Below are positions 1 to 64,000 of a stretch of DNA of 64,000 nt, one piece after another. How positions within the stretch are numbered: the first letter of the stretch is position 1; each line of letters begins with the position of its first letter. Origin of the DNA: Chloroflexota bacterium (GTDB taxonomy: Bacteria > Chloroflexota > Anaerolineae > DTLA01); the NCBI GenBank assembly GCA_014360805.1, contig JACIWU010000003.1, forward strand, positions 5,020 through 69,019, in the 5' to 3' direction. Under the pieces are notes generated by a model that did not search any database, was not told where the DNA came from, and worked only from the letters and a program-made list of their open reading frames with translations. Made by a program: the position numbers and the translations under genes.

Positions 1-1191
1 CTTGCGCAGGCGCTTGCGTAGTTCCTCCGCCAGCGCCGGCACCACCTGGAACAGGTCGCCCACGATGCCGTAGTTGGCCACCTTGAAGATGGGCGCCTCG
101 GGGTCTTTGTTGATGGCCACGATGATCTTGGACGTGCCCATTCCGGCCAGGTGCTGGATGGCGCCGGAGATGCCGCACGCGATGTACAGGTCGGGGCGGA
201 CGGTGCGGCCGGTCTGGCCCACCTGGTGCGCGTAGGGAATCCAGCCGGCGTCCACGGCCGCGCGCGAGGAGCCGACGGCCCCGCCGAGCACCTCGGCCAA
301 CTCGCGGAGCGGCTTGAACCCCTCCGGCCCGCGCACGCCCCGTCCGCCCGACACGATGATCTTGGCATCGGCCAGGTTGACCTCGCCCTCCTCCACGATG
401 AAGTCCACCACCTTGGCGGCGATCTGGTCTTCGGTCATCACCGGCGGGACTTTCACAATCTGGCCCTGGCGGCTGGAATCCGGCTCGGGCATCTCAAACA
501 CGCGATGGCGCACCGTGGCCATCTGCGGGCGGTAGTTGGGGCAGATGATGGTCGCCATGATGTTGCCGCCGAAGGCCGGGCGGGTCTGGCGCAGGAGTTT
601 CGTCTCCGGGTCAATGTCCAGCCCCGTGCAGTCCGCCGTCAGGCCGGTGTGGACTTCGGTGGCCACGGCGCCGGCCAAATCTCGGCCACGGGCGCTGGCC
701 CCCAGCAGGAAGATTTCCGGCTTGTACTGCCGCACCAGGTGCACCAGTTGCTTGGCGTAGGGCGCGGTACGGTACACGCCCAGCGACGGGTCGTCCACCA
801 GGAAGACGCGGTCTGCGCCGTAGTAAATGGCCTGCTGCGCGATGCCCTCCACGTTGTGGCCCAGGACGCAGGCCGTGAGAGTGGTGCCCAGGCTGTCGGC
901 GATCTTGCGACCCTGGCCCATCATCTCCCAGGAGATGCTGCACGCCTCGCCTCGGAACTGCTCCACCCAGACCCAGACGCCCTGGTACGCGCTGATGTCC
1001 TCTTCGCCCTTGCCCCGCTCGGGCAGGCTCAACGCCTCCACGGGGCAGACCTCCAGGCACGCGCCGCAGGCGGTGCACTTGTCGTCCACCGCCGCCTTGT
1101 CGTTCTCCATGCGCAGCGCGCCGAAGGGACAGGCCGCCACGCACGCCCCGCAGCCAATGCACGCTTCGGTGTCAATGATCAAGAGCGCCAT
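1..1191 (-). CDS. etfA: Electron transfer flavoprotein alpha subunit (EtfA) with an N-terminal 2x[4Fe-4S] ferredoxin domain. The C-terminus lies beyond the window start.
   Basis: My minus-strand translation from the ATG at 1191 gives [25 protein letters not shown]...[15 protein letters not shown], which is two CxxCxxCxxxCP motifs. An Etf-alpha FAD-binding fold follows. This ORF is absent from the track because it runs off the window edge. It sits directly downstream of etfB. Confidence 0.8.
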
Positions 1192-1200
1192 GGCAGCCTC

Positions 1201-2001
1201 CTATATCACTTTCTCTTGAAGCAGCAGGTCGGCCAGTTTCGCGGCCTGCTCTTGGGGCGATTCGCCCTCAATCATCACGATTTGCCCGCTGCGGGGCGGC
1301 GGGTTGAACACGCGCACCACCTGCGTCGGCGAGCCTTTCAGCCCCAGCAGGTCCGGCTTGGCATCGGGCAGGTCCGCTGCCGTCCAGACGGGAATCTCCG
1401 CCCGCGTTGCCCGTCGGATGCCCATGATGGTGGGGTAGCGCGGCTGGTTGATGTCCTTGACGACCGTCAGCAGGGCGGGCAGGCGCGTCTCCACCACCTC
1501 GCGGCCCTCCTCCAGAAGCCGCTCTACCTTGATTCGCTTCGCCTGGAAGTCAATCTCCTGAATCTTGAAGACATACGTGAGTTGCTCAATGTCCAGTTGG
1601 CGGGCGATGCCCGGGCCGACCTGGCCGGTGTCGCCGTCAATGGCCTGCTTGCCGCACAGGATCACATCAAAGTCGCCGATCTTGCGGATGGCATTGGCCA
1701 GGGTGTAGGCGGTGGCCCAGGTGTCCGAGCCGGCGAAGGCGCGATCGCTGAGAAGGATGGCCTCGTCCGCGCCCATGGCGATGGCCTCCTTCAGCGCCTC
1801 TTTGGCCTGCGGCGGGCCCATGGAGATGACCGTTACCTTGCCCCCGAATTTCTCGCGCAGGCGCAGGGCCTCCTCAATGGCATAGGTATCAAAGGGGTTC
1901 ACGATGCTGGGGACGCCCTCGCGGATGAGGGTCCCCGTCTCCGGATTCACCTTGACATCCGTCGTGTCAGGCACCTGTTTGATGCAGACAATGGCGTGCA
2001 C
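1201..2001 (-). CDS. etfB: Electron transfer flavoprotein beta subunit (EtfB)
   Basis: The 266-aa ORF starts MHAIVCIKQVPDTTDVKVNPETG and contains DTWATAYTLA and VILCGKQAIDGDTGQVGP, which are typical EtfB motifs. Confidence 0.9.
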   Translation of the reverse strand: MHAIVCIKQVPDTTDVKVNPETGTLIREGVPSIVNPFDTYAIEEALRLREKFGGKVTVISMGPPQAKEALKEAIAMGADEAILLSDRAFAGSDTWATAYTLANAIRKIGDFDVILCGKQAIDGDTGQVGPGIARQLDIEQLTYVFKIQEIDFQAKRIKVERLLEEGREVVETRLPALLTVVKDINQPRYPTIMGIRRATRAEIPVWTAADLPDAKPDLLGLKGSPTQVVRVFNPPPRSGQIVMIEGESPQEQAAKLADLLLQEKVI

Positions 2002-2136
2002 GTTGACCTCCTCTGCTGATGATGAACTGCTTGCCGAAGCATTTAGCCATCAGCCTTTAGCCGTCAGCCATCAGCACACCCCGCTGACCGCTGTCGGCTG
2101 ATCGCTGATTGCTGATTGCTGTCGGCTGACCGCTCC

Positions 2137-3357
2137 TTACGCTTCCCGCTGCCACTCCTCGGGGTCGTAGGCGGGCAGTTCGCACCGAAGCGGCTTATCG
2201 CTGCGGTATCCCAGGGCGTACTGCGCCTGCATGAGTTGCTGAATCTCCTTGGAGCCTTCGTAGATGACCGCACCCTTGGAGTTGCGCAGATACCGTTCTA
2301 CATCGTACTCGTCGGAATAGCCGTAGGCTCCGTGGACTTCCACGGCGTCGTCGGCGCACTCAAAGGACGACTGCGTCGCGAACCACTTGGCCAGGCCCGT
2401 CTCGCGGGTGTTGCGGATGCCCTGGTTCTTGAGCCAGCCTGCGCGCAGGTACAGCAGGCGCGCCGCCTCGTACTTCAGCACCATGTTGGCGATCATCTGC
2501 TGGACGAGTTGGTGCTGGCCGATGGGGACGCCGAAGGTCTGGCGCTCGTTGGCGTACTTCACGGATGCCTCTAGGCAGGCGCGGATGAGGCCCGTTGCCC
2601 CCGCCGCCACCGTGTAGCGGCCGTTGTCCAGGCACGACATGGCGATCTTGAACCCCTCGCCCTCCAGCCCCAGCATGTTCTCGGCGGGCACGGGGACGTC
2701 GGTCATGGAGATGAAGCCGGTGTTGCCCGCGCGGACGCCCAGTTTGCCGTGGATGGTGCCGGTCTCCAGGCCCGGCCAGCCGCGCTCCACGATGAACGCC
2801 GACATGCCGCTGTGGTCGCGCGCCTTCTTCTTCTCCATGTCCGTCCACGCGAAGATGAGGAAGTGGTCGGCCACGTCCGCCAGCGAAATCCACATCTTCT
2901 CGCCGTTGAGAATCCAGTGGTCGCCGTCGCGGCGGGCGGTGGACTGGATGCCCACCACATCGGAACCTGCTGCCGGCTCCGTGAGGCCGTAGGTGGCGAT
3001 CTTCTGCCCCATGGCCTGCGGGACCAGGTACTTCTGCTTCTGCTCCTCCGTGCCCCACTGGAGCAGGCCCAGGCTATTCAGGCCGACGTGCACCGACATG
3101 ATCACCCGCGCCGAGGTATCTACTCGCTCCAGTTCCTCGCACGTCAGGCCCAGGGAGATGTAGTCCATCCCCGCGCCACCATAGCGCACCGGGATGCAGA
3201 TGCCGAGGATGCCCTGCGCGGCCATCTTGGGCAGGATGCTGCGGTCAAAGGTGTGCTTGCGGTCGTTCTCCTTGACCGTGGGCGCGATCTCGCGTTCGGC
3301 GAACTCGCGCACCATCTTCTGCACCATGAGGTGCTCTTCCGACAGGGTAAAATCCAT
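2137..3357 (-). CDS. Acyl-CoA dehydrogenase (butyryl-CoA dehydrogenase-like)
   Basis: I place the start at the internal MDFTLSEEH, which is preceded by a GGAGG ribosome-binding site. ACAD hallmarks are [10 protein letters not shown], the catalytic [10 protein letters not shown] region and [15 protein letters not shown]. Confidence 0.85.
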
Positions 3358-3514
3358 GTCCCCCTCCTCGCTAGTCTTTCGGCGCCCCGGTCGGCCCGGA
3401 AAACGAAAGGCGAAGCCGTTGCCGACAGGGAACGCCACAACCTTCCTGTCGGCGCACATGCTTCGCCCGGATTGGACTGCGCCTTCGCACGTCTGAGACC
3501 TCCGTGGGCTCCGA

Positions 3515-3560
3515 CTCTTCTTGCGCCCATTATATCACGATGCGCAAAAGGCCACAAGCC
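3515..3560 (-). promoter_or_regulatory. Putative extended -10 promoter (TTGTGG-17-TGATATAAT) for the acd-etfBA operon
   Basis: The reverse complement of gcgcccattatatcac is GTGATATAATGGGCGC. The same GTGATATAATGGG core recurs at 18196. This would imply a 5' UTR of about 160 nt. Confidence 0.35.
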
Positions 3561-3605
3561 AGGCCCGCCGGAGGGGATGGTTACGGGCCAATCGGACCCG
3601 CGGAA

Positions 3606-5603
3606 TCAAGCGGGTTGGGCCACCTCCACACTCGCGAGGCTGTAGGGGCTGACCGGCGCGCCTGTCTCCCGCGCCCGCAGCCAGCGCAACATCATCGCGT
3701 CGCCGCTGGCCCCGAAGCGGTGCGGGTCGTAGCGGGCCAGGCCCAGCGCGGCGCGCTTGGCGTCTATGTGCGCTAGCGACCGCGCGACAATCTCTTCGGG
3801 ATCGCGCACGAATTCCAACTTGCCGCCGACGCGCTGCTCCCACCCCTGGCTGATGAACTCGGTTACGACGGGGCTGGCCTCCACAGGGTTGTCGCCTCCG
3901 AACAGCGTGTACACACCCGAAGCGACCAAGTATGCCCCGATGGACACCGCTTTCTCGCTCATCCATTCGGGCGCGATGCCCACGCCGGGGATGTCGCTGA
4001 TGTCTTCGCCCAGCCCGCCCTCGGTCGCCATCTGCGACAACACCGTGAGGATGCGCGAATTGTCCACGCACGACCCCATGTGGAGCACGGGCGGGATTCC
4101 CAGCGCCTCGCAGACCTCACGTAGCCCCGCGCCAACCTCATTGAACGCCTGTTCCGGCGACAGCAGCCCGTACTTCGCCGCCGAAATCGCCCCGCATCCG
4201 GTTTGCACCACCAGCACGTCATTGCGGATGAACTCGCGGACGATGTACTCGTGCGCCGCATCATGCGCGCTGGCGCGGGGGTTGTTGCACCCCGCCACGC
4301 CCGCCACACCCCGAATGCGGCCCTGCACGATCGCCTCGTTGAGCGGGCGAAACGACCCCCGATACACGCCGCCCATCATATAGTTCAGGTACTCATGGGA
4401 GAACCCGGCCACCAGGTTGCTCTTGAACTGCGGAATGCGGGTCTCGCCGCGATTGGGGTAGTTGTCAATCGCCATGCGCACCAGGTCTTTGGCGATGGCC
4501 AAGGCGCGCCGCTCGTCCATCTCCACGTGGAGCGCGCCGTGGATTTTCACCTTGGGCGAGGTGGTTACGAGTTTGGTGTGGAACCGCTGGGACAGCGGGG
4601 CCAGCGCCTCCATGATGCATTGCACATCCACCACCATCATCTCCACCGCGCCGGTGAGGATGGCAAGTTCCTGGCTGAGGAAGTTGCCCGCCGTGCCCAC
4701 GCCCTGCCGCATGAGAACCTCGTTGGCCGTGCAGCAGATGCCCGTCAGGTTGATACCCGTCGCGCCCTTGGATTGGGCGTAGGCGATGAGTTCGGGATCC
4801 TGGGATGCCGCGACGATCATCTCCGACAGCGTCGGCTCGTGGCCGTGGACAACGATGTTGACGGTGTCCTTGCCCAGGATGCCCAGGTTGGCCTGGGATT
4901 GCAAAGGCGCGGGCGTGCCGAACAGGATGTCGGTGATGTCGGTGGCCAGCATGGAGCCGCTCCAGCCGTCGGCCAGGGCGCAGCGCAGGCCGGCCATGAG
5001 GATGTGCTCGTGGTCCTGGTCGTCGCCGATGTGGGTGCGGTGGAGCAAATCCACCACCTCGCGGTCAATGCCGCGTGGCGCGATGCCCAGATTGCGCCAG
5101 ATTTCCTGGCGCGGCTTGGGGGCGCGGCGCAGGTAGGCGGCCTCCTTGCGTTGCGACGTGAACTGCTCCATGGCCTTGAGCGCCACGTCGCGGGCCACCT
5201 CCATCGTGCCTCGCTTCTCGGTGGCCACGCCCAAGAAACGCGCCACCTCGCGCAGTTTTCGCTCGTCGCGGATTCGGTAGTCGGGCGCTTCGCCTTCGGC
5301 GGCGGCCAGCAGGGTGAACACCAGGTCGCGCCCGTGATCGGAGTGGGCCGCTGCGCCTACCGCGATCATGCGGGCGAAGTTGCGTGAGGTAACGGTCTCT
5401 ATCGTGGCCCCGCAGATGCCCGTCTGGCCGGGCTTCACCAGGCGGCACGGGCCCATGTGGCAATGCTTGCAGCACGCGCCGATGTGCCCGATGGGGCAGG
5501 GCTTCATCGCCTCGGCGCGGCTGAATGCCGTGGAGACGCCCTCCTGCTCGGCGTACTCCAGCAGGGTACACACCGCAGGGTCAATACTCTTTGTCGTTGC
5601 CAT
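3606..5603 (-). CDS. cooS: Anaerobic Ni-dependent carbon monoxide dehydrogenase catalytic subunit (CooS-type)
   Basis: The N-terminal stretch EQEGVSTAFSRAEAMKPCPIGHIGACCKHCHMGPCRL carries the C-x7-CC-x2-C-x4-C pattern of CooS clusters D and B. The HGHEP and GCNNP motifs of the C-cluster region are also present. I chose MATTKS as the start because it follows a GGAGAGGAGAG ribosome-binding site. Confidence 0.8.
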   Translation of the reverse strand: MATTKSIDPAVCTLLEYAEQEGVSTAFSRAEAMKPCPIGHIGACCKHCHMGPCRLVKPGQTGICGATIETVTSRNFARMIAVGAAAHSDHGRDLVFTLLAAAEGEAPDYRIRDERKLREVARFLGVATEKRGTMEVARDVALKAMEQFTSQRKEAAYLRRAPKPRQEIWRNLGIAPRGIDREVVDLLHRTHIGDDQDHEHILMAGLRCALADGWSGSMLATDITDILFGTPAPLQSQANLGILGKDTVNIVVHGHEPTLSEMIVAASQDPELIAYAQSKGATGINLTGICCTANEVLMRQGVGTAGNFLSQELAILTGAVEMMVVDVQCIMEALAPLSQRFHTKLVTTSPKVKIHGALHVEMDERRALAIAKDLVRMAIDNYPNRGETRIPQFKSNLVAGFSHEYLNYMMGGVYRGSFRPLNEAIVQGRIRGVAGVAGCNNPRASAHDAAHEYIVREFIRNDVLVVQTGCGAISAAKYGLLSPEQAFNEVGAGLREVCEALGIPPVLHMGSCVDNSRILTVLSQMATEGGLGEDISDIPGVGIAPEWMSEKAVSIGAYLVASGVYTLFGGDNPVEASPVVTEFISQGWEQRVGGKLEFVRDPEEIVARSLAHIDAKRAALGLARYDPHRFGASGDAMMLRWLRARETGAPVSPYSLASVEVAQPA

Positions 5604-5635
5604 TGGCTCTCCTCTCCGTTGCTGTGCGGTCGCGC

Positions 5636-5887
5636 TCACTCGGGCTTGCCGATACGCACGCGCCAGATGTCCGGCCCCTGCTCCAGGTACTCCCAGGTGA
5701 ACTGGCCTGGCCGCTCGTACAGAAAGGCGTAGTGGAGCGGCTTGGGGTCGTGATCGTTCACCAAAACGAACGCCTCGCCGGGTCGCAGGCCGTCAAACGT
5801 GGCGTCAATCAGCGGGTGGCGCTCTGGTGGTGGCACCGCGCGGATGTCCAGTTCGCTGGTGATGAATGGGCGCGTTCTCTGCTCCAT
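5636..5887 (-). CDS. DUF2249-family small protein
   Basis: The 83-aa ORF contains PPPERHPLI...FVLVNDHDPKPL...WEYLEQGPDIWRVRI, a pattern typical of DUF2249, which is often found near hemerythrin and NO-stress genes. Confidence 0.65.
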   Translation of the reverse strand: MEQRTRPFITSELDIRAVPPPERHPLIDATFDGLRPGEAFVLVNDHDPKPLHYAFLYERPGQFTWEYLEQGPDIWRVRIGKPE

Positions 5888-5905
5888 AGACTCCGCCCTC
5901 CCGGA

Positions 5906-6460
5906 CTACTGCAGGTATATTCCGCTCAGCCGGTCCAGCATGTGGTGATACTCCTCATGCTTGCCCGGGCCGATGCGCTCCATCTCCACGCGATCAAACC
6001 CTTCCAGCAGGCAGGCCTGCTGCTCGTCCGAGAGGTGCATGTCGGCGATGACGTACAGGATGTTGTCTTCCTTGTCAATGTGCTGGGTGAGCAGGCCGAT
6101 ATAGTTGGAAGCGTTCTGCGCGAAGCGGCGTGCCGCCGCGGGGTCGCCGGCTTTGTACGCGGGCAGCGCGTCGGCCATCGCCCGCACGTAGGAGCGCCCC
6201 TGGTCATGCTCGGCCAGCATCACCGCGATGGGGCCGCCCTCCTTGGGGACGCCTGCCTTCTCCATCTCCCCGAACAGCAGGTCTTCCTCCTTGCCGTGAT
6301 GGCAGCGGTCGGCGAAGGTGCGGATGAAGTCCACCATCTGCTCCATGTGCTCCGGCGGAACCGACTCCCCCACCTGGAGTTTGTCGGCAATCCTGCCCAG
6401 GATGCGCAGCCCCACCTTGATGCCCTGATGCTCCTCTTTGAGAACCTCCGTCGGTCTCAT
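5906..6460 (-). CDS. Hemerythrin-like (HHE cation-binding) domain protein
   Basis: It contains paired His/Glu motifs (EEHQGIK, HHGKEEDLLF, EHDQGRSY, HIDKEDNILY). I placed the start at MRPTEV after a GGAGG ribosome-binding site. The track ORF begins at an upstream TTG. Confidence 0.7.
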   Translation of the reverse strand: MRPTEVLKEEHQGIKVGLRILGRIADKLQVGESVPPEHMEQMVDFIRTFADRCHHGKEEDLLFGEMEKAGVPKEGGPIAVMLAEHDQGRSYVRAMADALPAYKAGDPAAARRFAQNASNYIGLLTQHIDKEDNILYVIADMHLSDEQQACLLEGFDRVEMERIGPGKHEEYHHMLDRLSGIYLQ

Positions 6461-6570
6461 CTTCGCGCCTCCGATTTGCAACGGGCCGATGCCCGATTGT
6501 CAGGTTTCTTGTACATCCAGTATAAACCAGGGGCGCGCTCCTGTATGTGACTTTGGTCGCGTGGGCGCAA

Positions 6571-6675
6571 GAACCGTGCGGCGCACTTCCGAGGTGCGCC
6601 GCACGGTTCGCGCTCTGGAATGCTGAAGCGTGGCGTTGGCATTTGGAATGCTGAAGCGTGGCTTCAGCATTCCAA
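6571..6675. repeat. REP-like palindromic element (16-bp arms GAACCGTGCGGCGCAC/GTGCGCCGCACGGTTC) followed by a duplicated TGGAATGCTGAAGCGTGGC and a second 13-bp-arm hairpin
   Basis: I verified both perfect inverted repeats by reverse-complementing them. They lie in the 210-bp gap between the oxidase subunit I stop and the hemerythrin gene. Confidence 0.7.
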
Positions 6676-6690
6676 GTCTTCGCGGTTGGG

Positions 6691-8337
6691 CTACGCCTCC
6701 GCCGGAGCCAAAGCCGGTTTGCGCTCCAGCCACCGCTCCGGCACCACCAGGCTCAGCACGTTCTTCCACCCCAGCGTGGCGATGATGTTGATGAGGAAGG
6801 CGACAAAGCCCACTGCAATGAGGATGCCGCCGATGACGGCCAGAATCTCGTTCGTCTGGTACTGGCTGCCTTCGGGGTACAGCGTTCGGCGCAACATGCC
6901 CCTCGCCCCCGCCATGCCCATCACGTAGGCCATCCCTACCGAGCCGATCATCCACAGCCAGAAGTGGGCGTCCACGAGGCGTTTGCTCTTGATCTCCAGG
7001 TTCGTCAGCATGGGGATCAGCGCGTACACCACGGCGAACAAGAGCATTGCCAGTCCGGTCAGCAGGAAGGTATGCGCGTGGAGCGACACGACCCACTGGG
7101 TGTTGTGGAACACCACGTTCAGCCCCACGTTGGCCTGGATGAGGCCCGCCGCGCCGCCCATGATGAACCCGAACATGGAGCCGAGCACGAACTTCAGCGG
7201 CGGCGAGAACTTCACGGGCCGCGCCAGCCAGATGGTCATCAGCGTGGCGAACAGCGTCAGGCCCATGGTGAAAAACTCGCCCCACGTGATGAACTGCCCC
7301 GAAATGAGCCGCATCCACAGCGGCTGGCTCTGATCGCCCAGCAGGTGGTGGCTCCATACGCCCAGGGACACGAGCAAGTCCACCATGATGACCGTCTTCA
7401 CCACGTTCTCGCCGAACAGTTTGCGGCCCACCAGCAGCGGCACCAGCAGGTACCACACCCCCGCCGTGTACATGAGCACGTTGCCGTCGGCCACCATGTC
7501 CAGCCCCCACCAGAACCAGTTCTTGTAGATGAGCGGGTCAATGGCGGCGGGGTTCAGCGGCGACTTCACAAGCGCCGCGATGCCATAGACCAAAATCAAC
7601 GCCCCCGCCGTGAGGAGCACGATGGCGTTGATGACGGTGTCAATGGAGCCGCGCGCCACCGCCACGATGAACACGGGCAGCCCGTTGTAGTCCAGGTTGG
7701 GCGCGGCCTTGTCCTCTTTGCCCAGGCGCTTCATCAGCCGCGAGATGCCGAACGCCGCCCGCAGAAACGCGCCGAAACTGTACGAGCCTGGGTTGCTCTT
7801 GCTCAGCACGGTGCTGAAGGTGTTGAACGAGAACAGCAGGATGTTGACCATGATGATGGCCGCGCCGACGGTGAAGGCGATGCTCCCGATGAGCGGCACG
7901 CGGTCATAGGACACGGGCAGCGGCCAGTAGAGCGTGTACAGCGAATTGAACAGCCCGAAGAACCCCGCGCCCCAGCAAATCATCACGCCGACAATCTGCG
8001 CCCAGAAGTTGAAGACCAGCAGTTTCTTGTGGCGAACTTCTTTGCCGAGGAGATAAGGAACCAGGAAGTAAAACGCGCCGAACACCAGCATGTAGGCGAA
8101 GCCGTAGATGCCGACGATGGGGTGCGCCGTGAGCATCGCGTAGAACAATTCCGCCGAGGACACCTCGCGCCCCACGGGCCGCAGCGCCATCAGCGCCTCC
8201 TCCATGCCCCGGAGCGCGCCGGGCGCCGCCAGTTGGGTACGCATGAGCATTCCCTCAAACCCCGACAGCGCCAGGAACAGCAGCCCCACCACCGCGAACC
8301 GCAGCATCCACTTCGTTTGCCAAGTGAGTTTCGCCAT
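6691..8337 (-). CDS. Heme-copper oxidase superfamily subunit I, NOR-like and divergent
   Basis: The protein is 548 aa with about 12 TM helices. It has the helix-II TAHPIVG His ligand, the helix-VII WSHHLLG His pair and the helix-X LHAHTF His pair. The helix-VI position reads WFWWGLDMVADG instead of W..GH(P/N).V. It has no N-terminal quinol-binding extension. Confidence 0.8.
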   Translation of the reverse strand: MAKLTWQTKWMLRFAVVGLLFLALSGFEGMLMRTQLAAPGALRGMEEALMALRPVGREVSSAELFYAMLTAHPIVGIYGFAYMLVFGAFYFLVPYLLGKEVRHKKLLVFNFWAQIVGVMICWGAGFFGLFNSLYTLYWPLPVSYDRVPLIGSIAFTVGAAIIMVNILLFSFNTFSTVLSKSNPGSYSFGAFLRAAFGISRLMKRLGKEDKAAPNLDYNGLPVFIVAVARGSIDTVINAIVLLTAGALILVYGIAALVKSPLNPAAIDPLIYKNWFWWGLDMVADGNVLMYTAGVWYLLVPLLVGRKLFGENVVKTVIMVDLLVSLGVWSHHLLGDQSQPLWMRLISGQFITWGEFFTMGLTLFATLMTIWLARPVKFSPPLKFVLGSMFGFIMGGAAGLIQANVGLNVVFHNTQWVVSLHAHTFLLTGLAMLLFAVVYALIPMLTNLEIKSKRLVDAHFWLWMIGSVGMAYVMGMAGARGMLRRTLYPEGSQYQTNEILAVIGGILIAVGFVAFLINIIATLGWKNVLSLVVPERWLERKPALAPAEA

Positions 8338-8349
8338 CTCACACCTCCC

Positions 8350-8772
8350 CTATGGCACTACGCGAATGGCATTCGGGAAGTACATCTCCGAATGGCGCGG
8401 GCCTGAGTATTCGGTGGAACGCACATCGTACACGCCAGGGGTGTCAAACTTCCACGTAATCTTGTTCTCGTAGCCCGGCAGGACCTGCATCTGGAAGACC
8501 ATCGTCCCATCGGGACGGAACACCCCGAAGCCGTAGGTTACGTCCTTGGACGTGGCGACAAACTGCACGAACTCATTGACCTTGACCTGCACGCCGCCCT
8601 GGGGAAACCGAATCTGGTAGTCTTCAAACTCCAGCGGAACGATTCGGTCGGGCGTGGGGCGAGACCACAGGAGCCACCGTTGCCAGGGAACCAAAGGCGA
8701 GAGTGTGATGGCGTTGACGAGCAGGAACACGCCCACGAGGACGAACAACCAGTTCCGTTCCCGTTTGTCCAT
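8350..8772 (-). CDS. Heme-copper oxidase subunit II-like cupredoxin protein, Cys-free with no CuA or heme c site
   Basis: The protein is 140 aa with an N-terminal TM helix. Its C-terminal beta-rich domain ends ...STEYSGPRHSEMYF, which resembles a degenerate CuA loop lacking both Cys. It contains no CxxCH motif. It is immediately upstream of subunit I. Confidence 0.55.
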   Translation of the reverse strand: MDKRERNWLFVLVGVFLLVNAITLSPLVPWQRWLLWSRPTPDRIVPLEFEDYQIRFPQGGVQVKVNEFVQFVATSKDVTYGFGVFRPDGTMVFQMQVLPGYENKITWKFDTPGVYDVRSTEYSGPRHSEMYFPNAIRVVP

Positions 8773-8773
8773 C

Positions 8774-8878
8774 TCAATCTCCTTTCTCCCTCACTTTCCA
8801 GGCGAAGAGCAGCATGAAGAGGATCGCCAGAACCAGGAATGCCGTGTAAGCCCACCAGATGACATCCGTTGCGTACAT
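8774..8878 (-). CDS. 34-aa single-TM peptide, possible accessory oxidase subunit
   Basis: This ORF is not in the track. My translation is MYATDVIWWAYTAFLVLAILFMLLFAWKVREKGD. It is preceded by an AAGGAGGG ribosome-binding site. Its stop overlaps the subunit II start in a TGAGATG arrangement. Confidence 0.45.
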   Translation of the reverse strand: MYATDVIWWAYTAFLVLAILFMLLFAWKVREKGD

Positions 8879-9100
8879 AGCCCCCTCCTTGTGGTTTTTG
8901 CAGCACGCGGGTCTGCGAGGATAAGGCGGAGACTTCCGCCCTCATACGAAAATTCTAGCATCGCTGCAAGGCCACGTCTGTAACTTTTGTCGCAAATCGC
9001 GGCATGGCGCGGCCCGCAATATCCCGCTCCCATGCAGGCGACATGCGGATTGTCGGTAGGTCTTGCAGTAACGCTGTAAGATTTCCTCACAATAGCGCAT

Positions 9101-9130
9101 TAAAATATTGACAGCCGCTCGCAATCCGTG
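9101..9130 (+). promoter_or_regulatory. Sigma70-like promoter of htrA (TTGACA-18-TATAAT) with a leader of about 190 nt
   Basis: The sequence ttgacagccgctcgcaatccgtgctataat is a consensus hexamer pair in an AT-richer island of a GC-rich genome. Confidence 0.5.
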
Positions 9131-9327
9131 CTATAATGTGCGCAGAGATCCTTCAACCCTGGCGCCTCATCTGGTCAACGCACGCGGCACCTCGGCACCG
9201 TTTGGTCGGAGAAAGGCGGGTGCTGTGGAATCCTGTCCTTCGGCAAGCATCTGTCGCACAATCGGATTGTCCCCACCCGCCTCTGCCAACGCGTGGGGAA
9301 ATGCAATGTTCAAGGAGCAGAGCACAA

Positions 9328-10485
9328 ATGAAAGCGCGGTTTGACGTACGCAAGTCCTGGGTCTTTTTCGCGGCGGTGTTGCTCCTTCTCCTGGGCTGCG
9401 GCTTCACAGGAGATGGCACATCCACGTCGCCGAGGGCCACGCCGCAACCCACGGCGCTCCCCGTGGTCGTCGCCACGGCCACGCCGCTCCCCCAGCAGGA
9501 CTACGAGTCGCTGGAACTGGAGGAGCGCCTGCTGGTGAACCTGGTCCAGCGCGTCGGTCCCTCGGTGGTGCACATTCAGATCACGACGGCCACCGGCTCG
9601 GGCTCGGGTTCGGGCTTCTTCTACGACCGCGAAGGGCACATCGTTACGAACAACCACGTGGTGGAAGACGCCGAGACCATTCGGGTTGTGCTGGCCGACG
9701 GGTCCCAGGTCGCGGCCGAGGTCGTGGGCACCGACCCCGACGCGGACCTGGCCGTGATCCGCGTGGACGCGCCGGCCGACCTGATCGTGCCGGCCGAACT
9801 GGGCGACTCCAGCAAGGTTCAGGTGGGCCAGTGGGCCGTCGCCATCGGCAACCCGTTTGGCCTGGAACGCACGGTAACGCGCGGCATCATCAGCGCGCTG
9901 GGGCGGGTCTTCCCGCAGGAGAGCGGGTTCTCCATCGCCAACCTCATCCAGACCGACGCCGCCATCAATCCAGGCAACTCCGGCGGGCCACTGCTGGACT
10001 TGCGGGGCCGCGTCATCGGCGTCAACACCATGATCGTGTCGGAGACCGGCGCGTCGGCGGGGCTGGGGTTTGCCATCCCCGTGAACATCGTCAAGAAGGT
10101 GGCGCCCGCCCTCATCAAAGACGGCTTCTACGCGCACCCGTGGCTGGGCATCCAGGGCTACACCATCACGCCCGAACTGGTGGAGGCTCTGGCCCTGCCC
10201 GTGGAGCGCGGCGCGCTGGTGGGCCAGGTAACGGCCGGCGGCCCTGCCGATAAGGCCGGGCTGCGAGGCGGGCGGCGCACCGTGCGGGTGCCCGGCTACT
10301 TGGAGCCGGTCCAGGCCGGCGGCGACATCATCGTGGGCATAGACGGCAATCGGGTAACCGGCATGGACTCGCTCATCAGTTACCTGGACTTCACCGAGGC
10401 CGGCCAGGTTGTCGTGCTGGATGTGATTCGCGGCACAGAGCGGCTGTCCATTCGGGTTACCCTGGGCCAGCGCCCGCGCAGGTAA
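9328..10485 (+). CDS. htrA: HtrA/DegP-family serine protease with a PDZ domain, lipoprotein signal peptide
   Basis: The start follows an AAGGAG ribosome-binding site. The signal peptide has an LLGC lipobox. The trypsin-fold motifs GNSGGPL and HVVEDAE are present, followed by a C-terminal PDZ domain. Confidence 0.9.
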   Translation: MKARFDVRKSWVFFAAVLLLLLGCGFTGDGTSTSPRATPQPTALPVVVATATPLPQQDYESLELEERLLVNLVQRVGPSVVHIQITTATGSGSGSGFFYDREGHIVTNNHVVEDAETIRVVLADGSQVAAEVVGTDPDADLAVIRVDAPADLIVPAELGDSSKVQVGQWAVAIGNPFGLERTVTRGIISALGRVFPQESGFSIANLIQTDAAINPGNSGGPLLDLRGRVIGVNTMIVSETGASAGLGFAIPVNIVKKVAPALIKDGFYAHPWLGIQGYTITPELVEALALPVERGALVGQVTAGGPADKAGLRGGRRTVRVPGYLEPVQAGGDIIVGIDGNRVTGMDSLISYLDFTEAGQVVVLDVIRGTERLSIRVTLGQRPRR

Positions 10486-10501
10486 CCGTGGGAGGAGATC
10501 C

Positions 10502-10843
10502 GTGACCGGCAATCCTTCGCCGCAGGAACCCTGCTACGTCATCAGTGTGGCGGCAAAGTTGGTGGGTGTTCATCCCCAGACCCTTCGCTACTACGAGAGT
10601 CTGGGGTTGATCAAGCCATGCCGGTCGCCGGGGAACAGGCGGCTGTACTCGCCCCGCGACATTGAACGATTGCGGCAAATCCAGCGTCTTACGGATGAGT
10701 TGGGCGTCAACCTGGCGGGGGTGGAGGCCATCTTGTCGCTCATGGATCAAGTCGCGCAGATGAAAGCGGAGATGGAAGCCCTACAGGCGCGCTTTGAACG
10801 CGAAGTTGCCTTGCTGAAGAGCAAGTTGCAGGGTAGCGAGTAG
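10502..10843 (+). CDS. hspR: MerR-family heat-shock regulator (HspR-like)
   Basis: The ORF has a GTG start after a GGGAGGAG ribosome-binding site. The MerR helix-turn-helix reads CYVISVAAKLVGVHPQTLRYYESLGLIKP. It sits upstream of clpB in the classic HspR arrangement. Confidence 0.8.
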   Translation: MTGNPSPQEPCYVISVAAKLVGVHPQTLRYYESLGLIKPCRSPGNRRLYSPRDIERLRQIQRLTDELGVNLAGVEAILSLMDQVAQMKAEMEALQARFEREVALLKSKLQGSE

Positions 10844-10880
10844 GCGGCAAGAAATCGGATCATGCAAACAGGAGGACAGT

Positions 10881-11972
10881 ATGTTTGACGAAAAGGACGT
10901 TCGCGAACTGGCGGCTTTTCACGCAGATGGAGCCACGGTGTTGAGCCTGTACCTGAGCACAGATCCTTCCCGCCATCTCAAGGACGAAGCGAAGTTGAGC
11001 CTGCGCGGAATGTTGAAGCAGGCGATCGCGCTGGGCGCGGCCCAGTCCGACGCGGACCGCATGGAGCGTTTCGTGGACTTGGAATACGATTGGAAGGCCA
11101 AGGGGTTGGCCATGTTCTCGTGCCAGGAGGAGGGTTTCTGGCGGGCCCTTCCGGTCAGCGTGCCGGTCAGCAACCACGTCTTCGTGGCCGACCGACCGTA
11201 TGTGAAGCCGCTGAGCGACATGCTGGACGAATACGGCAAGTTCGCCGTGGCGCTGGTGGACCAGGAAGGAACCCGCGTGATCCTGTACCATCTCGGCATG
11301 GTGGAAGACACCGCGGGGACATTCGGCACGGAGTTGAAGCGCCACAAGAAGGGCGGCTGGGCGGCCCAGCGGTTGCAGCGCCGCCAGGATGAGAAAGCCC
11401 ACCAGAATCTGAAAGAGGCCGCGTCGCTCGTCAAAGACTTCTGCAACAGGCACCAGTGCAAGCGGCTCATCGTGGGCGGGCAGGACGAGACGGTGTCAAA
11501 GTTTCTGACCATGCTGCCCAAGGCATTGCGCGATAGTGTGATCGGCACCATGTCCATAGACATCACGGCGTCGGAAAGCGAGGCGCTGGAGCGGGCGCAA
11601 GATTTGCTGGAGGAGGCAGAGCGCGCTCGCGAAGCCGAACTCGTCCAGCAGGTGGTTACCGCGGCGACCAAAGGCGGGCCGGGTGCTATCGGCCTGGCCG
11701 ACACGCTGACCGCGCTCCAGGAGGAGCGGGTGCATATCCTCGTGGTGGAAGAGGGCTTCCAGGCCACCGCGTTCCGATGCGACCACTGCGGCTACATCGG
11801 CGCCCAAGATACGGGAAAATGCGTCTATTGCGGAGGCCCCATGGTTCTCATCAAGGACGCGGTGGATGCCATCGTCCGCCGCGCCATCCAGCGGGGCGTG
11901 GAGGTGGAATTCGTGCAGGGGAACGACGCCCTGACGCGCGCAGGCCAGATCGGCGCGCTCTTGCGGTATTAG
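10881..11972 (+). CDS. eRF1/Pelota-like (baeRF1 or host-attachment-family) protein with a C-terminal zinc ribbon
   Basis: The loop ELKRHKKGGWAAQRLQRRQDEKAH closely parallels the eukaryotic eRF1 GGQ loop KKHGRGGQSALRFARLR, with GGQ replaced by GGW. The C-terminus carries CDHCGY...CVYCGG. Confidence 0.55.
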   Translation: MFDEKDVRELAAFHADGATVLSLYLSTDPSRHLKDEAKLSLRGMLKQAIALGAAQSDADRMERFVDLEYDWKAKGLAMFSCQEEGFWRALPVSVPVSNHVFVADRPYVKPLSDMLDEYGKFAVALVDQEGTRVILYHLGMVEDTAGTFGTELKRHKKGGWAAQRLQRRQDEKAHQNLKEAASLVKDFCNRHQCKRLIVGGQDETVSKFLTMLPKALRDSVIGTMSIDITASESEALERAQDLLEEAERAREAELVQQVVTAATKGGPGAIGLADTLTALQEERVHILVVEEGFQATAFRCDHCGYIGAQDTGKCVYCGGPMVLIKDAVDAIVRRAIQRGVEVEFVQGNDALTRAGQIGALLRY

Positions 11973-12015
11973 CCCCTGCACCCAGGGCCGGCACGCGCCG
12001 GCGAGGTGAAGACCT

Positions 12016-14493
12016 ATGATGCGATTTGATCGGTTTACAGAGCGCGCGCAGGATGCGGCCATGCGCGCCTACGAGATCCTTCAGCGCTACAACCACACGC
12101 AGGTGGACACCGAGCACCTGCTCCTGGCGCTGATAGAACAGTCGGGGGGCGTGATCCCCCAGATTCTGGACAAACTGGGCGTGGACGCCGAGACGCTCAA
12201 GCAGCGCCTTGAGGCGACATTGCGCGCCGCGCCCAGAACCGCGGGGTTCGGCAGCGCCATGCCCGGCCAGATGTTCATCACGCCGCGCCTGAAGCACGTG
12301 GTGGACACCGCCAACGAGGAAGCGAATCGCCTGAAGGACGACTACATCTCCACCGAGCACCTGTTCCTGGCCATCCTGGCGGAGCGGGGCTCGCCGGCGT
12401 CGCGGCTGCTGGAAGAGATGGATGTTACCCGCGAGCGCGTCCTGGACGCCATTGCGCAGGTGCGGGGCGGGCAGAAGGTTACCTCTCCGCAGGCCGAATC
12501 ACGCTACCGCACGTTGGAGCGGTACACGCGCGACCTCACCCAACTGGCCCGGGAGGGCAAACTGGACCCCGTCATCGGCCGCGACAAAGAGATCATGCGC
12601 GTGATGCAGATTCTGTCGCGCCGCACCAAGAACAACCCGGTGCTCATCGGCGAGGCGGGCGTGGGCAAGACGGCCATCGTGGAGGGCCTGGCCCAGAAGA
12701 TTGTGCAGGACGACGTGCCCGAAATCCTGATGGGCAAGCGCGTCCTCGCCCTGGACCTGGGCGCGATGGTGGCGGGCACGCGGTTCCGCGGCGAGTTTGA
12801 GGAGCGCCTGAAGACCGCCATTGAGGAGATTCAGCGCGCCCAGGGCGAGATCATCCTCTTCATTGACGAACTCCACACCGTAGTTGGCGCGGGCGCCGCC
12901 ATGGGCGCTATGGACGCCTCCAACATGCTGAAGCCCGCCCTGGCCAGGGGCGAACTCCAGTGCGTGGGCGCCACGACGCTAGACGAATACCGTCGCTACA
13001 TAGAGAAAGACGCGGCCCTGGAGCGCCGTTTCGCGCCCGTGTTCGTGGACGAGCCGTCGGTGGAGGAGACGATCCAGATGCTGCGGGGCGTGCGCGATCG
13101 CTACGAGGCGCATCACAAGGTGCGCTTCTCCGACGAAGCCTTGGTCGCCGCGGCGCGCCTGTCCAAACGCTACGTAACCGACCGGCACCTGCCCGACAAG
13201 GCCATTGACCTGATAGACGAGGCGGCCTCCAAACTGCGGATGGCGATTCACAGCATGCCGCCCGAACTCAAGGAGAAGCGGGCCGCCATCCACAAACTCG
13301 CCACCGAGGAAGAGGCCGCCTGGCAGCGTCGCGACTACGAAAAGGCCGCCGTCTATCGCAGCGAGCGCCTGCGGTTGGAACAGGAATTCAACGCCGCCCG
13401 CGAAGCCTGGCAGCGCGAAAAGAACATTGACGAAGTCGTGGACGTGCAGGACATCGCCGAGGTGGTGGCCACGTGGACCGGCATACCGGTTACGGCGCTC
13501 ATGGAGACCGAAGCCGAGCGCCTCGTGCACATGGAGGAGCGGCTCCACGAGCGCATCGTGGGGCAGGATGAGGCCATCCGCGCCGTGTCCAACGCCATCC
13601 GCCGGGCGCGGTCCGGGCTGAAAGACCCGCGCCGCCCCATCGGGTCGTTCATCTTCCTCGGCTCGTCGGGCGTCGGCAAGACCGAGTTGGCCAAGGCGCT
13701 GGCCTGGTTCCTGTTTGACGACGAGGAGGCCCTGGTGCGCGTGGACATGAGCGAATACCGCGAGCGCCACACGGTGTCCCGTCTCATCGGCGCGCCGCCC
13801 GGCTACGTGGGCTACGAAGAGGGCGGGCAACTGACCGAGGCCGTCCGCCGCAGACCCTATCAGGTCGTGCTGTTTGACGAGATAGAGAAGGCGCACCCCG
13901 AAGTCTGGAACGCCCTGCTGCAGATTCTGGAGGACGGCCGCCTGACCGACGGCCAGGGCCATACGGTGGACTTCCGCAACACGGTGGTCATCATGACCTC
14001 CAACATCGGCACACAGTACACCCGCAAGGGCGGCACGTTGGGCTTCCGCGCGGGCGACGCGCGGGACGCCGAGGAGCGGGCCGCGCACGAGGCCATTGAG
14101 CGCGGCCTGCGCGAGACCTTCCGGCCCGAGTTCCTGAACCGCGTGGACGAGATCATCATCTTCCACACGCTCACGTTGGACCAGGTCAAGCAGATCGTGG
14201 ACCTCCAGATGAAGGAGATTCGCGCCCGTCTGCGCGAGCAGGGCGTGGAGGTGGAATTGACCGAGGCCGCGCGCGACTGGCTGGCGCGGGAGGGCTACGA
14301 CCCCAACTTCGGCGCGCGACCGCTGCGCCGGGCGCTCCAGAAGCACGTGGAGAACGCCCTGGCGCTGCGCCTGCTGAGCGGCGAATTCCGAGAGGGCGAC
14401 ATCATCATCGTGGATGCAGGCGACACGGGCATCCGCTTCTACCGCAAGGAGAGCGTGGAACTCCCGTCGGATTCCGTCGCCGCAAGCCCGTGA
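12016..14493 (+). CDS. clpB: ClpB AAA+ disaggregase chaperone
   Basis: The Clp N-domain is followed by two Walker A motifs (GEAGVGKT and GSSGVGKT) with a coiled-coil middle domain between the nucleotide-binding domains. Confidence 0.95.
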
Positions 14494-14503
14494 GCAGGGC
14501 GCC

Positions 14504-15613
14504 ATGGCCGAAGCGCGGGGCGACTTGCTGGAGATAGACGGCTCCTTCGGCGAGGGCGGTGGGCAGATTCTGCGCACGGCCCTGTCGCTGGCCGTGGCGC
14601 TGGGCCGGCCGTTTCGCATGCGTCGGATACGGGCGGGCCGCCCCACGCCCGGGTTGCGGCCCCAGCACCTGCTGGCCGTGCGCGCGGCGGCGGCGCTCTG
14701 CGGCGCGACGGTGGAGGGCGACCGCATCGGGTCCCAGGACTTGCTGTTCGCGCCCCAACGCCGACCCGCCGGCGGCGACTATACGTTTGACGTGGGGGCC
14801 ACAGAAGCGGGCGGAAGCGCAGGAGCCGTCTCGCTGGTGTTCCAGACGCTGTTTCTGCCCCTGTCGCTGGTTGGCGCGCCCTCGCGGCTGACGCTGGTCG
14901 GAGGGACGCACGTGCCCTGGAGCCCGCCGTTCCACTATCTGGCGCACGTGTACCTGCCGGCGGTCGCCCGTTTGGGGTTTGCGGCAGACCTGGCGTTGGA
15001 ACGGTGGGGCTGGTACCCGAAGGGCGGGGGCGTCGTCCATGCCCGCATCCGGCCCCGGCAGCATGCGGCGGCGGACGCGCCCTCCGGCGAGCGCGCGGAG
15101 TCGGCCCTGGACTGGACGCGGCGAGGGCGCATCACCCGCATCTGGGGCATCAGCGCGGCGTCCAACCTGCCGGCGCACATCATCCAGCGGCAAAAGGCCC
15201 AGGCGCTGGAGACGCTCCGCAAGGCCGGTCTTCGCGCCGAGATAGACGAGGTGGAAGCGCCTGCGGTGGGCTTCGGCACGGTGGTCTTCCTGGTCGCCGA
15301 GTACGAACGCGGCCTGGGCGGATTCACCGCCTACGGCGCGCTGCGGAAGCCCGCCGAGCGCGTCGCCGAGGAGGCAGCCCGTGAACTCGTGCGGTCTCAC
15401 GAGACGAAAGCCGCCGTGGACGAGCATCTGGCCGACCAGTTGCTGCTGCCCGCGGTGCTGGCCGGGGTGGATGTGGCGTTCACCACGCCGCGGGCCACCG
15501 AGCATCTGCGTACCAACGCCTGGGTCATAGAGCAGTTTCTCGGCCAGCGGGTGGCGATTGAACCTCACCCGACGGGCGCGCTGGTTCGGGTGCGCGGCGC
15601 GAGTGCAGGGTAA
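14504..15613 (+). CDS. rtcA: RNA 3'-terminal phosphate cyclase
   Basis: The N-terminus reads LEIDGSFGEGGGQILRTALSLA and the protein has the RtcA-family length and pattern. Confidence 0.85.
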   Translation: MAEARGDLLEIDGSFGEGGGQILRTALSLAVALGRPFRMRRIRAGRPTPGLRPQHLLAVRAAAALCGATVEGDRIGSQDLLFAPQRRPAGGDYTFDVGATEAGGSAGAVSLVFQTLFLPLSLVGAPSRLTLVGGTHVPWSPPFHYLAHVYLPAVARLGFAADLALERWGWYPKGGGVVHARIRPRQHAAADAPSGERAESALDWTRRGRITRIWGISAASNLPAHIIQRQKAQALETLRKAGLRAEIDEVEAPAVGFGTVVFLVAEYERGLGGFTAYGALRKPAERVAEEAARELVRSHETKAAVDEHLADQLLLPAVLAGVDVAFTTPRATEHLRTNAWVIEQFLGQRVAIEPHPTGALVRVRGASAG

Positions 15614-15745
15614 GGCGGGTGTCCCCTCTCCCGCCGGGAGAGGGTTAGGGTGAGGGGCATCGGGCATGTCCCCGAACCCGCCATACGGGACACGGGGCGG
15701 CTACGGCCGAAGCCCCGCGCAGCATGACAACACAATGGAGACAGC

Positions 15746-16693
15746 ATGTTTGAACTCATCTTTCTCGGAACATCGGCATCCGCCCCGTCCGTCAAGCGCG
15801 GGCTGTCATCGGCGATGGTGCTCCACAAGGAGTACCGCTTCCTGATAGACTGCGGCGAGGGCACCCAGCGGCAACTGCTCAAGAGCGGCCTGGGCTTCAA
15901 GCGCATGGACCGAATCCTCATCACCCACGGGCACTTGGATCACATCCTGGGTCTGGGGGGGTTGATGTCCACCTTCGCCCGATGGGAGTCCATAGACCGC
16001 GTGGAGATCATGGGCGGGGCGTGGGCGCTGGAGCGCGTGCGCACCCTGATGAACGTCGTCTTCGGCGAGGGTATCCCGCCCATAGAAATCGTGTACACCG
16101 AACTGGAGCCGGGTATCGTGCTGCAGGACGACTCCTTTGCGCTCATCGCCTTTCCGGTGCAGCACCGAGGGCCTGGGTGCTTCGGGTTCACGTTCTACGA
16201 GAAGGAGAAGCGGCCCTTCCTGGTGGACAAGGCCGAGGCGCTGGGCCTCCCGGCGGGGCCCGAGCGGGCGCGGCTGGTGCGCGGCGAGACGGTGAGGCTG
16301 GCCGACGGGCGCATTATCACCCCCGACGACGTGCTGGGCGAGCCGATCGGCGGGGCCAAGTTGGTGTTCGTCGGCGACGCGGGGAGCACCGACGGGCTGG
16401 CGAGCGTGGCCCGGCACGCCGACGCCCTGGTCATTGAGGCCACGTACACCGACGAGGAAGCCGACATGGCCCGCAAGTTCGGGCACCTGACGGCGTCGCA
16501 GGCGGCGCGGCTGGCCGCGGATGCCAACGTGCGCCTGCTCATCCTGACGCACATCTCGCGGCGCTACTCGGAGCGGCAGATTCTGGGCGAGGCCACGCGC
16601 ATCTTCCCCAACACCGTCGTGGCCAACGACTTTGACACGTTCCGCATCATCAAGCGCGAACCCGCCGCCCAGGCCGACAGCAACGGGGGGTGA
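15746..16693 (+). CDS. rnz: Ribonuclease Z (tRNA 3' endonuclease, metallo-beta-lactamase fold)
   Basis: It has the metallo-beta-lactamase motif HGHLDH. The N-terminus FLGTSASAPS and the protein length fit RNase Z. Confidence 0.9.
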   Translation: MFELIFLGTSASAPSVKRGLSSAMVLHKEYRFLIDCGEGTQRQLLKSGLGFKRMDRILITHGHLDHILGLGGLMSTFARWESIDRVEIMGGAWALERVRTLMNVVFGEGIPPIEIVYTELEPGIVLQDDSFALIAFPVQHRGPGCFGFTFYEKEKRPFLVDKAEALGLPAGPERARLVRGETVRLADGRIITPDDVLGEPIGGAKLVFVGDAGSTDGLASVARHADALVIEATYTDEEADMARKFGHLTASQAARLAADANVRLLILTHISRRYSERQILGEATRIFPNTVVANDFDTFRIIKREPAAQADSNGG

Positions 16694-16699
16694 GGCGCG

Positions 16700-17923
16700 C
16701 TACGTCCGAACCCTCCGCACGATCAGCGCACCGAGCGCGGCCAGAATCAGCGCCGCCGACGAGCATATCGGCGTGGGGGCAGGCTCTTGTTGCGGGCGCG
16801 GCGTCGGCAACACGGGTGGCGTGGTGGGCGCAGGCGTGGGTTGCGGCGGCGCGCCGATGGCCTCTCGCCAGCGCGCGTCCAGTTCGTCAATCCCGAAGCC
16901 GTACACCTCGCGCAGGGCATCCTCCTGGTACACGCCCCTCTTAAACGTCTTGAGGAGCGCATCCATCTTGTCCGCGCCAAAGGTATCAATGAGGAACTTC
17001 ACGACCGAGTAGCACTCGCCGTAGAACAAATCCACCTGCGAGGGGTCGCCCGTGTAGGCCGAAAGCGACCGCACCGAAATCAGGGTGTTGGTGCGAATCG
17101 CCCGCTCCAAGTCCGACTGATTCTCGCCGCGCAGGTCCCCTTCGGCGTACATGGCCAGGCCCTCGTCCAGCCACGTGGGCAGCCCGCCCAGCGGGTTGTC
17201 GGTGTACGCGCCGATGACGATATGGCTCAACTCGTGGGCGATGGTACGGTCGGCGTCGGCGGCCGTGGACAGGATGACGATGGTATCGCCGCCCATCGCC
17301 ATGCCCAGGGTGATGGTGGCGATGTCGTAGGACTCGCTGCGCGACGGGATGGCAAGCCGCATGTCGGCCTTGCTGCGGTACAGGAAGATGCGGATGGGTT
17401 TTTGGAGTTCTACCCCCGTGCCGGCCTGAAGGCGTTGCAGAGCCGCCTGGGCCGCGGCCATAATCTTGTCGGCCTCGCGTTGGCTATCGCCATACCAGTG
17501 GACGACCAGGTTGCCCTCCTGGCGCTGCTTCCAGGTGAAGCGGCTGTCCTCATAGGTTACCGTGGCGCGCTCGGTCTCCAGCGTGCGCCCGTCGGCCAGT
17601 TCGGCCCGCCACCAGTAGGTAACGACCCTGCCTGGCGGCACGTCCCCAGGCTCCAGTTCCCACGTCCACTCGGCGTTGATGCGGGTGCCGGTGTCGTCCA
17701 GGTTCACGCGGTTGCGCGCCCGCTCGCCCTCCAGTTGGTAGAGCAGGTGCAACGCCTGCACAGGCGAGGCCGTCTGCGCCTGCAAGGCAAAGGTGATGGA
17801 GGCGCCGAAGTCCACCTTCGCGGTCAGGCGGCTGCCCGTCCACGGCTCCTGAGCCTGGGCCGGCATGGCGGGCAGAAGCGCCATCAGGAGCAAGACGGCG
17901 ATGACGAGGCTACGCGTTCTCAT
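16700..17923 (-). CDS. Secreted zincin (HExxH) peptidase-like protein with a C-terminal hydrophobic anchor
   Basis: The start at MRTRSLVIAVLLLMALLPAMPAQA is a signal peptide. HELSHIV is a zincin motif. The protein has a Pro/Thr-rich linker and then ends AALILAALGALIVRRVRT. Confidence 0.55.
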   Translation of the reverse strand: MRTRSLVIAVLLLMALLPAMPAQAQEPWTGSRLTAKVDFGASITFALQAQTASPVQALHLLYQLEGERARNRVNLDDTGTRINAEWTWELEPGDVPPGRVVTYWWRAELADGRTLETERATVTYEDSRFTWKQRQEGNLVVHWYGDSQREADKIMAAAQAALQRLQAGTGVELQKPIRIFLYRSKADMRLAIPSRSESYDIATITLGMAMGGDTIVILSTAADADRTIAHELSHIVIGAYTDNPLGGLPTWLDEGLAMYAEGDLRGENQSDLERAIRTNTLISVRSLSAYTGDPSQVDLFYGECYSVVKFLIDTFGADKMDALLKTFKRGVYQEDALREVYGFGIDELDARWREAIGAPPQPTPAPTTPPVLPTPRPQQEPAPTPICSSAALILAALGALIVRRVRT

Positions 17924-18155
17924 CGGGCTTCCCCACGGTCTCCAGCGAGACTTTGGTGATGTCCAACTGCTCGGGCGGCACGTCCATGTACTTGTCCCCT
18001 TCCTCAATCAGCATGACGGGGATGTCCTCCACAATCGGGTACTTGCGGCGGCACTGCGGGTTCGGGCACACCAGCCACGAATCGCCGAACATCTGCACTT
18101 TGGTTCGGCACTGGGGGCAAACGAGAATGTCCAACAATTCTGGGTCTAGCGCCAT
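17910..18155 (-). CDS. Trm112-like (DUF343) small zinc-ribbon protein
   Basis: The sequence reads MALDPELLDILVCPQCRTKV...LVCPNPQC...YPIVEDIPVMLIEE. Confidence 0.6.
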   Translation of the reverse strand: MALDPELLDILVCPQCRTKVQMFGDSWLVCPNPQCRRKYPIVEDIPVMLIEEGDKYMDVPPEQLDITKVSLETVGKPDENA

Positions 18156-18214
18156 CTCCACGGACTCCACGGATAGGATTGGTCTTTGAGCACGCCCCAT
18201 TATATCACAAAACC

Positions 18215-18243
18215 TTGCGCACGGCACGTGGACATGCTACAAT
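18215..18243 (+). promoter_or_regulatory. Putative promoter of the SGNH hydrolase gene (TTGCGC-17-TACAAT). A divergent minus-strand -10 box (TGTGATATAAT) lies at 18196-18208 for the Trm112-like gene.
   Basis: Hexamer spacing is 17 bp. The plus-strand sequence ccccattatatcac reads on the minus strand as an extended -10 box. Confidence 0.4.
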
Positions 18244-18249
18244 GAGGGC

Positions 18250-19182
18250 GTGAAGAAAGGGTGGATGTGGACAATTGCAGCCCTGGCGGGGCTGCTCGCC
18301 CTGGAGGGGGCGGCACGGGTGCTGTCGCGGCCCTGGCCGACGCTGGCCGACTTCGCGCTGCGCCGCGAGACCCTGGCGGGCGCAGGGGCCAGGCGCGCCC
18401 CGACCCGCGTCCTCCTCGTCGGCGATTCTATCGTGTACGGGCACGAGGTCTCGGCTCACGACGCCTACCCCACGGTGATCGCAAATCTGTGGGGGGCGGC
18501 GCATCCCGACCTCCCCGTCGCGTTTATCAACGGCGGCGCGAACGGGCTGACGACAATGCACGGGGTGCAGTTGCTGCCCCTTCTGCTGCGCACTTTCCGA
18601 CCGCAGGTGGTGGTCATCGCCTTCGGGCTGAACGACGCCAACCTGGCGCGGTCGTACAGCGACGCGCGGCTGGAGGCGGCCTTTGCCGCGCCGACGTGGG
18701 TTCGGGCCATGCGCCATTCCCGCCTGTTCGTCGGCCTGGAACGGCGCTGGCGCAGATGGCAGGCGCAATACGCCGCGTGGGAGGGCAAGCGGTGGGAGCC
18801 GCGCGTCTCCGAGGGAATCTTCGCCCAGGCGCTGGACTGGATGGGTCGGCGGGCAGAGCGAGCGGGGGCGCGGGTCGTGTTTCTGACCACCACGCCGCTG
18901 GCGCCAGAGTTTCGGCCCGAATTGGACGCCGCGTCGCGCCTGGAGTTGCGGCGGTCGTGCGACGCCTACAATGCGCGGGTGCGGGCGGTGGCGTCGGCGC
19001 GGCGCGCGCGCCTGCTGGACGTGTACGCCCAACTCCGCCTCCCGCCTGGCGACTGGCTGGCGGATGGCGTCCACCTGAGCGCGAGCGGGTATCGCAAACT
19101 CGCCGCGTATGTGCATGAGCGCCTGGAGCCGCTGTTGCTTGGCCTGCCCGCCTGCGAAGAACCGACGGGGGTTGTCCGATGA
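18250..19182 (+). CDS. SGNH/GDSL-family hydrolase
   Basis: Blocks VGDSIVYG, GLNDAN and DGVHLS are present. Confidence 0.75.
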   Translation: MKKGWMWTIAALAGLLALEGAARVLSRPWPTLADFALRRETLAGAGARRAPTRVLLVGDSIVYGHEVSAHDAYPTVIANLWGAAHPDLPVAFINGGANGLTTMHGVQLLPLLLRTFRPQVVVIAFGLNDANLARSYSDARLEAAFAAPTWVRAMRHSRLFVGLERRWRRWQAQYAAWEGKRWEPRVSEGIFAQALDWMGRRAERAGARVVFLTTTPLAPEFRPELDAASRLELRRSCDAYNARVRAVASARRARLLDVYAQLRLPPGDWLADGVHLSASGYRKLAAYVHERLEPLLLGLPACEEPTGVVR

Positions 19183-19823
19183 CCAAGCGCAAACTGGTGC
19201 TGCGGGAAGTATCCGACCCGCGCGTCCTGGCGGCGATGGAAGCCGTGCCGCGCCACCGATTCGTGCCGGCGCAGTACGCCGAGGACGCCTATGACGATCA
19301 CCCGCTCCCCATCGGCTACGGCCAGACGATTTCCCAACCGTACATCGTGGCCCTGATGACTCAGTTGCTGGAACTCAAGGGGCACGAGAAGGTGCTGGAA
19401 ATCGGCGCAGGCTCCGGCTATCAGGCGGCGATCCTGTCCCTGCTGGCCCGCGAGGTATTCACCGTGGAGCGCATCCCGCAACTGGCCGAGAAGGCCCGCG
19501 AGCGGTTGAGCGAACTAGGGTATCGCAACGTGCACATTCGCATCGGCGACGGCTACGAGGGCTGGCCCGAGCACGCCCCCTACGATGCCATCATCGTAAC
19601 GTGCGCGGCGGAGGAGGTACCCCCGCCCCTGATTGAGCAACTGGCCGACGGCGGCCGCCTGGTCATCCCCGTGGGCGAGTCGGGCTGGTCCCAGCGGCTG
19701 ATGCTGTTGCGCAAGCGCGGCGCCGAGTTGGAGCAGCGCGAGATCGCCGGCGTGGTGTTCGTGCCCCTGGTGCGCGGCGTCGCGCAGCCGCCGGAAAACG
19801 CAGGAGGTCCCGATGAATCTTGA
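19179..19823 (+). CDS. pcm: Protein-L-isoaspartate O-methyltransferase
   Basis: It contains QTISQPYIVALM and the SAM-binding motif VLEIGAGSGYQAA. Confidence 0.9.
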   Translation: MTKRKLVLREVSDPRVLAAMEAVPRHRFVPAQYAEDAYDDHPLPIGYGQTISQPYIVALMTQLLELKGHEKVLEIGAGSGYQAAILSLLAREVFTVERIPQLAEKARERLSELGYRNVHIRIGDGYEGWPEHAPYDAIIVTCAAEEVPPPLIEQLADGGRLVIPVGESGWSQRLMLLRKRGAELEQREIAGVVFVPLVRGVAQPPENAGGPDES

Positions 19824-22119
19824 CGAGACGTACATCCGCGACCGGTTGATTCTGCACGGCAAGCGGGGGACGGTTACGTTCGTCTTCCAGGCCGTGCCGC
19901 TGATCCAGCAGGCTTCGGCGCGATTGGAATACCGCGCGGGCAGCGAGCGCCGCGTCCTGGAGATTGCGGGGCCAAACGCCGCGCTGGAGGTGCAACGGGA
20001 CCACATCCGCTGGGAGCGCAGCGACGACCATGTTCGGCTCCGTTGGTACATCCACCTGGGCGACGACCTGGAAGTCGTCGTGGAGGCGCAGAACGTCGGG
20101 GCGACGCCCGTGAACCTGGACTGCCTGGCCGTCCTGGACGTGCGGCAGGACAACGGCGGCGCTGTGAACCTGGGCGCCGACCCTAGGCGGTGGTCGTTCT
20201 ACAAGCACGGGTGGCAGTCCTGGTCTCCCACCTTCGCCCGCCACATCGGGGATGGGATTTATGTCAACCCAGGTGGCGAGGAATACGACCGCAAGCACAC
20301 CCCTCACCCGAACTCGGGCACCGAGGACTTCCAGAGCGAATGGTTCACCGTGCTGCACGACCTGGACGGGGGGATGTCGGCGCTGCTGGGTTTCGTGGAC
20401 GGCCGCCATGCCCTCGCGGATGTGGCGCTGTGCCTGGACGGGCGCTCGTTCCGGCGGCTCGCCGCGACGTGCTACGCCGACGGCGTCGCGCTGGCGCCCG
20501 GCGAGCGGTTCCTGTCCGAGCCGCTCATGGTGGCCTTCTCCGATGACCCGCTGCGCCTGCTGGAGCATTACGCCGACCGCGTCGCGGCGCGCATGAACGC
20601 GCGAGTCCCCTCCCGCATCCCCACCGGTTGGTGCACGTGGTACTACTTCTACGGCGAGAACTCGGCGGAGGACGTGCTGGCCAACGCGGCGCAGATTCGC
20701 AAGCACCACCTGCCCCTGGAATACGTCCTGATTGACGACGGCTACCAGCAGGCCATCGGCGACTGGCTGCGGATTGACGAGACCAAGTTCCCGCAGGGGA
20801 TGAAGGCCGTGGCCGAGGGCATCCGTGCCACAGGGCTTCGCCCGGGCATCTGGCTGGCCCCCTTTGGCGTCAGCAGCGAATCGGCGGCCTACGCCGAGCA
20901 CCCCGACTGGACCCTCAAGCGCGCTGACGGCTCGCCCGTTGTCGCCTGGCAGCATTGGGGCACGGACATCTACGCGCTGGATTTGTCCAGAGACGACGTG
21001 CTGGACTGGATTGCCCACGTCTTCCGGGTCATGGGCGACGAATGGGGCTACGACCTGTTCAAGATTGACTTCGTGTTCGCGGGGGCGATGGAGGGAATCC
21101 GCCACGATCCCGGGGTTACCCGCGCAGAAGCCTATCGGCGGGGGATTGAGCGCATACGCCAGGTCATCGGCGACCGGTTCCTGCTGGGGTGCGGCGCGCC
21201 GCAACTGCCCAGCGTGGGCGTGGTGGATGCCATGCGCATCGGCCCCGATGTCGCCTTCAACTGGGACCCCATCTGGGCCGACTTGAGCGCGCCGGCGGTG
21301 GCCAATGCGCTGCGCAACACCGCGGCCCGCTACTTCATGCATCGCCGCTGGTGGCTGAACGACGGCGACTGCGTGCTGGTGCGCATGCGCGGCGACCAGT
21401 CCGATTTGGTACTGAACGAAATGCGCACCCTGGTTACCTGCATCGCGCTGTCGGGCGGCCTGACCCTGGACAGCGACAACCTGCCCACCATCCGCCCCGG
21501 GCGGCTGAAATACCTCCGCATGGCGCTGCCGCCCTCGGGCCTGGCGGCCCGTCCGGTGGATTTGTTCCGCAACGAGAACCCGCGCCATCAGGTCCTGCAC
21601 ATGGACAAGCCCTGGGGCCAATGGTGGGTGGTGGCGCTCATGAACTGGCGGGACAAGACCGCCAGGACCGAAGTATCCCTGCGCGAACTAGGCCTTCCCG
21701 AGGGCGAGTACCACGTGTACAACTTCTGGCGGCAACGGTACGTGGGCGTCCGCTCCGACAAACTCGCCTTCCGCCGCCACCAGCCCCACGAGAGCATCGT
21801 CCTGTGCCTGAAGCCCGCCTCCGATGCGCCCGACCTGCTGACGTCCACCTTCCACGTAACCCAGGGCGCGGCGGAGATTCAGGGCGTGCAGCGTATGGTG
21901 CACGGGCCCAACGGGCAGACGCTGCGCGTGGCCCTGGAGAAAGCGGGGGCGCAGCGCGGCCAACTGGTATTCACCGCGCCTGCGCCGTGGCGCGCCAGCG
22001 AGGCCCGCGTGGATGGGCGCAAGTGGCCGTTCCGCGTGCTGGCGTCGGGGCTTGTCGCAGTCCGCCTGCGCCTGAAGGAGCGGGCGCTCGTAGAGGTGGA
22101 CTTCGTCCGAGACGAATAG
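19813..22119 (+). CDS. Alpha-galactosidase, glycoside hydrolase family 36-like
   Basis: The protein is 768 aa. It has a catalytic region WCTWYYFYG...LIDDGYQ...KIDF typical of GH36 melibiases. Confidence 0.75.
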   Translation: MNLDETYIRDRLILHGKRGTVTFVFQAVPLIQQASARLEYRAGSERRVLEIAGPNAALEVQRDHIRWERSDDHVRLRWYIHLGDDLEVVVEAQNVGATPVNLDCLAVLDVRQDNGGAVNLGADPRRWSFYKHGWQSWSPTFARHIGDGIYVNPGGEEYDRKHTPHPNSGTEDFQSEWFTVLHDLDGGMSALLGFVDGRHALADVALCLDGRSFRRLAATCYADGVALAPGERFLSEPLMVAFSDDPLRLLEHYADRVAARMNARVPSRIPTGWCTWYYFYGENSAEDVLANAAQIRKHHLPLEYVLIDDGYQQAIGDWLRIDETKFPQGMKAVAEGIRATGLRPGIWLAPFGVSSESAAYAEHPDWTLKRADGSPVVAWQHWGTDIYALDLSRDDVLDWIAHVFRVMGDEWGYDLFKIDFVFAGAMEGIRHDPGVTRAEAYRRGIERIRQVIGDRFLLGCGAPQLPSVGVVDAMRIGPDVAFNWDPIWADLSAPAVANALRNTAARYFMHRRWWLNDGDCVLVRMRGDQSDLVLNEMRTLVTCIALSGGLTLDSDNLPTIRPGRLKYLRMALPPSGLAARPVDLFRNENPRHQVLHMDKPWGQWWVVALMNWRDKTARTEVSLRELGLPEGEYHVYNFWRQRYVGVRSDKLAFRRHQPHESIVLCLKPASDAPDLLTSTFHVTQGAAEIQGVQRMVHGPNGQTLRVALEKAGAQRGQLVFTAPAPWRASEARVDGRKWPFRVLASGLVAVRLRLKERALVEVDFVRDE

Positions 22120-22177
22120 CCTGCCGCCGGGTTTGTGCGGCAGTGCAGGTATTCCAATTAGACCGAGGAGGGAACCG

Positions 22178-22969
22178 ATGCTCCTATGCGTGAACGTCGG
22201 CAACACCAACACCGTTGGCGGCTTGTACAAGGACGGCGAATGGGTGGCGCGGTGGCGCGTGCGCACCGAACACGACATGATGCCCGACGAGTACGCCATG
22301 CTGTGGAAGGCGCTCCTGGACGACAGGGGCTACTCCTTTCGCGACGTGCGGCGGGTAACGATTTCCAGCGTCGTGCCGCCGGTTACGGGCGCCCTGGTGG
22401 AACTGTGCGAGCGTTACTTCGGGTTCGCTCCGCTGCTCATCGGGCCGGGCATCAAGACCGGCATGCGCATACGGATTGACAACCCAGCCGAACTGGGCGC
22501 CGACCTGCTCTGCGACGCGGTGGCCGCGTATCATCGTTTTCGCACCGCCTGCATCGCCATTGACTTCGGCACGGCGACCACGTTCAGCGCCGTGGCTGAC
22601 AACGGCGATTTCATGGGGGTGTCTATCGCGCTGGGCCTGGGCCCCGCCGCAGACACCTTGGCGGGACGCACGGCGCAACTGCCCCGCATCAACCTGGTGC
22701 CGCCGCCCGCCGCCATCGGCAAGAACACCGTCCACTCCATGCAGTCGGGCCTCATCTTTGGCTACGTGGGGCTGGTAGAGGGCCTGGTCGCTCGCATGCG
22801 CTACGAACTCGGAGGCCAGGCCAAGGTGGTGGCCACCGGCGGCCTGGTGCAGGTGCTGGCGCCTTTGCTCAAATGCGTGGATGTCGTGGATCCGTGGCTG
22901 ACCCTGGATGGGGTGCGGCTGCTCAGCGAGCGGAACGCGCCGCCCGAAGGAAAAACCGGTGACGGATGA
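22178..22969 (+). CDS. coaX: Type III pantothenate kinase
   Basis: It carries the ASKHA-fold motifs LLCVNVGNTNT and IAIDFGTATTF. I placed the start at the internal MLLCV. Confidence 0.85.
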   Translation: MLLCVNVGNTNTVGGLYKDGEWVARWRVRTEHDMMPDEYAMLWKALLDDRGYSFRDVRRVTISSVVPPVTGALVELCERYFGFAPLLIGPGIKTGMRIRIDNPAELGADLLCDAVAAYHRFRTACIAIDFGTATTFSAVADNGDFMGVSIALGLGPAADTLAGRTAQLPRINLVPPPAAIGKNTVHSMQSGLIFGYVGLVEGLVARMRYELGGQAKVVATGGLVQVLAPLLKCVDVVDPWLTLDGVRLLSERNAPPEGKTGDG

Positions 22970-23615
22970 AACAGCGCCCAAGCGGGGCGAAGAGGAATCG
23001 CCCGTTTACCTGCGCCCCCTCACCGAAGAGGATGCGGAGATCGCCTACGCCTGGTGGCGGGACCCCATCGTGCAGGGGTTGAGCGGCGCGCCGCTGGGGC
23101 CGCGCGACCCCGAAGAGTTCCGCCGCTTCTTCGTGGAACGCTACGTCCGCCCCAACCCACGGCGCATCGCCGCGGGCATCGTCGTCAAGGAAACGGGCAA
23201 ACTCATCGGCCTGTGCGTGGCTCACATTGACCCGGACTTCCGCGAGGCCGAATACGGCATCAAGATCGGCGACCGCTCTTCGTGGGGGAAGGGCTACGGC
23301 ACGGCCGCCACCCGCGCCTTCGTAGACCAGGTGTTTGAGACCACCGACATAGACTCCATCTACGGCCTCGTGGAACTGACCAACGAGCGCGCCAAGCGCA
23401 CGCTCATCTCGGCGGGGTTCCGCATCTGCTGCCTGCTGTACAACCGCGAGTTCCTGCGCGTGGACCTGACGCGGTACGAGTGGGAATGCGACAAGCGCCG
23501 CCAGGCCCAAGCCGCCCCCAGCCCGAGCCGCGCAGGGGGAACGGCATCCGCGAATAACACGAATCCACACGAGTGGGGAACGGCATCCACGAATAACACG
23601 AATCCACACGAATAA
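22959..23615 (+). CDS. GNAT-family N-acetyltransferase with a repeat-encoded C-terminal tail
   Basis: The N-terminus has the RimL-like pattern VYLRPLTEEDAEIAYAWW. I suggest a GTG start near 22959, but the start is uncertain. The tail ...GTASANNTNPHEWGTASTNNTNPHE is encoded by a tandem DNA repeat. Confidence 0.65.
   Translation: MTDETAPKRGEEESPVYLRPLTEEDAEIAYAWWRDPIVQGLSGAPLGPRDPEEFRRFFVERYVRPNPRRIAAGIVVKETGKLIGLCVAHIDPDFREAEYGIKIGDRSSWGKGYGTAATRAFVDQVFETTDIDSIYGLVELTNERAKRTLISAGFRICCLLYNREFLRVDLTRYEWECDKRRQAQAAPSPSRAGGTASANNTNPHEWGTASTNNTNPHE
23551..23613. repeat. Two tandem 39-bp copies (GGAACGGCATCCrCGAATAACACGAATCCACACGAr) that form the 3' end of the GNAT CDS
   Basis: They encode GTASANNTNPHEW followed by GTASTNNTNPHE. 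They share the ACGAATCCACACGA core with the repeats at 34395-34425 and 51985-52195. Confidence 0.65.
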
Positions 23616-23625
23616 ATAGGGGAGA

Positions 23626-23660
23626 CACGTGCGACGCATCTCCGAGGTGCGTCGCACATG
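23626..23660. repeat. REP-like palindrome GTGCGACGCA-tctccgag-TGCGTCGCAC
   Basis: The core GTGCGNCGCAC arms are the same as in the copies at 6571 and 52198. It lies immediately after the GNAT stop. Confidence 0.65.
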
Positions 23661-23728
23661 CTTTCAGCCCCTTGCCGTCCGCGCGGAGAGCGAGATAGGG
23701 GCGACCAGTGAGCCGCCCCTGCCGTCCA

Positions 23729-26700
23729 TCACGGGGTTACGGTGAACTTCGCGCCTCCGCTCCGCCCGAACGTCTCGGGGAAGTACATCTCGTAGGCCAC
23801 CGCCGGCATGACCAGGAACTCGCCCGGCACGCTGGCCCGCAGCAGGTACGTGTACTCATACGTGCCCGCGGGCACCGACGTGGCGAACAGCGCGACCTTC
23901 TCGTCGCGAATCTCGGTGTGCGAGAAGACCCACCAGCCCCACACGTCCTCCTCGCCCGTCCGGCGGAACTGCGGCTGCTCCAGCAGTTGGCTGGTCGTCC
24001 GCAGGCTGGTATCCACCGCCTCCGTGCCGCCTGGAATCGGATCTTCCACCACCAGGTAGTGCAGCGAACTCGGCGCGATGACCGTGAGTTTCACGCGGAT
24101 GATGTCGCCGACCCTGGCCGTGGCGACTTCCCGGGTCGGGTCATCCGCCAGCGTGTACTGGCGCAGGACGATGACCCCGCGATTCAGCGGGCCTACCTGC
24201 TCCACCGGCAGGTAGTACTTCAGCGCGGCGGAATAGTACAGCGCGCCTTTCTCGGCCTGCCCGCCCGTCAACGGCGACCGCTCCACGATCACGCGGTTGC
24301 CCACATCCTTCAGCAAATCCTTGAGCGGGATGCTGACCACGCGCGGGGCATCCACGGTGTCGGGCCGCACATCGCCCGCCAGCACGCGCTTCCCGTTGAG
24401 GCCGACCTGATACCGGTACTCGCCCTCCAACTCGCCGGTCTGGGCGGCGTAATCGGTCAGGGCCATGAGCGCCCATGCGTTCTCCTGCGTGGTGCCCCAG
24501 CGCCCGTCCTGGCGCGCGGCCATGAGCCAGCGAACCGCATTGGGCAGCAGCGCGTTGTCGGGCGTAAGGCGCACCAGCGCCCGCAACACGATGGCCGTGC
24601 TGCGCACGTCGGTGTTCATCAAGAAGCGGTCGGTCTGGGCCTCCTCCCAGTGAGCACCCGTGGCGCTCAAGACCGCCTGTCCGTTGAGTTCGGCCAGCAG
24701 CGCGCGCACCTGGCCTGCGTGAGCATCGCCGGCGGCCTGCAGGGCCTGCGCCAGGAACGCCTTGCCGTAGTGTCCGAGAAGATGCCGCTTCTCAAACAGG
24801 GCCACGGATCGGGCGGTGTCGCCCGCGCCGAACTCGCTCAGGACGTACAGGATGAAGGCCTGTTCGTTGGCCGCTGTTGCATCCTGGACGCCCGCCACGT
24901 CCAGCGAGGACTTCAGGAATCGCACGGCCCGCTCCATGACCGACGAGTCCACGCCAAATCCGGCGCGTCTGGCCTCATTCAGCCCCAGCAGCACGTAGGC
25001 CGTGATGTAGGGGTGGCTTTGCTCGGTGTACCACCACCCCCAACCCCCGTCCACGTTCTGCGAGGCGTACAGTTTCTGCAAGCCCACCGCCACCAGGTCG
25101 GGCAGTTTGGCCTCCAACTCCTCATTGCGCACGCCAAGCCGCTTGTAGGCTTGCCACGCCGCCACGTTGGGCAGGAATCGGCTCACCGTCTGCTCGGCGC
25201 ACTCGTAGGGGAAGTGCTCCAGGTAACCCAGGGCATCCTTCATGCCGGCCACGAGGGACGGATCCAGCCGCACGGTGAAGTCGCCCTGCGAAGGCTCGTA
25301 CACATCCGGCAACTGCACGATCTCCACCTGCTGCTCGCCCGCGCGGACTTCGCCCGCGGTGGCCACGACTTCCGGCGTCGTGAAGTGATAGACCGGTAGC
25401 GTGAGGGCGATGGCGTCCTCCAGCCCGCCCCCCGCGGCGCGCACGGACACCGTAACCTGCTCGTCGGCCCCGATGGTGCCGTTCCACGTGAGTTTCTGGA
25501 GACCCCTGGCCGGGATGTCCACGCTCTCGGTGCGGCCGAAGTCCGAACGCTCGCCGCGGACGGCCACCTGCACCTGCACGCGCAGCGCCTGGTCGGTGTT
25601 GTTGTGGACGATGGCGGCCAATTCCGGCTTGTCGCCGATGACGAAGAAGCGCGGCGCCACCACGCGCACCAGCAGGGGCTTGGTAACCACGATGTCCGAT
25701 GTGGACGAACCAACCTGCGTGTTGGCCGTCGCGCCGTCGGCCACCATGCGCCACGTGGTCAGCGAGTCGGGCAAGTTGACCGCAACCGTGGCCCTGCCTG
25801 CGGCGTCGGTGCGCAGCGCAGGCTCCCAGAAGGCGGTGTCGGGGAAGTAGGTGCGGGCTGTCATGGCTCCCTCAGCACCGCCCCCGCCCTTGCCTTCGGG
25901 CGCAGGCTCGGCCTCGCGCTCGGCCACGGCAAGGGTCAGACTGGCGGCCGTCCGGATGCCAAGCCCGCGCTTGCGATAGAAGAAGTCCAGGATGTCCGGG
26001 CCGGGCCGCTGCGCCAGCGCCAGCACCGAAGCGTCCACCAGCGCCAGCGACACCTCGGCGGGCACGCCCTGTCCGTTGGCGTCCAGCGTCTCCACGGTGA
26101 ACTGCGCCGTGTCGCGCGGGCCATAGGCTCCCGCACGGTCGGGGGTAACCCGAATCGTGAGATGCTTCTCGGCGGCGGACACCTGCAGCGCCACGTAGCC
26201 CACCCGGAACGACGCGAACGGTTCGGCCGCACCCTTGCCCTTCACAAGCACCACCGATACGTAGGCGTTGGGAATCAGATCTTCGGTGATGGGAATATCC
26301 ACCTGGTCGCTGTTGGTCTGCAGCGTCAGCACGCGATACGAGAGGATTCCGGCCCGCTCCACGGTGAGGAGCGCCATCACCGGCCCCTGGAAGGGGCTGG
26401 GGACGAGGATGTGCGCCGTTTCCCCAGGTGCGTAACTCTTCTTGTCGGCGATGAGTTCCATGCGGTTGTTGTTCTCCATGCGCCACGACACGTACTCATC
26501 GCCCACGCCCGACACCCACAGGTACGTGGCGCTGCGGACTTCGTTGCCGCGTGCGTCGCGCCCCAGCGCCAGCACTCGGTAACTGCCGCCCTCCGGCGGG
26601 ACAAAGGACGCCACCGCCGCGCCCTTGTCGTCTGTCGTGATCGTCTGTGTGAATACCGGCGTGTCGGTGAAGCGCGTCGTCCAGTAGAACCCGCCATCGG

Positions 26701-29581
26701 GCCACTTCTCCTGAACGCTGTACCAGTCGCGCAGGGAGAAAATGACGGTCAGCGGCACGTTGGGAACAGGCTCGCTCTTGCTGTTCACCGTGATGATGGA
26801 GACATCCGTGGGCTTGCCTGCCGTGCCCACGTAGGCTTTCGGCGACAGGCCAATGTAGAACTCGCCCTTGTGCACGGGAGCCGCCGTCCGTCCGCTCACC
26901 TCCTGGCCGTTCACGTCCGTAACATTGGCCTCAATGGAGAAGGTCTGGCTGGCCGTGAACTTGGCCAGGTCGGCGGGAACCGCGAAGGAGAAGCGGCCTT
27001 CGGCGTCGGTCGTCCCTTCGCCGCTGGCCACCACCTGCGCGCCGGTGTCCTCGCGCGTCCAGTAGTCCCAATCGTGGAAGTCGTACCAGCCCTGGCCCTG
27101 CCACGCGAAGAAGTAGGGTTGCGCCACGATGTTCCATCGGACTTTCGCGTTGGCCACCGGAGCGCCGAAGTAGTACTTGGCCAGCACGCTGACCTCTACG
27201 CGGTCGCCCTGGACGTATTCGGGCTGATTGGTCGCAACCGTGATTTCGTATTCCGGCTTGCGGTATTCGGCCACCTGGAAGGACGTGCTGAACTGCAGCG
27301 GGGCCTGCTTGTACCCGTGGGTGGTGGCGGCCTCGCTCGCGGGCGTCGCGTAAATCCAGTAGATGCCCGTGGGCGCGTTCTCGGCCAACGTCAGGCTGCC
27401 GTACACCGTCCCCAGGTCGCTCATCTGGAGCGTCTGGCTGTAGAACTGCTGGCCCTGCGGGTCAGAAACCGTAACGCGAAGCGGGCCGATGTCGGGCAGC
27501 GAGTAGCGCGCGTCGTCATCGGCGCGGACGATGCCCTTGAAGTAAACCGTCTGCCCGGGGCGGTAGATGGGCCTGTCCGTGTAGAAGTAGCCGACAAGGG
27601 GCGTGAGCCACGACTCGCTGGGGATGGAAAACTCCCAGGGGTCAATCCCCGCCGACCAGGGGCTGCCGGTTACGGCCAGGGACTCGCCGGAGCCGGCCAC
27701 AACCGTGAGGGCTTCCCACAAGTCGCGAGGCTGGGCAAACTGTCCGCGCCACACGCCCTCGGCATTCGTCAGACCGTCCATGAGCATCTTGCCGCTGCCG
27801 TCGTACACCTTCAGCGGCAGGGAATCTATCGGCTGGCCGCTCACGAGGTCGGTGGCCCACACCAGCACGTCCTTAGGCCCGTGCTTCAGCACCAGGTTCG
27901 TGCGGGTTACCACCAGCGCCATCCCCTGCGGGCGAGAGACCTTCTCGGGGATGTCGGGCGAGGAGAGCATGAGGTAGTACACGCCGGGCGGCAGCGGGCG
28001 GGTGGCGTCGGCGGTGAGGGGCACGTCCAGGGTCTGCGTCTTGTTCCGAGGCGCGTTCACCGCCACTTCCCACGCGCGCAGCAGGCTCTCGTTCCGCGGC
28101 GCAAACTTGTCGCGGTATTCCCAGTCGTCGCCGTTGAGGCGCACGAACTCGTCCAGCGACAGGGCGTACAAGCGCAGATTGACGCGGGCGATATTGCGGT
28201 AGGCGATGGGAATCTGCACCGGATTGTAGGCGTTGAAAACGGTGGCGTCGCCCCACCTGCCGACCACGTACAGGCTGGGGTCCAAGTCGCGCGTGTGGAA
28301 CGCCAGGACGTAATCCCGGCCCAGGGTGTTCCCGTATGGGTCCGCCGCCGAAGCCGGAATGGTGATTCGGTAATCCGTGTCCGGCTGGAGCCGAACGGAG
28401 AGTTGCAGCGAGTCCTCGTACTCATTCCAGTACGCCTGCCATGCGGTGCCTTCCGGCTCCACGCGCAGGGTGGGGGTGATGGTCTCCAGGAGCATGGGGC
28501 CGGCGAACCAAATCTGCACCCAAGCGTAGGGCGAGACGGCGGTCTCGTTGGCTCCAGGGCTTGTCCGAACCACGCGAGGCTTCGGCACGACGCCGAACGG
28601 CCACTTCTCTGTCGTTGCTAGCGTCCCGCCGGAAGCCGACCGCACGCCCGCCGCCACCGACGCCACATACCCCATGCCCATGCGCAGGGGCGCGCTCGGC
28701 TTGAAGTACAGCGTGCTCCCCTGCCACGAGAACGTGCCCGCCACCTTGCTGCCCGTCTGGATCTCGCGCAGGGCGAACCCCGCTTCCACGGAGGCCGCGT
28801 CCATGGGCTGGTTGAATGAGACGATGACCTGGGCCGTGGGCGCGACCTTCATCCCCTGCGGCTGGACGCCGGTGATCTTGGGCGACTCCGTGGTGAACGT
28901 CCACGAGTAGTCCTCGGCCAGCACGCTGCCCGTGGTATCCTGCAGGCCCGCGGCGACGGTGGCCCGATAGGTTGTGGATCCCGCCAGGCCCTCGGCGGGG
29001 CGGAAGATGTAGATGGACGTGTTGAGCCACTCGCCTGTGCCGGCGACGGGCGGCTCCAGGCGCAGTGGCTGGGGCAGGTCCTGGGCGCGCTTGAGATCCG
29101 TGAGCGGCACGACCGGCCTGTTGAAGATGACGGTGATGGCGATGTCCCGCTCTACCTCGGCGGCTCCATCCGCGGGCTGCGTCTGGGAGACGCGAAGGCT
29201 GCCCACCGTCTGGAATCGCAGGACGACTTCATCGGCCAGGGACAGGCCCGCGCTGGACTTGACCCCCTTGCCGAGCACGACGCGGTAGGTGGTGGCCGGC
29301 TCCAGCGGCGCTGCCGGCCGGAAGACCAGCCTGCGATCCTCCAGGACCCACTGCCCCGGAATCGCAGGGTCAATGCGCACCTGTCCCTCCAGGGACTTCG
29401 GATCCATGGGCTGGTTGAACTCCACGACGAGCGGCGCTCCCACCGGCAGTTCCTCGGAGGGGAGCGGAGTCTGCCGCACGATTCGCGGGATCGCGGGGGG
29501 TTGCTTGGGGCCGCACGAGACGGCCACAAGCGCCAGAAGGACAATCACGACCACAAACGTTACGCTGCGCCAAGATTTCAT
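23729..29581 (-). CDS. Bacterial alpha-2-macroglobulin family lipoprotein, thioester-containing
   Basis: The protein is 1950 aa and starts MKSWRS after an AGGAGG ribosome-binding site. The signal peptide has an LVAVSC lipobox. The thioester motif YECAEQ is present. The body is large and beta-rich, as expected for an alpha-2-macroglobulin. Confidence 0.85.
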   Translation of the reverse strand: MKSWRSVTFVVVIVLLALVAVSCGPKQPPAIPRIVRQTPLPSEELPVGAPLVVEFNQPMDPKSLEGQVRIDPAIPGQWVLEDRRLVFRPAAPLEPATTYRVVLGKGVKSSAGLSLADEVVLRFQTVGSLRVSQTQPADGAAEVERDIAITVIFNRPVVPLTDLKRAQDLPQPLRLEPPVAGTGEWLNTSIYIFRPAEGLAGSTTYRATVAAGLQDTTGSVLAEDYSWTFTTESPKITGVQPQGMKVAPTAQVIVSFNQPMDAASVEAGFALREIQTGSKVAGTFSWQGSTLYFKPSAPLRMGMGYVASVAAGVRSASGGTLATTEKWPFGVVPKPRVVRTSPGANETAVSPYAWVQIWFAGPMLLETITPTLRVEPEGTAWQAYWNEYEDSLQLSVRLQPDTDYRITIPASAADPYGNTLGRDYVLAFHTRDLDPSLYVVGRWGDATVFNAYNPVQIPIAYRNIARVNLRLYALSLDEFVRLNGDDWEYRDKFAPRNESLLRAWEVAVNAPRNKTQTLDVPLTADATRPLPPGVYYLMLSSPDIPEKVSRPQGMALVVTRTNLVLKHGPKDVLVWATDLVSGQPIDSLPLKVYDGSGKMLMDGLTNAEGVWRGQFAQPRDLWEALTVVAGSGESLAVTGSPWSAGIDPWEFSIPSESWLTPLVGYFYTDRPIYRPGQTVYFKGIVRADDDARYSLPDIGPLRVTVSDPQGQQFYSQTLQMSDLGTVYGSLTLAENAPTGIYWIYATPASEAATTHGYKQAPLQFSTSFQVAEYRKPEYEITVATNQPEYVQGDRVEVSVLAKYYFGAPVANAKVRWNIVAQPYFFAWQGQGWYDFHDWDYWTREDTGAQVVASGEGTTDAEGRFSFAVPADLAKFTASQTFSIEANVTDVNGQEVSGRTAAPVHKGEFYIGLSPKAYVGTAGKPTDVSIITVNSKSEPVPNVPLTVIFSLRDWYSVQEKWPDGGFYWTTRFTDTPVFTQTITTDDKGAAVASFVPPEGGSYRVLALGRDARGNEVRSATYLWVSGVGDEYVSWRMENNNRMELIADKKSYAPGETAHILVPSPFQGPVMALLTVERAGILSYRVLTLQTNSDQVDIPITEDLIPNAYVSVVLVKGKGAAEPFASFRVGYVALQVSAAEKHLTIRVTPDRAGAYGPRDTAQFTVETLDANGQGVPAEVSLALVDASVLALAQRPGPDILDFFYRKRGLGIRTAASLTLAVAEREAEPAPEGKGGGGAEGAMTARTYFPDTAFWEPALRTDAAGRATVAVNLPDSLTTWRMVADGATANTQVGSSTSDIVVTKPLLVRVVAPRFFVIGDKPELAAIVHNNTDQALRVQVQVAVRGERSDFGRTESVDIPARGLQKLTWNGTIGADEQVTVSVRAAGGGLEDAIALTLPVYHFTTPEVVATAGEVRAGEQQVEIVQLPDVYEPSQGDFTVRLDPSLVAGMKDALGYLEHFPYECAEQTVSRFLPNVAAWQAYKRLGVRNEELEAKLPDLVAVGLQKLYASQNVDGGWGWWYTEQSHPYITAYVLLGLNEARRAGFGVDSSVMERAVRFLKSSLDVAGVQDATAANEQAFILYVLSEFGAGDTARSVALFEKRHLLGHYGKAFLAQALQAAGDAHAGQVRALLAELNGQAVLSATGAHWEEAQTDRFLMNTDVRSTAIVLRALVRLTPDNALLPNAVRWLMAARQDGRWGTTQENAWALMALTDYAAQTGELEGEYRYQVGLNGKRVLAGDVRPDTVDAPRVVSIPLKDLLKDVGNRVIVERSPLTGGQAEKGALYYSAALKYYLPVEQVGPLNRGVIVLRQYTLADDPTREVATARVGDIIRVKLTVIAPSSLHYLVVEDPIPGGTEAVDTSLRTTSQLLEQPQFRRTGEEDVWGWWVFSHTEIRDEKVALFATSVPAGTYEYTYLLRASVPGEFLVMPAVAYEMYFPETFGRSGGAKFTVTP

Positions 29582-29693
29582 AGAGGCCTCCTGAGCAAAC
29601 GAAAGCACGCCGAAGCGTGCGCGCACTTCAATCTACAGACGCACGGCGGGCGCGTCAGGTTCCCGCCGCACAGCCATCCGAGGCATCAGGGCG

Positions 29694-30398
29694 CTATTGC
29701 GCAGTTACGGGCTGTGCGTAACGGAACTCAATTCTCCGGGCATACATGGGGATCGCCAGGGTTTGCGCATCGGCAATCTCGGCTTGGAATCCCGGGTGTG
29801 CGGCTTGTAGCGACGCCAGCATCCCGCCTTTGCGCGTCAACGCCACCCTCAGGGTGTCGGGGTCGCCGAGCACCTGGAAGACGAACGGGCGGGAGAGCAC
29901 TGTCCCGTCCACCGAGATGCCCGCCTCGGTACCCACGATGGCAGAGGAGACGACCAGCCGCTGGCCGTTGAGGGCAATCGCCTTCGCGCCGGAGTTCTTC
30001 AGTTCGTTGACCATATCCTGCAACTCCGTGGCGCTTACGGGGCTGTTCAGCGTGAGGGTGATGCCCGGCCCCGAGACTTCGCTGAGGCCGGTGATGAGTT
30101 TCAGGCGGTTCAGTTCCTCCACCATGACGACAAGGGAACCACCCTGCTGCTCCAATTCGGCCAGTTTGGCGCGCAACGAATCCACTTCCTCGCGCAGTTT
30201 CAGGTTGGCGTCCACGAGGCCGCTGATGAGAACGGCGCGATCGGTCCCCGAGGCGGCAACCCGCGCCGAGCGCAGGGCGCTCTCGCTGCGGAACTGGGCG
30301 AAGATGAGCATCCCCACCAGGACGAACAAAATCGCCAGCGGGATGTGCACGAGCCAGTTGTCGTGCGAGATTCTACGGAGATACTGAGACACTTGCAT
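29694..30398 (-). CDS. DUF881-family membrane protein (YlxW/YlxX-like)
   Basis: After an N-terminal TM helix it reads LITGLSEVSGPGITLTL...LVNELKNSGAKAIALNGQRLV...VLGDPDTL. Confidence 0.7.
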   Translation of the reverse strand: MQVSQYLRRISHDNWLVHIPLAILFVLVGMLIFAQFRSESALRSARVAASGTDRAVLISGLVDANLKLREEVDSLRAKLAELEQQGGSLVVMVEELNRLKLITGLSEVSGPGITLTLNSPVSATELQDMVNELKNSGAKAIALNGQRLVVSSAIVGTEAGISVDGTVLSRPFVFQVLGDPDTLRVALTRKGGMLASLQAAHPGFQAEIADAQTLAIPMYARRIEFRYAQPVTAQ

Positions 30399-31164
30399 AC
30401 AGCGCTCCGAAGCCGCCGCGATAGGCGGGCACCTGAATATCGGCGGCCTGCGCGACGGTGAAAGCCAGGCCGTAGGCCGCGACGCGATTGCGCAGGTCGG
30501 CGAGGAACCTGGGATTCTTGAGCAGCGACTCCTGCTGCTCCGATGGGCCGATGGCTCGGATCACGTAGGGCGGCGACAGGCGCGTATCGTTGACCATGAT
30601 GGTCGCCCCCACGCAGTAGATGGACGTGCTGGCGACAATGCGCTCGCCGTTCACGGAGATGGCCTCGCTCCCCGCCGCCCACAACAGGTTGACCACGTCG
30701 CGCAGGTCGTAGTCGTGCACGAGGTACAGTTCGGGGTTCACCGCCGACGGAACAACTTGCCGATTGCTGTCGTTCAGGACGACCTCAACACCCGGGCCGT
30801 GCAGCGCGACGAGGCCAGCCAACACCTTCTGGCGCGCCAGTTCTTCGGCCAGCCCCGCCAACAGGTCAGCCGATTGGCCGCGCTGCTGCTGTCGCTCGTC
30901 CAGTTGCTGGCGCAGTTGAGACACTTCCGCCTTCAGCGCGTCCTGTTCCGCCTCCAGCCGCGCGATGGTGGACGCCGTGCGGTCGCGCGCGTAACTCGTG
31001 TCTGTCAGGCGCGTAGTCGGAGCCGAGCGCCACTGGAGCGACAGAAGCAGCCCCAGCGCCAGGCCCGCCAGCAGAAGCCCTATGGAAGATGTCCGGGTCT
31101 TCCTCTTCTCCATCGGATTGCACCGCGTTGTGATCTTTCTGCCATATATAACGCAGAAAAGCAC
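30373..31164 (-). CDS. DUF881-family membrane protein, tandem paralog
   Basis: It has the same architecture as its neighbour, including HGPGVEVVLND...VNLLWAAGSEAISVNGERIV...AIGPSEQ. The start is ambiguous between M1 and M18. Confidence 0.65.
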   Translation of the reverse strand: MLFCVIYGRKITTRCNPMEKRKTRTSSIGLLLAGLALGLLLSLQWRSAPTTRLTDTSYARDRTASTIARLEAEQDALKAEVSQLRQQLDERQQQRGQSADLLAGLAEELARQKVLAGLVALHGPGVEVVLNDSNRQVVPSAVNPELYLVHDYDLRDVVNLLWAAGSEAISVNGERIVASTSIYCVGATIMVNDTRLSPPYVIRAIGPSEQQESLLKNPRFLADLRNRVAAYGLAFTVAQAADIQVPAYRGGFGALYASVSVSP

Positions 31165-31211
31165 CTTTCGGTGCCTTTCTGAAACACATCTCGTCTGTGC
31201 AAGAACGATGC

Positions 31212-31736
31212 CTAGCGGACCAGGTTCGCCAGTTGCAGCCTGTAGATGCGCTGATTGTCGGTAATGTCCGTCTCACCCAGGACCGGGGCCGCCCGCACCT
31301 TGAGCCAGTACTCGGGACGAATGGGGATTTCGGACAGACCCTGCAGGCGGACCACCTTGACCTCCCCCGGCGCCAGTTGCTCAACCGTGGCGACACGGGT
31401 AAGGATGGGCGAAGGCTCGCGGTTGTCCAGGCGGAGTTCGGCGCGCACGACGACGTTGCGCTCCGCGGTCAGGCCCGTATTCTCCACGGCAACCAGCAGA
31501 TTGACCGTCTTCAGATCCTCCAGCGAGCGGATGGCATCCAAAGGCGGGTCAAAGTCAATGGCCAGAACCGCGATGTCGTGTTCCGGCGGCCTGGCCGAAA
31601 CGTCATGCGACGTTCCGGTGAAGACATCCAGTTGCCGAGTCTCTATCTGGAATTGTGTGCAACCTGTCAGCAAACCAAGCAGGAGCGCGGAGAGCAAAAC
31701 AGCCACCCGAAGGCGGCGTAAATCTCCATCTCCCAT
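31212..31736 (-). CDS. Hypothetical lipoprotein
   Basis: I placed the start at MGDGDLRRLRVAVLLSALLLGLLTGC, which has a lipobox. The rest has no recognisable motif. Confidence 0.4.
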   Translation of the reverse strand: MGDGDLRRLRVAVLLSALLLGLLTGCTQFQIETRQLDVFTGTSHDVSARPPEHDIAVLAIDFDPPLDAIRSLEDLKTVNLLVAVENTGLTAERNVVVRAELRLDNREPSPILTRVATVEQLAPGEVKVVRLQGLSEIPIRPEYWLKVRAAPVLGETDITDNQRIYRLQLANLVR

Positions 31737-31892
31737 AATTGTCAAACCCTCCCCCACGTGGCATGGCATGAGTGTGCCGACAAAGCGCCATGATGAACGT
31801 TTTGTCACAATCGTATCATACCCGATTTTGGCGTCTTTGTCAAGTCATTGGCGGCTGCGATTGCTCCGTCTTGTGTTGGCGAGCAAACTGCA

Positions 31893-31918
31893 ACGCACTG
31901 CCGAAAGTGCGTCGCACC
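31893..31918. repeat. Degenerate REP-like copy (ACGCACT-gccgaa-AGTGCGTCGCAC)
   Basis: It shares the GTGCGTCGCAC arm. The inverted repeat is imperfect. Confidence 0.4.
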
Positions 31919-32037
31919 CATGCCCATGGCGCGACCAACGGACTTTGGAACCGAGACGCGGTCGCGGCCGAAGCGGAGATCTGCGAAGCCCCCAGGGGGC
32001 TTTACGCCGCCCGGCGACGGTTGCGGGGCCGAACCCA

Positions 32038-34386
32038 CTACCGCACCCAGTACTTCTCTCCGTCCGTAACGATTTCCAGCGAACCCTTGCGGCGAGTCTG
32101 CCACACGGTCGCACCGGTGGCCTCCAGCCGCTGCAAGGTCGTGGGGTGAGGGTCGGCGGCGGCGCGAGGGCCTCCCTGGATGACGGCCACCCGCGGCGCG
32201 ACAGCGGCCAGGAACGACTCCTGCAGAGCCTTCTCGCCCCCGTGGTGCGGAACCTTCAGCACCAGCGAGCGCGGAACATCCTGCTGGTTCATCAGGAGCA
32301 ACTGCCCTTCTTCCTCCAGGTCGCCGGGGAACAGGAAGGTGGCGCGCCCCATGGTAAGCCGAATGACCATGGAGCAGTCATTGACGGAGCGGCAGGGGGT
32401 TGTGGGCCACGGGTACAGCACCTCCAGCACCACGTCGCCGTCCACCACGAACCTCTGCCCAGGCGAGGCCGGGATGCGAGGGATGCCTCGGGCTTGGGCC
32501 GCCGCCACGCATGCCTTGTACTCAGGCGTCTTGCCCGGCCGCGCTTCCACAAACCCGCCCACGTTGTACCGCTCCAGAACGCCGATAAGTCCCCCGGCGT
32601 GATCGGCATGCGGGTGGGTGAGAAAGACCAGCGCCAGGCTGCGCTGCCAGAACGGGAGCCGCCGCCCCACCTCGCTCAACAGGCGGGCCGGGTCGCTTCC
32701 CCCGTCAATGAGCACGGCGCTCCCCTTCGGCGTGCGTATCAGCACCGCATCACCCTCGCCCACGTTGATGAAGTGCGCATGGAGCCGCCCGTCGGGCATC
32801 TGCAACCCCGCCGCCCACACCAACGCTGCCACAACCGCAAGCGCGCCCTGCCATCGTCCGCGCCGCACCGCCTTCGCCCAACGGCGCGCGGCCGGGCTCA
32901 GCCAGCGCCGCACCCGCTGCGAGCCGAAGGTCAGCCCTCCTACGACCACGTAGTACCCCGCCACGACCGGCCACGGCACCCGCGCCACTTGCAGGTTCGC
33001 CCCAGGCACCGCCGCCAGGGCCTCGGCCATGCGGATGGTGTACGCCAGGAATAGCCACGCCGTCCACCCCGCCGGCATCCCCAGCGGCAGCCAGACCAGC
33101 GCCAGCAGCAACCCCACGCCGCCCCAAACCATGACCTGCGGCTGCGCCGGCACGATGAGCAGATTGGCCACCAGGCTGATGGGCGACAGGTTGTGGAAGT
33201 AGGCCACCGTCAGGGGCAGGGTCAGCACCTGCGCGGCCAGCGTGGCGGCCAGGCCATCCCCCAGCCAGCCCACCGCCGCCTTCCCCAGCGCCCCGGGGAT
33301 ATGCGCCGACAGGAACGCCCCCACCCGCCGATGGAGCGGCTCCGCATACAGGATCATCCCAAGCGTAGCGGCGAAACTCAACTGGAACCCCACATCCCAC
33401 AGCGCCTGCGGACGGATGGCGGTCATCAGCAGCGCCGAGGCCGCCAGGGCGTTGAGGGCATCGCTGCGCCGCCCCAGCAGAAGCGCCACCAACGCGATGC
33501 ACCCCATGATGGCGGCGCGCACCACTGGCGGGTCCGCGCCCACAAGGAGGGTGTACAGGACGACGAGGGGGATCGTCGCGGCCACCGCCCACCGCCGCCC
33601 GACCGTGCGCGTGAGCATCCGCAGCAGCGCGCCCGCGATGACGGTGATGTTGAACCCCGAGATGGCGATGATATGTGCCGTGGCCGTTGTGCGGAAGGCG
33701 TCCATCACATCGGCCGAGATGCCGCCCTCGCGCCCCAGGAGAATGCCCGTCAGCAGCGCCGCCTCGGGGTTGGGCAGCAGCGCCGCCAGTACGGACTCGC
33801 ACCGCGCCCGAAGCGCCCCGAGCATCCGCCGCAGGCTCCAGCCCTGTGCATGGCCCAGCACCTCCACCGAGGGCATGTACATCAGCGAGAACACGTTTTC
33901 GCGGGCCAGGTAGTCGCGGTACGAGAATTCCTCCCACACGGGCGGCGTGGTCAATTCGCCGTCCAGCCGCACCGTGTCGCCGTCGCGCACGACCGGGAAC
34001 GCGGGCAGCGTGGCCAGCACGAAGCCGTGAACCGGCGCACGGCCATAGGCGTGGGTGATCTCACGCGCGGAGATGCGGACGCGCCAGCGAGCGCCCTTGG
34101 GCTCCGGCTCCCCGTGCACGACGCCGACCAGGCTCACGGAGCCGCCCTCGTTGTAGTGGGCCACATGGGCCGCGTCTATGCGGGGCAGGCCCACGGTGTA
34201 GCGCCAGGCCCCGAGCAGGAGAAAGGCAGCAGCCAGCAGCGGCAGGCCGGCGCGAGTCCTCCTGGCCAGAACCGCCGCCACCACCGCCGCGCCAAAGCCG
34301 CCAAGCCAAACTGCACTGGGAACCCGGGCCTGTTGGGCCAGCCAAATGCCGACCACCCAGGCCACCGCCATCCACACAAGCCGCAT
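32038..34386 (-). CDS. comEC: ComEC/Rec2-family DNA internalisation channel with a C-terminal metallo-beta-lactamase domain
   Basis: The protein is 782 aa. It has an N-terminal DUF4131-like region, a polytopic membrane core and a C-terminal metallo-beta-lactamase domain with HPHADHAGG. Confidence 0.85.
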   Translation of the reverse strand: MRLVWMAVAWVVGIWLAQQARVPSAVWLGGFGAAVVAAVLARRTRAGLPLLAAAFLLLGAWRYTVGLPRIDAAHVAHYNEGGSVSLVGVVHGEPEPKGARWRVRISAREITHAYGRAPVHGFVLATLPAFPVVRDGDTVRLDGELTTPPVWEEFSYRDYLARENVFSLMYMPSVEVLGHAQGWSLRRMLGALRARCESVLAALLPNPEAALLTGILLGREGGISADVMDAFRTTATAHIIAISGFNITVIAGALLRMLTRTVGRRWAVAATIPLVVLYTLLVGADPPVVRAAIMGCIALVALLLGRRSDALNALAASALLMTAIRPQALWDVGFQLSFAATLGMILYAEPLHRRVGAFLSAHIPGALGKAAVGWLGDGLAATLAAQVLTLPLTVAYFHNLSPISLVANLLIVPAQPQVMVWGGVGLLLALVWLPLGMPAGWTAWLFLAYTIRMAEALAAVPGANLQVARVPWPVVAGYYVVVGGLTFGSQRVRRWLSPAARRWAKAVRRGRWQGALAVVAALVWAAGLQMPDGRLHAHFINVGEGDAVLIRTPKGSAVLIDGGSDPARLLSEVGRRLPFWQRSLALVFLTHPHADHAGGLIGVLERYNVGGFVEARPGKTPEYKACVAAAQARGIPRIPASPGQRFVVDGDVVLEVLYPWPTTPCRSVNDCSMVIRLTMGRATFLFPGDLEEEGQLLLMNQQDVPRSLVLKVPHHGGEKALQESFLAAVAPRVAVIQGGPRAAADPHPTTLQRLEATGATVWQTRRKGSLEIVTDGEKYWVR

Positions 34387-34479
34387 GGCCGTTACCTATC
34401 CACGAATCACACGAATGGACATGAACAAACGCCCGCACGCTGGGCTGGTTCGCGGTGCTCCTGGCGGGACAACGAGCGC

Positions 34480-35421
34480 CTATTCGCGGCGCATCAAGTC
34501 GCGGAGATAGGGGTCGTGCTGGAGCATGAGCCGCAGGCCGGTTGCCACATCCACCTTCGGCGAGTAGCCCAACAGCGCCCGCGCCCGCGTCAAATCGGCC
34601 ACCAGCCGCGAGACGCCGCCCGTGTCGGCCTGGCTGTGCAGCGAATGCACCTCGCGCCCGATGGCAGCAGCGATGAGGTCTACCAGAGCGCGCACACTGG
34701 TCTCCTGCCCCGAACCGACGTTGATGACCTGGCGGTTGACCCCCGTCGCCTCCGAGGCGGTTACCAGCGCGTCCACCACGTCGTCTATGTACACGAAATC
34801 GCGGGTCTGCTGGCCGGTGCCGAACACGATGACAGAGCCGCCCGACAGCGCCTGCTTGAGGAAGAAGGGGATCACAGGCGCGTGGGCTGCGGGGACAAAC
34901 TGGCCCGCGCCGTAGGCGTTGAAAATCCGCAGGCTCACCGTCTCTATAGCGTACAGTTCGCCCAGGGTGTTCACGTACAGTTCCGACGCCAATTTGCTCA
35001 CGGCGTAGGGCGAGCGCGGATGGGGCCATGCGGTCTCCGACACCGGCTGCGTCTCCTGATCGCCGTACACCGCCCCCGACGAGGCGAACACCACCCGCCC
35101 CACGCCCGCATCGCGCGCCGCTTGCATCAGCGAAACCGTGCCACCCACGTTCACGTCGTTGTACTCGCGGGGATAGAGGACAGACTCGGGCACAGACACG
35201 CGGGCCGCCAGGTGGTACACGCAGGAGATGCCCTGGAGCAGCGTCCAGAGTTTGGGCACATCGCGCACGTCGCCACGGGTGAACACCACGCGGCGGTCCA
35301 GCCGCGACGGGTCACCCGCGCTCAAGTCGTCCAGCACGCGCACGTGGTGCCCTTCGGCCACCAGCCGATTCGCCAACGCCGCGCCGATGAACCCGGCGCC
35401 GCCCGTGATCAGAACCCGCAT
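34480..35421 (-). CDS. NAD-dependent epimerase/dehydratase (UDP-hexose 4-epimerase-like SDR)
   Basis: It has the Rossmann motif MRVLITGGAGFIG and the catalytic YAVSK triad. Confidence 0.85.
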   Translation of the reverse strand: MRVLITGGAGFIGAALANRLVAEGHHVRVLDDLSAGDPSRLDRRVVFTRGDVRDVPKLWTLLQGISCVYHLAARVSVPESVLYPREYNDVNVGGTVSLMQAARDAGVGRVVFASSGAVYGDQETQPVSETAWPHPRSPYAVSKLASELYVNTLGELYAIETVSLRIFNAYGAGQFVPAAHAPVIPFFLKQALSGGSVIVFGTGQQTRDFVYIDDVVDALVTASEATGVNRQVINVGSGQETSVRALVDLIAAAIGREVHSLHSQADTGGVSRLVADLTRARALLGYSPKVDVATGLRLMLQHDPYLRDLMRRE

Positions 35422-35443
35422 ACCGTCCTCGTCCTGCTTTACT

Positions 35444-36223
35444 TCAGTGTGTGCGCCGACGCCATTCTGTCTTTAGGTCCAGTTGGGTCAGGTCCTCGCC
35501 GATTTCCAGGAAGTCGGCCAGCAGGCGGTTGAAACGGCCGACCTCATCCAGCATCGGGAAGTGCTTGGACTCGGTCATGGTGAGCACCCGCACCCGTGGG
35601 TTGTTGGCCGCTATGGCGGTGGCCTGGGCCGGATCCACCAGCCCGTCCTTGCGCCCGTACACGAGGAGCGTCGGCATCGGCAACTGGCGCAGCAAGGGAC
35701 GGATGTCAAAGCCCTTCAGGTTGGCCAGACTCTCCTCAACCGCGTTGGGCGCGATGCGGGCGATGTCCTGCCACACGATATTGTGGGGGATCTGCCGCTT
35801 CTGCTGGAACTTGCCGATGGCCGACTTGCCGAGGATGGCGCCGGTGTTGAGGCCCGCATCGGTGAGGGGCGTGCTCACCAGCGCCAGGCGCGGCGCGCGG
35901 TCCGGGTGTTTGGCCGCGAAGTGCACGGCCAGGATGCCCCCCAGGCTGTGGGCCACCAGCGGAGCCTTGAGGATACCCATCTGATCCATGAAGGCTTCCA
36001 GCAGGCGCAGGTAGGAATCCATGTCGTGGCGGCCGCCCTGCTTGTCCGAATCCCCGTACCCCCACAGGTCAAAGGCGTGCGTGCGGTAATTCTCGGAGAG
36101 CGCCTCCATGGCATGCATCCAGTAGCGCCACGAACCGAGCCAGCCGTGAAGGAAGATCAGCGGCTTGCCTCGCCCCAGCGTTTCGTAGTGGATGATTCGC
36201 TCCTCAATGAGGATGACGCTCAT
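35444..36223 (-). CDS. Alpha/beta-fold hydrolase
   Basis: The N-terminus reads IHYETLGRGKPLIFLHGWLGSWRYW and the nucleophile elbow is HSLGG. It is a paralog of the hydrolase at 49702..50490. Confidence 0.75.
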   Translation of the reverse strand: MSVILIEERIIHYETLGRGKPLIFLHGWLGSWRYWMHAMEALSENYRTHAFDLWGYGDSDKQGGRHDMDSYLRLLEAFMDQMGILKAPLVAHSLGGILAVHFAAKHPDRAPRLALVSTPLTDAGLNTGAILGKSAIGKFQQKRQIPHNIVWQDIARIAPNAVEESLANLKGFDIRPLLRQLPMPTLLVYGRKDGLVDPAQATAIAANNPRVRVLTMTESKHFPMLDEVGRFNRLLADFLEIGEDLTQLDLKTEWRRRTH

Positions 36224-36247
36224 CGCCGCTCCCTGGCCGCCCGCGCC

Positions 36248-36634
36248 TCATTTCCCTTTGGCGGCCGCCAGCACATTCCGCAGCCGACCGGGCAACTCTT
36301 CCGGCGAGAACGGCTTCAGGATATAGTCCGCCGCCCCCAACGAAAGCCCCTGCTTGATGTCGGCCTCCTGCCCGCGCGCGGAAAGAAACACCACTGGAAT
36401 GCCCTTCGTCTTCGGGTTCGCCTTCAGCGCCTGGCACGCCTGGTGCCCCGTCATGCGCGGCATCCGCACGTCCATCAGCACCAGGTCGGGCATCACCGCC
36501 AGCGTCTGTTGCACGGCCTCTTCTCCGTTGTTCGCGGTTACGACCTCAAACCCGTTGAGTTCCAGGATGAACCGAAGGAGTTCCAGGATATCGCGCTCGT
36601 CCTCGGCTACAACGATTTTCGGCATACCTGCCAT
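36248..36634 (-). CDS. Single-domain response regulator receiver (CheY-like)
   Basis: It reads KIVVAEDERDIL...DLVLMDVRMPRMTG...KPF. The start is at MAGMPK or MPK. Confidence 0.8.
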   Translation of the reverse strand: MAGMPKIVVAEDERDILELLRFILELNGFEVVTANNGEEAVQQTLAVMPDLVLMDVRMPRMTGHQACQALKANPKTKGIPVVFLSARGQEADIKQGLSLGAADYILKPFSPEELPGRLRNVLAAAKGK

Positions 36635-36650
36635 CCAATACGCAATGGGT

Positions 36651-39600
36651 TTACTCGGCGCGGTCCTCGGTCGCGCCGCGGGCCGACTCCGCCTCACCGT
36701 TCGGCCTGGACCGAGATTCCAGCGTCTTGCGCACTTCCTCCACCAGGTCTGGGATGGAGAAGGGCTTGGTCATGAAGTTCACGGCGCCCAGGGCCAACGC
36801 CCGCTCGCGCTTCATCTTGTCTTCAGAGATACTGGCCGTCATCACGATCACCGGGATGTCGGCGGTGTTCGGATTCCGCTTCAGTTGCTCCAGCACCGAG
36901 TAGCCGTCCAGCCCGGGCATCTTGAGGTCCAGCAGGATGAGGCCGGGGCGCTCCTTTTCGGCCACGGCCAGCACCTGGCGGCCGTCGGACACGGCCCGCG
37001 CCACGAACCCGTTGCGCTCCAGCACCTCGCGCAGCAGTTTCTGCGTGTCCTCGTTATCATCGCAGATGAGCACCAGGTCGTGGGCGAACAGGATGGAGTG
37101 AACCGTGCTGACGAGCCGCTTCTCGTCCACCGGCTTGCCCAGGTAGTCCACCGCCCCCAAGCGGTAGGCCCGGTCGGGGTCGGGGACGATGGACAGAATC
37201 ACCACGGGGATGTCCGTGGTCTCGGGGTTGGACTTCAGGTCGCTGAGCACCTCAAACCCGTCCTTGCCCGGCAGGCGAACGTCCAGCGTGATGAGGTGCG
37301 GTCTCTCGCGCAGGACGAGGTCCATCACCTCGTCGCCCCGCCCGCAAGTGCTCACCTCGTACCCTTCCTCGCGCAGATGCGTGGCCACCAGGTTCGCGAT
37401 GTCGGGCTCGTCTTCCACCACGAGAATCCGCTTGCCCGCGCCAATGGGCTCGGCTTCTTCCGTAACCTCTTCCCGCGGCGGGAGCGGCTGGTCAAACACG
37501 GCGATGGGCATCGTGAAACTGAACTTGGACCCCTTGCCCAGTTCGCTCTTGAGCCAGATGGTGCCGCCGTGCATCTCCACGAACGACTTGACGATGGCCA
37601 GGCCCAGGCCGGTGCCGCCCGTCTCCTGCACCACCGGATGGTCGGCGCGATAGAAGCGGTCAAAGACCTTCTTCTGGTCCTCGGGCGAGATGCCGATGCC
37701 GGTGTCGGCCACGTCTATCTGCACCTTGTCCGACACGCGGCGCGCCGAGACGGTGATCTTGCCGCCCGCGGGCGTGTAGCGGCACGCGTTGTCCACTAGG
37801 TTGGTCAGAATCTGCGTCAGGCGGTCGCGGTCGGCGTACACCGGCGGCAAGGGCGATTTGACCTTGATGGTAACCGTGAGTTGCTTCTCCTCGGCTTGCT
37901 TGCGCAGCGCGGTTACCACGTCCTGGATGACCTTGGCGGCGTCGGTGGGCTGGCGGTCCAAGCGGATGCGTCCGGTCTCAATCCGCGAGATGTCCAGCAG
38001 GTCGTTGACCAGCGTCGCCAGTCGGTCGGCGTTGGACTTGATGACGGTCAGGAACTTGCGCTGGGCATCCGTAATAGGGCCTGCCGCTTGCATGAACAGG
38101 AGGTCGGTGTAGCCCTTGATGGAAGTCATGGGCGTGCGCAATTCGTGGGACACGGTGGAGATGAATTCGTTCTTGACGCGCTCCGCCTCCACTTCCTTGG
38201 AGATGTCGCGGAACAGCGCCACGGTTCCCAGCAATTCGTCGCCCATCATCACCGGCGCCACGCGCACGCTGGCCACCTTGTTGCCCACGGCGAAACGCTC
38301 TTCCATCTGTGGCCGCTGGCGGGACGCGACGCCGACCCAGCGGCTCACGGCGGCCAGCCCGCGGGCGGCCATCTCGGCCCCCGCCGAAAGCGTGGCCGGC
38401 AGGGCATGCACGTTCTCGTTCATCACCACGTTGCGCGGCACGCCCAGGATGCGCTCGGCGGCGTCGTTGAACAGGATGATGCGCCCGTCGGTGTCGGTAA
38501 CCACCACGCCGTCGGCGATGCCTTCCAGAATGGCGCGGGTCTTGGATGCCTCGGTCTGCTGCATCCGCAGCATGTCGCCCAGGCGGTCCGCCTGCTCCTG
38601 GATGAGGCGATACAGTTCGGCGTTGCCGATGGCCGTGGCGATCTGGGTGGCGGCGGCGGTTACCATCTTCAGGTGGGCCTCGCTGAAATAGTCGGGCCTG
38701 GGGTCGGCCAGCGTCAGCACGCCGAGGATGTCCTCGCCCGCCTGGAGCGGCACCGACAGCGCCGAGCGCACCGTCTCTTCGCCCACCGTGGTCAGCCAGC
38801 GCTTGTCCTTGGTTACGTCGGGCACGATGACCGCCTGGCGGTGCTGGAGCACCCATCCGGCCAGCCCAACCCCCGCGCTGAAGGACCGCGACAGCGACGC
38901 GGCCTGGTCCGCCTGGCCCCGCGTCAGCGAGGCGCGGTGCACCAGTTTGCCCGTCGCCTGATCCAGCAGCAGGATGGACCCCTGCCGCATGCCGATGGAC
39001 TCCTTCAGGAGTTGCAGGGCGCGGCTCATCACGCGGTTCAGGTCCAGCGTCTGGCTCAATTCGCGGGCGATGCGGTACAGCGCCTCGGTGCGGTCGCGCT
39101 CAATCGTGAGTTCCTCGTTGGCCTTCGCCAGTTCGCGCGTGCGCTGCTCCACGCGCTCTTCCAGTTCCAGGTTCAGCCGCGTGATCTCTTGGTACAACTG
39201 GGCGTTGCGGATGGCGCGCGAGGCCTGGTTCACCAGGAAGTTCACGAGCGACACTTCCCGATCGGTGAAGTGATGGGGTTCGGTGGAGCCTGCGAACAGC
39301 ACGCCGATGGTTTGTCCTTCCAGTTGCACCGGCACGCCGAGCATGGACTGCACGCCCAGTTTGCGAATCACCGAACTGACGCGGCTATCCTGCGCTACCT
39401 CGTCTATGACGAGCGGCTTGCCCGATCGCAGGATCTCGGCGGTCAACCCGCGCGCCCTGGGCTTGTGCACCTCAATCTGCTGCGCCATCTCCGGCGGGTC
39501 CGACACGACCTTGAAGACCAGTTCATCCTCGGTCTGGCCCTTGATGTACAGCGTAGCAAGTTGCGTGTGGGTCAGCCGCAGCGCGCTCTGGGCGATGAGC

Positions 39601-42600
39601 GTCAGCACGCGATCCAGTTCCAGAGTCTCGCTGAGGGCCACGCCCAGGTCGTACAGCAGGCGCATCTCCTCGGCGCTCTGGCGCGTCTCCTGGAACAGGC
39701 GCGCGTTCTGCACAGCCGTGGCCACCTGCGCGGCGATGGTTTGCAGCACGTTCAGGTCCTCTTCGGTGTAGGCGCGCGGCTTGATGTAACTCTGCACGGC
39801 GATCACGCCGATGACCTTCTCGCCGACGATCATCGGCACGCCCATCCACGACAGCGCGGGCCTGCCCACGGGCGGGTTGCCCAGGATTTCGGTCGCCGCC
39901 TCCACCACGTTCTCGGGCAGGAACAGCGGCTGTCGCGTGCGGATGATGTGCTCGGTCAGGCTCCGCGTGCCGCGTCGGCTGGCCCAGGTTACGCGCTCGC
40001 CCTCCTCAACCGCCAGCGGGAACGACACCTCATCGTTCTCCTCGTCGTACAGGGCGATGTAGAAGTTGGATGCGTCAATGACCTGGCCAATCTGCCTATA
40101 CGCCTCCTCCAACAGCGCCGGCAGGTCCAGGGTGGAACTGATGGTCTGGCCCATGCGGTTGAGCGCGGCCAGCGAACGAATCCGCCGCTCCGATTCCTCA
40201 AACAGGCGTGCGTTCTCAATGGCCACGGCCAACTGGTCGCCAAGCGTCTGGAGGAGGAACAGGTCGTCGTCGCCGAAAGCGTCCAACTCGTGGCTCTGCA
40301 CGTCCAGCACACCGATGACGCGGTCGCCGATGACCAGGGGCACGGTGCATTCCGACCGCGTGTCGGCCAGGAGCGGATGCGGCACGTAGTAGGGGTCCTT
40401 GGTAACGTCGTTGGCGATGAGCGGCTGGCGGGTGCTGGCGGCGTGGCCGATCATCCCTTCCTGGCCCACCTTCAGCCGCAGCCCTTCTTCGCGTATGGCG
40501 CGCCCCACGGAGCCGTTGCCCGCGCGGTACACGGCCTCTTGCGTGTCGGGGTCAATGAGGAACACGTGCACGTGGTCGTAGTTGAACGTCTCGTGCACCA
40601 GTTCCACCACCTCGGTGAGCAGTTCGTCCAGGCCCAGGATGGAAGCGATGCGGCGGCCCACCTCGCTGGTGGCCTCCAACTGCGTGGCGCGCCTGCGCGT
40701 CTCCTCGTACAGGCGACTGTTCTCAATGGCCACGGCGGTCTGCGCGGCCACCGCCGATAGGATGCGCAAATCCCGCTCGCCGAAGGCATCCAACTGGCTG
40801 CTCTGCGCGTCCAGGACGCCGATGAGCCGATTGCCCACCATCATGGGCACGGCGATCTCCGAACGGGTCTGCGAGTCCTTCTGGATGTAGCGGGAATCCT
40901 GGGTAACGTCGGGCACCACCAGCGGCTGCTTGTTCTCGGCGACCCATCCGGTGATGCCTTCCCGTCCCACCTGGATGCGCAGCCCGCGAACGTCTTCCAT
41001 GTACCCCACGGCGGCGCGCACCACCAGGTCGTCGGTAACCGGGTCCAGGAGCAGGAACGCGCAGTTGTCGTACCCCGCCGACTGCCGGAGCGCGCTCAAC
41101 ACGTCTTCCAGCATCTCTTCGGGGTCCAGCGTGGAGACCAGCCCTCGGCTCACGTCGTACATGGCCGAAATCTCGCGCATGCGCGAGATGACGTTTTCGT
41201 ACAGCATCGCGTTCTCAATGCCGATGGCCGCCTGGTTGGCAAACACCTCCAGCGCCGCGATGTCTTCCGGCTCGGGTCGGCGGCGGCTGATGGGGTCGTC
41301 CAGCGACAGGTAGCCGATGTGCCCCTTACTGCCGGTCAGCGGGACGATGAGGGCGTCGGTGGGCTGCCACTCCTCCGGCTCGCGCGGCCCCAGGTCGGGC
41401 ACGTACACCGGCGCGCCGCTCCCCTCCAGCGTGCCCTTGCCGTCGCCGGTGATGAGATAGGACTGGCTGATGCGATAGCGTTCGTCCAGCAGGCTTTCCA
41501 GCGCGGCGCGCGGGAAGGGCGCCGCCGACACGGGCGCACCGTCGCCGACGCCCGCCGTGGCCACCACGCGCACCAGGGTGGGGTCTTCGCCGTCAATCAG
41601 GTTCAGCGCCACAAGGCGATACCCCATCTGCTTGTGCGCGGCCTCGGTGATCTCGCGGCAAACCTGCTCCAGGCTCATCTCGGCCTTGAGGGCATTGCCG
41701 AAGTTGAGCAGGTTGCTCAGTTGCTCTGCGCGGCGCGCCATCAATCGGCTCTGGGCCAACTGCTTCTCGTACAGTTGCGCGTTCTCAATGGCGATGGCCG
41801 CCTGGTTGGCGAAAATCTCCAGCGCCTCCACGACCGCGCGGGTGGGCACCCGCCCGTCGCGAGGCTCATCCACGCTCAGCAGCCCCAGAATCTCGCCGGA
41901 CGAGGAATGCAGCGGGACGATGAGCATGTCTTCGGGATGCCACCGCCCCTGTTCCCACTCTTCGTCCTCCGGCGCCGGCGGCGTGTACACGTGAAGCCCT
42001 TCCTGCCATTCGTGCGCCTTCTGGTGCGGGAAGAAGTAGGACTGGCTGATGCGGTACTCGTCGCGCATGATGCGGGTGAACCGCTCCAGCGGCTGCCGCA
42101 CGCGCCGCATCTCCTCAAAGACGGCGAGGGGCAACCCCGCCGCCGCAACGCGCCGCAGGTACGGCGGGTCGCCCTCCACGACGCTGAGCAGCGCCAGGTT
42201 GAACCCTGTCGTTTCGGGAATGGCGTACACGATCTGATCCAGCACCTCTTCCAGCGAGAGGTTCATGCGCAGGGCGTTGCCGATTTCCAGCAGGCTGCGC
42301 AACTGCTCGGCGCGACGGCTCAGGCTGCTCCCCAGCCGCACCTGCTCCTGATACCGCCAGGCGTTGCCGATGGCCACGCCCGCCTGGTTGGCCAGCGCCT
42401 CCAGGAACTTGACCGTTTCCTCGTCAAACGCCTGCGCTTCCATGGCGCGCAGGCTGATGACGCCCGCGACCGCCCCCTCGTACAGGATGGGCACCGCCAC
42501 GGCCGACAGCGTGCCCTTGCGGATGCAGACCGGGCGCGTCTCCTTGCGTGCGTCGGCCACGATGATGGACTTCGCCGAGCGTATGGCGTCTTCGGCAACG

Positions 42601-45428
42601 CTGTTCCCGTCGCCCAGGGTCATCCCTTTGAGGATTGCCTCCTCTTCTTCGGAGTACCCCTTGTAGGCAACGACGTGGAACTTGCCGCTCTCCACGTCCA
42701 GCAAGGCGATGTTCCCGTGGGACGCGCGGGTGGCGCGAATCGCCTCGGTGATGACGACCTCCAGGATGCGCTCCAACTCCAGCGTGGCGTTGAGTTCCCG
42801 CGTGATGCGCTGGAGGGCCGTCATCTGGTCCACCTGATGTCGCAGTTGCTCGTCGGTGCGCTGGTACAGCCGCAGGTTCTGGATGCCGGTGGCCAGTTGC
42901 GCGGCGATGGTCGCAAGAAGCCGCTCATCCTCGGCGGAAAAGGCGCCGTCGCGCTTGTTCCCCGCATGGAGTTCGCCCAGCACCACGTCCTGCGTCCGCA
43001 ACGGCACCGACAGCACCGTGCGGAATCCGTACTTGTGGATGAGCGGGCGATAGGCGGGGATGATGCGTTTGTCGTTTGGCGCGTCCGACGACCGGAACGG
43101 GCGTCCCGTGCGGAACACGCCATAGGCGAATTCGGGAAATGTCGCGTCAATGGACAGGGTTTCGGCCTCTTCGGGCGGCAGCCCCACAACGCCGCTGGCG
43201 CGAGCCTCCAGCCGCTCCGTGGTCTCGTTGTACATGAGCAGCGCCATCTTCTCGGCCTTGAGCAGGTCGGCCGCCTTGTGCAGCGTCTGCTGGAGCATCT
43301 GCTCCAGGTCCAGCGTGGAGGTAACGATGCCGGCGATTTGGAACAGGCCGGCCATCTCGTCCACCCTGGCCTGCATCTCTTCGTACAGGCGGGCGTTCTC
43401 AATGGCGACGGCGGCCTGGCCTGCAATCGCCTGCAGGAGGCGCAGGTCTTGCTGCGAGAAGGCGTTGGGGCGCTCCGCCGCCATCTCCAGTGTCCCCACC
43501 AGTTTTGGCCCCTTCATCAGCGGCACGCCCATATAGGAGCGGAAGGGGATTTGCTCCGAATCCAGGCGAGGCCGAACATCGGTGCGCGCCTGCACGTCGG
43601 GGATGAACAGCGGCTTCTGGTTGCGGGTGATCCAGCCGGTGTATCCCTGCTCGGGGGTATAGGTGGCGCCAACCTGGGTCAGGTAGCCGGGTTCGCCTGC
43701 CGCCGCCCACGTAACCATGACACCCTGGTCCTCGTCCCACAGGTTCACTTCGGCCACGTAGTAGTCCAGCAGGCGGCGCGCGCTTTCCAAAATGGTCTGG
43801 AGCGTGGCTTCCAAATCCAGGCTGCCCGAAATGGCCTGGCCCACCTCGTTCAGCAGCGAAATCTCCTGGAAGCGGCGGAGTTCCTGATCGTAGAGGCGCG
43901 CATTCCGCACCGCAACCGCCGCCTGGTTGGCCAGGTTCTCCACAAACGCCAGGTTGTCGGTCGTAAACGCGGCAGGGCGGTTGCTCTCCAGGTTCAGCAC
44001 GCCCAGCACCTGGTTCTCGTAGCGGATGGGCACGGTCAACTGCGAGCGTGTGTCGGGCAGGGCCGGCACGTAGTCGGGGTCCTTGGCTACATCGGGGACG
44101 AGGGCGGGCCTGCCGGTGCGCACCACGCGCATGGTGATGCCACCAGGAGACGGGCGCTGCATGTCCCCTTCGGGCGTGATGAGCGTGGGGTAGTTCCGCT
44201 GCGCCAGGAGTTCCAACCTATCCGTTTCGGGGTCGTACAGGCCCGCCAGCGCCGAGGTCGCGCCCGTGGCCTGGATGGCGCGGCCGATGAGCAAGTCCAA
44301 CACGCGGTGCAAATCCAGCGTGCTGGCCAGTTCGCGCGTGATCTCGCTCATCGCGCCCAGTTCTTCCACGCGCCGCGCCAGCGTCCGGTCGGTGGCCGCG
44401 TACAGTTGCGCGTTGGCCAGCGCCAGCGCCGCCTGGTCGGCAATGGCCTCCAGAAAGTGAACGTCGGCTTCGGTGAACGCCTGGGGCGTCCGCGCCTCCA
44501 GGTTCAGCACGCCCACCACGACGTTGCCCATGCGAATGGGCACCGCGACCTCGGAGCGGGTCTCGGGCACGAGCGCAAAGTAGTCCGCGTCCTGCGACAC
44601 GTCGGCGATCAGCGCCGGCTGCCCCGTCTCGCGCACGCGCCCCACGATGGTCTTCGTGGCCTCAAAATCCAGCGTCTTGTAGGCCATGATCTGGTCGGGC
44701 GTGTAGCCATACGCCTCGCGCAGCGCCAACTTCCCCGTGTTCTCGTCTACCAGGAGCAAGGCCCCGTGGGTCGCGGGCGTGGCGGCCACGGTCTCCTCCA
44801 CGATCATGGGCAGGAGTTTGTCCAGTTCCAGGGTGCTGCTGAGTTGGCGGCTGATGCGCTGCAGGGCGGTCAGTTCGTTCACGCGCCGGCGCGACTGGGC
44901 GAGAATCTCCTGGCTCTCCAGTTGCGCAGCGCGGTCCTGCTCCTCTGATCGCACCAGGTAGCGGACGATGTACCCCAGCGCGTAGTAACTGAACAGGCCG
45001 GTGATCAGGAAGGACCAGCGGATCGGCTCGCCCGCGGGCCAGAGCGGCGGCACGAGGGGCAGCAGGAACGCCACGGCCACGCCCGCGATGAAGGCCGCCA
45101 GCGCCCCGATAGGCAGCCATGCGGCTCCCAGCCCGACCAGGAAGTACGCCAGGATGGAGGCGGGGCTTGTGCGTCCGCCCGTCAGGTAGAAGACCGCAAT
45201 GGAAAATGGCACCTCAACGGCGAGAAGCCCGAGGAGGGCATGACGTTCGCGGAACGCGCGAAGTGCGCGGATGCGAAGCGCCAACAGTTGCGCGGCGAGC
45301 AGCCCCAGAACCCAGAATCCAACCCGGCCCTGATTGGCCAGGGAGGAAATCAGCGCGTACAGCCAGCCGAACCAGTACAGCCAGACAACGACTTGCTGCG
45401 CTCTCAGTCTTCCTCTGGAAATGTTCAT
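36651..45428 (-). CDS. Giant (about 2925 aa) hybrid sensor histidine kinase: N-terminal TM region, about 12 tandem GAF domains, PAS, HisKA, HATPase_c and two receiver domains
   Basis: The GAF-like block L..LL.D recurs about 12 times, for example HGALLLVDENTGKL, HGNIALLDVESGKF and QGSILLLDQATGKL. The H-box is FISTVSHELRTPMTSIKGY. The ATP lid is GTGLGLAIVKSF. The two receivers read RILVVEDEPDIA and LVLICDDNEDTQ. Confidence 0.9.
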   Translation of the reverse strand: MNISRGRLRAQQVVVWLYWFGWLYALISSLANQGRVGFWVLGLLAAQLLALRIRALRAFRERHALLGLLAVEVPFSIAVFYLTGGRTSPASILAYFLVGLGAAWLPIGALAAFIAGVAVAFLLPLVPPLWPAGEPIRWSFLITGLFSYYALGYIVRYLVRSEEQDRAAQLESQEILAQSRRRVNELTALQRISRQLSSTLELDKLLPMIVEETVAATPATHGALLLVDENTGKLALREAYGYTPDQIMAYKTLDFEATKTIVGRVRETGQPALIADVSQDADYFALVPETRSEVAVPIRMGNVVVGVLNLEARTPQAFTEADVHFLEAIADQAALALANAQLYAATDRTLARRVEELGAMSEITRELASTLDLHRVLDLLIGRAIQATGATSALAGLYDPETDRLELLAQRNYPTLITPEGDMQRPSPGGITMRVVRTGRPALVPDVAKDPDYVPALPDTRSQLTVPIRYENQVLGVLNLESNRPAAFTTDNLAFVENLANQAAVAVRNARLYDQELRRFQEISLLNEVGQAISGSLDLEATLQTILESARRLLDYYVAEVNLWDEDQGVMVTWAAAGEPGYLTQVGATYTPEQGYTGWITRNQKPLFIPDVQARTDVRPRLDSEQIPFRSYMGVPLMKGPKLVGTLEMAAERPNAFSQQDLRLLQAIAGQAAVAIENARLYEEMQARVDEMAGLFQIAGIVTSTLDLEQMLQQTLHKAADLLKAEKMALLMYNETTERLEARASGVVGLPPEEAETLSIDATFPEFAYGVFRTGRPFRSSDAPNDKRIIPAYRPLIHKYGFRTVLSVPLRTQDVVLGELHAGNKRDGAFSAEDERLLATIAAQLATGIQNLRLYQRTDEQLRHQVDQMTALQRITRELNATLELERILEVVITEAIRATRASHGNIALLDVESGKFHVVAYKGYSEEEEAILKGMTLGDGNSVAEDAIRSAKSIIVADARKETRPVCIRKGTLSAVAVPILYEGAVAGVISLRAMEAQAFDEETVKFLEALANQAGVAIGNAWRYQEQVRLGSSLSRRAEQLRSLLEIGNALRMNLSLEEVLDQIVYAIPETTGFNLALLSVVEGDPPYLRRVAAAGLPLAVFEEMRRVRQPLERFTRIMRDEYRISQSYFFPHQKAHEWQEGLHVYTPPAPEDEEWEQGRWHPEDMLIVPLHSSSGEILGLLSVDEPRDGRVPTRAVVEALEIFANQAAIAIENAQLYEKQLAQSRLMARRAEQLSNLLNFGNALKAEMSLEQVCREITEAAHKQMGYRLVALNLIDGEDPTLVRVVATAGVGDGAPVSAAPFPRAALESLLDERYRISQSYLITGDGKGTLEGSGAPVYVPDLGPREPEEWQPTDALIVPLTGSKGHIGYLSLDDPISRRRPEPEDIAALEVFANQAAIGIENAMLYENVISRMREISAMYDVSRGLVSTLDPEEMLEDVLSALRQSAGYDNCAFLLLDPVTDDLVVRAAVGYMEDVRGLRIQVGREGITGWVAENKQPLVVPDVTQDSRYIQKDSQTRSEIAVPMMVGNRLIGVLDAQSSQLDAFGERDLRILSAVAAQTAVAIENSRLYEETRRRATQLEATSEVGRRIASILGLDELLTEVVELVHETFNYDHVHVFLIDPDTQEAVYRAGNGSVGRAIREEGLRLKVGQEGMIGHAASTRQPLIANDVTKDPYYVPHPLLADTRSECTVPLVIGDRVIGVLDVQSHELDAFGDDDLFLLQTLGDQLAVAIENARLFEESERRIRSLAALNRMGQTISSTLDLPALLEEAYRQIGQVIDASNFYIALYDEENDEVSFPLAVEEGERVTWASRRGTRSLTEHIIRTRQPLFLPENVVEAATEILGNPPVGRPALSWMGVPMIVGEKVIGVIAVQSYIKPRAYTEEDLNVLQTIAAQVATAVQNARLFQETRQSAEEMRLLYDLGVALSETLELDRVLTLIAQSALRLTHTQLATLYIKGQTEDELVFKVVSDPPEMAQQIEVHKPRARGLTAEILRSGKPLVIDEVAQDSRVSSVIRKLGVQSMLGVPVQLEGQTIGVLFAGSTEPHHFTDREVSLVNFLVNQASRAIRNAQLYQEITRLNLELEERVEQRTRELAKANEELTIERDRTEALYRIARELSQTLDLNRVMSRALQLLKESIGMRQGSILLLDQATGKLVHRASLTRGQADQAASLSRSFSAGVGLAGWVLQHRQAVIVPDVTKDKRWLTTVGEETVRSALSVPLQAGEDILGVLTLADPRPDYFSEAHLKMVTAAATQIATAIGNAELYRLIQEQADRLGDMLRMQQTEASKTRAILEGIADGVVVTDTDGRIILFNDAAERILGVPRNVVMNENVHALPATLSAGAEMAARGLAAVSRWVGVASRQRPQMEERFAVGNKVASVRVAPVMMGDELLGTVALFRDISKEVEAERVKNEFISTVSHELRTPMTSIKGYTDLLFMQAAGPITDAQRKFLTVIKSNADRLATLVNDLLDISRIETGRIRLDRQPTDAAKVIQDVVTALRKQAEEKQLTVTIKVKSPLPPVYADRDRLTQILTNLVDNACRYTPAGGKITVSARRVSDKVQIDVADTGIGISPEDQKKVFDRFYRADHPVVQETGGTGLGLAIVKSFVEMHGGTIWLKSELGKGSKFSFTMPIAVFDQPLPPREEVTEEAEPIGAGKRILVVEDEPDIANLVATHLREEGYEVSTCGRGDEVMDLVLRERPHLITLDVRLPGKDGFEVLSDLKSNPETTDIPVVILSIVPDPDRAYRLGAVDYLGKPVDEKRLVSTVHSILFAHDLVLICDDNEDTQKLLREVLERNGFVARAVSDGRQVLAVAEKERPGLILLDLKMPGLDGYSVLEQLKRNPNTADIPVIVMTASISEDKMKRERALALGAVNFMTKPFSIPDLVEEVRKTLESRSRPNGEAESARGATEDRAE

Positions 45429-45457
45429 ACCCACCAACCCACGCAGATTCCGGGACG

Positions 45458-46369
45458 CTAGCCGATCTCGCCGGACTGGGCGATGGCGGCGGCGCGGCGC
45501 GCATCCGAGGCCACCTCGGTGATCTCGCGGATGTCGCTGAAACGTCCAGCCCCGCCGTGCACCGTCCCCACGGCCAGCGTCATGAGCGAGACCTTCTTCT
45601 CTCGCCCTGTCTCATCTTTCACCAGAAGGTAGCCGCGTTCGCGGTCTTTGAAGTTGTAGAAACTCTTGACCTCGCTGTTGAAGCGCGTGGTGATCCGTTC
45701 GCGCAGCGCGGCCTCGCGGTCGGGCGTGGTGATGATGATGAAGTCGCCCCCGCCGATGTGGCCGACGAAATCCTGGCCGCCTTCCAGCGCGTCAATCGTC
45801 TCGCCCAGCACCATGGCCGCAAAGCGCAGCACATCGTCGGCCGCAACGAACCCGTACAGGTCGTTGAACGCGCGCAGCCCGCACACGCCGATATACAGCA
45901 CCGTCCAGTTGTCGCGCTGGATGAGGGCCTTCAGTTGCTCCTCTATCAGCCGCCCGCTGGGGAGGCCCGTAACCGGGTTCGTGAGGTTCTCGTAACTGGC
46001 CCTGCGCAGGGCGTTCTTGACCCGCAGATGCAGTTCTTCCATGTCAAAGGGCTTGGTGATGTAGTCGTCGGCGCCCAACTGGAGGCCGGCGATGCGGTCG
46101 GCCCGCTCATCCTTCTGCGTGAGGAAGATGATGGGAATGTGGCTGGTGCGCAGGTTGGTGCGCAAGCGGCGGCACACCTCGTAGCCGTCAATGTCCGGAA
46201 GTTTGATATCCAAGATGACCAGATTGGGCAGTTTGCGCCGAGAAATCTCCAGGGCCTCGTTCCCGTGCGTGGTAACAAGGACATCGTATCCCTGCGATTC
46301 AAAATAGAAGGCGAGCAGACTGGAGATGTCCCGGTCGTCCTCTACGATCAGAATCCTGTCCTTTGGCAT
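45458..46369 (-). CDS. Response regulator with a REC plus GGDEF-like domain whose signature motif is degenerate (GGGDF)
   Basis: The REC domain reads RILIVEDDRDIS...DIKLPDIDG. The GGDEF-fold region reads NPVTGLPSGRL...DFVGHIGGGDFIII. I placed the start at MPKDRIL after a GGAGGA ribosome-binding site. Confidence 0.85.
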   Translation of the reverse strand: MPKDRILIVEDDRDISSLLAFYFESQGYDVLVTTHGNEALEISRRKLPNLVILDIKLPDIDGYEVCRRLRTNLRTSHIPIIFLTQKDERADRIAGLQLGADDYITKPFDMEELHLRVKNALRRASYENLTNPVTGLPSGRLIEEQLKALIQRDNWTVLYIGVCGLRAFNDLYGFVAADDVLRFAAMVLGETIDALEGGQDFVGHIGGGDFIIITTPDREAALRERITTRFNSEVKSFYNFKDRERGYLLVKDETGREKKVSLMTLAVGTVHGGAGRFSDIREITEVASDARRAAAIAQSGEIG

Positions 46370-46417
46370 GTCTATCCTCCATAACACCTTAGGCTACAAG
46401 CGCACCTGCCTGTTCTA

Positions 46418-47470
46418 TTATACCACTCCTGCGCAAGATGACACGTCCACGGCCCGACCTCCGGCGCGAAGCGGAGCCGCGCGGAAGCCGTGCCGCTCGG
46501 CGATGGTGCAAATCACAGCCACCCGTTCGGGGGCGATGGCGCGCCCCAGCGTGAAACTCTCGTAGCGGCCCTCCAGCGCGAGCGCGATGGTCTCGGCCAT
46601 GCAGGCATACGCATGTTCAGGCGGCAGGCCGAAGTCAAACCGGAACTCCGGCTGTCCCGGCACGATTACATCGCCGCCCGCGTACACAGTGACTTTCAGC
46701 CGCAGCGCGTGCACCGCCGCCGACACATCCGGCGGCAGCGCCAGGTCGTAGACCGCCGCGCCCGGGCGCAAATGCTCCGGACGAATCAGCGGCCCCGCCG
46801 AATTCGTGGCGCTGATGACGATATCCGCCTCCCGCAGCGCCAACAAGTCCGTCGCGCCCGACACCGTGCCAGGCGCCGCCCACTCCAATTCGGCCGCCAG
46901 CCGACTCACGGCCCCGGCGTCGCGCCCCACGATGCCCAGGTGCCCCACCTTGCCGGCGAGCAGGCGTGCGCATGCGCTGCCGATGGACCCCGTCCCGCCG
47001 AGCACGGCCACGTGCAACTCCTCCAGCGGCCTGCCCAGAGCGCGGGCGATGGTTCGCACGGCGCTGCACGTAACCGCCACCGTGTAACTGTTGCCCGTCG
47101 TAACGGGCACGCTCAGCCCTCGCTCAACCGTCTTGCCGGCATCGCCCACCGCCGAGGTCAGCGCGCCCAGCCCCACGATGCGCGCGCCCAGGCGTTCGGC
47201 CAGCCGCCCCGCGCGGATGATCTGGCGATACACGCGCCGCAGCGGGAACCGCGTCATCGCCCGCGGCGTGAGCGGACAGGCCACAAGCCACCCCTCGGCC
47301 TCTACACCCAGTGCAGAGCGAATGCCAGTAACGTGCGAAAGGTACACCGGCGGGAAGTACCCCGACAGGAAGTCCAGCCACCCCAGCGGCAGTCGGCTCA
47401 GGATAGCGAACCGCTTCGCCACATCCCTCCGCACGTCCAAAGGGTGCAGGATGAACCCGAAACGCTCCAT
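46418..47470 (-). CDS. Acyl-ACP reductase (AAR)-like NAD(P)-dependent reductase
   Basis: I placed the start at MERFGFILHP. The motifs GLGALTSAVG, TTGNSYTAVAV and VLGGTGSIGSACARLL parallel the cyanobacterial AAR motifs FGLIGH, LGGFTSI, TTGNTHTAY and VVGATGDIGSAV. I am recalling the AAR motifs from memory, so this is not an alignment. Confidence 0.6.
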   Translation of the reverse strand: MERFGFILHPLDVRRDVAKRFAILSRLPLGWLDFLSGYFPPVYLSHVTGIRSALGVEAEGWLVACPLTPRAMTRFPLRRVYRQIIRAGRLAERLGARIVGLGALTSAVGDAGKTVERGLSVPVTTGNSYTVAVTCSAVRTIARALGRPLEELHVAVLGGTGSIGSACARLLAGKVGHLGIVGRDAGAVSRLAAELEWAAPGTVSGATDLLALREADIVISATNSAGPLIRPEHLRPGAAVYDLALPPDVSAAVHALRLKVTVYAGGDVIVPGQPEFRFDFGLPPEHAYACMAETIALALEGRYESFTLGRAIAPERVAVICTIAERHGFRAAPLRAGGRAVDVSSCAGVV

Positions 47471-47471
47471 C

Positions 47472-48722
47472 TCAATCCCTCGTGTACTTCTGAGGGTGCA
47501 GGCGCTCCTCACCCAGCCGCACGTGATCGCTCTCCTCAAACAGCACGTTGTCGGAGATGACGCCGCGGCCCTCGGCGCGGATGAGCACCGTGTCCGACTC
47601 AATGGTGCGTGCGGGGTAGATGACCATGCCCGCGCCGATTCGGCAGTTGTGCCCGACGCACCCGCCCAGAACGGGCAAGCCCACGGGTTGCGGCTGGCCT
47701 TTGTGCATGGTGCGCAGCGGCTTGCCCAGCAGGTTGAAATCCGTGAAGACCGTATTCGCCCCCACAAACGAGTGCCGCCCGACGACGCACAATTGCAGCG
47801 TGGCGTTCTGGGCCACCATGGAGTTCTCCATGAGTGTGGTCATGAACAGGGCGGCGCGGAACGGCAGGTAGCACCCATCGCTGACAACGCTGAGCATCAC
47901 CTGGCAGCCCTGCATCACGTTGACGTTGCTGCCGATGATGGAGTTGGTTACCACAGCCCCCGGGCCGATGGTGGTGTTGTCGCCGATGATGGCCGGCCCC
48001 TGGATGATGGCCGTCGGGTCAATCTGCACATTGCGCCCCACGCGGATCATCCGGGACGACGACAGGAACTGCCGCCGCTCCAGCAGCGAGCGCATCAGCA
48101 CCCGCGCCGCCTTGGAGAACCGCGTAACCTCGTGTTCCATCTTCGCCCCCATGCTGAAGATTCCGAAGGGCGAATTGGCCATGAACACGTGTACCCAATT
48201 CTCTATCGCCAGGAACGGTCGCAGGGGGACCCAGAAGACCAGTTCCCCCTTCTCCGAGGCCATGTACGTCGGGATGTGGTAATAGCCGATTTCTCGCGCC
48301 ATGGTGTCCACGACCACGGGCTCCGCCGGCTCGTCGGTAGGGCCGTTGGGGTAGTACCACAGGTCCGCCACGTACACGTCGCCCTGGCGGCGGATGTTGT
48401 CCTGCAGGGGCAGGGCGTGGACGACGATGGCCTTGTCGTCGGGGGAGAAGGCCACCTGGCAGGGCTTGCGGCGCGCCTTGGCCAGGCGCAGGAACTCCTG
48501 GATGAAGTCCTCGTCAAAGAAGAGGTTGTCGCGGTACACGATGCATTCTTCGCGGATGGGCGGCAGCGGGTCTCCGCTTTCCACCTCCACCTCCGTGAGG
48601 CAATGCCGGGCCAGAACGTCGCGCTGGTGCAACCACAGGGGTTTATTGAGCACGCGCAGGTCTCGCGCAGGCTCGTTGAAGGGGGGTATCTTGGTGCGAT
48701 CGCGGATGACGATTCGTATCAT
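47472..48722 (-). CDS. Left-handed beta-helix (hexapeptide-repeat) domain protein with an unknown N-terminal domain
   Basis: The C-terminal half carries imperfect hexapeptide repeats, for example IGDNTTIGPGAVVTNSIIGSNVNV. The stop overlaps the downstream start in a TGAGATG arrangement. Confidence 0.5.
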   Translation of the reverse strand: MIRIVIRDRTKIPPFNEPARDLRVLNKPLWLHQRDVLARHCLTEVEVESGDPLPPIREECIVYRDNLFFDEDFIQEFLRLAKARRKPCQVAFSPDDKAIVVHALPLQDNIRRQGDVYVADLWYYPNGPTDEPAEPVVVDTMAREIGYYHIPTYMASEKGELVFWVPLRPFLAIENWVHVFMANSPFGIFSMGAKMEHEVTRFSKAARVLMRSLLERRQFLSSSRMIRVGRNVQIDPTAIIQGPAIIGDNTTIGPGAVVTNSIIGSNVNVMQGCQVMLSVVSDGCYLPFRAALFMTTLMENSMVAQNATLQLCVVGRHSFVGANTVFTDFNLLGKPLRTMHKGQPQPVGLPVLGGCVGHNCRIGAGMVIYPARTIESDTVLIRAEGRGVISDNVLFEESDHVRLGEERLHPQKYTRD

Positions 48723-48928
48723 GGCCCTCTGGCACCCTCCAGATCGCCCACCGTCTTGCGCGCTCCTCCCCGCGCTTTCGGGCGAGGCGCGGACAACCCT
48801 TGGCCGACCGGCGGGCTGGGGGGTACCGCGCCCGGCCTGGGACTCGTTTTGCCGAGAACCGTCCGGAACCGCCGCATCAGCGTCCGACTCCGGCGCGTGC
48901 GTCTGGGTCTATCCGTGTCCTCCCCCGT

Positions 48929-49650
48929 CTAGTCCAACGGCTTCTTGTCAATCACGAAACAGCACGTGGGGTCGCCCTTGGCAATGCAGGTTGTCTCCAC
49001 AACCGACATGTTCTTGCCGCCGGTTACCCACGCCAGGCTCTCTTGCAACAGGCCGAGGGCGACGTAGCAGATGGGCGTCTGCGACTTCCGGCCCCAGCAC
49101 ACCGGACAGCGAACGATGTGATAGTAGAAGTGCTCGTTGTCCTCTTCCAGGCGCACAACCTGGTCGCTGGAGCGGTTGAAGGTCTCGGCCATAACGCCCA
49201 GGCCCAGCCGCAGTTTCATGCCCAGCGGCATCAGGCGCATGGCCAGGTCGCTGATGCCCAGCATCGCGCCGTACTCCTTGAGCACATACTTGAACGTGGC
49301 GCGGCCGCCGCGCGTGCCCAGCCCTCGCCCGCCGCGCGGCCCGTACACGTCATCCAGCGCCTGATTCAGCGCCGCAAAGTCCTCAAACGGGAACTCGCGC
49401 TCAAAGTTGTTGGGCGGGTAGTTGTTGATGAGGTGCTTCAGTTTCGCCAGGTTGAGCAGCGCGTTCACGCCATTCTTGCCCAGCACGTCCTCAAGCGCCA
49501 GCAAGTAGATGCGCGCCATCTTGTTGCCGTAGTAGTACCGAGGCACGCCCTCCTCGCCGTGCGCGTGTTCATGCTCCTCGTGCTGTTCCTCTTGAGCGGG
49601 CTGCTCTACCACATTGTGCTGCTCTTCGTGGGTGTCTTTCTGCTCGTCCA
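48929..49650 (-). CDS. V4R (4-vinyl reductase) domain protein with a His/Glu-rich N-terminus
   Basis: I placed the start at MDEQ after a GGAGGA ribosome-binding site. The N-terminus reads EEQHNVVEQPAQEEQHEEHEHAHGEEG. The C-terminal V4R signature is HIVRCPVCWG...CYVALGLLQESL...CIAKGDPTCCFVI. The upstream part of the 493-aa track ORF is an antisense artefact. Confidence 0.6.
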
Positions 49651-49701
49651 TGAGTCCTCCAAGAGAATTCATAAAACCTCGGATGGAGCCGTATGCGCCC
49701 G

Positions 49702-50490
49702 TCAATGCGACGCCAGAAACTGCCTTAACCGGCCGTTGAACTGGTCCGGATCGTCCAGCATCGGAAAGTGCCCGCAGTGCTCCAGCACCGCCAGGTCGGC
49801 CCTCGGAGCGCCGCGAAGCAGCACGCCCCCCTGCCGCGGATCCACGATGAGGTCGCGCTGCCCGTAGAACCCCAGCACGGGCACCTGAACCTCGCCGAGG
49901 CGGGGCGTCAAGTCCGTTCGGCGCAACGAGCGGATGCTCGTCAGGAACGCCTCCAACGTGGTGCGCGACAGGTCGTTCATGATCATGTCGTACCACTTGC
50001 GCCAGTCGTGCGCCAGCCGCGGCGAGAACGTGCGAAGCCCCCACCGCAACAACGCCGGCACGTGCCACACCAGGTACGCCACCGGCTTGCGCCCCGCCAG
50101 CCGCAGTGGCAGACTCAACGAGCGGCCGTTGACGGGCGACCCGACCACGGCCACCTTCGTAACCCGTTCGGGGCGCTCCATGGCCAACTTCAGCGCCACG
50201 GTCCCGCCCATAGAATGTCCCACCACGGGAGCCGCCGGAATCCCCAGCCGATCCATGAACTGGTCCACCAGGCTCACGAAGTCGTCCACTTCGTAGCCGC
50301 TGCGCGGCTTCCCCGACTCGCCAAAACCCCAAAAGTCTAGCGCGTAGGTACGGAAGGCGTCGGACAGGGCCTCCATCGTGTTCAGCCAATACCCCCAGGA
50401 GCCGAGCCACCCATGCAGCAAGACGACCGGCGGGCCGCTGCCCTGGGTCTCATAATGCACGATGCCTTGACGTGTTACGATGGAACCCAA
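49702..50490 (-). CDS. Alpha/beta-fold hydrolase, paralog of 35444..36223
   Basis: The N-terminus reads IVHYETQGSGPPVVLLHGWLGSWGYW and the nucleophile elbow is HSMGG. Confidence 0.75.
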   Translation of the reverse strand: MGSIVTRQGIVHYETQGSGPPVVLLHGWLGSWGYWLNTMEALSDAFRTYALDFWGFGESGKPRSGYEVDDFVSLVDQFMDRLGIPAAPVVGHSMGGTVALKLAMERPERVTKVAVVGSPVNGRSLSLPLRLAGRKPVAYLVWHVPALLRWGLRTFSPRLAHDWRKWYDMIMNDLSRTTLEAFLTSIRSLRRTDLTPRLGEVQVPVLGFYGQRDLIVDPRQGGVLLRGAPRADLAVLEHCGHFPMLDDPDQFNGRLRQFLASH

Positions 50491-50505
50491 CCCGTTGGCC
50501 CCTCG

Positions 50506-51042
50506 CTATTCCTCGTCCTTGGAATTCTCCAGAATGGTGTACAGGAGTTCCAGCAGGACGCTCTTGACGCTTTCCTTGTCGGTAGAAACGCACGGCACGA
50601 CCTTGACGCTGGGGTCTACCCGCAGCGCGATGCGCAAATCCTGCGGGCTCCAGGCATCGGGCAGGTCCTGTTTGTTCGCCGCCACCACATAGGGCGCGGG
50701 CGCGTAGGCTCGGAACACGTCCAGGATTCGGCGCGCCTCGCGGAACGTCTCGGGCCGCACCGAATCCACCAGCACGATGAACCCCAGCATCCCCTCGGAC
50801 AGAATCTCCCACATGAAGTCAAACCGCTTCTGCCCCGGCGTGCCAAAAAGGAAGAGCACCAAATCCTCGTCAATGGTGATGCGCCCGAAATCCATGGCGA
50901 CGGTGGTCTCTTCCTTCGTGGCGCGTGTCTCGTCGGAAATTCGCCGCTCGGTGGAGACGACGTCAATCTCGCTGATCGTCTTGATGAACTCCGTCTTGCC
51001 CGCGTTGAATGGGCCTGTGATAACCATCTTGACCGCTTGCAT
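50506..51042 (-). CDS. Ras-like small GTPase of the prokaryotic MglA/ATP-GTP-binding family
   Basis: G1 reads GPFNAGKT, G3 reads FGTPGQ and G4 reads NKQD. The protein is about 175 aa. Confidence 0.75.
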   Translation of the reverse strand: MQAVKMVITGPFNAGKTEFIKTISEIDVVSTERRISDETRATKEETTVAMDFGRITIDEDLVLFLFGTPGQKRFDFMWEILSEGMLGFIVLVDSVRPETFREARRILDVFRAYAPAPYVVAANKQDLPDAWSPQDLRIALRVDPSVKVVPCVSTDKESVKSVLLELLYTILENSKDEE

Positions 51043-51059
51043 TCCGCAGTTCCTCCGAG

Positions 51060-51869
51060 TCAGCTGATGCGGCGAATTTTGTCAATCAAGCGCAAGATCA
51101 CCCCCCGCTTGACCGCGGGCGACGGTGGGATGCCCGGTAGGCCCGGCGCGACTCCCTCGGGCCGCACCAGTTCCACCAGCCCCGCCGTCAGCAGACCATA
51201 CACGATCTTCCGAATCTGAAACTCGCTCAGCCCGATGTACTGCGCGATCTGGCGGATGGTGTTGCGGGGGCTGATGAAGGAGATGACCCGCCACTCTTCC
51301 ACGCTCAGGCTGATGTTCTTGAGGGAAGTCCCCGGCCGGTCCGTGAACTTCAGGGCCACGTCCAGGTCCGGCAACTCGGCCTGCAACTGCTCCCACTCCT
51401 TCATCCGCCGCGTCCCTTCCATGATGACGTTGTCCAGGTCAATGGGAACACCGATCTTTTCCTGAGGGAGCATGCGGTTGGGGTCAAACTGGAATGTCCC
51501 GTCGGTGAGCGCGAAGATGGCATAGACGGTTTCCAGGGACGCCGCCCGAACCACCTGGAGGATGTCCTTCTGGGTTACGTAGTTGTTGTGGAGTAGGAGG
51601 AGCCCGATCTCCTTATCGGTGCGCGTCTCGGCGCGGGAGAGGATGCTTTCCGCCTGCTGGGCGCTCACCTTGCCTGCGCGCTGCAGCAGGGCCAGTAGGC
51701 TTTCATCCTTGCTGTCCTGGTACGCGCCGAGCAACTTACCCTCGCGGAAATACAGCGTGGCCGAAAGGCCATCGCTGCGGACGGAGAGGGCGCCTGTCTT
51801 GCGGGCGATGTGAATCAGGTTCAGCAGTTGGGCGACGCCAAAGTCCTTCAGATTCCCCTTGAGGGCCAT
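51060..51869 (-). CDS. DUF4388/PATAN-domain protein
   Basis: The N-terminus reads MALKGNLKDFGVAQLLNLIHIARKTGALSV...LYFREGKLLGA, which fits DUF4388. It is the first gene downstream of a consensus promoter. Confidence 0.7.
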   Translation of the reverse strand: MALKGNLKDFGVAQLLNLIHIARKTGALSVRSDGLSATLYFREGKLLGAYQDSKDESLLALLQRAGKVSAQQAESILSRAETRTDKEIGLLLLHNNYVTQKDILQVVRAASLETVYAIFALTDGTFQFDPNRMLPQEKIGVPIDLDNVIMEGTRRMKEWEQLQAELPDLDVALKFTDRPGTSLKNISLSVEEWRVISFISPRNTIRQIAQYIGLSEFQIRKIVYGLLTAGLVELVRPEGVAPGLPGIPPSPAVKRGVILRLIDKIRRIS

Positions 51870-51933
51870 CTTCTCTCACCTTGTCTGCTTTTGCAAATGG
51901 ACGAAATGCAAAGATGACTCCAATTGTATGTTG

Positions 51934-51962
51934 ATTATAACCCTAGTCTCATTTTCCGTCAA
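51934..51962 (-). promoter_or_regulatory. Consensus promoter (TTGACG-17-TATAAT) for the PATAN-GTPase cluster, followed by a TTGCA-N11-TGCAA inverted repeat in the 5' UTR
   Basis: The minus strand reads ttgacggaaaatgagactagggttataat. This AT-rich island is about 65 nt upstream of the start at 51869. The UTR contains ttgcatttcgtccatttgcaa. Confidence 0.5.
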
Positions 51963-51977
51963 CCCCTTTGGCATACG

Positions 51978-52197
51978 AATGTGTTCTCCACGGAGTGGTA
52001 ACCGCGAATCACGCGAACCCACACGAATGGAGAGTGCGGACACGTAGGGCGGCTTTCCATAGCCGCCGCAAACAGGGGCAGGTATGGAAACCTGCCCTAC
52101 TAACCGCTATCCACGAATCACACGAACCCACACGAATGGAGAGTGTGGACACGTAGGGCGGCTTTCCATAGCCGCCGCAAACAGAGGGCAGGTATCC
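51978..52197. repeat. Tandem duplication of an intergenic unit of about 108 bp
   Basis: Each unit contains ACGAATCACACGAACCCACACGAATGGAGAGTG(C/T)GGACACGTAGGGCGGCTTTCCATAGCCGCCGCAAACAG(A)GGGCAGGTAT. Each unit has internal hairpins, GGCGGCtttccataGCCGCC and GGGCAGGtatggaaaCCTGCCC. The two units are nearly identical. Confidence 0.75.
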
Positions 52198-52233
52198 AAT
52201 GTGCGACGCACTTCCGGAAGTGCGTCGCACATT
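52198..52233. repeat. REP-like perfect 36-bp palindrome AATGTGCGACGCACTTCC|GGAAGTGCGTCGCACATT
   Basis: The 18-bp arms are exact reverse complements with no loop. It lies at the 3' end of the tandem repeat block. Confidence 0.75.
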
Positions 52234-52274
52234 GGCCGCCGACAGAATGCGAGACGCGGCAACCCCGTCCGCTT

Positions 52275-52303
52275 TTGACATGCGCCGCGTTCTATGCTAT
52301 GCT
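52275..52303 (+). promoter_or_regulatory. Putative promoter (TTGACA-17-TATGCT) of the proS leader
   Basis: The sequence reads ttgacatgcgccgcgttctatgctatgct. Confidence 0.4.
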
Positions 52304-52304
52304 T

Positions 52305-54184
<1,880 letters not shown>

Positions 54185-54204
54185 CGGGCGGTTGACCCCT
54201 CTCA

Positions 54205-54330
54205 TCCCCCATCCCCTTCTCTCCCCGCACGCGGGGTGAGAAGGGGAGTCGGGCGGGGCGACAAGCCCAACGACGCCACGCGCCCACCCCACCCTTGCTC
54301 CCCGCACACGGCGCGAGAAGGGGAAGCGCA
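54205..54330. terminator. Two copies of a GC-rich hairpin element (CCCCTTCTCTCCCCGCACGCGGGGTGAGAAGGGGAG) downstream of proS
   Basis: Each copy has an inverted repeat CCCCTTCTC...GAGAAGGGG with an inner palindrome CCCCGCACGCGGGG. Related copies lie at 15625-15660 after rtcA and at 63040-63075. There is no strong T-tract, so intrinsic-terminator function is uncertain. Confidence 0.4.
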
Positions 54331-54424
54331 CGGCCAGGGGATGGGGCCAGCGTTCCTTGGCCCATGCACCGTGCGAGGAGCAGACTTTTTTCCCAGAATG
54401 GCAAGTTTAAAGTTCAAAAACCCC

Positions 54425-54453
54425 TTGCGACTTTACAGAATATCGTGTATAAT
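54425..54453 (+). promoter_or_regulatory. Sigma70-like promoter (TTGCGA-17-TATAAT) for the secreted repeat protein gene
   Basis: The sequence reads ttgcgactttacagaatatcgtgtataat. Confidence 0.45.
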
Positions 54454-54509
54454 AGTATCGTCTGATAGGCCAATCTACCCGACAACCAGGGAAGGGTGGT
54501 GCACACGTT

Positions 54510-55523
54510 GTGAGGATAGCGCGAATCCTCATCAGCAGTGTGGTGCTGGCATGTTTGTGCTTCGTTGCACCCGCGCCGGCCCAAACTCAATATCCGCCGC
54601 CCCAGTACTTCCCGCAGACGGGCCATTTCGTGCGGGATGAGTTTCTGGCCTATTTCCGCGCCTATGGCGGCGAGCGTATCTTCGGCTATCCGATCACCGA
54701 GGACTTCTACGACCGATACGACGCGGGCTGCCGCACCCAGTATTTCCAGAAAGCGCGCATGGACTTGGTGCCTGGCGTCTTCGGGTCGGCGCGCATCCGC
54801 CTGGCGCCCCTGGGCGAGTACCTGGGCAAGCGGGACCCTCCCATCCCCGTCGGCGACATCCCGCTGTCAAGCGACCCGAATCGCCGATACTACCCACAGA
54901 CGGGCCACACGCTGGGCTACGCTTTCAAGACGTTCTTTGACTTTAACGGCGGCCTGGAGGTATTCGGCTACCCCATCACCGAACTCATGGTGGAAAACGG
55001 CATCATCGTGCAATACTTCCAGAAGGCCAAAATGGAGTGGCACCCTGAAAAGCCGAACGACGAACGGGTGCAATTGGCCAACCTGGGAGAGATGTACTTC
55101 CACCATGCGCGGCTGAACCCCGCCCTGCTCAGCCGCGTGCCGCCCGCGACGGTGTCTAGCCAGGGGCCGACGCCGCAACCGACGGCCGCCACGTGGCCCC
55201 CCTTCCGCCGCCCCGTTACCCAGATGACGGTGTATGTCTCGCTGCGCAGCGCCATCGTCGGCACCAAAGGCAGCCAGACGGTTTCGGTCTATGTGGCCGA
55301 CCAAGACGGAGAACCCATCGCCGGCGCGACGGTGCTCTGCACTGTTCGCTATCCGCGTGAGGATCGCGTACTCGCAATGCCGGTTACCGATACGGACGGA
55401 CGCTCCTACCTTACCTTCCAACTGGCCAATCCCCCACCTGGCTACATCGTGTTCGTTGAGGTAACCGCGACCTACGGGCAAGCGAAGGCAGGAGGACGCG
55501 CTGCTTTCCTTACCTGGTGGTAG
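54510..55523 (+). CDS. Secreted protein with two copies of an about 95-aa repeat and a C-terminal Ig-like domain
   Basis: It has a signal peptide. The module YFPQTGH.V...F..YF...GG...FGYPITE...QYFQKA(R/K)M occurs twice. The C-terminus reads TVSVYVADQDGEPIAGATV. Confidence 0.55.
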   Translation: MRIARILISSVVLACLCFVAPAPAQTQYPPPQYFPQTGHFVRDEFLAYFRAYGGERIFGYPITEDFYDRYDAGCRTQYFQKARMDLVPGVFGSARIRLAPLGEYLGKRDPPIPVGDIPLSSDPNRRYYPQTGHTLGYAFKTFFDFNGGLEVFGYPITELMVENGIIVQYFQKAKMEWHPEKPNDERVQLANLGEMYFHHARLNPALLSRVPPATVSSQGPTPQPTAATWPPFRRPVTQMTVYVSLRSAIVGTKGSQTVSVYVADQDGEPIAGATVLCTVRYPREDRVLAMPVTDTDGRSYLTFQLANPPPGYIVFVEVTATYGQAKAGGRAAFLTWW

Positions 55524-55629
55524 GTTGCGAGTACCATCCTAGAGGGGGGCTACCTCTCCTGCCCGCGAGGAGCCCCCCTCGCTCTTTTCAGGGGAACCGT
55601 CGCTGTTCGCGGGGCCAAATGCCCGCAAA

Positions 55630-56763
55630 TCAGCGGAGGGGCTTCACGAAGACCTGTTCGGCTTTGGGGGCGATCTCCTCGGCGACCTCGCGCCAGGGCT
55701 TGGACAATTGGGCCCGCGCCATCACCTTGTAGCCGCATCGCGCATGGACTTCGTCCCACAGCGCATTGGCTTTCGGAGGGAACCCGACGATGACCGCCTC
55801 GCACTGGAGGATTTTCGCCTCGCCCTCCACGGCTGCGGCCAGGCGGCACATCAACTCATCGGCATCGGGTTCGGGCCCGACGGCCATCTCCTCTATGCAG
55901 GCCACCAGGTTGATGGCCTCCCAACTGGCCATGCCCACCACGTGCTCATCGCGGAGCACAAGCCAGTGCGCGCGCTCCATGATGCGGGCGAAGGCGGCTT
56001 GCTCGTTCGGCGGCTTGCCGCGCCAGTCCATGCTGGCGAGAAAGCGCGCCAGCGCGGGGACATCATCGCGGGTGGCTCGTCGCAGCACCAGCGGCGGCGC
56101 CGCGCCGCCCACCAGCGCCGAAACCTTCTGCCACTGCTGGCGAACCTGCTCCCAGGTTTGCTCCAGCGTGCCACTGTTGTCAATCACCACATCGGCTCGG
56201 AATATTTTCTCGGCCTGCGGCGGCTGGGCCATGATTCGCGCGCGCGCCTGGTCCTCGCGCAGAAAGCGCTGCTCCATGAGCCGCTGCATCTGCTGCTGGC
56301 GGCGGCACGTTACCACCCACAGCGTGTCGCACTGATCCACCAGCCCCGACTCAATCAGTTTGATCGCCTCCACGACGACGACCGGCTCTTCCGCTTCGGC
56401 AATGAGGCGCTGCACCCTCTCCACCACGCCCGGGTGGACGATCTCCTCCAGCGCCTGGAGGGCCTTGGGGTCGTTGAACACGATCTCGGCCAATTTGGCG
56501 CGCACGATCTCGCCCTTCTCGTCCAGGATGCCGCGCCCGAACACGTTGACGATGCGCTGCCAAATCGGCGTGCCGGGGATCATCAACTCGTGGGCCAACT
56601 GGTCGGCGTCTATGACCCGCGCGCCCAGGTGTCGCAACATGGACATGACCGTGGTCTTGCCGGTGGCGATGTTGCCCGTGAGGCCGATGACATAGGGCTT
56701 GCGCCGGCCACGGGCCGATGCTGCCTTGCGCGATGCTACGGTTGTGCGGCGGTCGTCATCCAT
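55630..56763 (-). CDS. coaE: Dephospho-CoA kinase fused to an about 170-aa C-terminal GNAT-like domain
   Basis: The N-terminus is IGLTGNIATGKTT with the CoaE fold. The extension LVLRRATRDDVPALARFLASMDW...VGMASWEAINLVACIEEMAV looks GNAT-like. Confidence 0.8.
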   Translation of the reverse strand: MDDDRRTTVASRKAASARGRRKPYVIGLTGNIATGKTTVMSMLRHLGARVIDADQLAHELMIPGTPIWQRIVNVFGRGILDEKGEIVRAKLAEIVFNDPKALQALEEIVHPGVVERVQRLIAEAEEPVVVVEAIKLIESGLVDQCDTLWVVTCRRQQQMQRLMEQRFLREDQARARIMAQPPQAEKIFRADVVIDNSGTLEQTWEQVRQQWQKVSALVGGAAPPLVLRRATRDDVPALARFLASMDWRGKPPNEQAAFARIMERAHWLVLRDEHVVGMASWEAINLVACIEEMAVGPEPDADELMCRLAAAVEGEAKILQCEAVIVGFPPKANALWDEVHARCGYKVMARAQLSKPWREVAEEIAPKAEQVFVKPLR

Positions 56764-58628
56764 TCTTCCAGCCTCCGTCGCAGCGTGTCTTCAACTTGCC
56801 GATACTCTTCGCCCAACGCGCTAACGGCCTGGACATCCTGGGCCTGGCTGGCGCGGACGATCTCATCCTCCAGGGCTTTCAGCCTGGCCTCAAGGGCCTG
56901 AATCTCCTGCTCCACCTGTTGCGCCCGCTGGGCCTGCTTGCGGGCCTGCGTCGCCGAATCGGGGCGACTGGCGCGGCGAGGGGGCGGGGGCGCGGCGGCG
57001 CGCTCTTTCGCCCGCCTGCGCTCGCGCTCCCTGGCCTCCAGGTACTCGCTGTAGCCAAAAGGATACACGCGCATCGCGTCGCCGTCAATCACCCATATCT
57101 GCGTCGCCAGGGAGTTGATGAAGTAACGGTCGTGGGTTACCACGATCACCGTGCCCGCAAAGTCCAGCAGGACATCCTCCAACACCTCGCGCGACAGCGT
57201 GTCCAGGTGGCTGGTCGGCTCGTCCAGCAGCAGGAAGTTCGCCCCGATCAGCGTGAGTTTGGCCAGTTTCAGGCGGGCGCGCTCGCCGCCGCTGAGGTCG
57301 CTGACGCGCTTGTACACATCGTCGCCCGAGAACAGGAATCGGCCCAGCAGGTTGCGCGCCTCTTGCAGGGGCACGTTCCGCACATCCAACAACTCGTCCA
57401 TAACCGTCTTGGCGTCGTCCAGGTCGGCGTGTCCCTGGACGAAATACCCCATTCGCACGTTCGCGCCCACCTGGAAGGCCCCCGCCAGCGGCGGGATCTC
57501 GCCCAGGATCGTGCGGAGCAGGGTTGTCTTCCCGCTGCCGTTGGGGCCCAGGACGGCCACCTTCTTGCCGCGCCGCAACACGAAGGCGGGGCAGGAGAAC
57601 AACCGCTTGCCGTCCCCAGGCCCTTCGCCCCGAAACCCGACGGTCAGGCCGCCGGAAACCAGGACTAGGTCGCCGCTGCGCAGGTCGGTCTGCAGGCGGA
57701 GGCTCATGGCGCGCAGGCGTTCGGGCCGCTCCAGCCGCTCCATGTGCGCCAGACGGTGCTCGCGCGACCGCGCCTGTCGGGTGCGCTCGCCCGCCTTGTA
57801 GCGCCGAATGTAGTCCTCCAGGCGGGCGATCTCCTCCTGTTGCGCCTGGTATTCGGCCATGCGCTGCTCGTACCGCTGCGCCCGCTGCTCCAGGTACTGC
57901 GAGTAGTTGCCCCGATACGCCTCCACCCGCCCAAACGACAGTTCCCAGACGCGGGTCGCCACCTTGTCCAGGAAGAAGCGATCGTGGGCCACGACGATGA
58001 ACGTCCCCGGCCACTGGGCCAGGTGCTCCTCCAACCACTCTATGGACGCCAAGTCCAGGTGGTTGGTCGGCTCATCCAGCAGCAGGACATCGGGCTGTTG
58101 CAGGAGGAGTCGCGCCAGGAGCGCCCGCGTCTTCTGCCCGCCGCTCAGTAGGTTCAGCGGCTTGGCGAATTCCTCGGCAGAAAAGCCGACGCCCAGGAGC
58201 ACCTGCTCTATCTTGTGGGGATACTCATACCCGCCGAGCAACTCAAACCGCGCCTGCAGTTCGCCGTACTCTTCCATGGCCTCGGCGCGCTCGCGCGGGT
58301 CGGCCATCCGCGCCTCCAGCGCGCGGAGTTGCGCCTGCATCTCCAGAAGCGGCTGGAAGGCAGACAGGGCTTCCTCGTACACCGTCCTGGTGGTATCCAA
58401 TTCGGCGATTTGCGGCAGGTAGCCGATGGTGAGCCCCCTGGCGCGGCTCACCGTGCCCGACGAGGGCGGCTCCAGGCCCGCCAGGATGCGCAGGAGCGTC
58501 GTCTTGCCGTGGCCGTTGGGGCCGACCAGCGCGATGCGGTCGCCCCGCGCCACCTGGAGCGAGACATCCAGGAACACGTCCTGCGCGCCGAACGATTTGG
58601 AGATACGGTCTGCAATCAGGATGGACAT
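56736..58628 (-). CDS. ABC-F family ATPase with two ABC domains and no TM domain
   Basis: It has two Walker A motifs (GPNGHGKTT and GPNGSGKTT) and two LSGG signature motifs. A charged linker and C-terminal tail are present. Confidence 0.9.
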   Translation of the reverse strand: MSILIADRISKSFGAQDVFLDVSLQVARGDRIALVGPNGHGKTTLLRILAGLEPPSSGTVSRARGLTIGYLPQIAELDTTRTVYEEALSAFQPLLEMQAQLRALEARMADPRERAEAMEEYGELQARFELLGGYEYPHKIEQVLLGVGFSAEEFAKPLNLLSGGQKTRALLARLLLQQPDVLLLDEPTNHLDLASIEWLEEHLAQWPGTFIVVAHDRFFLDKVATRVWELSFGRVEAYRGNYSQYLEQRAQRYEQRMAEYQAQQEEIARLEDYIRRYKAGERTRQARSREHRLAHMERLERPERLRAMSLRLQTDLRSGDLVLVSGGLTVGFRGEGPGDGKRLFSCPAFVLRRGKKVAVLGPNGSGKTTLLRTILGEIPPLAGAFQVGANVRMGYFVQGHADLDDAKTVMDELLDVRNVPLQEARNLLGRFLFSGDDVYKRVSDLSGGERARLKLAKLTLIGANFLLLDEPTSHLDTLSREVLEDVLLDFAGTVIVVTHDRYFINSLATQIWVIDGDAMRVYPFGYSEYLEARERERRRAKERAAAPPPPRRASRPDSATQARKQAQRAQQVEQEIQALEARLKALEDEIVRASQAQDVQAVSALGEEYRQVEDTLRRRLEEWMTTAAQP

Positions 58629-58867
58629 GTAGACTCACGCCTATGTGGAATCGCGGCCTATTATAGCACAGACGGCGCGTGCGCAGGAATGCGGGCACTC
58701 GGCGCAAAAATCGCGGAAATGTGCGCGAAAACGGGCTTGACATGCCGCATATGTTGTGCTAGGATAACATCCAGAAGGGTTCTTGAGGCTCACACAGGCA
58801 GCGCCCGCGCGCTTCAGCGCACAACATCCCCGCCAGCGTGGGCAATGGAGAGGTGAGGGCAGGCGCG

Positions 58868-59290
58868 ATGCAGACCTTACCGCAGAAGTGGAGAGGGAGG
58901 GACTCGGCAGGCCCACCGCCGAGCAGCGGCGCGGATATGACCCTGGCCGACCGAAGCCGCGCGTCCCCCGACGCATGGCTGGAGGTGCGCAAGGATGGGC
59001 GCACGACTCGGCATCCCATCCACGGGGACGAGTTCCTCATCGGCCGCGCAGACCACTGCCACCTCATCTTGCAGTCCGAGCGGCGCTATGTCTCCCGCGA
59101 GCACGCGCTCATCCTCAAGGCCAACGGCGTCTATTGGATTAGCGACCTGAGCATCAACGGCACGCGACTCAACGGGAAACGGCTGCTTCGCATGCGGCGC
59201 GAACGGCTGAAGCCCGGCGACATCATCCAGATTGAGGACTGGGAACTCGTCTTCCGCGTGAGCCTGAGCCACTGCGCGGAAGCCCCCTAG
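58868..59290 (+). CDS. FHA-domain protein
   Basis: The FHA core reads FLIGRADHCHLILQSERRYVSREHALI...YWISDLSINGTRLNGKRL. The start is uncertain. I chose M11, which follows a GGAGAGGTGAGG ribosome-binding site. Confidence 0.7.
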   Translation: MQTLPQKWRGRDSAGPPPSSGADMTLADRSRASPDAWLEVRKDGRTTRHPIHGDEFLIGRADHCHLILQSERRYVSREHALILKANGVYWISDLSINGTRLNGKRLLRMRRERLKPGDIIQIEDWELVFRVSLSHCAEAP

Positions 59291-59456
59291 CCGCCCGCGT
59301 CCAGCCGCACACAAAAGCAGGTCCCCAGGCGAGCAGTGCCTGGGGACTTCGCACGCTTTGTCCGGCGTGCAGGCCCGCCCGCGGACGCGCGTCAACCTCA
59401 CGCGCCGCCCGGAACGACGGCCTGTAGCGGAGGATTCGGTTCAGGCGCGCCGGTGT

Positions 59457-59564
59457 CTAGTGCGCGTCCGTCCGCCGACGCTGCAGCATCTGGCCGATGG
59501 CGCCGCCGACGATGGACAGGACTCCGAAGGCTACCAGGGCTACCGGTCCGATGAAGTCGTACAT
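59457..59564 (-). CDS. 35-aa single-TM peptide downstream of the multiheme cytochrome gene
   Basis: This ORF is not in the track. My translation is MYDFIGPVALVAFGVLSIVGGAIGQMLQRRRTDAH. It is preceded by a strong AAAGGAGA ribosome-binding site 7 nt upstream. Confidence 0.4.
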   Translation of the reverse strand: MYDFIGPVALVAFGVLSIVGGAIGQMLQRRRTDAH

Positions 59565-59588
59565 GTCTTATCTCCTTTCACGCGTGAG

Positions 59589-61136
59589 TTAGGGTTTCTT
59601 TCCTGTTGGGTGGCACAGAACACACTTGTTCTGGATATCGGAGATGCCGCGCGCGCTGTGTACCTGCGTCATGCCGTCCGTGGCGTGGCACGTGTCGCAG
59701 TGGTATGTGGTGAAGTCGTTCTTGGGATGGCACAGCACGCACGTCTTGGCCGCCCCGTCGTGGTCCTGCGGGAACAGGTGCGCGGCCTTCGTCGGGGCTT
59801 CCTCGGCCTTGTGGCACAGCAGGCAGAGCATATTCCCCCAGCCTTCGTGCGTCTCGGGGTACGGCTTGATGCCGCCCGGCGCATGGCACATCAGGCAGTC
59901 CTCGCGCCCCTGCGTTGAGTGCAAGATGGGCAACGGTGTTACGCCAGCCGGCTCGTGGCACGTGGTGCACGTGGACTCGGCCCGTCCGGCGTGAGTCGCC
60001 ACGGGGAACTGCGCGATCTTGCCCTCGCCATGGCAGGCCAGGCAGGCCTCGCGCCCCTCCACGGGGTGCAGGATAGCGGGCGACGGCGCCAGGGAATGGC
60101 ACGCCAGACACGTATCGTTTGTGCGGTCCTTGTGATCGGCGGGCAGAGCCATCGCGCCCTGGAGGCCATGGCAGGAGCGGCAGTCCTCGCGCCCCTGCGT
60201 GGGGTGCGGAATGGCGGAAGCGGCGGCCACCAGCGCCTGGGCCGACTGCGCCCAACCCTGCGGCGTGTGACACAGCGCGCAGTTGTCGTTTCCGAACTCG
60301 TGCGGACGCTTGTGGCAGTCGCTGCACACGCCCGACAGGCCCTTGAAGTTGGGCCAGCGGTGGCACGTGAAGCAGTCCGTTGTGGCATGCTTGCCCACCA
60401 GTTGGATGGGGTGCACCTTGAGCGTCGTCTGCTTCCACGTCTCGGTAGACGTGTGGCAGTCGCTGCAACTCAGGGCCTGCGCCACGTCGTGCGGCCCCAC
60501 ATGGCACGTGTCGCAGTCGGTCAGCCGTGCGCCCAGGTTGCGCTCCTTGTGGCAGTTCAAGCAGACACTCATGGAGCAGGTCGTCTGCCCCGTAACCGGA
60601 TCAAAGCCGTGGCCCACCGCCCCGTGGCAGTCGCTGCAATACACCCCGCAGGAAGACCCCTCCCATGCGGCATTGACCACAGCGCCATGAGGCGTGCGGA
60701 GGTTGTCGCCCGGGATTTCGGCGGGCAAATTGCGATGGCACGTCAGGCAGTCGGTCGGGTGCGACTTGGATAGGTCGGCGATGAGATTTTGATGCGCGGC
60801 GTCCTTGGCCGACCGGTTGGGCGTCCCGCCGTGGCACGTGATGCAACCCAGGCGACCGTGGGGCGTATTCAGCGTGGTCGGGTCAATGTAGGCCGACTTG
60901 GCCGTATCCGGCGACTCGGCCGAAGCCGCCAGCGCCTGGGGATCCGTGTGGCACTTGGTGCACTCGGTAGATACCGGAGCCGCATAGTTCACGAAATACA
61001 GCGTGGGCACGGGCGTTGCCTTCGGAGACAGCGCCTGACCCACCGGCTCCGCCAGGAGTCCGGCGATAACGGCCACTACCACGACCGCCAATGAGAGAGG
61101 AATCAGGTACCACTTGGGCCAATGGGATGGGAACAT
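59589..61136 (-). CDS. Membrane-anchored multiheme c-type cytochrome with about 19 CxxCH motifs
   Basis: It has an N-terminal TM helix. I counted 19 CxxCH motifs in 515 aa, including CTKCH, CITCH, CLTCH, CSDCH (three times) and CLNCH. Confidence 0.9.
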   Translation of the reverse strand: MFPSHWPKWYLIPLSLAVVVVAVIAGLLAEPVGQALSPKATPVPTLYFVNYAAPVSTECTKCHTDPQALAASAESPDTAKSAYIDPTTLNTPHGRLGCITCHGGTPNRSAKDAAHQNLIADLSKSHPTDCLTCHRNLPAEIPGDNLRTPHGAVVNAAWEGSSCGVYCSDCHGAVGHGFDPVTGQTTCSMSVCLNCHKERNLGARLTDCDTCHVGPHDVAQALSCSDCHTSTETWKQTTLKVHPIQLVGKHATTDCFTCHRWPNFKGLSGVCSDCHKRPHEFGNDNCALCHTPQGWAQSAQALVAAASAIPHPTQGREDCRSCHGLQGAMALPADHKDRTNDTCLACHSLAPSPAILHPVEGREACLACHGEGKIAQFPVATHAGRAESTCTTCHEPAGVTPLPILHSTQGREDCLMCHAPGGIKPYPETHEGWGNMLCLLCHKAEEAPTKAAHLFPQDHDGAAKTCVLCHPKNDFTTYHCDTCHATDGMTQVHSARGISDIQNKCVLCHPTGKKP

Positions 61137-61156
61137 AGTCCTTACCTCAATTCGCG

Positions 61157-62113
61157 CTATAGGGCCGCCGGTATGCCGGCATAGACAATCATGTAACGCA
61201 GGAGCAGGCCGGCGATGACAATCCCAACGCCGGAGCCAACGCCCGACGTCAGGGAGTGCTGCCCGCGACCGATGGCGTAGGCGTGGACCACAAACGGGAA
61301 CACCAAACCTACCAGCACCACGCCTATCCAGAAGACAACCGCCAGCGGCCCGTACAGCACCAGTTTGGCCGACTCCGCCGCCGCTCCCCCTGCGCTCAAT
61401 GCCGAGATGAACAGCAACCCAATGGCGATATTCTCCAACCCGATCAGGAAGATGTGGCTCAGGTCCATGATGCGGAACCGTCGCTGAATCTCGGGGTCCG
61501 CGATGGTCGCCGAGATGTCAAAGGTGAGGCCCATGCCCGTGGAGACCGCAGAGATCAGGAAGAGGATGGGCAACATGGGAATCCGCACGAACGGAAGCAC
61601 CGGCTGGCTCCACAGGGGGATGGCCGGGCCCACGTCGCTGATGAGCACGCCGGTGTACACGGCCGTGGCCACCGCGAAGACGCCCCCCACCGCCGCCACC
61701 CATCGGCGATACGTGCGGGCGTTGCGCAAGAGCCAGGGCGCTCGCGCCGACACGAATCCTTTGAGGAACGCCTCGGATTCCATCAACTCCAGGAAGCCAT
61801 ACACCAGGGCCAGCGGGATGAAGATGGTCAGAATCCAGATGCCCCACGTCATCACCGAACTGAAGTGGGTGAACATGTAGAAGATACGCCAGGGCTGCAT
61901 GCGCCCCGCGCCCAGGTCAAAGATGAGCAACGCGCTGCCCAGGGCCACCAGCGGGCCGCTCACCGTGGCCCCCACCAGCGCCACGGGGCAGAAGTTGCTC
62001 CTGTAGCGCCAGCCGCTCAGTTCAAAGAACGCCGCCATCAGAAAGGAGCCCGCGCCAAGCCCGCCGAGGAAGAGGTATATGGCGATCAACCAACCCCAGG
62101 CTGTCTGTCCCAT
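61157..62113 (-). CDS. NrfD/PsrC-family integral membrane subunit
   Basis: I placed the start at MGQTAWGWLIAIYLFLGGLGAGSF. The protein has about 8 TM helices. The upstream FeS gene stop and this start form a TGA-G-ATG junction. Confidence 0.75.
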   Translation of the reverse strand: MGQTAWGWLIAIYLFLGGLGAGSFLMAAFFELSGWRYRSNFCPVALVGATVSGPLVALGSALLIFDLGAGRMQPWRIFYMFTHFSSVMTWGIWILTIFIPLALVYGFLELMESEAFLKGFVSARAPWLLRNARTYRRWVAAVGGVFAVATAVYTGVLISDVGPAIPLWSQPVLPFVRIPMLPILFLISAVSTGMGLTFDISATIADPEIQRRFRIMDLSHIFLIGLENIAIGLLFISALSAGGAAAESAKLVLYGPLAVVFWIGVVLVGLVFPFVVHAYAIGRGQHSLTSGVGSGVGIVIAGLLLRYMIVYAGIPAAL

Positions 62114-62114
62114 C

Positions 62115-62789
62115 TCACTCCCCCTCAATGATGTAATGCAGGACCGCCGGATGGGTACCGAACTCCGGGTGCAGCGGCTTAGCCTTGCCCGACGCCACCA
62201 GTTGGGCCACCTCGCTGTTCGGGTCGTCCAGCCTGCCGAAGATGCGCGCGCCGAGAACACACGACTGCACGCAGGCCGGATCCTTGCCCTCGCTCACCCA
62301 GTCCAGGCACAGCCAGCACTTGTCCACCACGCCCCGCTCCTCGTCAAAGGTGCGCGCCTGATAGGGACATGCCACCTCGCAGTATTTGCACCCCACGCAC
62401 AGTTTCTCGTTGATGAGCACCACGCCGCTCTCGTGGCGATACGTGGCCCGCGTGGGGCACACACGCGCGCAGGGGGCATCGGCACAGTGTTGGCACTGGA
62501 CCGGGAGGAACCACTGGCGGCCTCTGTCATCCTTCGGCACGATGTGAACGTAACTCTTGCCCTCGGGGAGGTTGTTGCGGATGTTGCAGGCATGGACGCA
62601 CGCGCCGCAGCCCACGCACTTGGTGGTGTCAATGATGAGGGCATAGCGGGCTTTCGGCGCGTCGGTGCGGGCCAGGGCCGTCTGCGCGGCGGGGGCCAGA
62701 CCGACCCCCACTCCGCCCGCAGCCGCCACCGCGCCTGTCCCCAGGAGGTATCTCAGAAACGTCCTTCGGGAGAGTTTTGTATCTGACAT
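62115..62789 (-). CDS. Tat-exported 4x[4Fe-4S] ferredoxin-type subunit (NrfC/PsrB/DmsB-like)
   Basis: The twin-arginine signal is SRRTFLRYLLGTGAVAAAGG. Four Cys clusters are present: CVGCGACVHAC, CQHCADAPCARVCP, CVGCKYCEVACP and CWLC...C. Confidence 0.85.
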   Translation of the reverse strand: MSDTKLSRRTFLRYLLGTGAVAAAGGVGVGLAPAAQTALARTDAPKARYALIIDTTKCVGCGACVHACNIRNNLPEGKSYVHIVPKDDRGRQWFLPVQCQHCADAPCARVCPTRATYRHESGVVLINEKLCVGCKYCEVACPYQARTFDEERGVVDKCWLCLDWVSEGKDPACVQSCVLGARIFGRLDDPNSEVAQLVASGKAKPLHPEFGTHPAVLHYIIEGE

Positions 62790-62820
62790 CGGAATTCTCC
62801 TCAGCGTAGCACACCAGGTC

Positions 62821-62847
62821 TATAGTTATAGTCCACTATAACTATGC
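62821..62847. promoter_or_regulatory. AT-rich 12-4-12 palindrome CTATAGTTATAG-tcca-CTATAACTATg, a putative repressor operator overlapping the transcription start
   Basis: It is an 11/12 inverted repeat immediately downstream of the -10 box at 62851. It is unique in the window and is AT-rich in a 65% GC background. Confidence 0.5.
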
Positions 62848-62850
62848 ACA

Positions 62851-62879
62851 TTATAACACGGTTTTTGGCCGTTGTCAAG
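62851..62879 (-). promoter_or_regulatory. Consensus promoter (TTGACA-17-TATAAT) for the FeS/NrfD/multiheme cytochrome operon
   Basis: The minus strand reads cTTGACAacggccaaaaaccgtgtTATAATgtg. Confidence 0.55.
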
Positions 62880-63097
62880 ATTTCAGGACGAATTTCACAA
62901 AGTCTCTTTATCCATTCCGGGCCGCTTGTCCTCACTCATCCTAACGCCAGCCCCCTTCCGAGCACGGTCGGCTCTACGGTATCCGTACGTGGCCCGAATG
63001 TCCACCTCAACCATCCCCTCCTCAGCCCTCCCCTTCTCTCCGCCGGCGTAGAGGGAAGGGGAGGGTGCGGGAGGGGTTGGGTGAGGTCAAAAGCCCC

Positions 63098-63136
63098 GCG
63101 ACGGTGAAGACCCCAAGGGTCTCCGGGACCCTTGGG
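63098..63136. terminator. Perfect 15-bp-arm stem-loop AAGACCCCAAGGGTC-tccgg-GACCCTTGGGGTCTT between the SPFH gene and the FeS operon promoter
   Basis: I checked the reverse complement and the arms match exactly. It is followed by TTTGCG. Confidence 0.5.
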
Positions 63137-63225
63137 GTCTTTGCGTTGCCCCCACAGGGCGAGCAGGCCCGCGCGTCGCGCCACCCGCGAGCGGGACGCG
63201 CCCCGCCATGCCCGCCGCAGAACCG

Positions 63226-64000
63226 TCAGGAATTCGTCTCGTCCTTGGCGGCCTTCTCGCCCAGCGCGCTCAGGCCCGCAATCGTCCCTACATCGCGCAT
63301 CTCATCATAGGGCACTACCACCAGCGAGCCGCGCTCTTTCACGCCCTCCATGATCATGTTGAGCGTGCGCAGGCGAAAGGCCATCGGGTGATCCTCGTAC
63401 TGGCGGGCGGCTTCCAGAAAACTCTGGGCGATCTGCTGTTCGGCCTGGCCCAGGATGATCCGCGCCTGGCGCTCGCGTTCGGCCTGCGCCTGCCGCGACA
63501 TGGCGTCCTCCAGCGCCTCGGGGATCACGACATCCCGAATCTCCACCGACTCCACGGTAATGCCCCAGGGCGTCGTGCGGTGGTCTATGATCTGCTGCAA
63601 CTCGGCGTCTATCTTCTCGCGCCCGACCAGGATGTCGGCCAAATCCATCTTGCCGATGATGTCGCGCAGGGCCGTCTGCGCGGCCCAGGCGATGGCCATG
63701 CGATAGTTCTTCACCTCCAACGCCGCCTTCGTGGCATCCCACACTACCCAGAAGAGCACCGCGTCCACGTTTACGGGCACGGTGTCGCGGGTGAGCGTCT
63801 TCTCGGCGCCGAAGGGCGTTACCATCATCCGATGATCCACCCAGGCGGCGATGCGGTCCACCAGCGGGATGACCCAGAAGGAGCCAGGCCCGGCCACGCG
63901 GTGGAACTTGCCGAGCCGCAGGATCACCGCCCGCTCCCAGTGCTGCGCCACCTTGAACCCGAAGAGCAGGCCCACCGCCGCAAGGTACAGGGGAATCCCC
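63226..64000 (-). CDS. SPFH/band-7 (stomatin/HflK/C-like) membrane protein. The N-terminus lies beyond the window end.
   Basis: It contains a coiled-coil segment AQAERERQARIILGQAEQQIAQ. The translation continues upstream past 64000 into a TM helix. Confidence 0.8.
   Translation of the reverse strand, partial: GIPLYLAAVGLLFGFKVAQHWERAVILRLGKFHRVAGPGSFWVIPLVDRIAAWVDHRMMVTPFGAEKTLTRDTVPVNVDAVLFWVVWDATKAALEVKNYRMAIAWAAQTALRDIIGKMDLADILVGREKIDAELQQIIDHRTTPWGITVESVEIRDVVIPEALEDAMSRQAQAERERQARIILGQAEQQIAQSFLEAARQYEDHPMAFRLRTLNMIMEGVKERGSLVVVPYDEMRDVGTIAGLSALGEKAAKDETNS

Follow-up and report, generated by a model that had tools for sequence, protein, structure and literature searches.

The window (the whole 64-kb stretch of DNA that was analysed, from a Chloroflexota bacterium that is Anaerolineae/Caldilineae-like) encodes a putative Ni-CODH, CooS, that is parted from its usual partner ACS and shares a promoter motif with a neighbouring operon for a NOR-like heme-copper enzyme (HCO). 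The reading that we prefer, at a probability of about 0.5, is that CooS is an ACS-independent CO oxidiser that has come to share an anoxia/N-oxide regulon with a gNOR-type enzyme, by a mechanism that we infer below. The operon setting and the shared motif suggest, rather than prove, that CO oxidation in these Chloroflexota goes along with the handling of nitrogen oxides or trace oxygen. The arrangement of hemerythrin (Hr), DUF2249 and CooS genes beside an HCO finds no mention in the four CODH surveys consulted; new here are the recurrent three-gene block, a second CooS-HCO linkage and the box common to both operons.

Two operons with a common promoter box

The locus lies entirely on the minus strand, where the heme-copper operon (IIa-II-I) is followed by two strong hairpins and then by a tight hemerythrin-DUF2249-CooS operon. 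The features are as follows.

8980-8993, minus strand: Crp/Fnr-type box GCGACAAAAGTTAC upstream of the HCO operon, 22 nt before a -10-like TAGAAT (8952-8957)
8774-8878, minus strand: HCO subunit IIa, ba3-type (34 aa, one transmembrane helix, own RBS)
8350-8772, minus strand: HCO subunit II, a cupredoxin without CuA site (from alignment to the ba3 CuA domain)
6691-8337, minus strand: HCO subunit I, gNOR-like (PF00115)
6566-6675, minus strand: two strong stem-loops between HCO subunit I and the Hr promoter (nested hairpin 6615-6675; 16-bp perfect stem 6571-6609)
6547-6560, minus strand: Crp/Fnr-type box GCGACCAAAGTCAC in the Hr-DUF2249-CooS promoter, 22 nt before the -10 TATACT (6519-6524)
5906-6460, minus strand: hemerythrin-like HHE di-iron protein (184 aa; PF01814, 79 bits)
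5636-5887, minus strand: DUF2249 protein, DrpA-like (83 aa; PF10006, 100.8 bits; no signal peptide)
3606-5603, minus strand: CooS, Ni-CODH catalytic subunit (665 aa; from TIGR01702, ligands and dN/dS)
2137-3459, minus strand: ACAD, downstream of CooS
1201-2001, minus strand: EtfB, downstream of CooS
running past the window start, minus strand: EtfA with a ferredoxin domain, downstream of CooS
62115-62789: CooF-family Fer4_11 protein in an NrfD/multihaem-cytochrome cluster, 56 kb from CooS

Gene positions and strand agree with those of the original prediction, as does the chaining of CooS in transcription to hemerythrin and DUF2249. The DUF2249 stop is separated from the CooS ATG by 32 nt and the ribosome-binding site lies about 20 nt past that stop, the distance that had been given. 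The CooS open reading frame spans 3606-5639, with the ATG at 5603 (preceded by GGAGAGGAG) as its likely start; at the other end of the locus, 8878 is the start of the 34-aa subunit IIa reading frame. CooS had also been taken for the last gene of the co-directional run, which it is not: ACAD, EtfB and EtfA continue on the same strand, set apart from CooS by a 147-nt gap with an extended -10.

The region 6461-6695 folds at -104 kcal/mol (z = -6.5 against shuffles). The palindromic hairpins described earlier between oxidase and hemerythrin are real, but the label REP-like does not suit them, as the repeats of the arm, three within 6617-6673, are confined to this spot and not dispersed through the window. 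There is no U-tract at the hairpins, for which reason the terminator scan made no call there; the stem-loops are probably a terminator or transcript-end structure. Together with the separate Hr promoter, conserved in one related locus (L002; related loci carry L numbers) where no HCO lies upstream, they bear out the proposal of two transcripts.

Both operons carry the same 14-bp box, GCGACnAAAGTyAC, at the same spacing of 22 nt from the -10 hexamer. Upstream of 8878, where a search for Crp/Fnr-type motifs had been advised, the box at 8980-8993 was found with the motif and spacing of the Hr promoter. The spacing is that of Crp/Fnr class II geometry and, judged from its sequence, the box is a candidate activator site; it does not have the outer TT/AA found in the FNR consensus of E. 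coli, and a scan of the window reading frames, all but a few small ones, turned up no Crp/Fnr gene. At the Hr promoter the box is invariant in the window, L001, L002, L084 and L167, shows one change in L164/L166, and is kept with or without an HCO upstream. The HCO operons of L085 and L086 are preceded by orthologous boxes; in L087 a strict box is likewise present, at about 24 nt from the TATAAT that follows, which is why it is missing from the composite scan list. The strict motif has 10 matches in 2.28 Mb of related loci, all of them upstream of Hr-DUF2249-CooS or HCO operons, and HCO operons have a relaxed composite pattern in front of them about 37 times as often as expected (9 cases, where 0.24 were expected), a pattern occurring also before Hr genes and directly after Crp genes in L082 and L168-171. 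The same box type precedes some ordinary CODH/ACS clusters (L046, L069), so that the signal may be anoxia in general and not NO specifically. This is a point against the proposed regulon and is what simple anaerobic control of an O2-sensitive enzyme would give.

Hr-DUF2249-CooS recurs as an intact block whose flanking genes are of at least four different sets, and a dN/dS of at most 0.17 for each of the three genes indicates purifying selection. An HCO lies upstream of the block in the window, L001, L084 and L167, and is absent beside it in L002 and L164-166. A second CooS clade (L020, L066, L088, L090) is encoded directly upstream of IIa-II-I of the same HCO family and is sister to the window clade in 0 of 100 bootstraps; this is an independent linkage, in which two non-sister CooS lineages adjoin one HCO family. 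With this second lineage and the shared box, the link between cooS and the oxidase is stronger than the original prediction could see, whilst the adjacency itself is patchy. Its lack of universality in the window clade, the presence of CooS at only 5 of 83 HCO loci and the want of gNOR biochemistry are counted against the proposed regulon.

These same data bear on whether CooS might be a plain, stand-alone anaerobic CODH, expressed under general anoxia (FNR-type) because it is O2-sensitive, with Hr and DUF2249 simply promoter-proximal and the HCO placed next to it fortuitously or only by way of a global regulator common to both. The loci that have no HCO beside the operon would fit, as would the hairpins and separate promoter that split the two units, the FNR-like boxes before the f2-CooS-ACS clusters of L046 and L069, and the scarcity of CooS at HCO loci. 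Chance or a global regulator sits poorly, however, with the adjacency of one HCO family to two CooS lineages that are apart in the tree, with a lineage-specific box variant confined to two promoter types within the 2.28 Mb, and with a block that has stayed intact and under selection through several relocations, and we hold this account to be unlikely.

CooS and its separation from ACS

CooS matches TIGR01702 at 611.7 bits (cut-off 478) over profile positions 2-621 of 621, and PF03063 is also matched. All 14 of 14 key residues are conserved: the B-/D-cluster cysteines C48, C56, C57, C60, C65 and C76, and, invariant in 82 relatives, the C-cluster residues H265, C303, C341, C451, C482 and C524 with the catalytic H99 and K563 (in ChCODH-II reference numbering H261, C295, C333, C446, C476 and C526, with H93 and K563). 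The D/B-cluster cysteine pattern noticed earlier is therefore complete, and every C-cluster ligand joins it. The gene evolves at a dN/dS of 0.06-0.08 at dS 0.44-0.56. Its best solved relatives are 6ytt, 6t7j and 6b6v of clade E, at about 600-620 bits and E about 1e-185 (5e-185 to 6ytt), against about 470-527 bits for clade F structures and 274 bits for the clade D CODH-V. We class CooS as a clade-E-like, apparently canonical Ni-CODH, a class taken from match scores to solved structures (clades A-G, with clade E as defined by Inoue 2019 and Bohm and Land 2026; structures assigned per PMC13056359). A function-unknown or non-canonical CODH, as had been suspected, is not what was found: by match scores CooS groups with catalytically active clade E enzymes (AcsA of C. 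autoethanogenum, TcCODH and NvCODH; clades per PMC13056359), keeps all ligands and is far from the Ni-less CODH-V. It is a putative CO-oxidising Ni enzyme, its Ni content and activity being predicted. A deviant, HCP-like CODH of the clade D CODH-V type was rejected (C303, the C295 equivalent, is kept, and 7b7q gave E = 1e-80 against 1e-185 for canonical CODHs), and so was Hcp itself, whose models reached 21-27 bits against cut-offs above 360.

In tblastn searches with family-specific queries, CooC, ACS, AcsC/E, Fhs and DUF166 were absent from the 64-kb window (best E = 0.1; E > 1 throughout for ACS), and no CooC-type P-loop or other Wood-Ljungdahl gene was found there. The claim that the 64 kb held no CooC, CooF or ACS stands for CooC and ACS and fails for CooF, given the Fer4_11 protein. 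Neither operon encodes CooC, CooF or a ferredoxin carrier, so that the electron path and Ni insertion rely on genes outside them. No ACS was seen in L002 within up to 10 kb to either side of the block, or in L164/L167 over about 4-6 kb downstream of it (upstream is the contig end), nor any Wood-Ljungdahl gene in at least four flanking contexts. ACS adjoins CooS in 52 of the 82 relatives. The closest of them (74-77% identity) are ACS-linked Chloroflexia CooS; to these the window clade is sister with 100% bootstrap, nested among ACS-adjacent Chloroflexota CODHs and separated from its ACS-linked relatives by nine clade-specific changes at conserved columns. CooS is a normal-looking Ni-CODH parted from its usual ACS partner, the absence of ACS being that seen in the window and the flanks examined.

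Such kinship could also mean that CooS is an AcsA that still serves the Wood-Ljungdahl pathway, with acsB/acsCDE at another genomic locus, reducing CO2 for acetyl-CoA from behind an anoxia-responsive promoter to which it was moved. The ACS-adjacent nearest relatives, the few differences from them and a best solved match that is the CODH of a CODH/ACS complex are all in keeping with this. We nevertheless think it improbable, given the missing Wood-Ljungdahl genes in the window and around the block, how unusual a split acsA/acsB is in this CooS family, and the conserved partners that the window clade keeps instead.

The heme-copper enzyme, hemerythrin and DUF2249

The B-family ba3 enzyme of T. 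thermophilus has a 34-aa subunit IIa. L081 and L083 have a predicted 34-aa gene in the corresponding position, and the peptide is conserved in L020/L066. Subunit II, whose best solved relatives are the T. thermophilus ba3 CuA domains, has Y for ba3 H114 and S for both C149 and C153, so that both bridging cysteines are gone. Subunit I keeps the haem ligands and the HH pair, and has FWWGLDMVADG in place of FWxxGHPxVY (all of the 120 nearest homologues have WWGLDMVADG unchanged); Asp stands in for one CuB His and again for the cross-link Tyr, the two Asp being i/i+4 apart, as that His and Tyr are. HMMER gap placement at this motif is ambiguous, and either alignment offers no His. With the cross-link Tyr and one CuB His gone, the HCO cannot be a normal O2 reductase. 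The gNOR family has been described as B-family-derived, with Asp for the CuB His, no cross-link Tyr and a CuA-less cupredoxin subunit II (Murali et al. 2024, PMC11214002), and D is given for gNOR at the cross-link position in a table of PMC8756737; no member has had its activity demonstrated in biochemical work (PMC11214002). All three signature traits (CuB His to Asp, Tyr to Asp, CuA-less subunit II) are found here, in support of the earlier term NOR-like. The HCO appears to be of gNOR type by this published signature, matched by description, and is predicted to be an NO reductase using quinol, with NO as its likely substrate.

The hemerythrin looks, from its sequence, to be an HHE-domain protein that is distantly RIC/YtfE-like. 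Its matches to YtfE, RIC and DnrN are weak (E = 0.017 to YtfE in the PDB), and membership of the RIC/YtfE family was rejected (NF008221, 24.6 bits against a cut-off of 254; TIGR03652, 20.1 against 204.7). Its orthologues (49-64% identity) adjoin an HCO in 7 of the 17 loci that have at least 5 kb of flank. The DUF2249 protein shares 74% identity with a DUF2249 protein of Thermus composti whose gene neighbours one of DrpB type. In the order Anaerolineales the gene order narGHJI ... Crp-Hr-DUF2249 is found, the Thermus counterpart of which is the drpA/drpB locus (PMC6282519; PMC11218638). Hemerythrin and DUF2249 had been called companions of NO genes, with which these neighbours agree, as the pairs adjoin genes of N-oxide respiration (nar, Crp; Thermus drpA/drpB). 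Such pairs are widespread without any CODH, and this points to a broader role, in sensing or as accessory proteins.

It is very doubtful that unit and function coincide in a self-contained, CO-powered scavenger, in which CODH would reduce the di-iron hemerythrin directly with DUF2249 as adaptor and hemerythrin would reduce NO, O2 or H2O2 (parallels would be the YtfE-Hcp pathway of E. coli and, in C. hydrogenoformans, the cluster of CODH-IV with rubrerythrin): the operon moves as a block yet has no conventional redox partner, its Hr is distantly RIC/YtfE-like and CODH clusters induced by O2 exposure have been reported (PMC6344411, discussion), but the YtfE likeness is marginal and far below NCBIfam cut-offs, electron transfer from the CODH D-cluster to hemerythrin is without precedent evidence, and Hr-DUF2249 pairs occur widely without CODH.

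Proposed working and known systems

If CooS is an ACS-independent CO oxidiser within an anoxia/N-oxide regulon, the locus would work as two co-regulated transcription units, unit 1 comprising IIa-II-I and unit 2 hemerythrin-DUF2249-CooS. Upon falling oxygen or the appearance of N-oxides, a Crp/Fnr-family activator would bind the shared box, whose centre would lie some 41.5 bp ahead of the transcription start, and both units would be turned on. Cytoplasmic CooS would oxidise CO to CO2, its low-potential electrons going to a soluble acceptor, which would be ferredoxin or perhaps the di-iron hemerythrin. The RIC-like hemerythrin and DrpA-like DUF2249 protein would act as sensors, binders or scavengers of NO/O2 and preserve the function of the oxygen-/NO-sensitive CODH clusters, and the membrane enzyme of unit 1 would remove NO. 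Direct CooS-HCO coupling is unlikely, because CooS is cytoplasmic and the cupredoxin domain of subunit II faces outward. Overall, CO would be the electron source for detoxification or respiration of N-oxides (or trace O2); CO-driven NO reduction is what we infer from this.

AcsA of C. autoethanogenum (6ytt) and the Chloroflexota Fhs-HMA-CooS-ACS-AcsCDE clusters provide the closest sequences, with identical cluster ligands, but the window CooS has no nearby ACS, corrinoid protein, methyltransferase, Fhs or HMA-like gene, and hemerythrin and DUF2249 fill the upstream slot. Monofunctional clade-E CODHs (Nitratidesulfovibrio vulgaris CooS-CooC, 6b6v; Thermococcus AM4, 6t7j) are likewise stand-alone Ni-CODHs that oxidise CO, of the same clade by match scores, and NvCODH is reported to reactivate after O2 exposure (PMC13056359). 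Their operons hold CooC and/or CooF or a regulator, whereas the window operon has none of these. The CODH-IV cluster of Carboxydothermus hydrogenoformans, with rubrerythrin and FeS and flavin oxidoreductases as partners, is similar in that a CODH is encoded with a di-iron stress protein and CO has been proposed as reductant for detoxification; CODH-IV is, however, of clade F and without a heme-copper enzyme, and the partners in the window are hemerythrin and DUF2249. E. coli YtfE (RIC)-Hcp/Hcr also combines a RIC-type di-iron protein with a prismane-family (PF03063) enzyme under anaerobic/NO control; Hcp, with its hybrid Fe-S-O cluster, reduces NO, whereas CooS keeps the full Ni C-cluster ligand set and the Hr-YtfE match is marginal. 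The DUF2249 relative beside a DrpB-type gene in Thermus composti recalls DrpA/DrpB of the Thermus nitrate-respiration element (PMC6282519), but Thermus DrpA is periplasmic and the window protein has no signal peptide, no DrpB and a CODH attached. A hemerythrin-like gene beside a NOR-type enzyme, under a predicted Crp/Fnr-family regulator, resembles the norA-norB type of pairing. A link between gNOR and CODH finds no mention in the main text of PMC11214002, where gNOR is reported mainly from sulfidic settings, originally Sulfurimonas, Sulfurovum and Persephonella; here the gNOR-like enzymes form a large Anaerolineae family.

Gene order and recurrence of the CooS operon

The reading best supported by the analysis, to which a probability of about 0.5 can be attached, is that a competent, ACS-independent CO dehydrogenase (CODH; catalytic subunit CooS) would have been recruited into an anoxia/N-oxide regulon, where it would be co-regulated with a gNOR-type heme-copper enzyme (HCO) and would provide CO-derived reducing power, whilst a hemerythrin (Hr) and a DUF2249 protein would sense or buffer NO/O2, or protect clusters. 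The genes under discussion all lie on the minus strand and are transcribed from high to low coordinates.

Genes of the HCO operon, the CooS operon and the region downstream
8774-8878, minus strand: single-helix ORF of 34 aa (subunit IIa), with its own RBS
8350-8772, minus strand: cupredoxin of 140 aa (HCO subunit II), with weak COX2/CoxB matches
6691-8337, minus strand: COX1-family protein of 548 aa (HCO subunit I)
Between HCO subunit I and the hemerythrin: spacer of 230 nt
5906-6460, minus strand: hemerythrin HHE-domain protein, ATG at 6460 behind GGAGG
5636-5887, minus strand: DUF2249
3606-5603, minus strand: CooS, with GGAGAGGAG preceding its ATG; a GTG at 5639 is the start of the mechanical ORF
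2137-3459, minus strand: acyl-CoA dehydrogenase (ACAD)
1201-2001, minus strand: EtfB
Running past the window start, minus strand: EtfA with an N-terminal 2x[4Fe-4S] ferredoxin domain

The Hr stop is separated from the DUF2249 start by 18 nt and the DUF2249 stop from the CooS start by 32 nt, and the same block of three genes was found again among differing neighbours.

Contexts of Hr-DUF2249-CooS in the window and in the loci of relatives (L numbers)
Window, L001, L084: HCO upstream, ACAD downstream
L167: HCO upstream, DUF6754 downstream
L002: EF-G upstream, HEAT-repeat protein and MutY downstream
L164-166: DUF998 and FG-GAP downstream, transposase beyond

Across these genes pairwise dS to the window is 0.36-0.80, and dN/dS is 0.06-0.08 for CooS, 0.11-0.14 for Hr and 0.10-0.17 for DUF2249; these low ratios argue that all three have been under selective maintenance after the loss of ACS. 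Downstream of CooS there is a 147-nt gap with an extended -10 (TGATATAAT), followed by ACAD, EtfB and EtfA, which were rejected as members of the CooS unit and treated as a separate one because they are missing from every other CooS-operon context and have their own promoter-like -10. They make up a Bcd/Etf-type set (1-3459) that could be ferredoxin-linked and that is found directly downstream of CooS in this species only. An Rfam scan of 1-12000 found no known RNA, NiCo riboswitch included.

The original prediction held that hemerythrin and DUF2249 accompany NO-stress genes, and this is supported for N-oxide respiration in general by evidence from Thermus, the Anaerolineales and Haloferax. 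DUF2249 is unusually conserved (60-75% identity across phyla) and shares 74% identity with a Thermus composti protein whose gene lies beside a DrpB-type gene, at a locus that also holds hemerythrin, protoglobin and Crp genes; in Thermus, nitrate-respiration genes are modulated by DrpA and DrpB (PMC6282519). Widespread Anaerolineales have a gene order that runs from narGHJI through other genes to Crp-Hr-DUF2249-cupin-Hr, and denitrification induces DUF2249 genes in Haloferax (PMC11218638). The matches of the window hemerythrin to YtfE, RIC and DnrN are weak.

The heme-copper enzyme and a shared promoter element

In HCO subunit I the haem ligands (AHP; HAH) and the HH pair are retained, and in helix VI the motif FWWGLDMVADG, invariant in the 120 closest homologues, replaces xWxxGHPxVY. 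Its two Asp residues are spaced i/i+4, as are the CuB His and the cross-link Tyr; HMMER gap placement here is ambiguous, and under either alignment no His or Tyr is available. Subunit II aligns best with T. thermophilus ba3 CuA domains, with one His and both bridging Cys lost, and the 34-aa subunit IIa corresponds to the additional small subunit found in ba3 (B-family). The replacement of His by Asp, the lack of the Tyr, a CuA-less cupredoxin and probable quinol dependence have been described as features of gNOR (PMC11214002; table in PMC8756737), the first three of which are shared by the window HCO. By these published active-site features it is classed as a gNOR-type enzyme, for which NO reduction is predicted.

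The HCO and CooS operons are separated by hairpins (z = -6.5) and an independent promoter, in keeping with the earlier suggestion that the block comprises two transcripts; the hairpin arm is repeated locally only, so a dispersed REP element was rejected. Footprinting upstream of Hr in five lineages revealed an invariant GCGAC(C/G)AAAGTCAC, then 22 nt of variable spacer, TATACT and another conserved stretch. The window HCO operon carries a matching box, GCGACAAAAGTTAC, 22 nt before TAGAAT; it is a candidate for the Crp/Fnr-type motif sought upstream of 8878, in a variant of the organism's own that only phylogenetic footprinting detected. The canonical E. coli FNR box (TTGATnnnnATCAA) and DNR box (TTGACnnnnGTCAA), searched with <=2 mismatches, were absent from the relevant intergenic regions, and their counts were near chance; neither of the two promoters nor the hairpins were picked up by a sigma-70/terminator consensus scan. 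Class II CRP/FNR sites are centred near -41.5, and the 14-bp inverted repeat, lying 22 nt before the -10, would be centred close to that position, making it a candidate site of this geometry. A near-invariant 26-nt block, GATGTACAAGAAACYTGACAAYCGGG (6493-6518, minus strand), is found in five lineages downstream of the -10 and ahead of the hemerythrin operon's RBS, and is a candidate operator or 5'-UTR element.

The strict motif occurs 10 times in the 2.28 Mb of fetched loci, each time upstream of Hr-DUF2249-CooS or the HCO operon. A relaxed composite pattern, in which YGAY-N4-RTYA is followed after 21-23 nt by TAnnnT, shows ~37-fold enrichment in front of HCO operons (9 hits vs 0.24 expected); it also precedes many Hr genes and directly follows Crp-family genes in L082 and L168-171. 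Since it is found before a few ordinary CODH/ACS clusters as well (L046, L069), anoxia, and not NO in particular, may be the signal. It is here that the foremost rival has to be weighed, namely that CooS is a plain anaerobic CODH and its association with the HCO a regulatory coincidence only; with the strict motif confined to these two operon types on one side and the ordinary clusters on the other, we regard this as rather unlikely. The operons are also linked by hemerythrin orthologues (49-64% identity), which flank the HCO family in 7/17 loci with >=5 kb on both sides.

Identity and descent of the CO dehydrogenase

CooS scores 611.7 bits on TIGR01702 (cut-off 478) and 21-27 bits on hydroxylamine-reductase (Hcp) models. 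Its best solved relatives are the CODH of C. autoethanogenum CODH/ACS, 6t7j (a CODH structure entry that we take to be the Thermococcus AM4 protein) and N. vulgaris CODH (E ~1e-185 to 1e-177); CODH-IV, Moorella AcsA, CODH-II and R. rubrum CooS rank behind these, and Ni-less CODH-V is distant (1e-80). In the current classification the three best relatives belong to clade E, a clade with proven activity (PMC13056359). No D-, B- or C-cluster ligand is missing, nor is the catalytic His or Lys, and all are invariant across 82 relatives; CooS therefore does not appear to belong to a 'function-unknown' clade or to have a non-canonical function, as had been envisaged, and it is not a deviant CODH. An HCP- or CODH-V-like function was rejected, every C-cluster ligand being kept and similarity to the Hcp models negligible. 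An exact-sequence look-up with either start returned no matching record.

Chloroflexota MAGs account for all of the nearest proteins. The typical neighbourhood in 80 genome loci runs Fhs, HMA-domain protein, CooS, ACS, AcsC/D and AcsE, with CooC some kb downstream in 9 of the loci; ACS adjoins CooS in 52/82 sequences. By neighbour joining, the window clade (window, L001, L084, L002, L003; 100% bootstrap) is sister to ACS-linked Chloroflexia CooS (100% bootstrap), which points to an AcsA descendant that lost ACS. Using the family's own proteins as tblastn queries, no ACS, AcsC, AcsE, Fhs, CooC, DUF166 or HMA gene was found in the 64 kb window, nor was a CooC-type P-loop, which bears out the earlier statement that CooC and ACS are missing from it. 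An alternative, a displaced AcsA working for a distant ACS, is improbable. A self-contained CODH-to-hemerythrin scavenger is slightly less probable still. Neither a redox partner nor CooC is encoded locally.

A second CooS clade (L020, L066/L083, L088-L090) lies directly upstream of IIa-II-I, ~108 nt apart, in the array SRPBCC, DUF59, DUF166, CooS, HCO. It is sister to the window clade in 0/100 bootstraps, and the CooS-HCO juxtaposition therefore arose at least twice; no convergent substitutions were found between the two orphan clades. DUF166 (PF02593) neighbours CooS in 26/80 loci and the gNOR-like HCO in 10/83 (L020:7332-8093, L082:8494-9255 and other loci). In L020, CooS sits exactly between DUF166 and the HCO operon, as though inserted into an L082-like array.

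The gene directly upstream of CooS in most Chloroflexota CODH/ACS clusters encodes a 110-aa HMA-domain protein (L008:9594-9926, with an equivalent in 43/80 CooS loci); the protein has a His-containing 'LYADHH' in place of the MxCxxC motif and may be an undescribed metallochaperone for CODH. DUF2249 occupies its slot in the window. A mostly Dehalococcoidia CooS group is also without adjacent ACS (L043, L044, L058, L060, L063, L070, L076, L077).

CO and N-oxide reduction: a possible link

Ni-CODHs are treated as strictly anaerobic, with ACS, hydrogenases, CooF and flavin oxidoreductases as their known partners. Surveys of CODH neighbourhoods and distribution (PMC6344411, PMC13056359, PMC13240472) name neither hemerythrin nor DUF2249 nor a heme-copper enzyme among the neighbours, and CODH is unmentioned in the main text of the gNOR paper (PMC11214002) and in its preprint. 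Here a CODH has left the Wood-Ljungdahl cluster and become fixed in an N-oxide/anoxia-type operon, and on two independent occasions a CODH has come to lie beside the same gNOR-type enzyme. The enzymes are recognisable and their association is recurrent, selected and accompanied by a shared cis-element; the mechanism is a proposal. The promoter box would be the first cis-element, as yet a candidate, for a Crp/Fnr-type regulon in Chloroflexota. This opens testable questions: whether abundant Anaerolineae use CO as an electron donor in coping with NO or trace O2, what gNOR does physiologically, and what function the very conserved DUF2249/hemerythrin pair has.

A functional CO-dependent N-oxide reduction pathway (CODH plus gNOR-type enzyme) in Chloroflexota is a long shot, whether CO oxidation energises NO reduction or the C-cluster itself turns over an N-oxide, e.g. 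N2O. The first form, if true, would be CO-driven partial denitrification in which a heme-copper enzyme is coupled to an 'anaerobic' CODH. Topology makes it unlikely that electrons pass directly to the HCO. The second, more radical form would be NosZ-independent N2O removal. N2O is isoelectronic with CO2, is a candidate both for C-cluster substrate and for product of the neighbouring NOR-type enzyme, and is reportedly reduced by Ni-CODH; a search of the available literature on N2O reduction by CODH found nothing relevant.

In an Anaerolineae MAG (L082:3399-9255) the same HCO operon follows a run of genes for, in this order, desulfoferrodoxin, DUF554, a Crp-family regulator, ferredoxin, hemerythrin, a methyltransferase, a DUF438-hemerythrin-PAS protein and DUF166, an arrangement that looks like an anaerobe-type O2/NO defence island. 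The remaining window genes are unrelated housekeeping and signalling genes, except for a cluster at 59.6-62.8 kb (59589-62789, minus strand) that encodes a multihaem cytochrome c of 515 aa together with an NrfD-type membrane protein and an iron-sulfur protein of the Fer4_11 (NrfC/CooF) family, a predicted quinone-linked redox module. At 36651-45437 (minus strand), between two response-regulator genes, lies the gene for a 2928-aa hybrid histidine kinase with ~12 GAF domains, one PAS domain and two receiver domains.

Follow-up and report, generated by a model that had tools for sequence, protein, structure and literature searches.

Given that an operon in a 64-kb stretch of Anaerolineae (Chloroflexota) DNA, here called the window, encodes a heme-copper-oxidase fold with altered residues in its active site and a partner subunit without cysteines, we asked which reaction the enzyme is likely to catalyze and from where its electrons would come. 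A preliminary description of this DNA had proposed a three-gene heme-copper-oxidase/NOR-like operon, and the gene structure bears this out: three intact, tightly coupled ORFs lie on the minus strand in the order 34-aa peptide, subunit II, subunit I (Table 1). The 34-aa ORF is preceded by the Shine-Dalgarno sequence AAGGAGG and its stop is fused to the start of subunit II (TGA-G-ATG), confirming the translational coupling claimed earlier, while between the end of the 140-aa ORF and the ATG of the 548-aa ORF lies GGGAGG. In 76 of 80 related genome loci the gene for subunit II immediately precedes that for subunit I, a pairing conserved far beyond chance. A minus-strand scan for sigma-70 promoters called none for the operon. 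Directly 3' of subunit I, RNA folding gave a minimum free energy of -48.4 kcal/mol over the 111 nt of a repeat that contains an exact 17-mer pair (6617-6633 and 6645-6661; chance expectation, none); lacking a T tract, this hairpin was not called by the terminator scan, and it is probably an operon boundary or an RNA-stabilizing element.

Table 1. Features of the operon and its flank, with positions in the window
Feature	Position	Strand	Evidence
Hemerythrin-domain protein, likely a separate transcript	5906..6481	-	PF01814, E=5e-22
Long hairpin-forming repeat directly 3' of subunit I	6590..6700	-	17-mer repeat, RNA folding
gNOR subunit I (predicted), 548 aa, catalytic, 12-helix heme-copper-oxidase fold	6691..8337	-	PF00115
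H420-A-H422, helix X	7072..7080	-	HxH conserved across the family and in 13/14 outgroups
H330-H331, helix-VII His pair, predicted for the non-heme metal	7345..7350	-	Conserved in the family and most outgroups
Helix-VI signature W274-F-W-W-G-L-D280-M-V-A-D284-G285	7483..7518	-	MAFFT L-INS-i with outgroups
H72, helix II, predicted axial ligand of the low-spin heme	8122..8124	-	Invariant in the family and outgroups
gNOR subunit II (predicted), 140 aa, N-terminal TM helix and putative cupredoxin domain without CuA	8350..8772	-	Weak COX2/CoxB matches
CuA-motif remnant S119-TEY-S123-GPR-H127-SE-M130	8383..8418	-	HMMER alignment to the ba3 CuA domain
34-aa single-helix peptide	8774..8878	-	AAGGAGG Shine-Dalgarno, TGA-G-ATG coupling, one hydrophobic segment

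Subunit I, which shares 97% identity with a protein from the Anaerolineae MAG H111_75, is covered over its full length by PF00115 (COX1, E=4.9e-65). An AF2 model of moderate confidence (pTM 0.79, pLDDT 72) was matched by Foldseek over its full length to subunit I of both A- and B-type oxidases in the PDB at a TM score of ~0.7, and sequence and fold searches alike returned similar scores against the two types without separating them. The motifs TAHPIVG (H72), WSHHLLG (H330, H331) and LHAHTF (H420, H422) had been read as retained His ligands of helices II, VII and X, and alignment with outgroups upholds this reading; at the helix-X HxH the sole exception among 14 outgroups, P0168, reads YVH, and the family carries a one-residue insertion immediately before this motif. 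From ba3 numbering we take H420 to be the ligand of the high-spin heme and H422 that of the low-spin heme.

Helix VI and the gNOR family

Residues 274-285 of subunit I, in helix VI, read WFWWGLDMVADG. We set the register of this stretch with a MAFFT L-INS-i alignment that included 14 outgroup oxidases and NORs, and observed that the helix-VI His is not conserved in subunit I: Asp280 (GAC, 7498-7500) occupies the active-site His column and Asp284 (GAC, 7486-7488) the cross-link Tyr column, where the outgroups have Y or N. Against B-type-like outgroups (GHPVVY) the alignment is ungapped from a D-P-L-x-x-K-N anchor through both columns, and the ba3 helix VI, FWW..(H/D)...(Y/D), presumably aligns with subunit I without a gap as well. 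Replacement of the His by either Leu or Asp had been suggested; the Asp half of that suggestion stands, whereas Leu279 falls under the His only through a gap in HMMER pairwise alignments to A-type PDB chains, to which we preferred the ungapped multiple alignment. The suspected loss of the His/Tyr pair is likewise evident, since D280 and D284 fill those columns. The signature WWGLD[ML][VI]ADG is invariant in all 74 extracted relatives and in alignments A1 and A2.

This arrangement matches none of three other patterns. With D280 and D284 in these columns of the 14-outgroup alignment, the three-His CuB and His-Tyr cross-link of B-type oxidases are absent; the FeB set of three His and one Glu found in cNOR and qNOR is not matched by the predicted two His plus Asp/Asp; and the sNOR/bNOR pattern of a retained helix-VI His with Asn at the Tyr position, seen as H...N in outgroups P0168, P0181, P0217, P0231 and P0255, is absent from subunit I.

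The Asp/Asp pair does match the published account of gNOR, which combines an Asp for the active-site His with a cupredoxin subunit lacking CuA ligands and putative quinol oxidation (Murali et al. 2024, PMC11214002), and for which D is tabulated as the active-site residue (Table A4 of PMC8756737). Subunit I shows the oxidase fold with its heme axial His residues (PF00115, Foldseek, H72/H420/H422), the His-to-Asp exchange at D280 in 74 of 74 relatives, and Asp284 where oxidases have Tyr and cNOR has Glu; subunit II lacks the CuA ligands (S119, S123, Y80). The family was defined in Sulfurimonas and Sulfurovum and has also been assigned to Persephonella and Ca. Methylomirabilis. Genomes of Sulfurimonas (L070) and Sulfurovum (L079) encode full-length relatives that share 43-44% identity and the same motif, and motif-bearing relatives extend to Chloroflexota, Campylobacterales, Bacteroidota, Omnitrophota and many archaea. 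Counts of relatives exceed 576 species genomes and 3000 database proteins. The family was reportedly treated by Sievert et al. 2008 and Hemp & Gennis 2008. The clade is monophyletic in a neighbor-joining tree, with identities of at least 38.5% internally and no more than 28.4% with its nearest outgroups. A preprint (10.1101/592808) describes a His-to-Glu heme-ligand change in gNOR, which lies outside the PNAS definition; we did not see this change, since positions 72, 420 and 422 hold His in this protein and throughout the family.

Judged by its diagnostic residues and the genera that host its relatives, the operon would fall squarely within gNOR and encode a predicted NO reductase. The preliminary description had proposed a gNOR/sNOR-type member or a new variant: the gNOR assignment is supported by the Asp/Asp pair, the CuA-less subunit II and the shared motif, and the new-variant reading is ruled out because every unusual feature is common to the whole family. 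The odd features are in fact already published hallmarks of gNOR, and for this reason the novelty of the locus had been overestimated. No new principle emerges beyond the published gNOR description; what we add are the Asp280/Asp284 register, the Ser-Ser CuA remnant, the conserved IIa-like peptide and the NO-responsive neighbors in related loci.

Subunit II and the 34-residue peptide

Subunit II had been described as a cupredoxin-like protein with zero cysteines and no CuA site, and both points withstand inspection; its C-terminus had been misread, as the chain does not end at PRHSEMY and continues for nine further residues, FPNAIRVVP. A single TM segment spans residues ~6-30. Among solved structures the nearest matches are to subunit II of Thermus ba3 and its CuA domain (E ~5e-6 to 7e-5), from which a cupredoxin fold may be inferred. 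In the codon-checked alignment the CuA motif C-x3-C-x3-H-x2-M has become S-TEY-S-GPR-H-SE-M, with both Cys replaced by Ser and the His and Met kept, and the first CuA His (DVxHGF) is Y80 (8533-8535). The same changes recur across the family: subunit II contains no Cys in most members, Ser replaces the two bridging Cys in nearly all, and RSTEYSGP.H..M, with His127 and Met130 retained, is found in most. Campylobacterales members have also lost the His/Met tail of the motif, and a full set of CuA ligands persists in one archaeal relative (L053). Neither a NorC heme-c partner of the cNOR type nor a fused quinol domain is present, the partner of subunit I being the cupredoxin-like protein.

The 34-aa peptide carries one hydrophobic segment at residues ~5-28. 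Among 80 loci examined, a small TM ORF was found at 41, nearly all in Chloroflexota, and in ~36 of these 41 it is exactly 34 aa long and precedes subunit II by 1-6 nt; the consensus of 38 such peptides is My.tdviWW.YTaf.v.valFml.Fa..Vr.KG. and a sequence search of the PDB with the peptide gave no meaningful match. The ba3 oxidase contains a 3.8-kDa one-helix subunit IIa (PMC3141039), and a one-TM subunit II together with a small one-helix subunit is the architecture of B-type oxidases (PMC3141039, PMC4742706), to which the Anaerolineae operon corresponds with one hydrophobic segment in each protein. In position, size and topology, though without sequence similarity, the peptide matches subunit IIa and may be its analogue; the published gNOR descriptions that we found do not mention such a gene. 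Subunit II and this IIa-like peptide point to a B-type affinity, while subunit I scores similarly against A- and B-type structures.

Predicted reaction and electron source

Taken as a whole, these features are best explained by a three-subunit gNOR-type enzyme, related to the B-type (ba3) oxidases, that reduces NO with electrons from quinol, a reading we consider probable. In such an enzyme, the low-spin heme of subunit I would be held by His72 and His422, and the binuclear center would pair the high-spin heme (His420) with a non-heme metal whose ligands would be His330, His331 and the Asp280 carboxylate, Asp284 being adjacent. A His/carboxylate site of this kind would suit iron over copper and would have no Tyr radical cofactor; it should be unable to carry out four-electron O2 reduction and would fit the two-electron reaction 2 NO + 2 e- + 2 H+ -> N2O + H2O. 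Subunit II would be a membrane-anchored cupredoxin left after CuA loss, and the 34-aa peptide a structural one-helix subunit like IIa of ba3. With CuA lost and heme c absent, electrons would most likely pass directly from (mena)quinol in the membrane to the low-spin heme. The earlier claim that electrons cannot arrive through CuA or heme c appears reasonable from the ligand residues, and excluding both routes is in line with quinol oxidation as suggested in the literature.

Neighboring genes speak to the substrate. The hemerythrin-domain protein beside the operon is weakly similar to the YtfE/RIC/DnrN repair proteins, and hemerythrins are the commonest neighbors of gNOR, flanking about 12-18 of 80 loci in Chloroflexota, archaea and Bacteroidota. 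At related loci an Rrf2 regulator lies directly upstream in nine cases, a Crp/Fnr regulator in six and YgbA_NO (PF11756) in three, and together these neighbors suggest a response to nitric oxide. The annotated ORFs of the window included no nir, nar or nos denitrification genes, which together with the hemerythrin-domain neighbor makes NO scavenging or detoxification the most likely role, possibly a respiratory one. A CooS-like neighbor was also considered as an HCP-like CODH-V with a link to nitrosative stress and was rejected, as it matches genuine Ni-CODHs at ~1e-185 versus 1e-80 for CODH-V.

NO reductase activity is a published prediction for gNOR as a whole, and it is conceivable that a member instead performs NO dismutation, reduction of N2O or of peroxide/peroxynitrite, or a sulfide-tolerant reaction. 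Dismutase and N2O reductase roles have been proposed for other unusual heme-copper oxidase branches (PMC11214002), and the window has no nir or nos context. We nevertheless find a different chemistry unlikely, since the Rrf2, YgbA_NO, Crp/Fnr and hemerythrin neighbors fit an NO response, a synthetic mimic of the gNOR site reduces NO, and the proposed dismutase and N2O reductase families fall on the qNOR/cNOR side of the tree (PMC11214002). A further proposal, which we advance as speculation with rather low confidence, is that in the gNOR family, the Anaerolineae enzyme included, a quinol-fed 2-His/2-Asp binuclear site stabilized by the IIa-like subunit serves energy-conserving (electrogenic) NO reduction, or another small-molecule reaction tolerant of sulfide, and not simple detoxification, with L053 marking a transition from cytochrome c and CuA to quinol.

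Alternatively, a soluble periplasmic donor could feed electrons to the NO reductase by way of subunit II, with His127 and Met130, perhaps joined by Tyr80, binding a mononuclear metal or docking a carrier. Retention of this His and Met in most of the family would suit such a role, and the full ligand set of L053 makes a CuA-dependent ancestor plausible; however, almost every member has Ser in place of both bridging Cys, which precludes a binuclear CuA, the His/Met tail is itself gone in Campylobacterales, and conserved candidate quinol-binding residues have been reported for gNOR (PMC11214002), leaving a periplasmic donor improbable.

Public records label subunit I as cbb3-type or cytochrome c oxidase subunit I, and read at face value this annotation would make the enzyme a divergent O2 reductase, a microaerobic terminal oxidase of B-type lineage. 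The full-length oxidase fold, the retained heme ligands and the ba3-like operon layout agree with the label, but O2 reduction in this superfamily requires a redox-active Tyr (PMC11214002), and here Asp284 replaces the cross-linkable Tyr, an Asp takes the place of one of the three CuB His, and neither CuA nor heme c is present, so that we regard O2 reduction as very improbable. That the operon is a decaying, non-functional oxidase remnant, as the loss of canonical ligands from both subunits might suggest, is in effect ruled out by the conservation pattern, given ORFs that are intact and coupled, altered residues that are invariant across phyla and domains, and the number of genomes and database proteins in which relatives occur.

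The assignment to gNOR has consequences for genome interpretation. Several NO reductase families have been predicted, gNOR among them, and they may underlie much unrecognized N2O production. Anaerolineae, a group abundant in sediments, wastewater and the subsurface, commonly carry gNOR, and there it is routinely mislabeled "cbb3-type cytochrome c oxidase subunit I". Under the correct label, the reading of a genome shifts from aerobic respiration to NO reduction.

Comparison with known enzymes

E. coli bo3 (CyoAB) resembles the Anaerolineae enzyme in its CuA-less cupredoxin subunit II and in its use of quinol electrons, which is predicted here; however, it is an A-type O2 reductase with a three-His CuB, a His-Tyr cofactor and a two-TM subunit II. 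With cNOR and qNOR the Anaerolineae enzyme shares the predicted reaction and a heme/non-heme-metal site that has a carboxylate and no Tyr, and with qNOR probably the quinol donor as well. These two enzymes, by contrast, use three His and one Glu and lie on the C-family side of the tree, whereas two His and one or two Asp are predicted here, with neither the heme-c subunit NorC nor a fused N-terminal domain.

The sNOR and bNOR enzymes are B-family-derived NOR branches with cupredoxin subunits, and in the nearest outgroup, P0168, helix VI has the same WWGL context; unlike the Anaerolineae enzyme with its Asp/Asp, these branches retain the helix-VI His and have Asn in place of the Tyr (WWGLHSYVN, GHxxxN). 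Thermus thermophilus ba3 (PDB 1EHK/3S8F) has the same three-subunit layout, and among solved structures ba3 CuA domains are nearest to subunit II. Relative to ba3, His233 has become Asp280, Tyr237 has become Asp284 and the CuA Cys have become Ser, and the Anaerolineae enzyme is therefore predicted to be neither an O2 reductase nor dependent on cytochrome c.

No essential difference separates the Anaerolineae enzyme from the gNOR family, with which it shares the helix-VI His-to-Asp exchange, the Asp at the oxidase Tyr position, the CuA-less cupredoxin and a distribution over bacteria and archaea. Its host belongs to the Anaerolineae and not to the sulfur-oxidizing Campylobacterota and Aquificota in which the family was first noted, and its operon adds the conserved 34-aa gene for a subunit-IIa-like peptide.

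Operon structure and active-site register of subunit I

The preliminary description had proposed a three-gene, heme-copper-oxidase-like operon with TGAGATG coupling. Gene calling recovered all three ORFs, with the codon-position GC pattern of real genes in a 65% GC genome. Subunit I gives a full-length match to Pfam COX1 (E=4.9e-65), and its AlphaFold2 model (pLDDT 72, pTM 0.79) superposes whole-length on A- and B-type oxidase subunit I (TM ~0.7); the 140-aa subunit II gives weak COX2/CoxB matches and, among solved structures, is closest to the CuA domain and the subunit II of the Thermus thermophilus ba3 oxidase. Together, these findings confirm the proposed operon.

Operon ORFs and neighbouring features in the window
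Feature	Position	Strand	Remarks
34-aa ORF	8878..8774	minus	AAGGAGG upstream; stop/next start TGA-G-ATG
140-aa ORF, subunit II	8772..8350	minus	directly after 34-aa ORF
548-aa ORF, subunit I	8337..6691	minus	GGGAGG Shine-Dalgarno ahead
Hairpin-forming repeat	6590-6700		between subunit I and hemerythrin gene; follows operon
Hemerythrin-domain gene	6481..5906	minus	after hairpin repeat
DUF2249 gene	5887..5636	minus	stop overlaps CooS start by 4 nt
Ni-CO-dehydrogenase CooS	5639..3606	minus	TIGR01702, 612 bits

We aligned the window protein with 17 family members from many phyla and with its 14 nearest non-family relatives (MAFFT L-INS-i). The family and the ..WFFGHPVVY.. outgroups align gap-free from their shared D-P-L-x-x-K-N anchor through the His and Tyr positions, which places Asp280 in the helix-VI His column and Asp284 in a column occupied by Tyr in oxidase-like and Asn in sNOR/bNOR-like outgroups. 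The closest outgroup with a WWGL context reads WWGLHSYVN, with its His at the exact Asp280 position. Pairwise HMMER against mitochondrial-type oxidases instead set G278 against the Gly of G-H and opened a gap, bringing Leu279 under the His, a register that the multiple alignment overrules. Of the earlier suggestion that this His was lost to Leu or Asp, the Asp alternative thus stands and the Leu alternative falls. Checking the CuB/FeB His positions in this multiple alignment shows the helix-VI His absent and the helix-VII pair kept; the conserved residues are His72 (helix II), His330/His331 (helix VII) and His420/His422 (helix X), as had been read from the sequence initially. From the Asp280 and Asp284 columns and this His set, we predict a non-heme metal site of two His and one or two carboxylates, without a Tyr cofactor. 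One sNOR-like outgroup representative (P0168), with WWGLHSYVN in helix VI, carries YVH in helix X where others have HxH, and the proximal His of its high-spin heme appears to be swapped for Tyr.

Subunit II and the 34-aa peptide

Aligned residue by residue with the ba3 CuA domain, subunit II bears out the earlier view of a cupredoxin-like protein lacking CuA and heme c. The CuA motif C-x3-C-x3-H-x2-M is represented by S119-TEY-S123-GPR-H127-SE-M130 and the first CuA His position by Tyr80; because both bridging Cys are absent, a binuclear CuA is impossible. This subunit has no heme-c motif and a single, N-terminal TM segment. A Thermofilaceae archaeon MAG (L053:1863-2288 and downstream) pairs a subunit I of the gNOR type, a published family of predicted NO reductases, reading WWGLDLVADG, with a subunit II in which all CuA ligands are present (DVTHGF ... 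RCTEYCGFRHSEM); this could be an evolutionarily intermediate gNOR that has retained CuA.

The 34-aa ORF encodes one hydrophobic helix. In 41 related loci, nearly all from Chloroflexota, a small TM ORF precedes subunit II by 1-6 nt, with the exact 34-aa length in about 36 of them and a recognisable consensus; a few archaeal loci have TM ORFs of 27-42 aa at the equivalent position. This conservation shows that the ORF is a real gene. The operon shares the architecture of ba3-type oxidases, in which subunit I is accompanied by a subunit II with one TM helix and by subunit IIa, a one-helix protein of 3.8 kDa (PMC3141039; PMC4742706); sequence similarity between the 34-aa peptide and ba3 subunit IIa was not detectable.

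Family extent and genomic neighbourhood

A word-indexed search returned more than 3000 relatives. The best 120 are 73-93% identical, come mostly from Anaerolineae/Chloroflexota MAGs and are mostly labelled 'cbb3-type cytochrome c oxidase subunit I'; 'cytochrome c oxidase subunit 1' is another public label on homologues. Such labels are misleading for a protein without the CuB His, the Tyr cofactor or a cytochrome-c/CuA entry point. Exhaustive HMMER searching of 50%-identity representatives revealed a sharp identity gap, with two full-length motif-bearing representatives at 54% and 43% and the next full-length ones, with canonical His, at 31% or below. When one genome per species was scanned, at least 576 genomes contained relatives. 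The top match, Anaerolineae MAG H111_75, is 97% identical and has the flanking genes in common with the window, which therefore belongs to its lineage. The 80 loci kept span Sulfurimonas, Sulfurovum, other Campylobacterales, Bacteroidales, Ignavibacteriaceae, Omnitrophota and many Thermoproteota/Bathyarchaeia archaea. WWGLD[ML][VI]ADG is invariant in all 74 extractable subunit I sequences, and subunit II, Cys-free in most loci, lies directly upstream of subunit I in 76/80. Neighbour joining recovers the family as a monophyletic group; identities are at least 38.5% within it versus at most 28.4% to outgroups.

Behind the operon, the 17-mer GGAATGCTGAAGCGTGG occurs twice in identical form (6617-6633 and 6645-6661), and the two copies fold as a long hairpin with an RNA MFE of -48 kcal/mol for 111 nt and no T tract; it might terminate transcription, stabilise the RNA or represent a small repeat element. 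By its best PDB matches, real CODHs at ~1e-185, CooS is a genuine Ni-CODH. An Omnitrophota locus (L058) has hemerythrin, DUF2249 and CooS homologues on both sides within its 8-kb gNOR flanks. No nir, nar or nos genes occur among the annotated window ORFs.

Hemerythrin neighbours recur in 12-18 related loci, an Rrf2-family regulator immediately preceding the gNOR operon in nine Bacteroidales/Ignavibacteria loci, a Crp/Fnr regulator in six loci and YgbA_NO (PF11756) in three Chloroflexota loci. Rrf2, YgbA_NO and Crp/Fnr are typical of NO-responsive regulons, and the recurrent neighbours fit an NO-responsive role. Examples are L066:6864-7256, L012:3426-3809 and L021:9858-10568. Two conserved neighbouring proteins without Pfam match, one of ~200 aa that directly follows gNOR in six Campylobacterales/Myxococcales loci (e.g. 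L079:9679-10281) and one of 440-560 aa downstream in six Chloroflexota loci (e.g. L009:9741-11117), could be unrecognised accessory subunits or assembly factors.

Elsewhere in the window, a perfect sigma-70 consensus (TTGACA, 18 nt, TG-TATAAT; 9108-9137, plus strand) precedes a block (9136-14493) encoding an HtrA protease, a MerR-family (HspR-like) regulator, a baeRF release-factor-like protein and ClpB; this heat/protein-stress cluster and the gNOR operon are divergently oriented. Giant minus-strand ORFs at 36651-45437 and 23729-29626 (2928 aa and 1965 aa) have coding-like GC3.

Predicted chemistry and assignment to gNOR

The NO reductase chemistry of the gNOR family is a prediction. In the window enzyme, quinol would donate electrons to a low-spin heme (His72/His422), from which they would pass to a high-spin heme (His420) and a non-heme Fe putatively ligated by His330, His331 and Asp280; Asp284 might supply another carboxylate or relay protons, and 2 NO would be converted to N2O at the binuclear centre. 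Four-electron O2 reduction is unlikely because the Tyr cofactor is missing (PMC11214002).

gNOR is described as the sole heme-copper oxidoreductase family with an active-site His replaced, by Asp, and as having a cupredoxin subunit without CuA residues, possible quinol oxidation and hosts in both Bacteria and Archaea (Murali et al., PMC11214002). A table after Hemp & Gennis likewise gives Asp as its 'active-site residue', compared with Tyr in oxidases and Glu in cNOR; the hosts it gives are Sulfurimonas, Sulfurovum and Persephonella (PMC8756737). Denitrification surveys now routinely employ curated gNOR HMMs. A His-to-Glu heme-ligand change, ascribed to gNOR in one preprint, is absent from the family studied here.

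The locus had been proposed as a member, or a new variant, of a NOR-type branch such as gNOR. The family and the same features are already published, so it is not a new variant; the first proposal is supported and can be sharpened to gNOR membership. The value of the locus lies in a correct annotation, with minor additions: a fixed register, a CuA remnant, the conservation of a IIa-like subunit and an archaeal relative that retains CuA. All unusual features of the operon are published gNOR hallmarks, and by this match to the published description window subunit I is probably a typical gNOR member.

Follow-up and report, generated by a model that had tools for sequence, protein, structure and literature searches.

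The view that bacterial eRF1-like proteins are poorly characterised, which was taken in the earlier note on this DNA, is now outdated. Since 2024, cryo-EM has shown that several bacterial aeRF1 homologs (Balon, Msmeg1130, Rv2629 and one from Synechocystis) are hibernation factors that occupy the ribosomal A site and are not catalytic. For Msmeg1130, A-site binding and inhibition of translation were demonstrated, and Balon genes were reported in stress operons together with chaperones (PMC10901736). In the literature, raiA is the most frequent neighbour of Balon genes. The definition of the Balon type used here for comparison is that of Helena-Bueno et al. (2024); the Balon of Psychrobacter urativorans (PDB 8rd8/8rdv/8rdw) is characterized by an HP motif, a lasso loop, a bL27 trap and an EF-Tu hairpin. 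The acVLRF-1 family of the same superfamily has no N-terminal domain of the codon-recognition type and carries a GGxSQ loop (Burroughs and Aravind, 2019).

The DNA analysed here, referred to as the window, is a stretch of 64,000 nucleotides from a Chloroflexota bacterium, and it encodes an aeRF1 homolog of 363 amino acids in the gene order htrA-hspR-X-clpC-rtcA, where X is the aeRF1 homolog. The actinobacterial HspR regulon, which in Streptomyces comprises dnaK-grpE-dnaJ-hspR and clpB, is comparable in that the MerR-type HspR is encoded inside a chaperone/protease operon that is presumably repressed by HspR; the operon described here differs in its gene content, which has no dnaK and includes the aeRF1 homolog. 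The features of the locus are as follows.

9061..9081, +, candidate HspR operator, inverted repeat TCTTGCA-N7-TGTAAGA, with the -35 box 27 nt downstream of it
9108..9137, +, sigma-70 promoter TTGACA-18-TATAAT with extended TG (12/12 consensus positions)
9139..9328, +, htrA 5' leader, about 190 nt, conserved (alignment and RNAalifold)
9329..10485, +, htrA, DegP-like serine protease with PDZ domain (Pfam Trypsin_2, E 4.7e-38; PDZ_2)
10455..10487, +, exact inverted repeat GGTTACC-N19-GGTAACC overlapping the htrA stop TAA (10483-10485), judged not functional
10502..10843, +, hspR, MerR-family heat-shock repressor, 113 aa (NCBIfam HeatShock_HspR; Pfam MerR_1, E 1.2e-19)
10881..11972, +, baeRF_family10 / Balon-like aeRF1 homolog, 363 aa (Pfam PF18854 and fold)
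11196..11600, +, middle domain resembling eRF1 domain 2, residues 106-240 (covered by the Pfam baeRF_family10 match)
11352..11360, +, G158-G159-W160, at the place of the eRF1 GGQ (HMMER alignment)
11778..11831, +, zinc ribbon CxxC-N10-CxxC in the C-terminal domain (C300, C303, C314, C317)
12016..14493, +, ClpC-type Hsp100 AAA+ unfoldase, 825 aa (PDB matches, M domain, LGF loop)
14504..15613, +, rtcA, RNA 3'-terminal phosphate cyclase (Pfam RTC, E 3.6e-73)

Organization and upstream region of the operon

The genes from htrA to rtcA form one transcription unit that is read from one strong sigma-70 promoter, since a single promoter, short intergenic gaps (16, 37, 43 and 10 nt, in gene order) and no plus-strand terminator within the unit were found. 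The gaps of 37 nt after hspR and 43 nt before the Hsp100 gene are exactly those given in the earlier note. The promoter is the sole promoter-like site between 8700 and 14900 and is conserved in the relatives L001, L002 and L004. The probable start of htrA is ATG 9329, which is kept in relatives together with its AAGGAG ribosome-binding site; the aeRF1 homolog starts with ATG, 7 nt downstream of an AGGAGG ribosome-binding site. The product of hspR scored 121 bits against the HspR model NF047375, above the cutoff of 105. At the other end of the unit, the order of clpC followed by rtcA, which here begins 10 nt past the clpC stop, is kept in L001-L004, L018, L020 and L022.

The inverted repeat upstream of the promoter falls inside a block that is invariant across four relatives, its counterpart in L002 and L004 is a perfect TCTTACA-N7-TGTAAGA, and no second match occurs anywhere in the window. 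Judged from its sequence, it is a candidate HspR operator with a spacing unlike that of the canonical HAIR operator. Membership of the HspR regulon was assessed by scanning the window for a HAIR operator (CTTGAGT-N7-ACTCAAG, at most three mismatches) at the promoter. The canonical HAIR operator is absent from the window: the sole match within three mismatches, at 19359, lies in a PCMT gene and is at chance level. In the relatives L008 and L013, a HAIR-like CTTGACA-N7-ACTAAAG overlies the -35 box. Because no canonical HAIR operator was found in the window, heat induction is deduced from the operon itself. The 5' leader has a predicted long-range stem with few compensatory changes in an RNAalifold alignment of only four sequences, and it has no Rfam match.

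The repeat at 10455-10487 had been suggested to be a terminator or an operator. It is indeed exact and overlaps the htrA stop, but neither function is supported: no T run follows, the 3' arm is missing in L002 and L003 and the whole region is absent in L004, and the repeat is not above chance level, as perfect 7-nt inverted repeats with spacers of 3-40 nt occur once per 149 nt in this window of 65.7% GC.

Family, fold and loop of the aeRF1 homolog

The 363-aa protein truly belongs to the aeRF1 superfamily (baeRF-1) and is a member of baeRF_family10, the family of the Balon homolog Msmeg1130. It matched Pfam PF18854 (baeRF_family10) over residues 106-240 with 119.7 bits (E 1.5e-34; gathering threshold 27.1 bits), and Msmeg1130 scored 124.6 bits against the same model. 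The match to TIGR03676 (aRF1_eRF1) had an E value of 5.9e-24 and, with 84.6 bits, was below the cutoff of 234.7. These profile searches bear out the resemblance to eRF1 that was first noticed from the sequence. The top PDB sequence match is the Balon Msmeg1130, aligned over the full length of the protein analysed here (residues 6-362, E 2e-11), and the aRF1 4af1 was matched with an E value of 1.5e-10. The N domain can be aligned with Msmeg1130 from residue 6, whereas alignments with aRF1/eRF1 begin only at residues 94-95, and no NIKS motif is present in the sequence.

An AF2 model of the protein (pLDDT 87.6, pTM 0.72) was compared with known structures by Foldseek, a comparison that had been proposed for eRF1 and Pelota. 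The best match was ribosome-bound Msmeg1130 (8v9l_z, E 1.9e-26, TM 0.73/0.71), and Rv2629 (8v9k_z) and P. urativorans Balon (8rdw_B) were found with TM 0.66-0.67 and E values of about 1e-18 to 1e-19. After these Balon-type factors came eRF1/aRF1, with TM of about 0.5. The best Pelota match ranked only 26th (E 8e-11, TM 0.43) and no Pelota sequence match was detected, so that an identity as Pelota/Dom34 is rejected. Similarity to eRF1 or Pelota in profile and fold, and conservation of the loop, which had been proposed as the decisive points, were thus observed.

The aeRF1 homolog is a member of the recently described Balon kind and not a novel type of system. Since it scores far below the cutoff of each of the three NCBIfam equivalogs for hibernation factors (MSMEG_1130, 95.7 vs. 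480; Rv2629, 93.9 vs. 320; AOC03_06830, 53.9 vs. 330), it is placed in a separate subfamily. With Msmeg1130 (Mycolicibacterium smegmatis, PDB 8v9j/8v9l) it shares, besides the Pfam family and the best full-length sequence and fold match, three aeRF1-like domains, an N domain without NIKS, and a stress-linked gene. However, the two proteins are only about 20% identical, the loop is ERAGQ in Msmeg1130 and KKGGW here, the four-Cys zinc ribbon is not found in Msmeg1130, and Msmeg1130 is reported to be hypoxia-induced whereas the present gene lies in an HspR/ClpC heat-shock operon. Rv2629 of Mycobacterium tuberculosis (8v9k), a proven Balon, belongs to Pfam baeRF_family2 rather than baeRF_family10, and its AGW is aligned on the GGW. 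P. urativorans Balon shares the fold, but no sequence similarity to it is detectable by phmmer; like Rv2629 and the present protein, it has no catalytic Gln in the GGQ position. In the N domain, the consensus of 75 homologs contains a conserved LSLYLxxD(P) motif and no conserved His-Pro; the HP motif was established in P. urativorans Balon, with which no alignment by sequence can be made. The likeness to release factors exceeds that of P. urativorans Balon, as the Gly-Gly is invariant, the loop length is fixed in the GGW class, and the flanks are basic.

Compared with aRF1/eRF1, the middle and C-terminal domains are homologous and the loop-helix KRHKKGGWAAQRLQRR is aligned on KKHGRGGQSALRFARLR; the N domain is not eRF1-like, having neither NIKS nor YxCxxxF, and Trp replaces Gln. 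Based on these differences and the TIGR03676 score, an identity as a class-I release factor of the aRF1/eRF1 type is rejected. Some orthologs are named "Vms1/Ankzf1 family peptidyl-tRNA hydrolase" in NCBI. The middle domain does cross-match Pfam acVLRF1 (PF18859, 44.7 bits), and the association of the gene with an AAA+ ATPase gene recalls Vms1-Cdc48, but the score against NCBIfam acVLRF1 (NF041024) was 24.7 with a cutoff of 125, and in contrast to the acVLRF-1 family of Vms1/ANKZF1-like release factors, the protein retains three domains, a Balon-like N domain and a GGWAAQ loop. This name is therefore not supported.

The loop ELKRHKKGGWAAQRLQRR, within ELKRHKKGGWAAQRLQRRQDEKAH, carries the change from Gln to Trp that was described from the sequence alone: HMMER placed GGW on the GGQ of aRF1/eRF1, including 4af1, and on the AGW of Rv2629. 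A survey of orthologs agrees with this description. In 75 aligned homologs, neither G158 nor G159 varies, and W or F dominates the third position, which is never Q. Of 152 representatives of the wider family, 78 have GGW, more than any other form, and the loop length is constant inside the GGW class. Gln at the third position was seen in none of 120 homologs and in a single one of the 152 wider-family representatives. The family-consensus glutamine positions are occupied here by K157 and A162, and Q163 is not conserved. Orthologs that are about 50% identical and share the dnaJ-htrA-X-clpB context have a Gly/Arg-rich loop that is 8 residues longer (KRMKHGRGSAAGRRGGV) and contains no W, from which it follows that the shared function tolerates remodelling of the loop. 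The zinc ribbon, correctly recognized at the outset, is conserved in orthologs, with C303, C314 and C317 invariant and C300 at least 90% conserved among 75 sequences; it aligns with the C-domain insert of aRF1 and takes the insertion site at which many baeRF-1 families have a two-strand insert.

The Hsp100 gene and the conserved neighbourhood

The Hsp100 gene had been labelled clpB, a label that does not hold: the gene is of the ClpC type and its product can dock on ClpP. A ClpC-type protein is recognized by a half-length M domain with a UVR-like motif, an xGF ClpP-docking loop and two Clp_N repeats, a description with which the product agrees, and ClpB by a coiled-coil M domain of about 150 aa, no ClpP-docking loop and a TIGR03346 score above the cutoff. 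Among PDB entries, ClpC of S. aureus and of B. subtilis match best, in a single stretch (2-804). The M domain has 86 aa, whereas that of the true ClpB in L008, L010 and L013 has 151 aa; the LGF loop is aligned on the AGF of S. aureus ClpC, with a gapless alignment to ClpC 396-725, and Pfam Clp_N matches twice. With a score of 1151 against the ClpB equivalog TIGR03346 (cutoff 1232), an identity as ClpB disaggregase is rejected.

The heat-shock operon setting of the eRF1-like gene was confirmed and proved to be conserved across Chloroflexota. The co-occurrence with hspR and an Hsp100 gene was surveyed in 60 non-redundant metagenomic loci, with denominators that differ by neighbour: hspR is immediately upstream in 25 of 51 loci and dnaJ upstream in 16 of 23, an Hsp100 gene is downstream in 23 of 32, and any heat-shock neighbour is found in 16 of 19. 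The Hsp100 neighbours with complete ORFs comprise about 20 of the ClpC type and 5 of the ClpB type. Eight annotated contigs agree with this stress context, seven of them with an Hsp100 gene. The conserved neighbourhood comprises dnaJ, grpE, htrA, hspR and Hsp100; raiA or hpf was not seen as a neighbour of the aeRF1 homolog.

Possible roles on the ribosome

The aeRF1 homolog is probably a heat-shock-induced, non-catalytic, A-site-binding factor like Balon that is encoded in an HspR-controlled operon. Under heat or proteotoxic stress, repression by HspR would be relieved and the protein would be produced along with the protease HtrA and the unfoldase ClpC. Homology and fold suggest that it may enter the ribosomal A site like Msmeg1130/Balon, where the N domain would touch the decoding centre and, with NIKS absent, read no stop codon. 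The tip of the middle domain, which carries the invariant Gly-Gly, the aromatic W160 and a basic helix, would point toward the peptidyl-transferase centre and leave the peptidyl-tRNA unhydrolysed. Translation would thereby be paused and the ribosomes shielded, and chaperones and proteases could meanwhile clear damaged protein. This reading is supported by the Pfam family shared with Msmeg1130, the top sequence and fold matches, the N domain without NIKS, the lack of Gln in the loop, the Trp in common with Rv2629, the tolerance of loop remodelling, the stress context and the single transcription unit. Speaking against it are the low scores for the hibernation-factor equivalogs, the features resembling release factors, the possible catalytic role ascribed to family 10 (Burroughs and Aravind, 2019), and the absence of a conserved His-Pro in the N domain, of raiA or hpf among the neighbours and of a canonical HAIR operator in the window.

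It is rather unlikely that the protein acts instead as a catalytic, stop-codon-independent peptidyl-tRNA hydrolase, i.e., a rescue factor that enters the A site of heat-stalled ribosomes. The Gly-Gly backbone would then position the water, W160 would stack in the peptidyl-transferase centre, and the chain would go to ClpC-ClpP or HtrA. In bacterial RFs, the Gly-Gly backbone contributes more to catalysis than the Gln side chain, and the invariance of G158 and G159, the constant loop length in the GGW class, the alignment of the loop and following basic helix on eRF1 HGRGGQSALRFARLR, and the proteases and unfoldases nearby that could accept released chains are all in keeping with hydrolysis. Family 10 was also singled out as possibly catalytic and named the likeliest active hydrolase among the baeRF-1 families (Burroughs and Aravind, 2019). 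However, the catalytic-position Gln is found in no close homolog, the consensus glutamines are replaced and Q163 is unconserved, the scores lie below the cutoffs for both aRF1/eRF1 and acVLRF1, and the nearest characterised relatives are non-catalytic (PMC10901736). The longer loop without W in the sister subgroup, whose operon context is the same, speaks against a precisely set catalytic geometry, and nothing specific points to the nascent-chain rescue or peptidyl-tRNA hydrolysis that had been proposed in the earlier note.

A role as ribosome-docking adaptor for the adjacent Hsp100, by analogy with Vms1-Cdc48 and Pelota-ABCE1, appears improbable. Such an adaptor would find stalled or heat-damaged ribosomes via the A site and recruit ClpC (or ClpB), by which the nascent chain would be extracted or the ribosome dismantled and recycled. 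ClpC requires adaptor proteins, no neighbour recurs more consistently than the Hsp100 gene in the loci and annotated contigs surveyed, and the conserved intact zinc ribbon may offer an additional interaction surface. Other aeRF1-superfamily proteins are partners of AAA+/ABC ATPases, as in Vms1-Cdc48 (Burroughs and Aravind, 2019). Yet co-regulation in one HspR regulon would explain the adjacency equally, as dnaJ, grpE and htrA are there too; the orthologs L005, L078, L080 and L083 have no Clp neighbour, and more distant family-10 genes adjoin other proteostasis genes instead (SppA, or Hsp20 and FtsH). Doubtful, too, is the wider proposal that GGW-type family-10 homologs are the ribosome-recognition arm of HspR-controlled heat-shock quality control, in which the factor would enter the A site of heat-stalled ribosomes and the chain would be released or passed to the co-encoded ClpC(-ClpP)/ClpB; if true, this arm would be a bacterial functional analogue of the eukaryotic Vms1-Cdc48 and not a passive hibernation factor. 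The chance is very small that the protein is not a translation factor but a module for stress sensing or regulation, in which its ribosome-like binding surface would monitor the translational status and pass a signal to transcription. This idea comes from L017, where a distant family-10 member of the GGW type has an anti-sigma domain (zf-HC2) fused to its N-terminus and its gene directly follows an ECF sigma gene and adjoins hsp20, ftsH, dnaJ and a MerR gene. The aeRF1 homolog in the window has no such fusion or sigma-factor neighbour, its complete three-domain architecture matches that of the A-site binders, and the L017 fusion would also fit an A-site-binding factor like Balon if ribosome binding sequesters the anti-sigma domain.

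The aeRF1 homolog and its relatives of known function

The gene for the bacterial aeRF1 homolog lies between hspR and the Hsp100 gene clpC. The features first noted here, namely the 363-aa ORF, its loop, the CxxC...CxxC pair, the gaps to both neighbours and an exact inverted repeat, all agree with the raw sequence.

10881..11972 (+): aeRF1 homolog, 363 aa, ATG start, AGGAGG ribosome-binding site 7 nt upstream
11352-11360 (+): codons of the G158-G159-W160 (GGW) motif
12016..14493 (+): ClpC-type Hsp100, 825 aa, read earlier as clpB

The loop reads ELKRHKKGGWAAQRLQRRQDEKAH in both the ORF map and the raw sequence, and the C-terminal zinc ribbon consists of C300xxC303...C314xxC317. The MerR-type ORF (10502..10843) ends 37 nt before the homolog, and the Hsp100 ORF (12016..14493) begins 43 nt after it. 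The protein has no paralogs within the 64-kb window, and a Chloroflexi MAG encodes an identical protein, recorded as hypothetical.

The proposed relationship to eRF1 was borne out by profile, sequence and structure searches. Residues 106-240 matched Pfam baeRF_family10 (PF18854; 119.7 bits, E 1.5e-34), with weaker cross-matches to other baeRF families, acVLRF1 and eRF1_2. The three NCBIfam "ribosome hibernation factor" equivalogs gave significant yet far sub-threshold matches (MSMEG_1130 family, 95.7 against a cutoff of 480; Rv2629 family, 93.9 against 320; AOC03_06830 family, 53.9 against 330), and NCBIfam aRF1_eRF1 scored 84.6 against a cutoff of 234.7. The top PDB sequence match was the Balon homolog Msmeg1130 of M. 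smegmatis (8v9j_z, E 2e-11, residues 6-362 aligned), followed by archaeal aRF1 (4af1, E 1.5e-10, alignment beginning at residue 95), in which GGW is paired with GGQ and the second CxxC with the insert of the aRF1 C domain. Rv2629 of M. tuberculosis (8v9k) was also matched, its AGW being aligned on GGW. A Pfam scan of the two mycobacterial sequences, rebuilt from the PDB-match alignments, assigned Msmeg1130 to baeRF_family10 (124.6 bits) and Rv2629 to baeRF_family2.

An AF2 model built with 75 homologs as input reached a pLDDT of 87.6 and a pTM of 0.72, and low confidence was confined to the GGW loop, as expected where a loop is mobile away from the ribosome. Foldseek against the PDB ranked ribosome-bound Msmeg1130 first (E 1.9e-26, TM 0.73/0.71); below it came aRF1 and eRF1 (TM about 0.5), then Rv2629 together with Balon of P. 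urativorans (TM 0.66-0.67). Based on these sequence, profile and fold matches, the eRF1 homology is real and the Balon-type hibernation factors are the nearest relatives with known function. The protein belongs to the broad Balon/baeRF-1 clade and to Pfam baeRF_family10, but it falls outside all three curated hibernation-factor equivalogs and is a member of none of the aRF1/eRF1, acVLRF1/Vms1-like and Pelota groups. A Pelota-like identity was rejected for its weak fold similarity, Pelota standing far down the Foldseek ranking. The name "Vms1/Ankzf1 family peptidyl-tRNA hydrolase", which NCBI gives to some orthologs, is unsupported; this annotation habit should be corrected, as should the use of ClpB for the ClpC-type neighbour.

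Recognition of bacterial aeRF1 homologs as ribosome hibernation factors, the third family of these, dates only from 2024. The general type, lacking GGQ and encoded among chaperones in a stress operon, had already been described in 2019 and 2024. Therefore, the window protein is an uncharacterised member of a known group. The searchable literature yielded nothing on GGW as a signature, on retention of the zinc ribbon or on the tight ClpC-type/HspR/DnaJ/HtrA synteny in Chloroflexota; the only treatment of the baeRF-1 families found there is that of Burroughs and Aravind (2019), and Chloroflexi are not mentioned in the accessible part of the supplementary text of the Balon paper.

The GGW loop and the zinc ribbon among relatives

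The GGW loop and the zinc ribbon, both pointed out in the earlier note, are conserved in orthologs. A total of 120 homologs were inspected (43-100% identity, nearly all of 359-375 aa, the named records from Anaerolineae or Caldilineae); none carries Gln after Gly-Gly, and the typical loop is KRHKQGG[W/F]AAxRxQR. In a 75-sequence alignment G158 and G159 are invariant, as are the ribbon residues C303, C314 and C317; for C300, the remaining cysteine, conservation is 90% or higher. Searching 1.84 billion representatives with a profile recovered 8030 relatives, 1472 of them at E <= 1e-30. Among the best 150 of the 8030 and three reference sequences, GGW was the commonest triplet (78/152) and GGQ occurred once (1/152); the consensus across the wider family is QGGW[S/A][Q/A]A. 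Being the commonest triplet, GGW is thus, judged from sequence comparison, a hallmark of the family and not a local mutation.

A subgroup of about 370 aa has a loop 8 residues longer, which is Gly/Arg-rich and without an aromatic residue, in the same operon context. It includes P0028, P0031, P0033, P0035 and others besides the following ortholog at a more distant locus:

L010 2671-3789: longer-loop ortholog in a dnaJ-htrA-X-clpB context (X, the aeRF1 homolog), with KRMKHGRGSAAGRRGGV in place of KRHKQGGW

These families were defined by Burroughs and Aravind (2019), who singled out family 10 as possibly catalytic and noted its well-conserved glutamine. The consensus glutamine positions are both substituted in the window protein (K157, A162), and its Q163 is not conserved among orthologs.

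Heat-shock context and proposed function

The genome-contig scan with the window protein as single query gave four close relatives, and the wider context was taken from homolog-encoding contigs and a metagenome scan. The order htrA-hspR-X-clpC is kept in all four (homolog 88-96% identical). Eight annotated contigs with homologs at 45-52% identity showed the arrangements grpE-dnaJ-htrA(-htrA)-hspR-X-clpB-clpC, dnaJ-htrA-X-clpB, dnaJ-X-clpC, X-clpC and X...clpC, and in one contig htrA-X without any Clp gene. In the metagenomic set (60 non-redundant loci, 44-95% identity; denominators are loci with enough flank), an Hsp100 gene lay downstream on the same strand within 2.5 kb at 23/32 loci, hspR directly upstream at 25/51 and dnaJ upstream at 16/23; any of the three was present at 16 of 19. 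The first downstream Hsp100 is mostly ClpC-type (about 20 complete ORFs, against 5 ClpB-type). The htrA gene was found by tblastn at 4/23 loci, probably an underestimate of its synteny, and upstream in 4/8 Pfam-annotated contigs. Distant GGW family-10 genes likewise lie among proteostasis genes. One adjoins SppA (WOR-3); another (L017 5001-6452) encodes a 483-aa protein with a zf-HC2 anti-sigma domain fused at the N terminus; its start and the 3' end of an ECF-type sigma gene overlap, and hsp20, DoxX, ftsH, dnaJ and a MerR gene follow.

Within the window, HspR (113 aa) passes its curated cutoff (121 against 105 bits), and the htrA product is a Trypsin_2 plus PDZ protease. Calling the downstream neighbour ClpB was wrong because the gene is ClpC-type: the leading PDB matches are S. 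aureus and B. subtilis ClpC, each aligned without a break; its M domain is 86 aa long, whereas that of true ClpB at related loci has 151 aa; and it scores under the ClpB equivalog cutoff. It also has an LGF loop, missing from true ClpB, which lines up with AGF of S. aureus ClpC and which we take to be a ClpP-docking loop. At L008 and L013, two more distant loci, a true ClpB gene, whose product has an M domain of 151 aa and lacks this loop, is placed between the baeRF gene and the ClpC-type gene.

Published studies of Psychrobacter, mycobacteria and Synechocystis found Balon homologs in the A site of hibernating ribosomes, and the genes for such homologs are reported to lie in stress operons together with chaperones. 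[quoted passage not shown] This reading is favoured because the protein shares its Pfam family with Msmeg1130, its best sequence and fold match; because its N domain is Balon-like, without NIKS; because the catalytic Gln is absent and the Trp is common to Rv2629; and because orthologs tolerate loop remodelling. In favour of an active peptidyl-tRNA hydrolase or rescue factor, Gly-Gly never varies, loops of the GGW class are all of one length, a basic helix is present, and family 10 was predicted in 2019 to be possibly catalytic; given the missing Gln and the remodelled loops, we consider this alternative unlikely. The very consistent Hsp100 adjacency points to a ClpC/ClpB-coupled adaptor resembling Vms1-Cdc48, which is less likely still, and the distant protein that carries an anti-sigma domain suggests a sensing or regulatory role, which is very improbable. 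A role in nascent-chain quality control, linked to heat shock, has a minority chance.

The Chloroflexota subfamily is a well-defined test case for a passive A-site plug versus catalytic or rescue activity among subfamilies, as it combines two release-factor traits, the unvarying Gly-Gly and the basic helix, with a conserved aromatic residue at the catalytic Gln position, the ancestral zinc ribbon and a heat-shock operon beside a ClpC-type unfoldase. Action on the ribosome, if shown, would directly link translational arrest to the heat-shock proteostasis response and would test the 2019 prediction that family 10 is possibly catalytic.

Transcription of the operon and further genes

9108-9137 (+): sigma-70 promoter, 12/12 consensus, extended TG, ahead of htrA (likely start ATG 9329)
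14504-15613 (+): rtcA, RNA 3'-phosphate cyclase, E 3.6e-73, 10 nt past the clpC stop
15746-16693 (+): RNase Z-like gene, metallo-beta-lactamase fold, tRNase Z match, after rtcA

As the promoter is the single consensus promoter and no plus-strand terminator-like site was found in 8700-14900, htrA-hspR-X-clpC-rtcA is probably one transcript. Promoter and htrA are separated by a 5' leader (9139-9328, +; about 190 nt) that is conserved; a long-range GGCGGGTG/CACCCGCC stem is predicted in it, with a few compensatory changes (4 sequences, 2 lineages), and it could be a regulatory RNA, e.g., a thermosensor. An Rfam scan of 8800-12100 gave nothing real, only a chance mir-124 match (E 0.8).

The canonical HspR operator, HAIR, is absent from the window, the sole match at up to 3 mismatches (19359) being a chance one inside the coding sequence of a protein-L-isoaspartate O-methyltransferase (PCMT). 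The inverted repeat TCTTGCA-N7-TGTAAGA (9061-9081, +), which is perfect in two relatives and belongs to a block without variation ahead of the -35 box, is a candidate non-canonical HspR operator. HspR control of the operon is plausible, though inferred. A HAIR-like CTTGACA-N7-ACTAAAG lies over the -35 box ahead of grpE in the grpE-dnaJ-htrA-hspR-X-clpB-clpC operons of L008 (573-593) and L013 (1724-1744). The hairpin GGTTACC-N19-GGTAACC (10455-10487), read earlier as a possible terminator or operator, is an exact repeat that runs over the stop codon of htrA; both roles were rejected. It has no T run, was not among the terminator-scan sites and is kept only in the closest relative (homolog 96% identical). 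Relatives L002 and L003 (homolog 88% identical) no longer have the 3' arm, the region is absent in L004, and 7-nt inverted repeats of such size occur once per 149 nt here, i.e., at chance level.

Both rtcA and the RNase Z-like gene are kept after clpC in close relatives, so these RNA-end-processing genes may share the heat-shock transcript; no rtcB was seen. A small protein with a zinc ribbon, similar to Trm112p (Pfam 28.4 bits), is encoded 6 kb downstream at 17913-18227 (-). Eukaryotic and archaeal Trm112 is the activator of a methyltransferase whose target is the GGQ glutamine of eRF1; the proximity here is probably coincidental because the bacterial family is widespread. The many long antisense or overlapping ORFs on both strands of 8000-18000, e.g., 6658-8406 (+), 9310-10512 (-) and 12979-14727 (-), are artefacts of the 65.7% GC content and no genes. 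The PCMT gene, for protein repair, lies close to the operon at 19179-19823 (+), and a PCMT gene also occurs near the ortholog at the locus L012 (840-1535, -).
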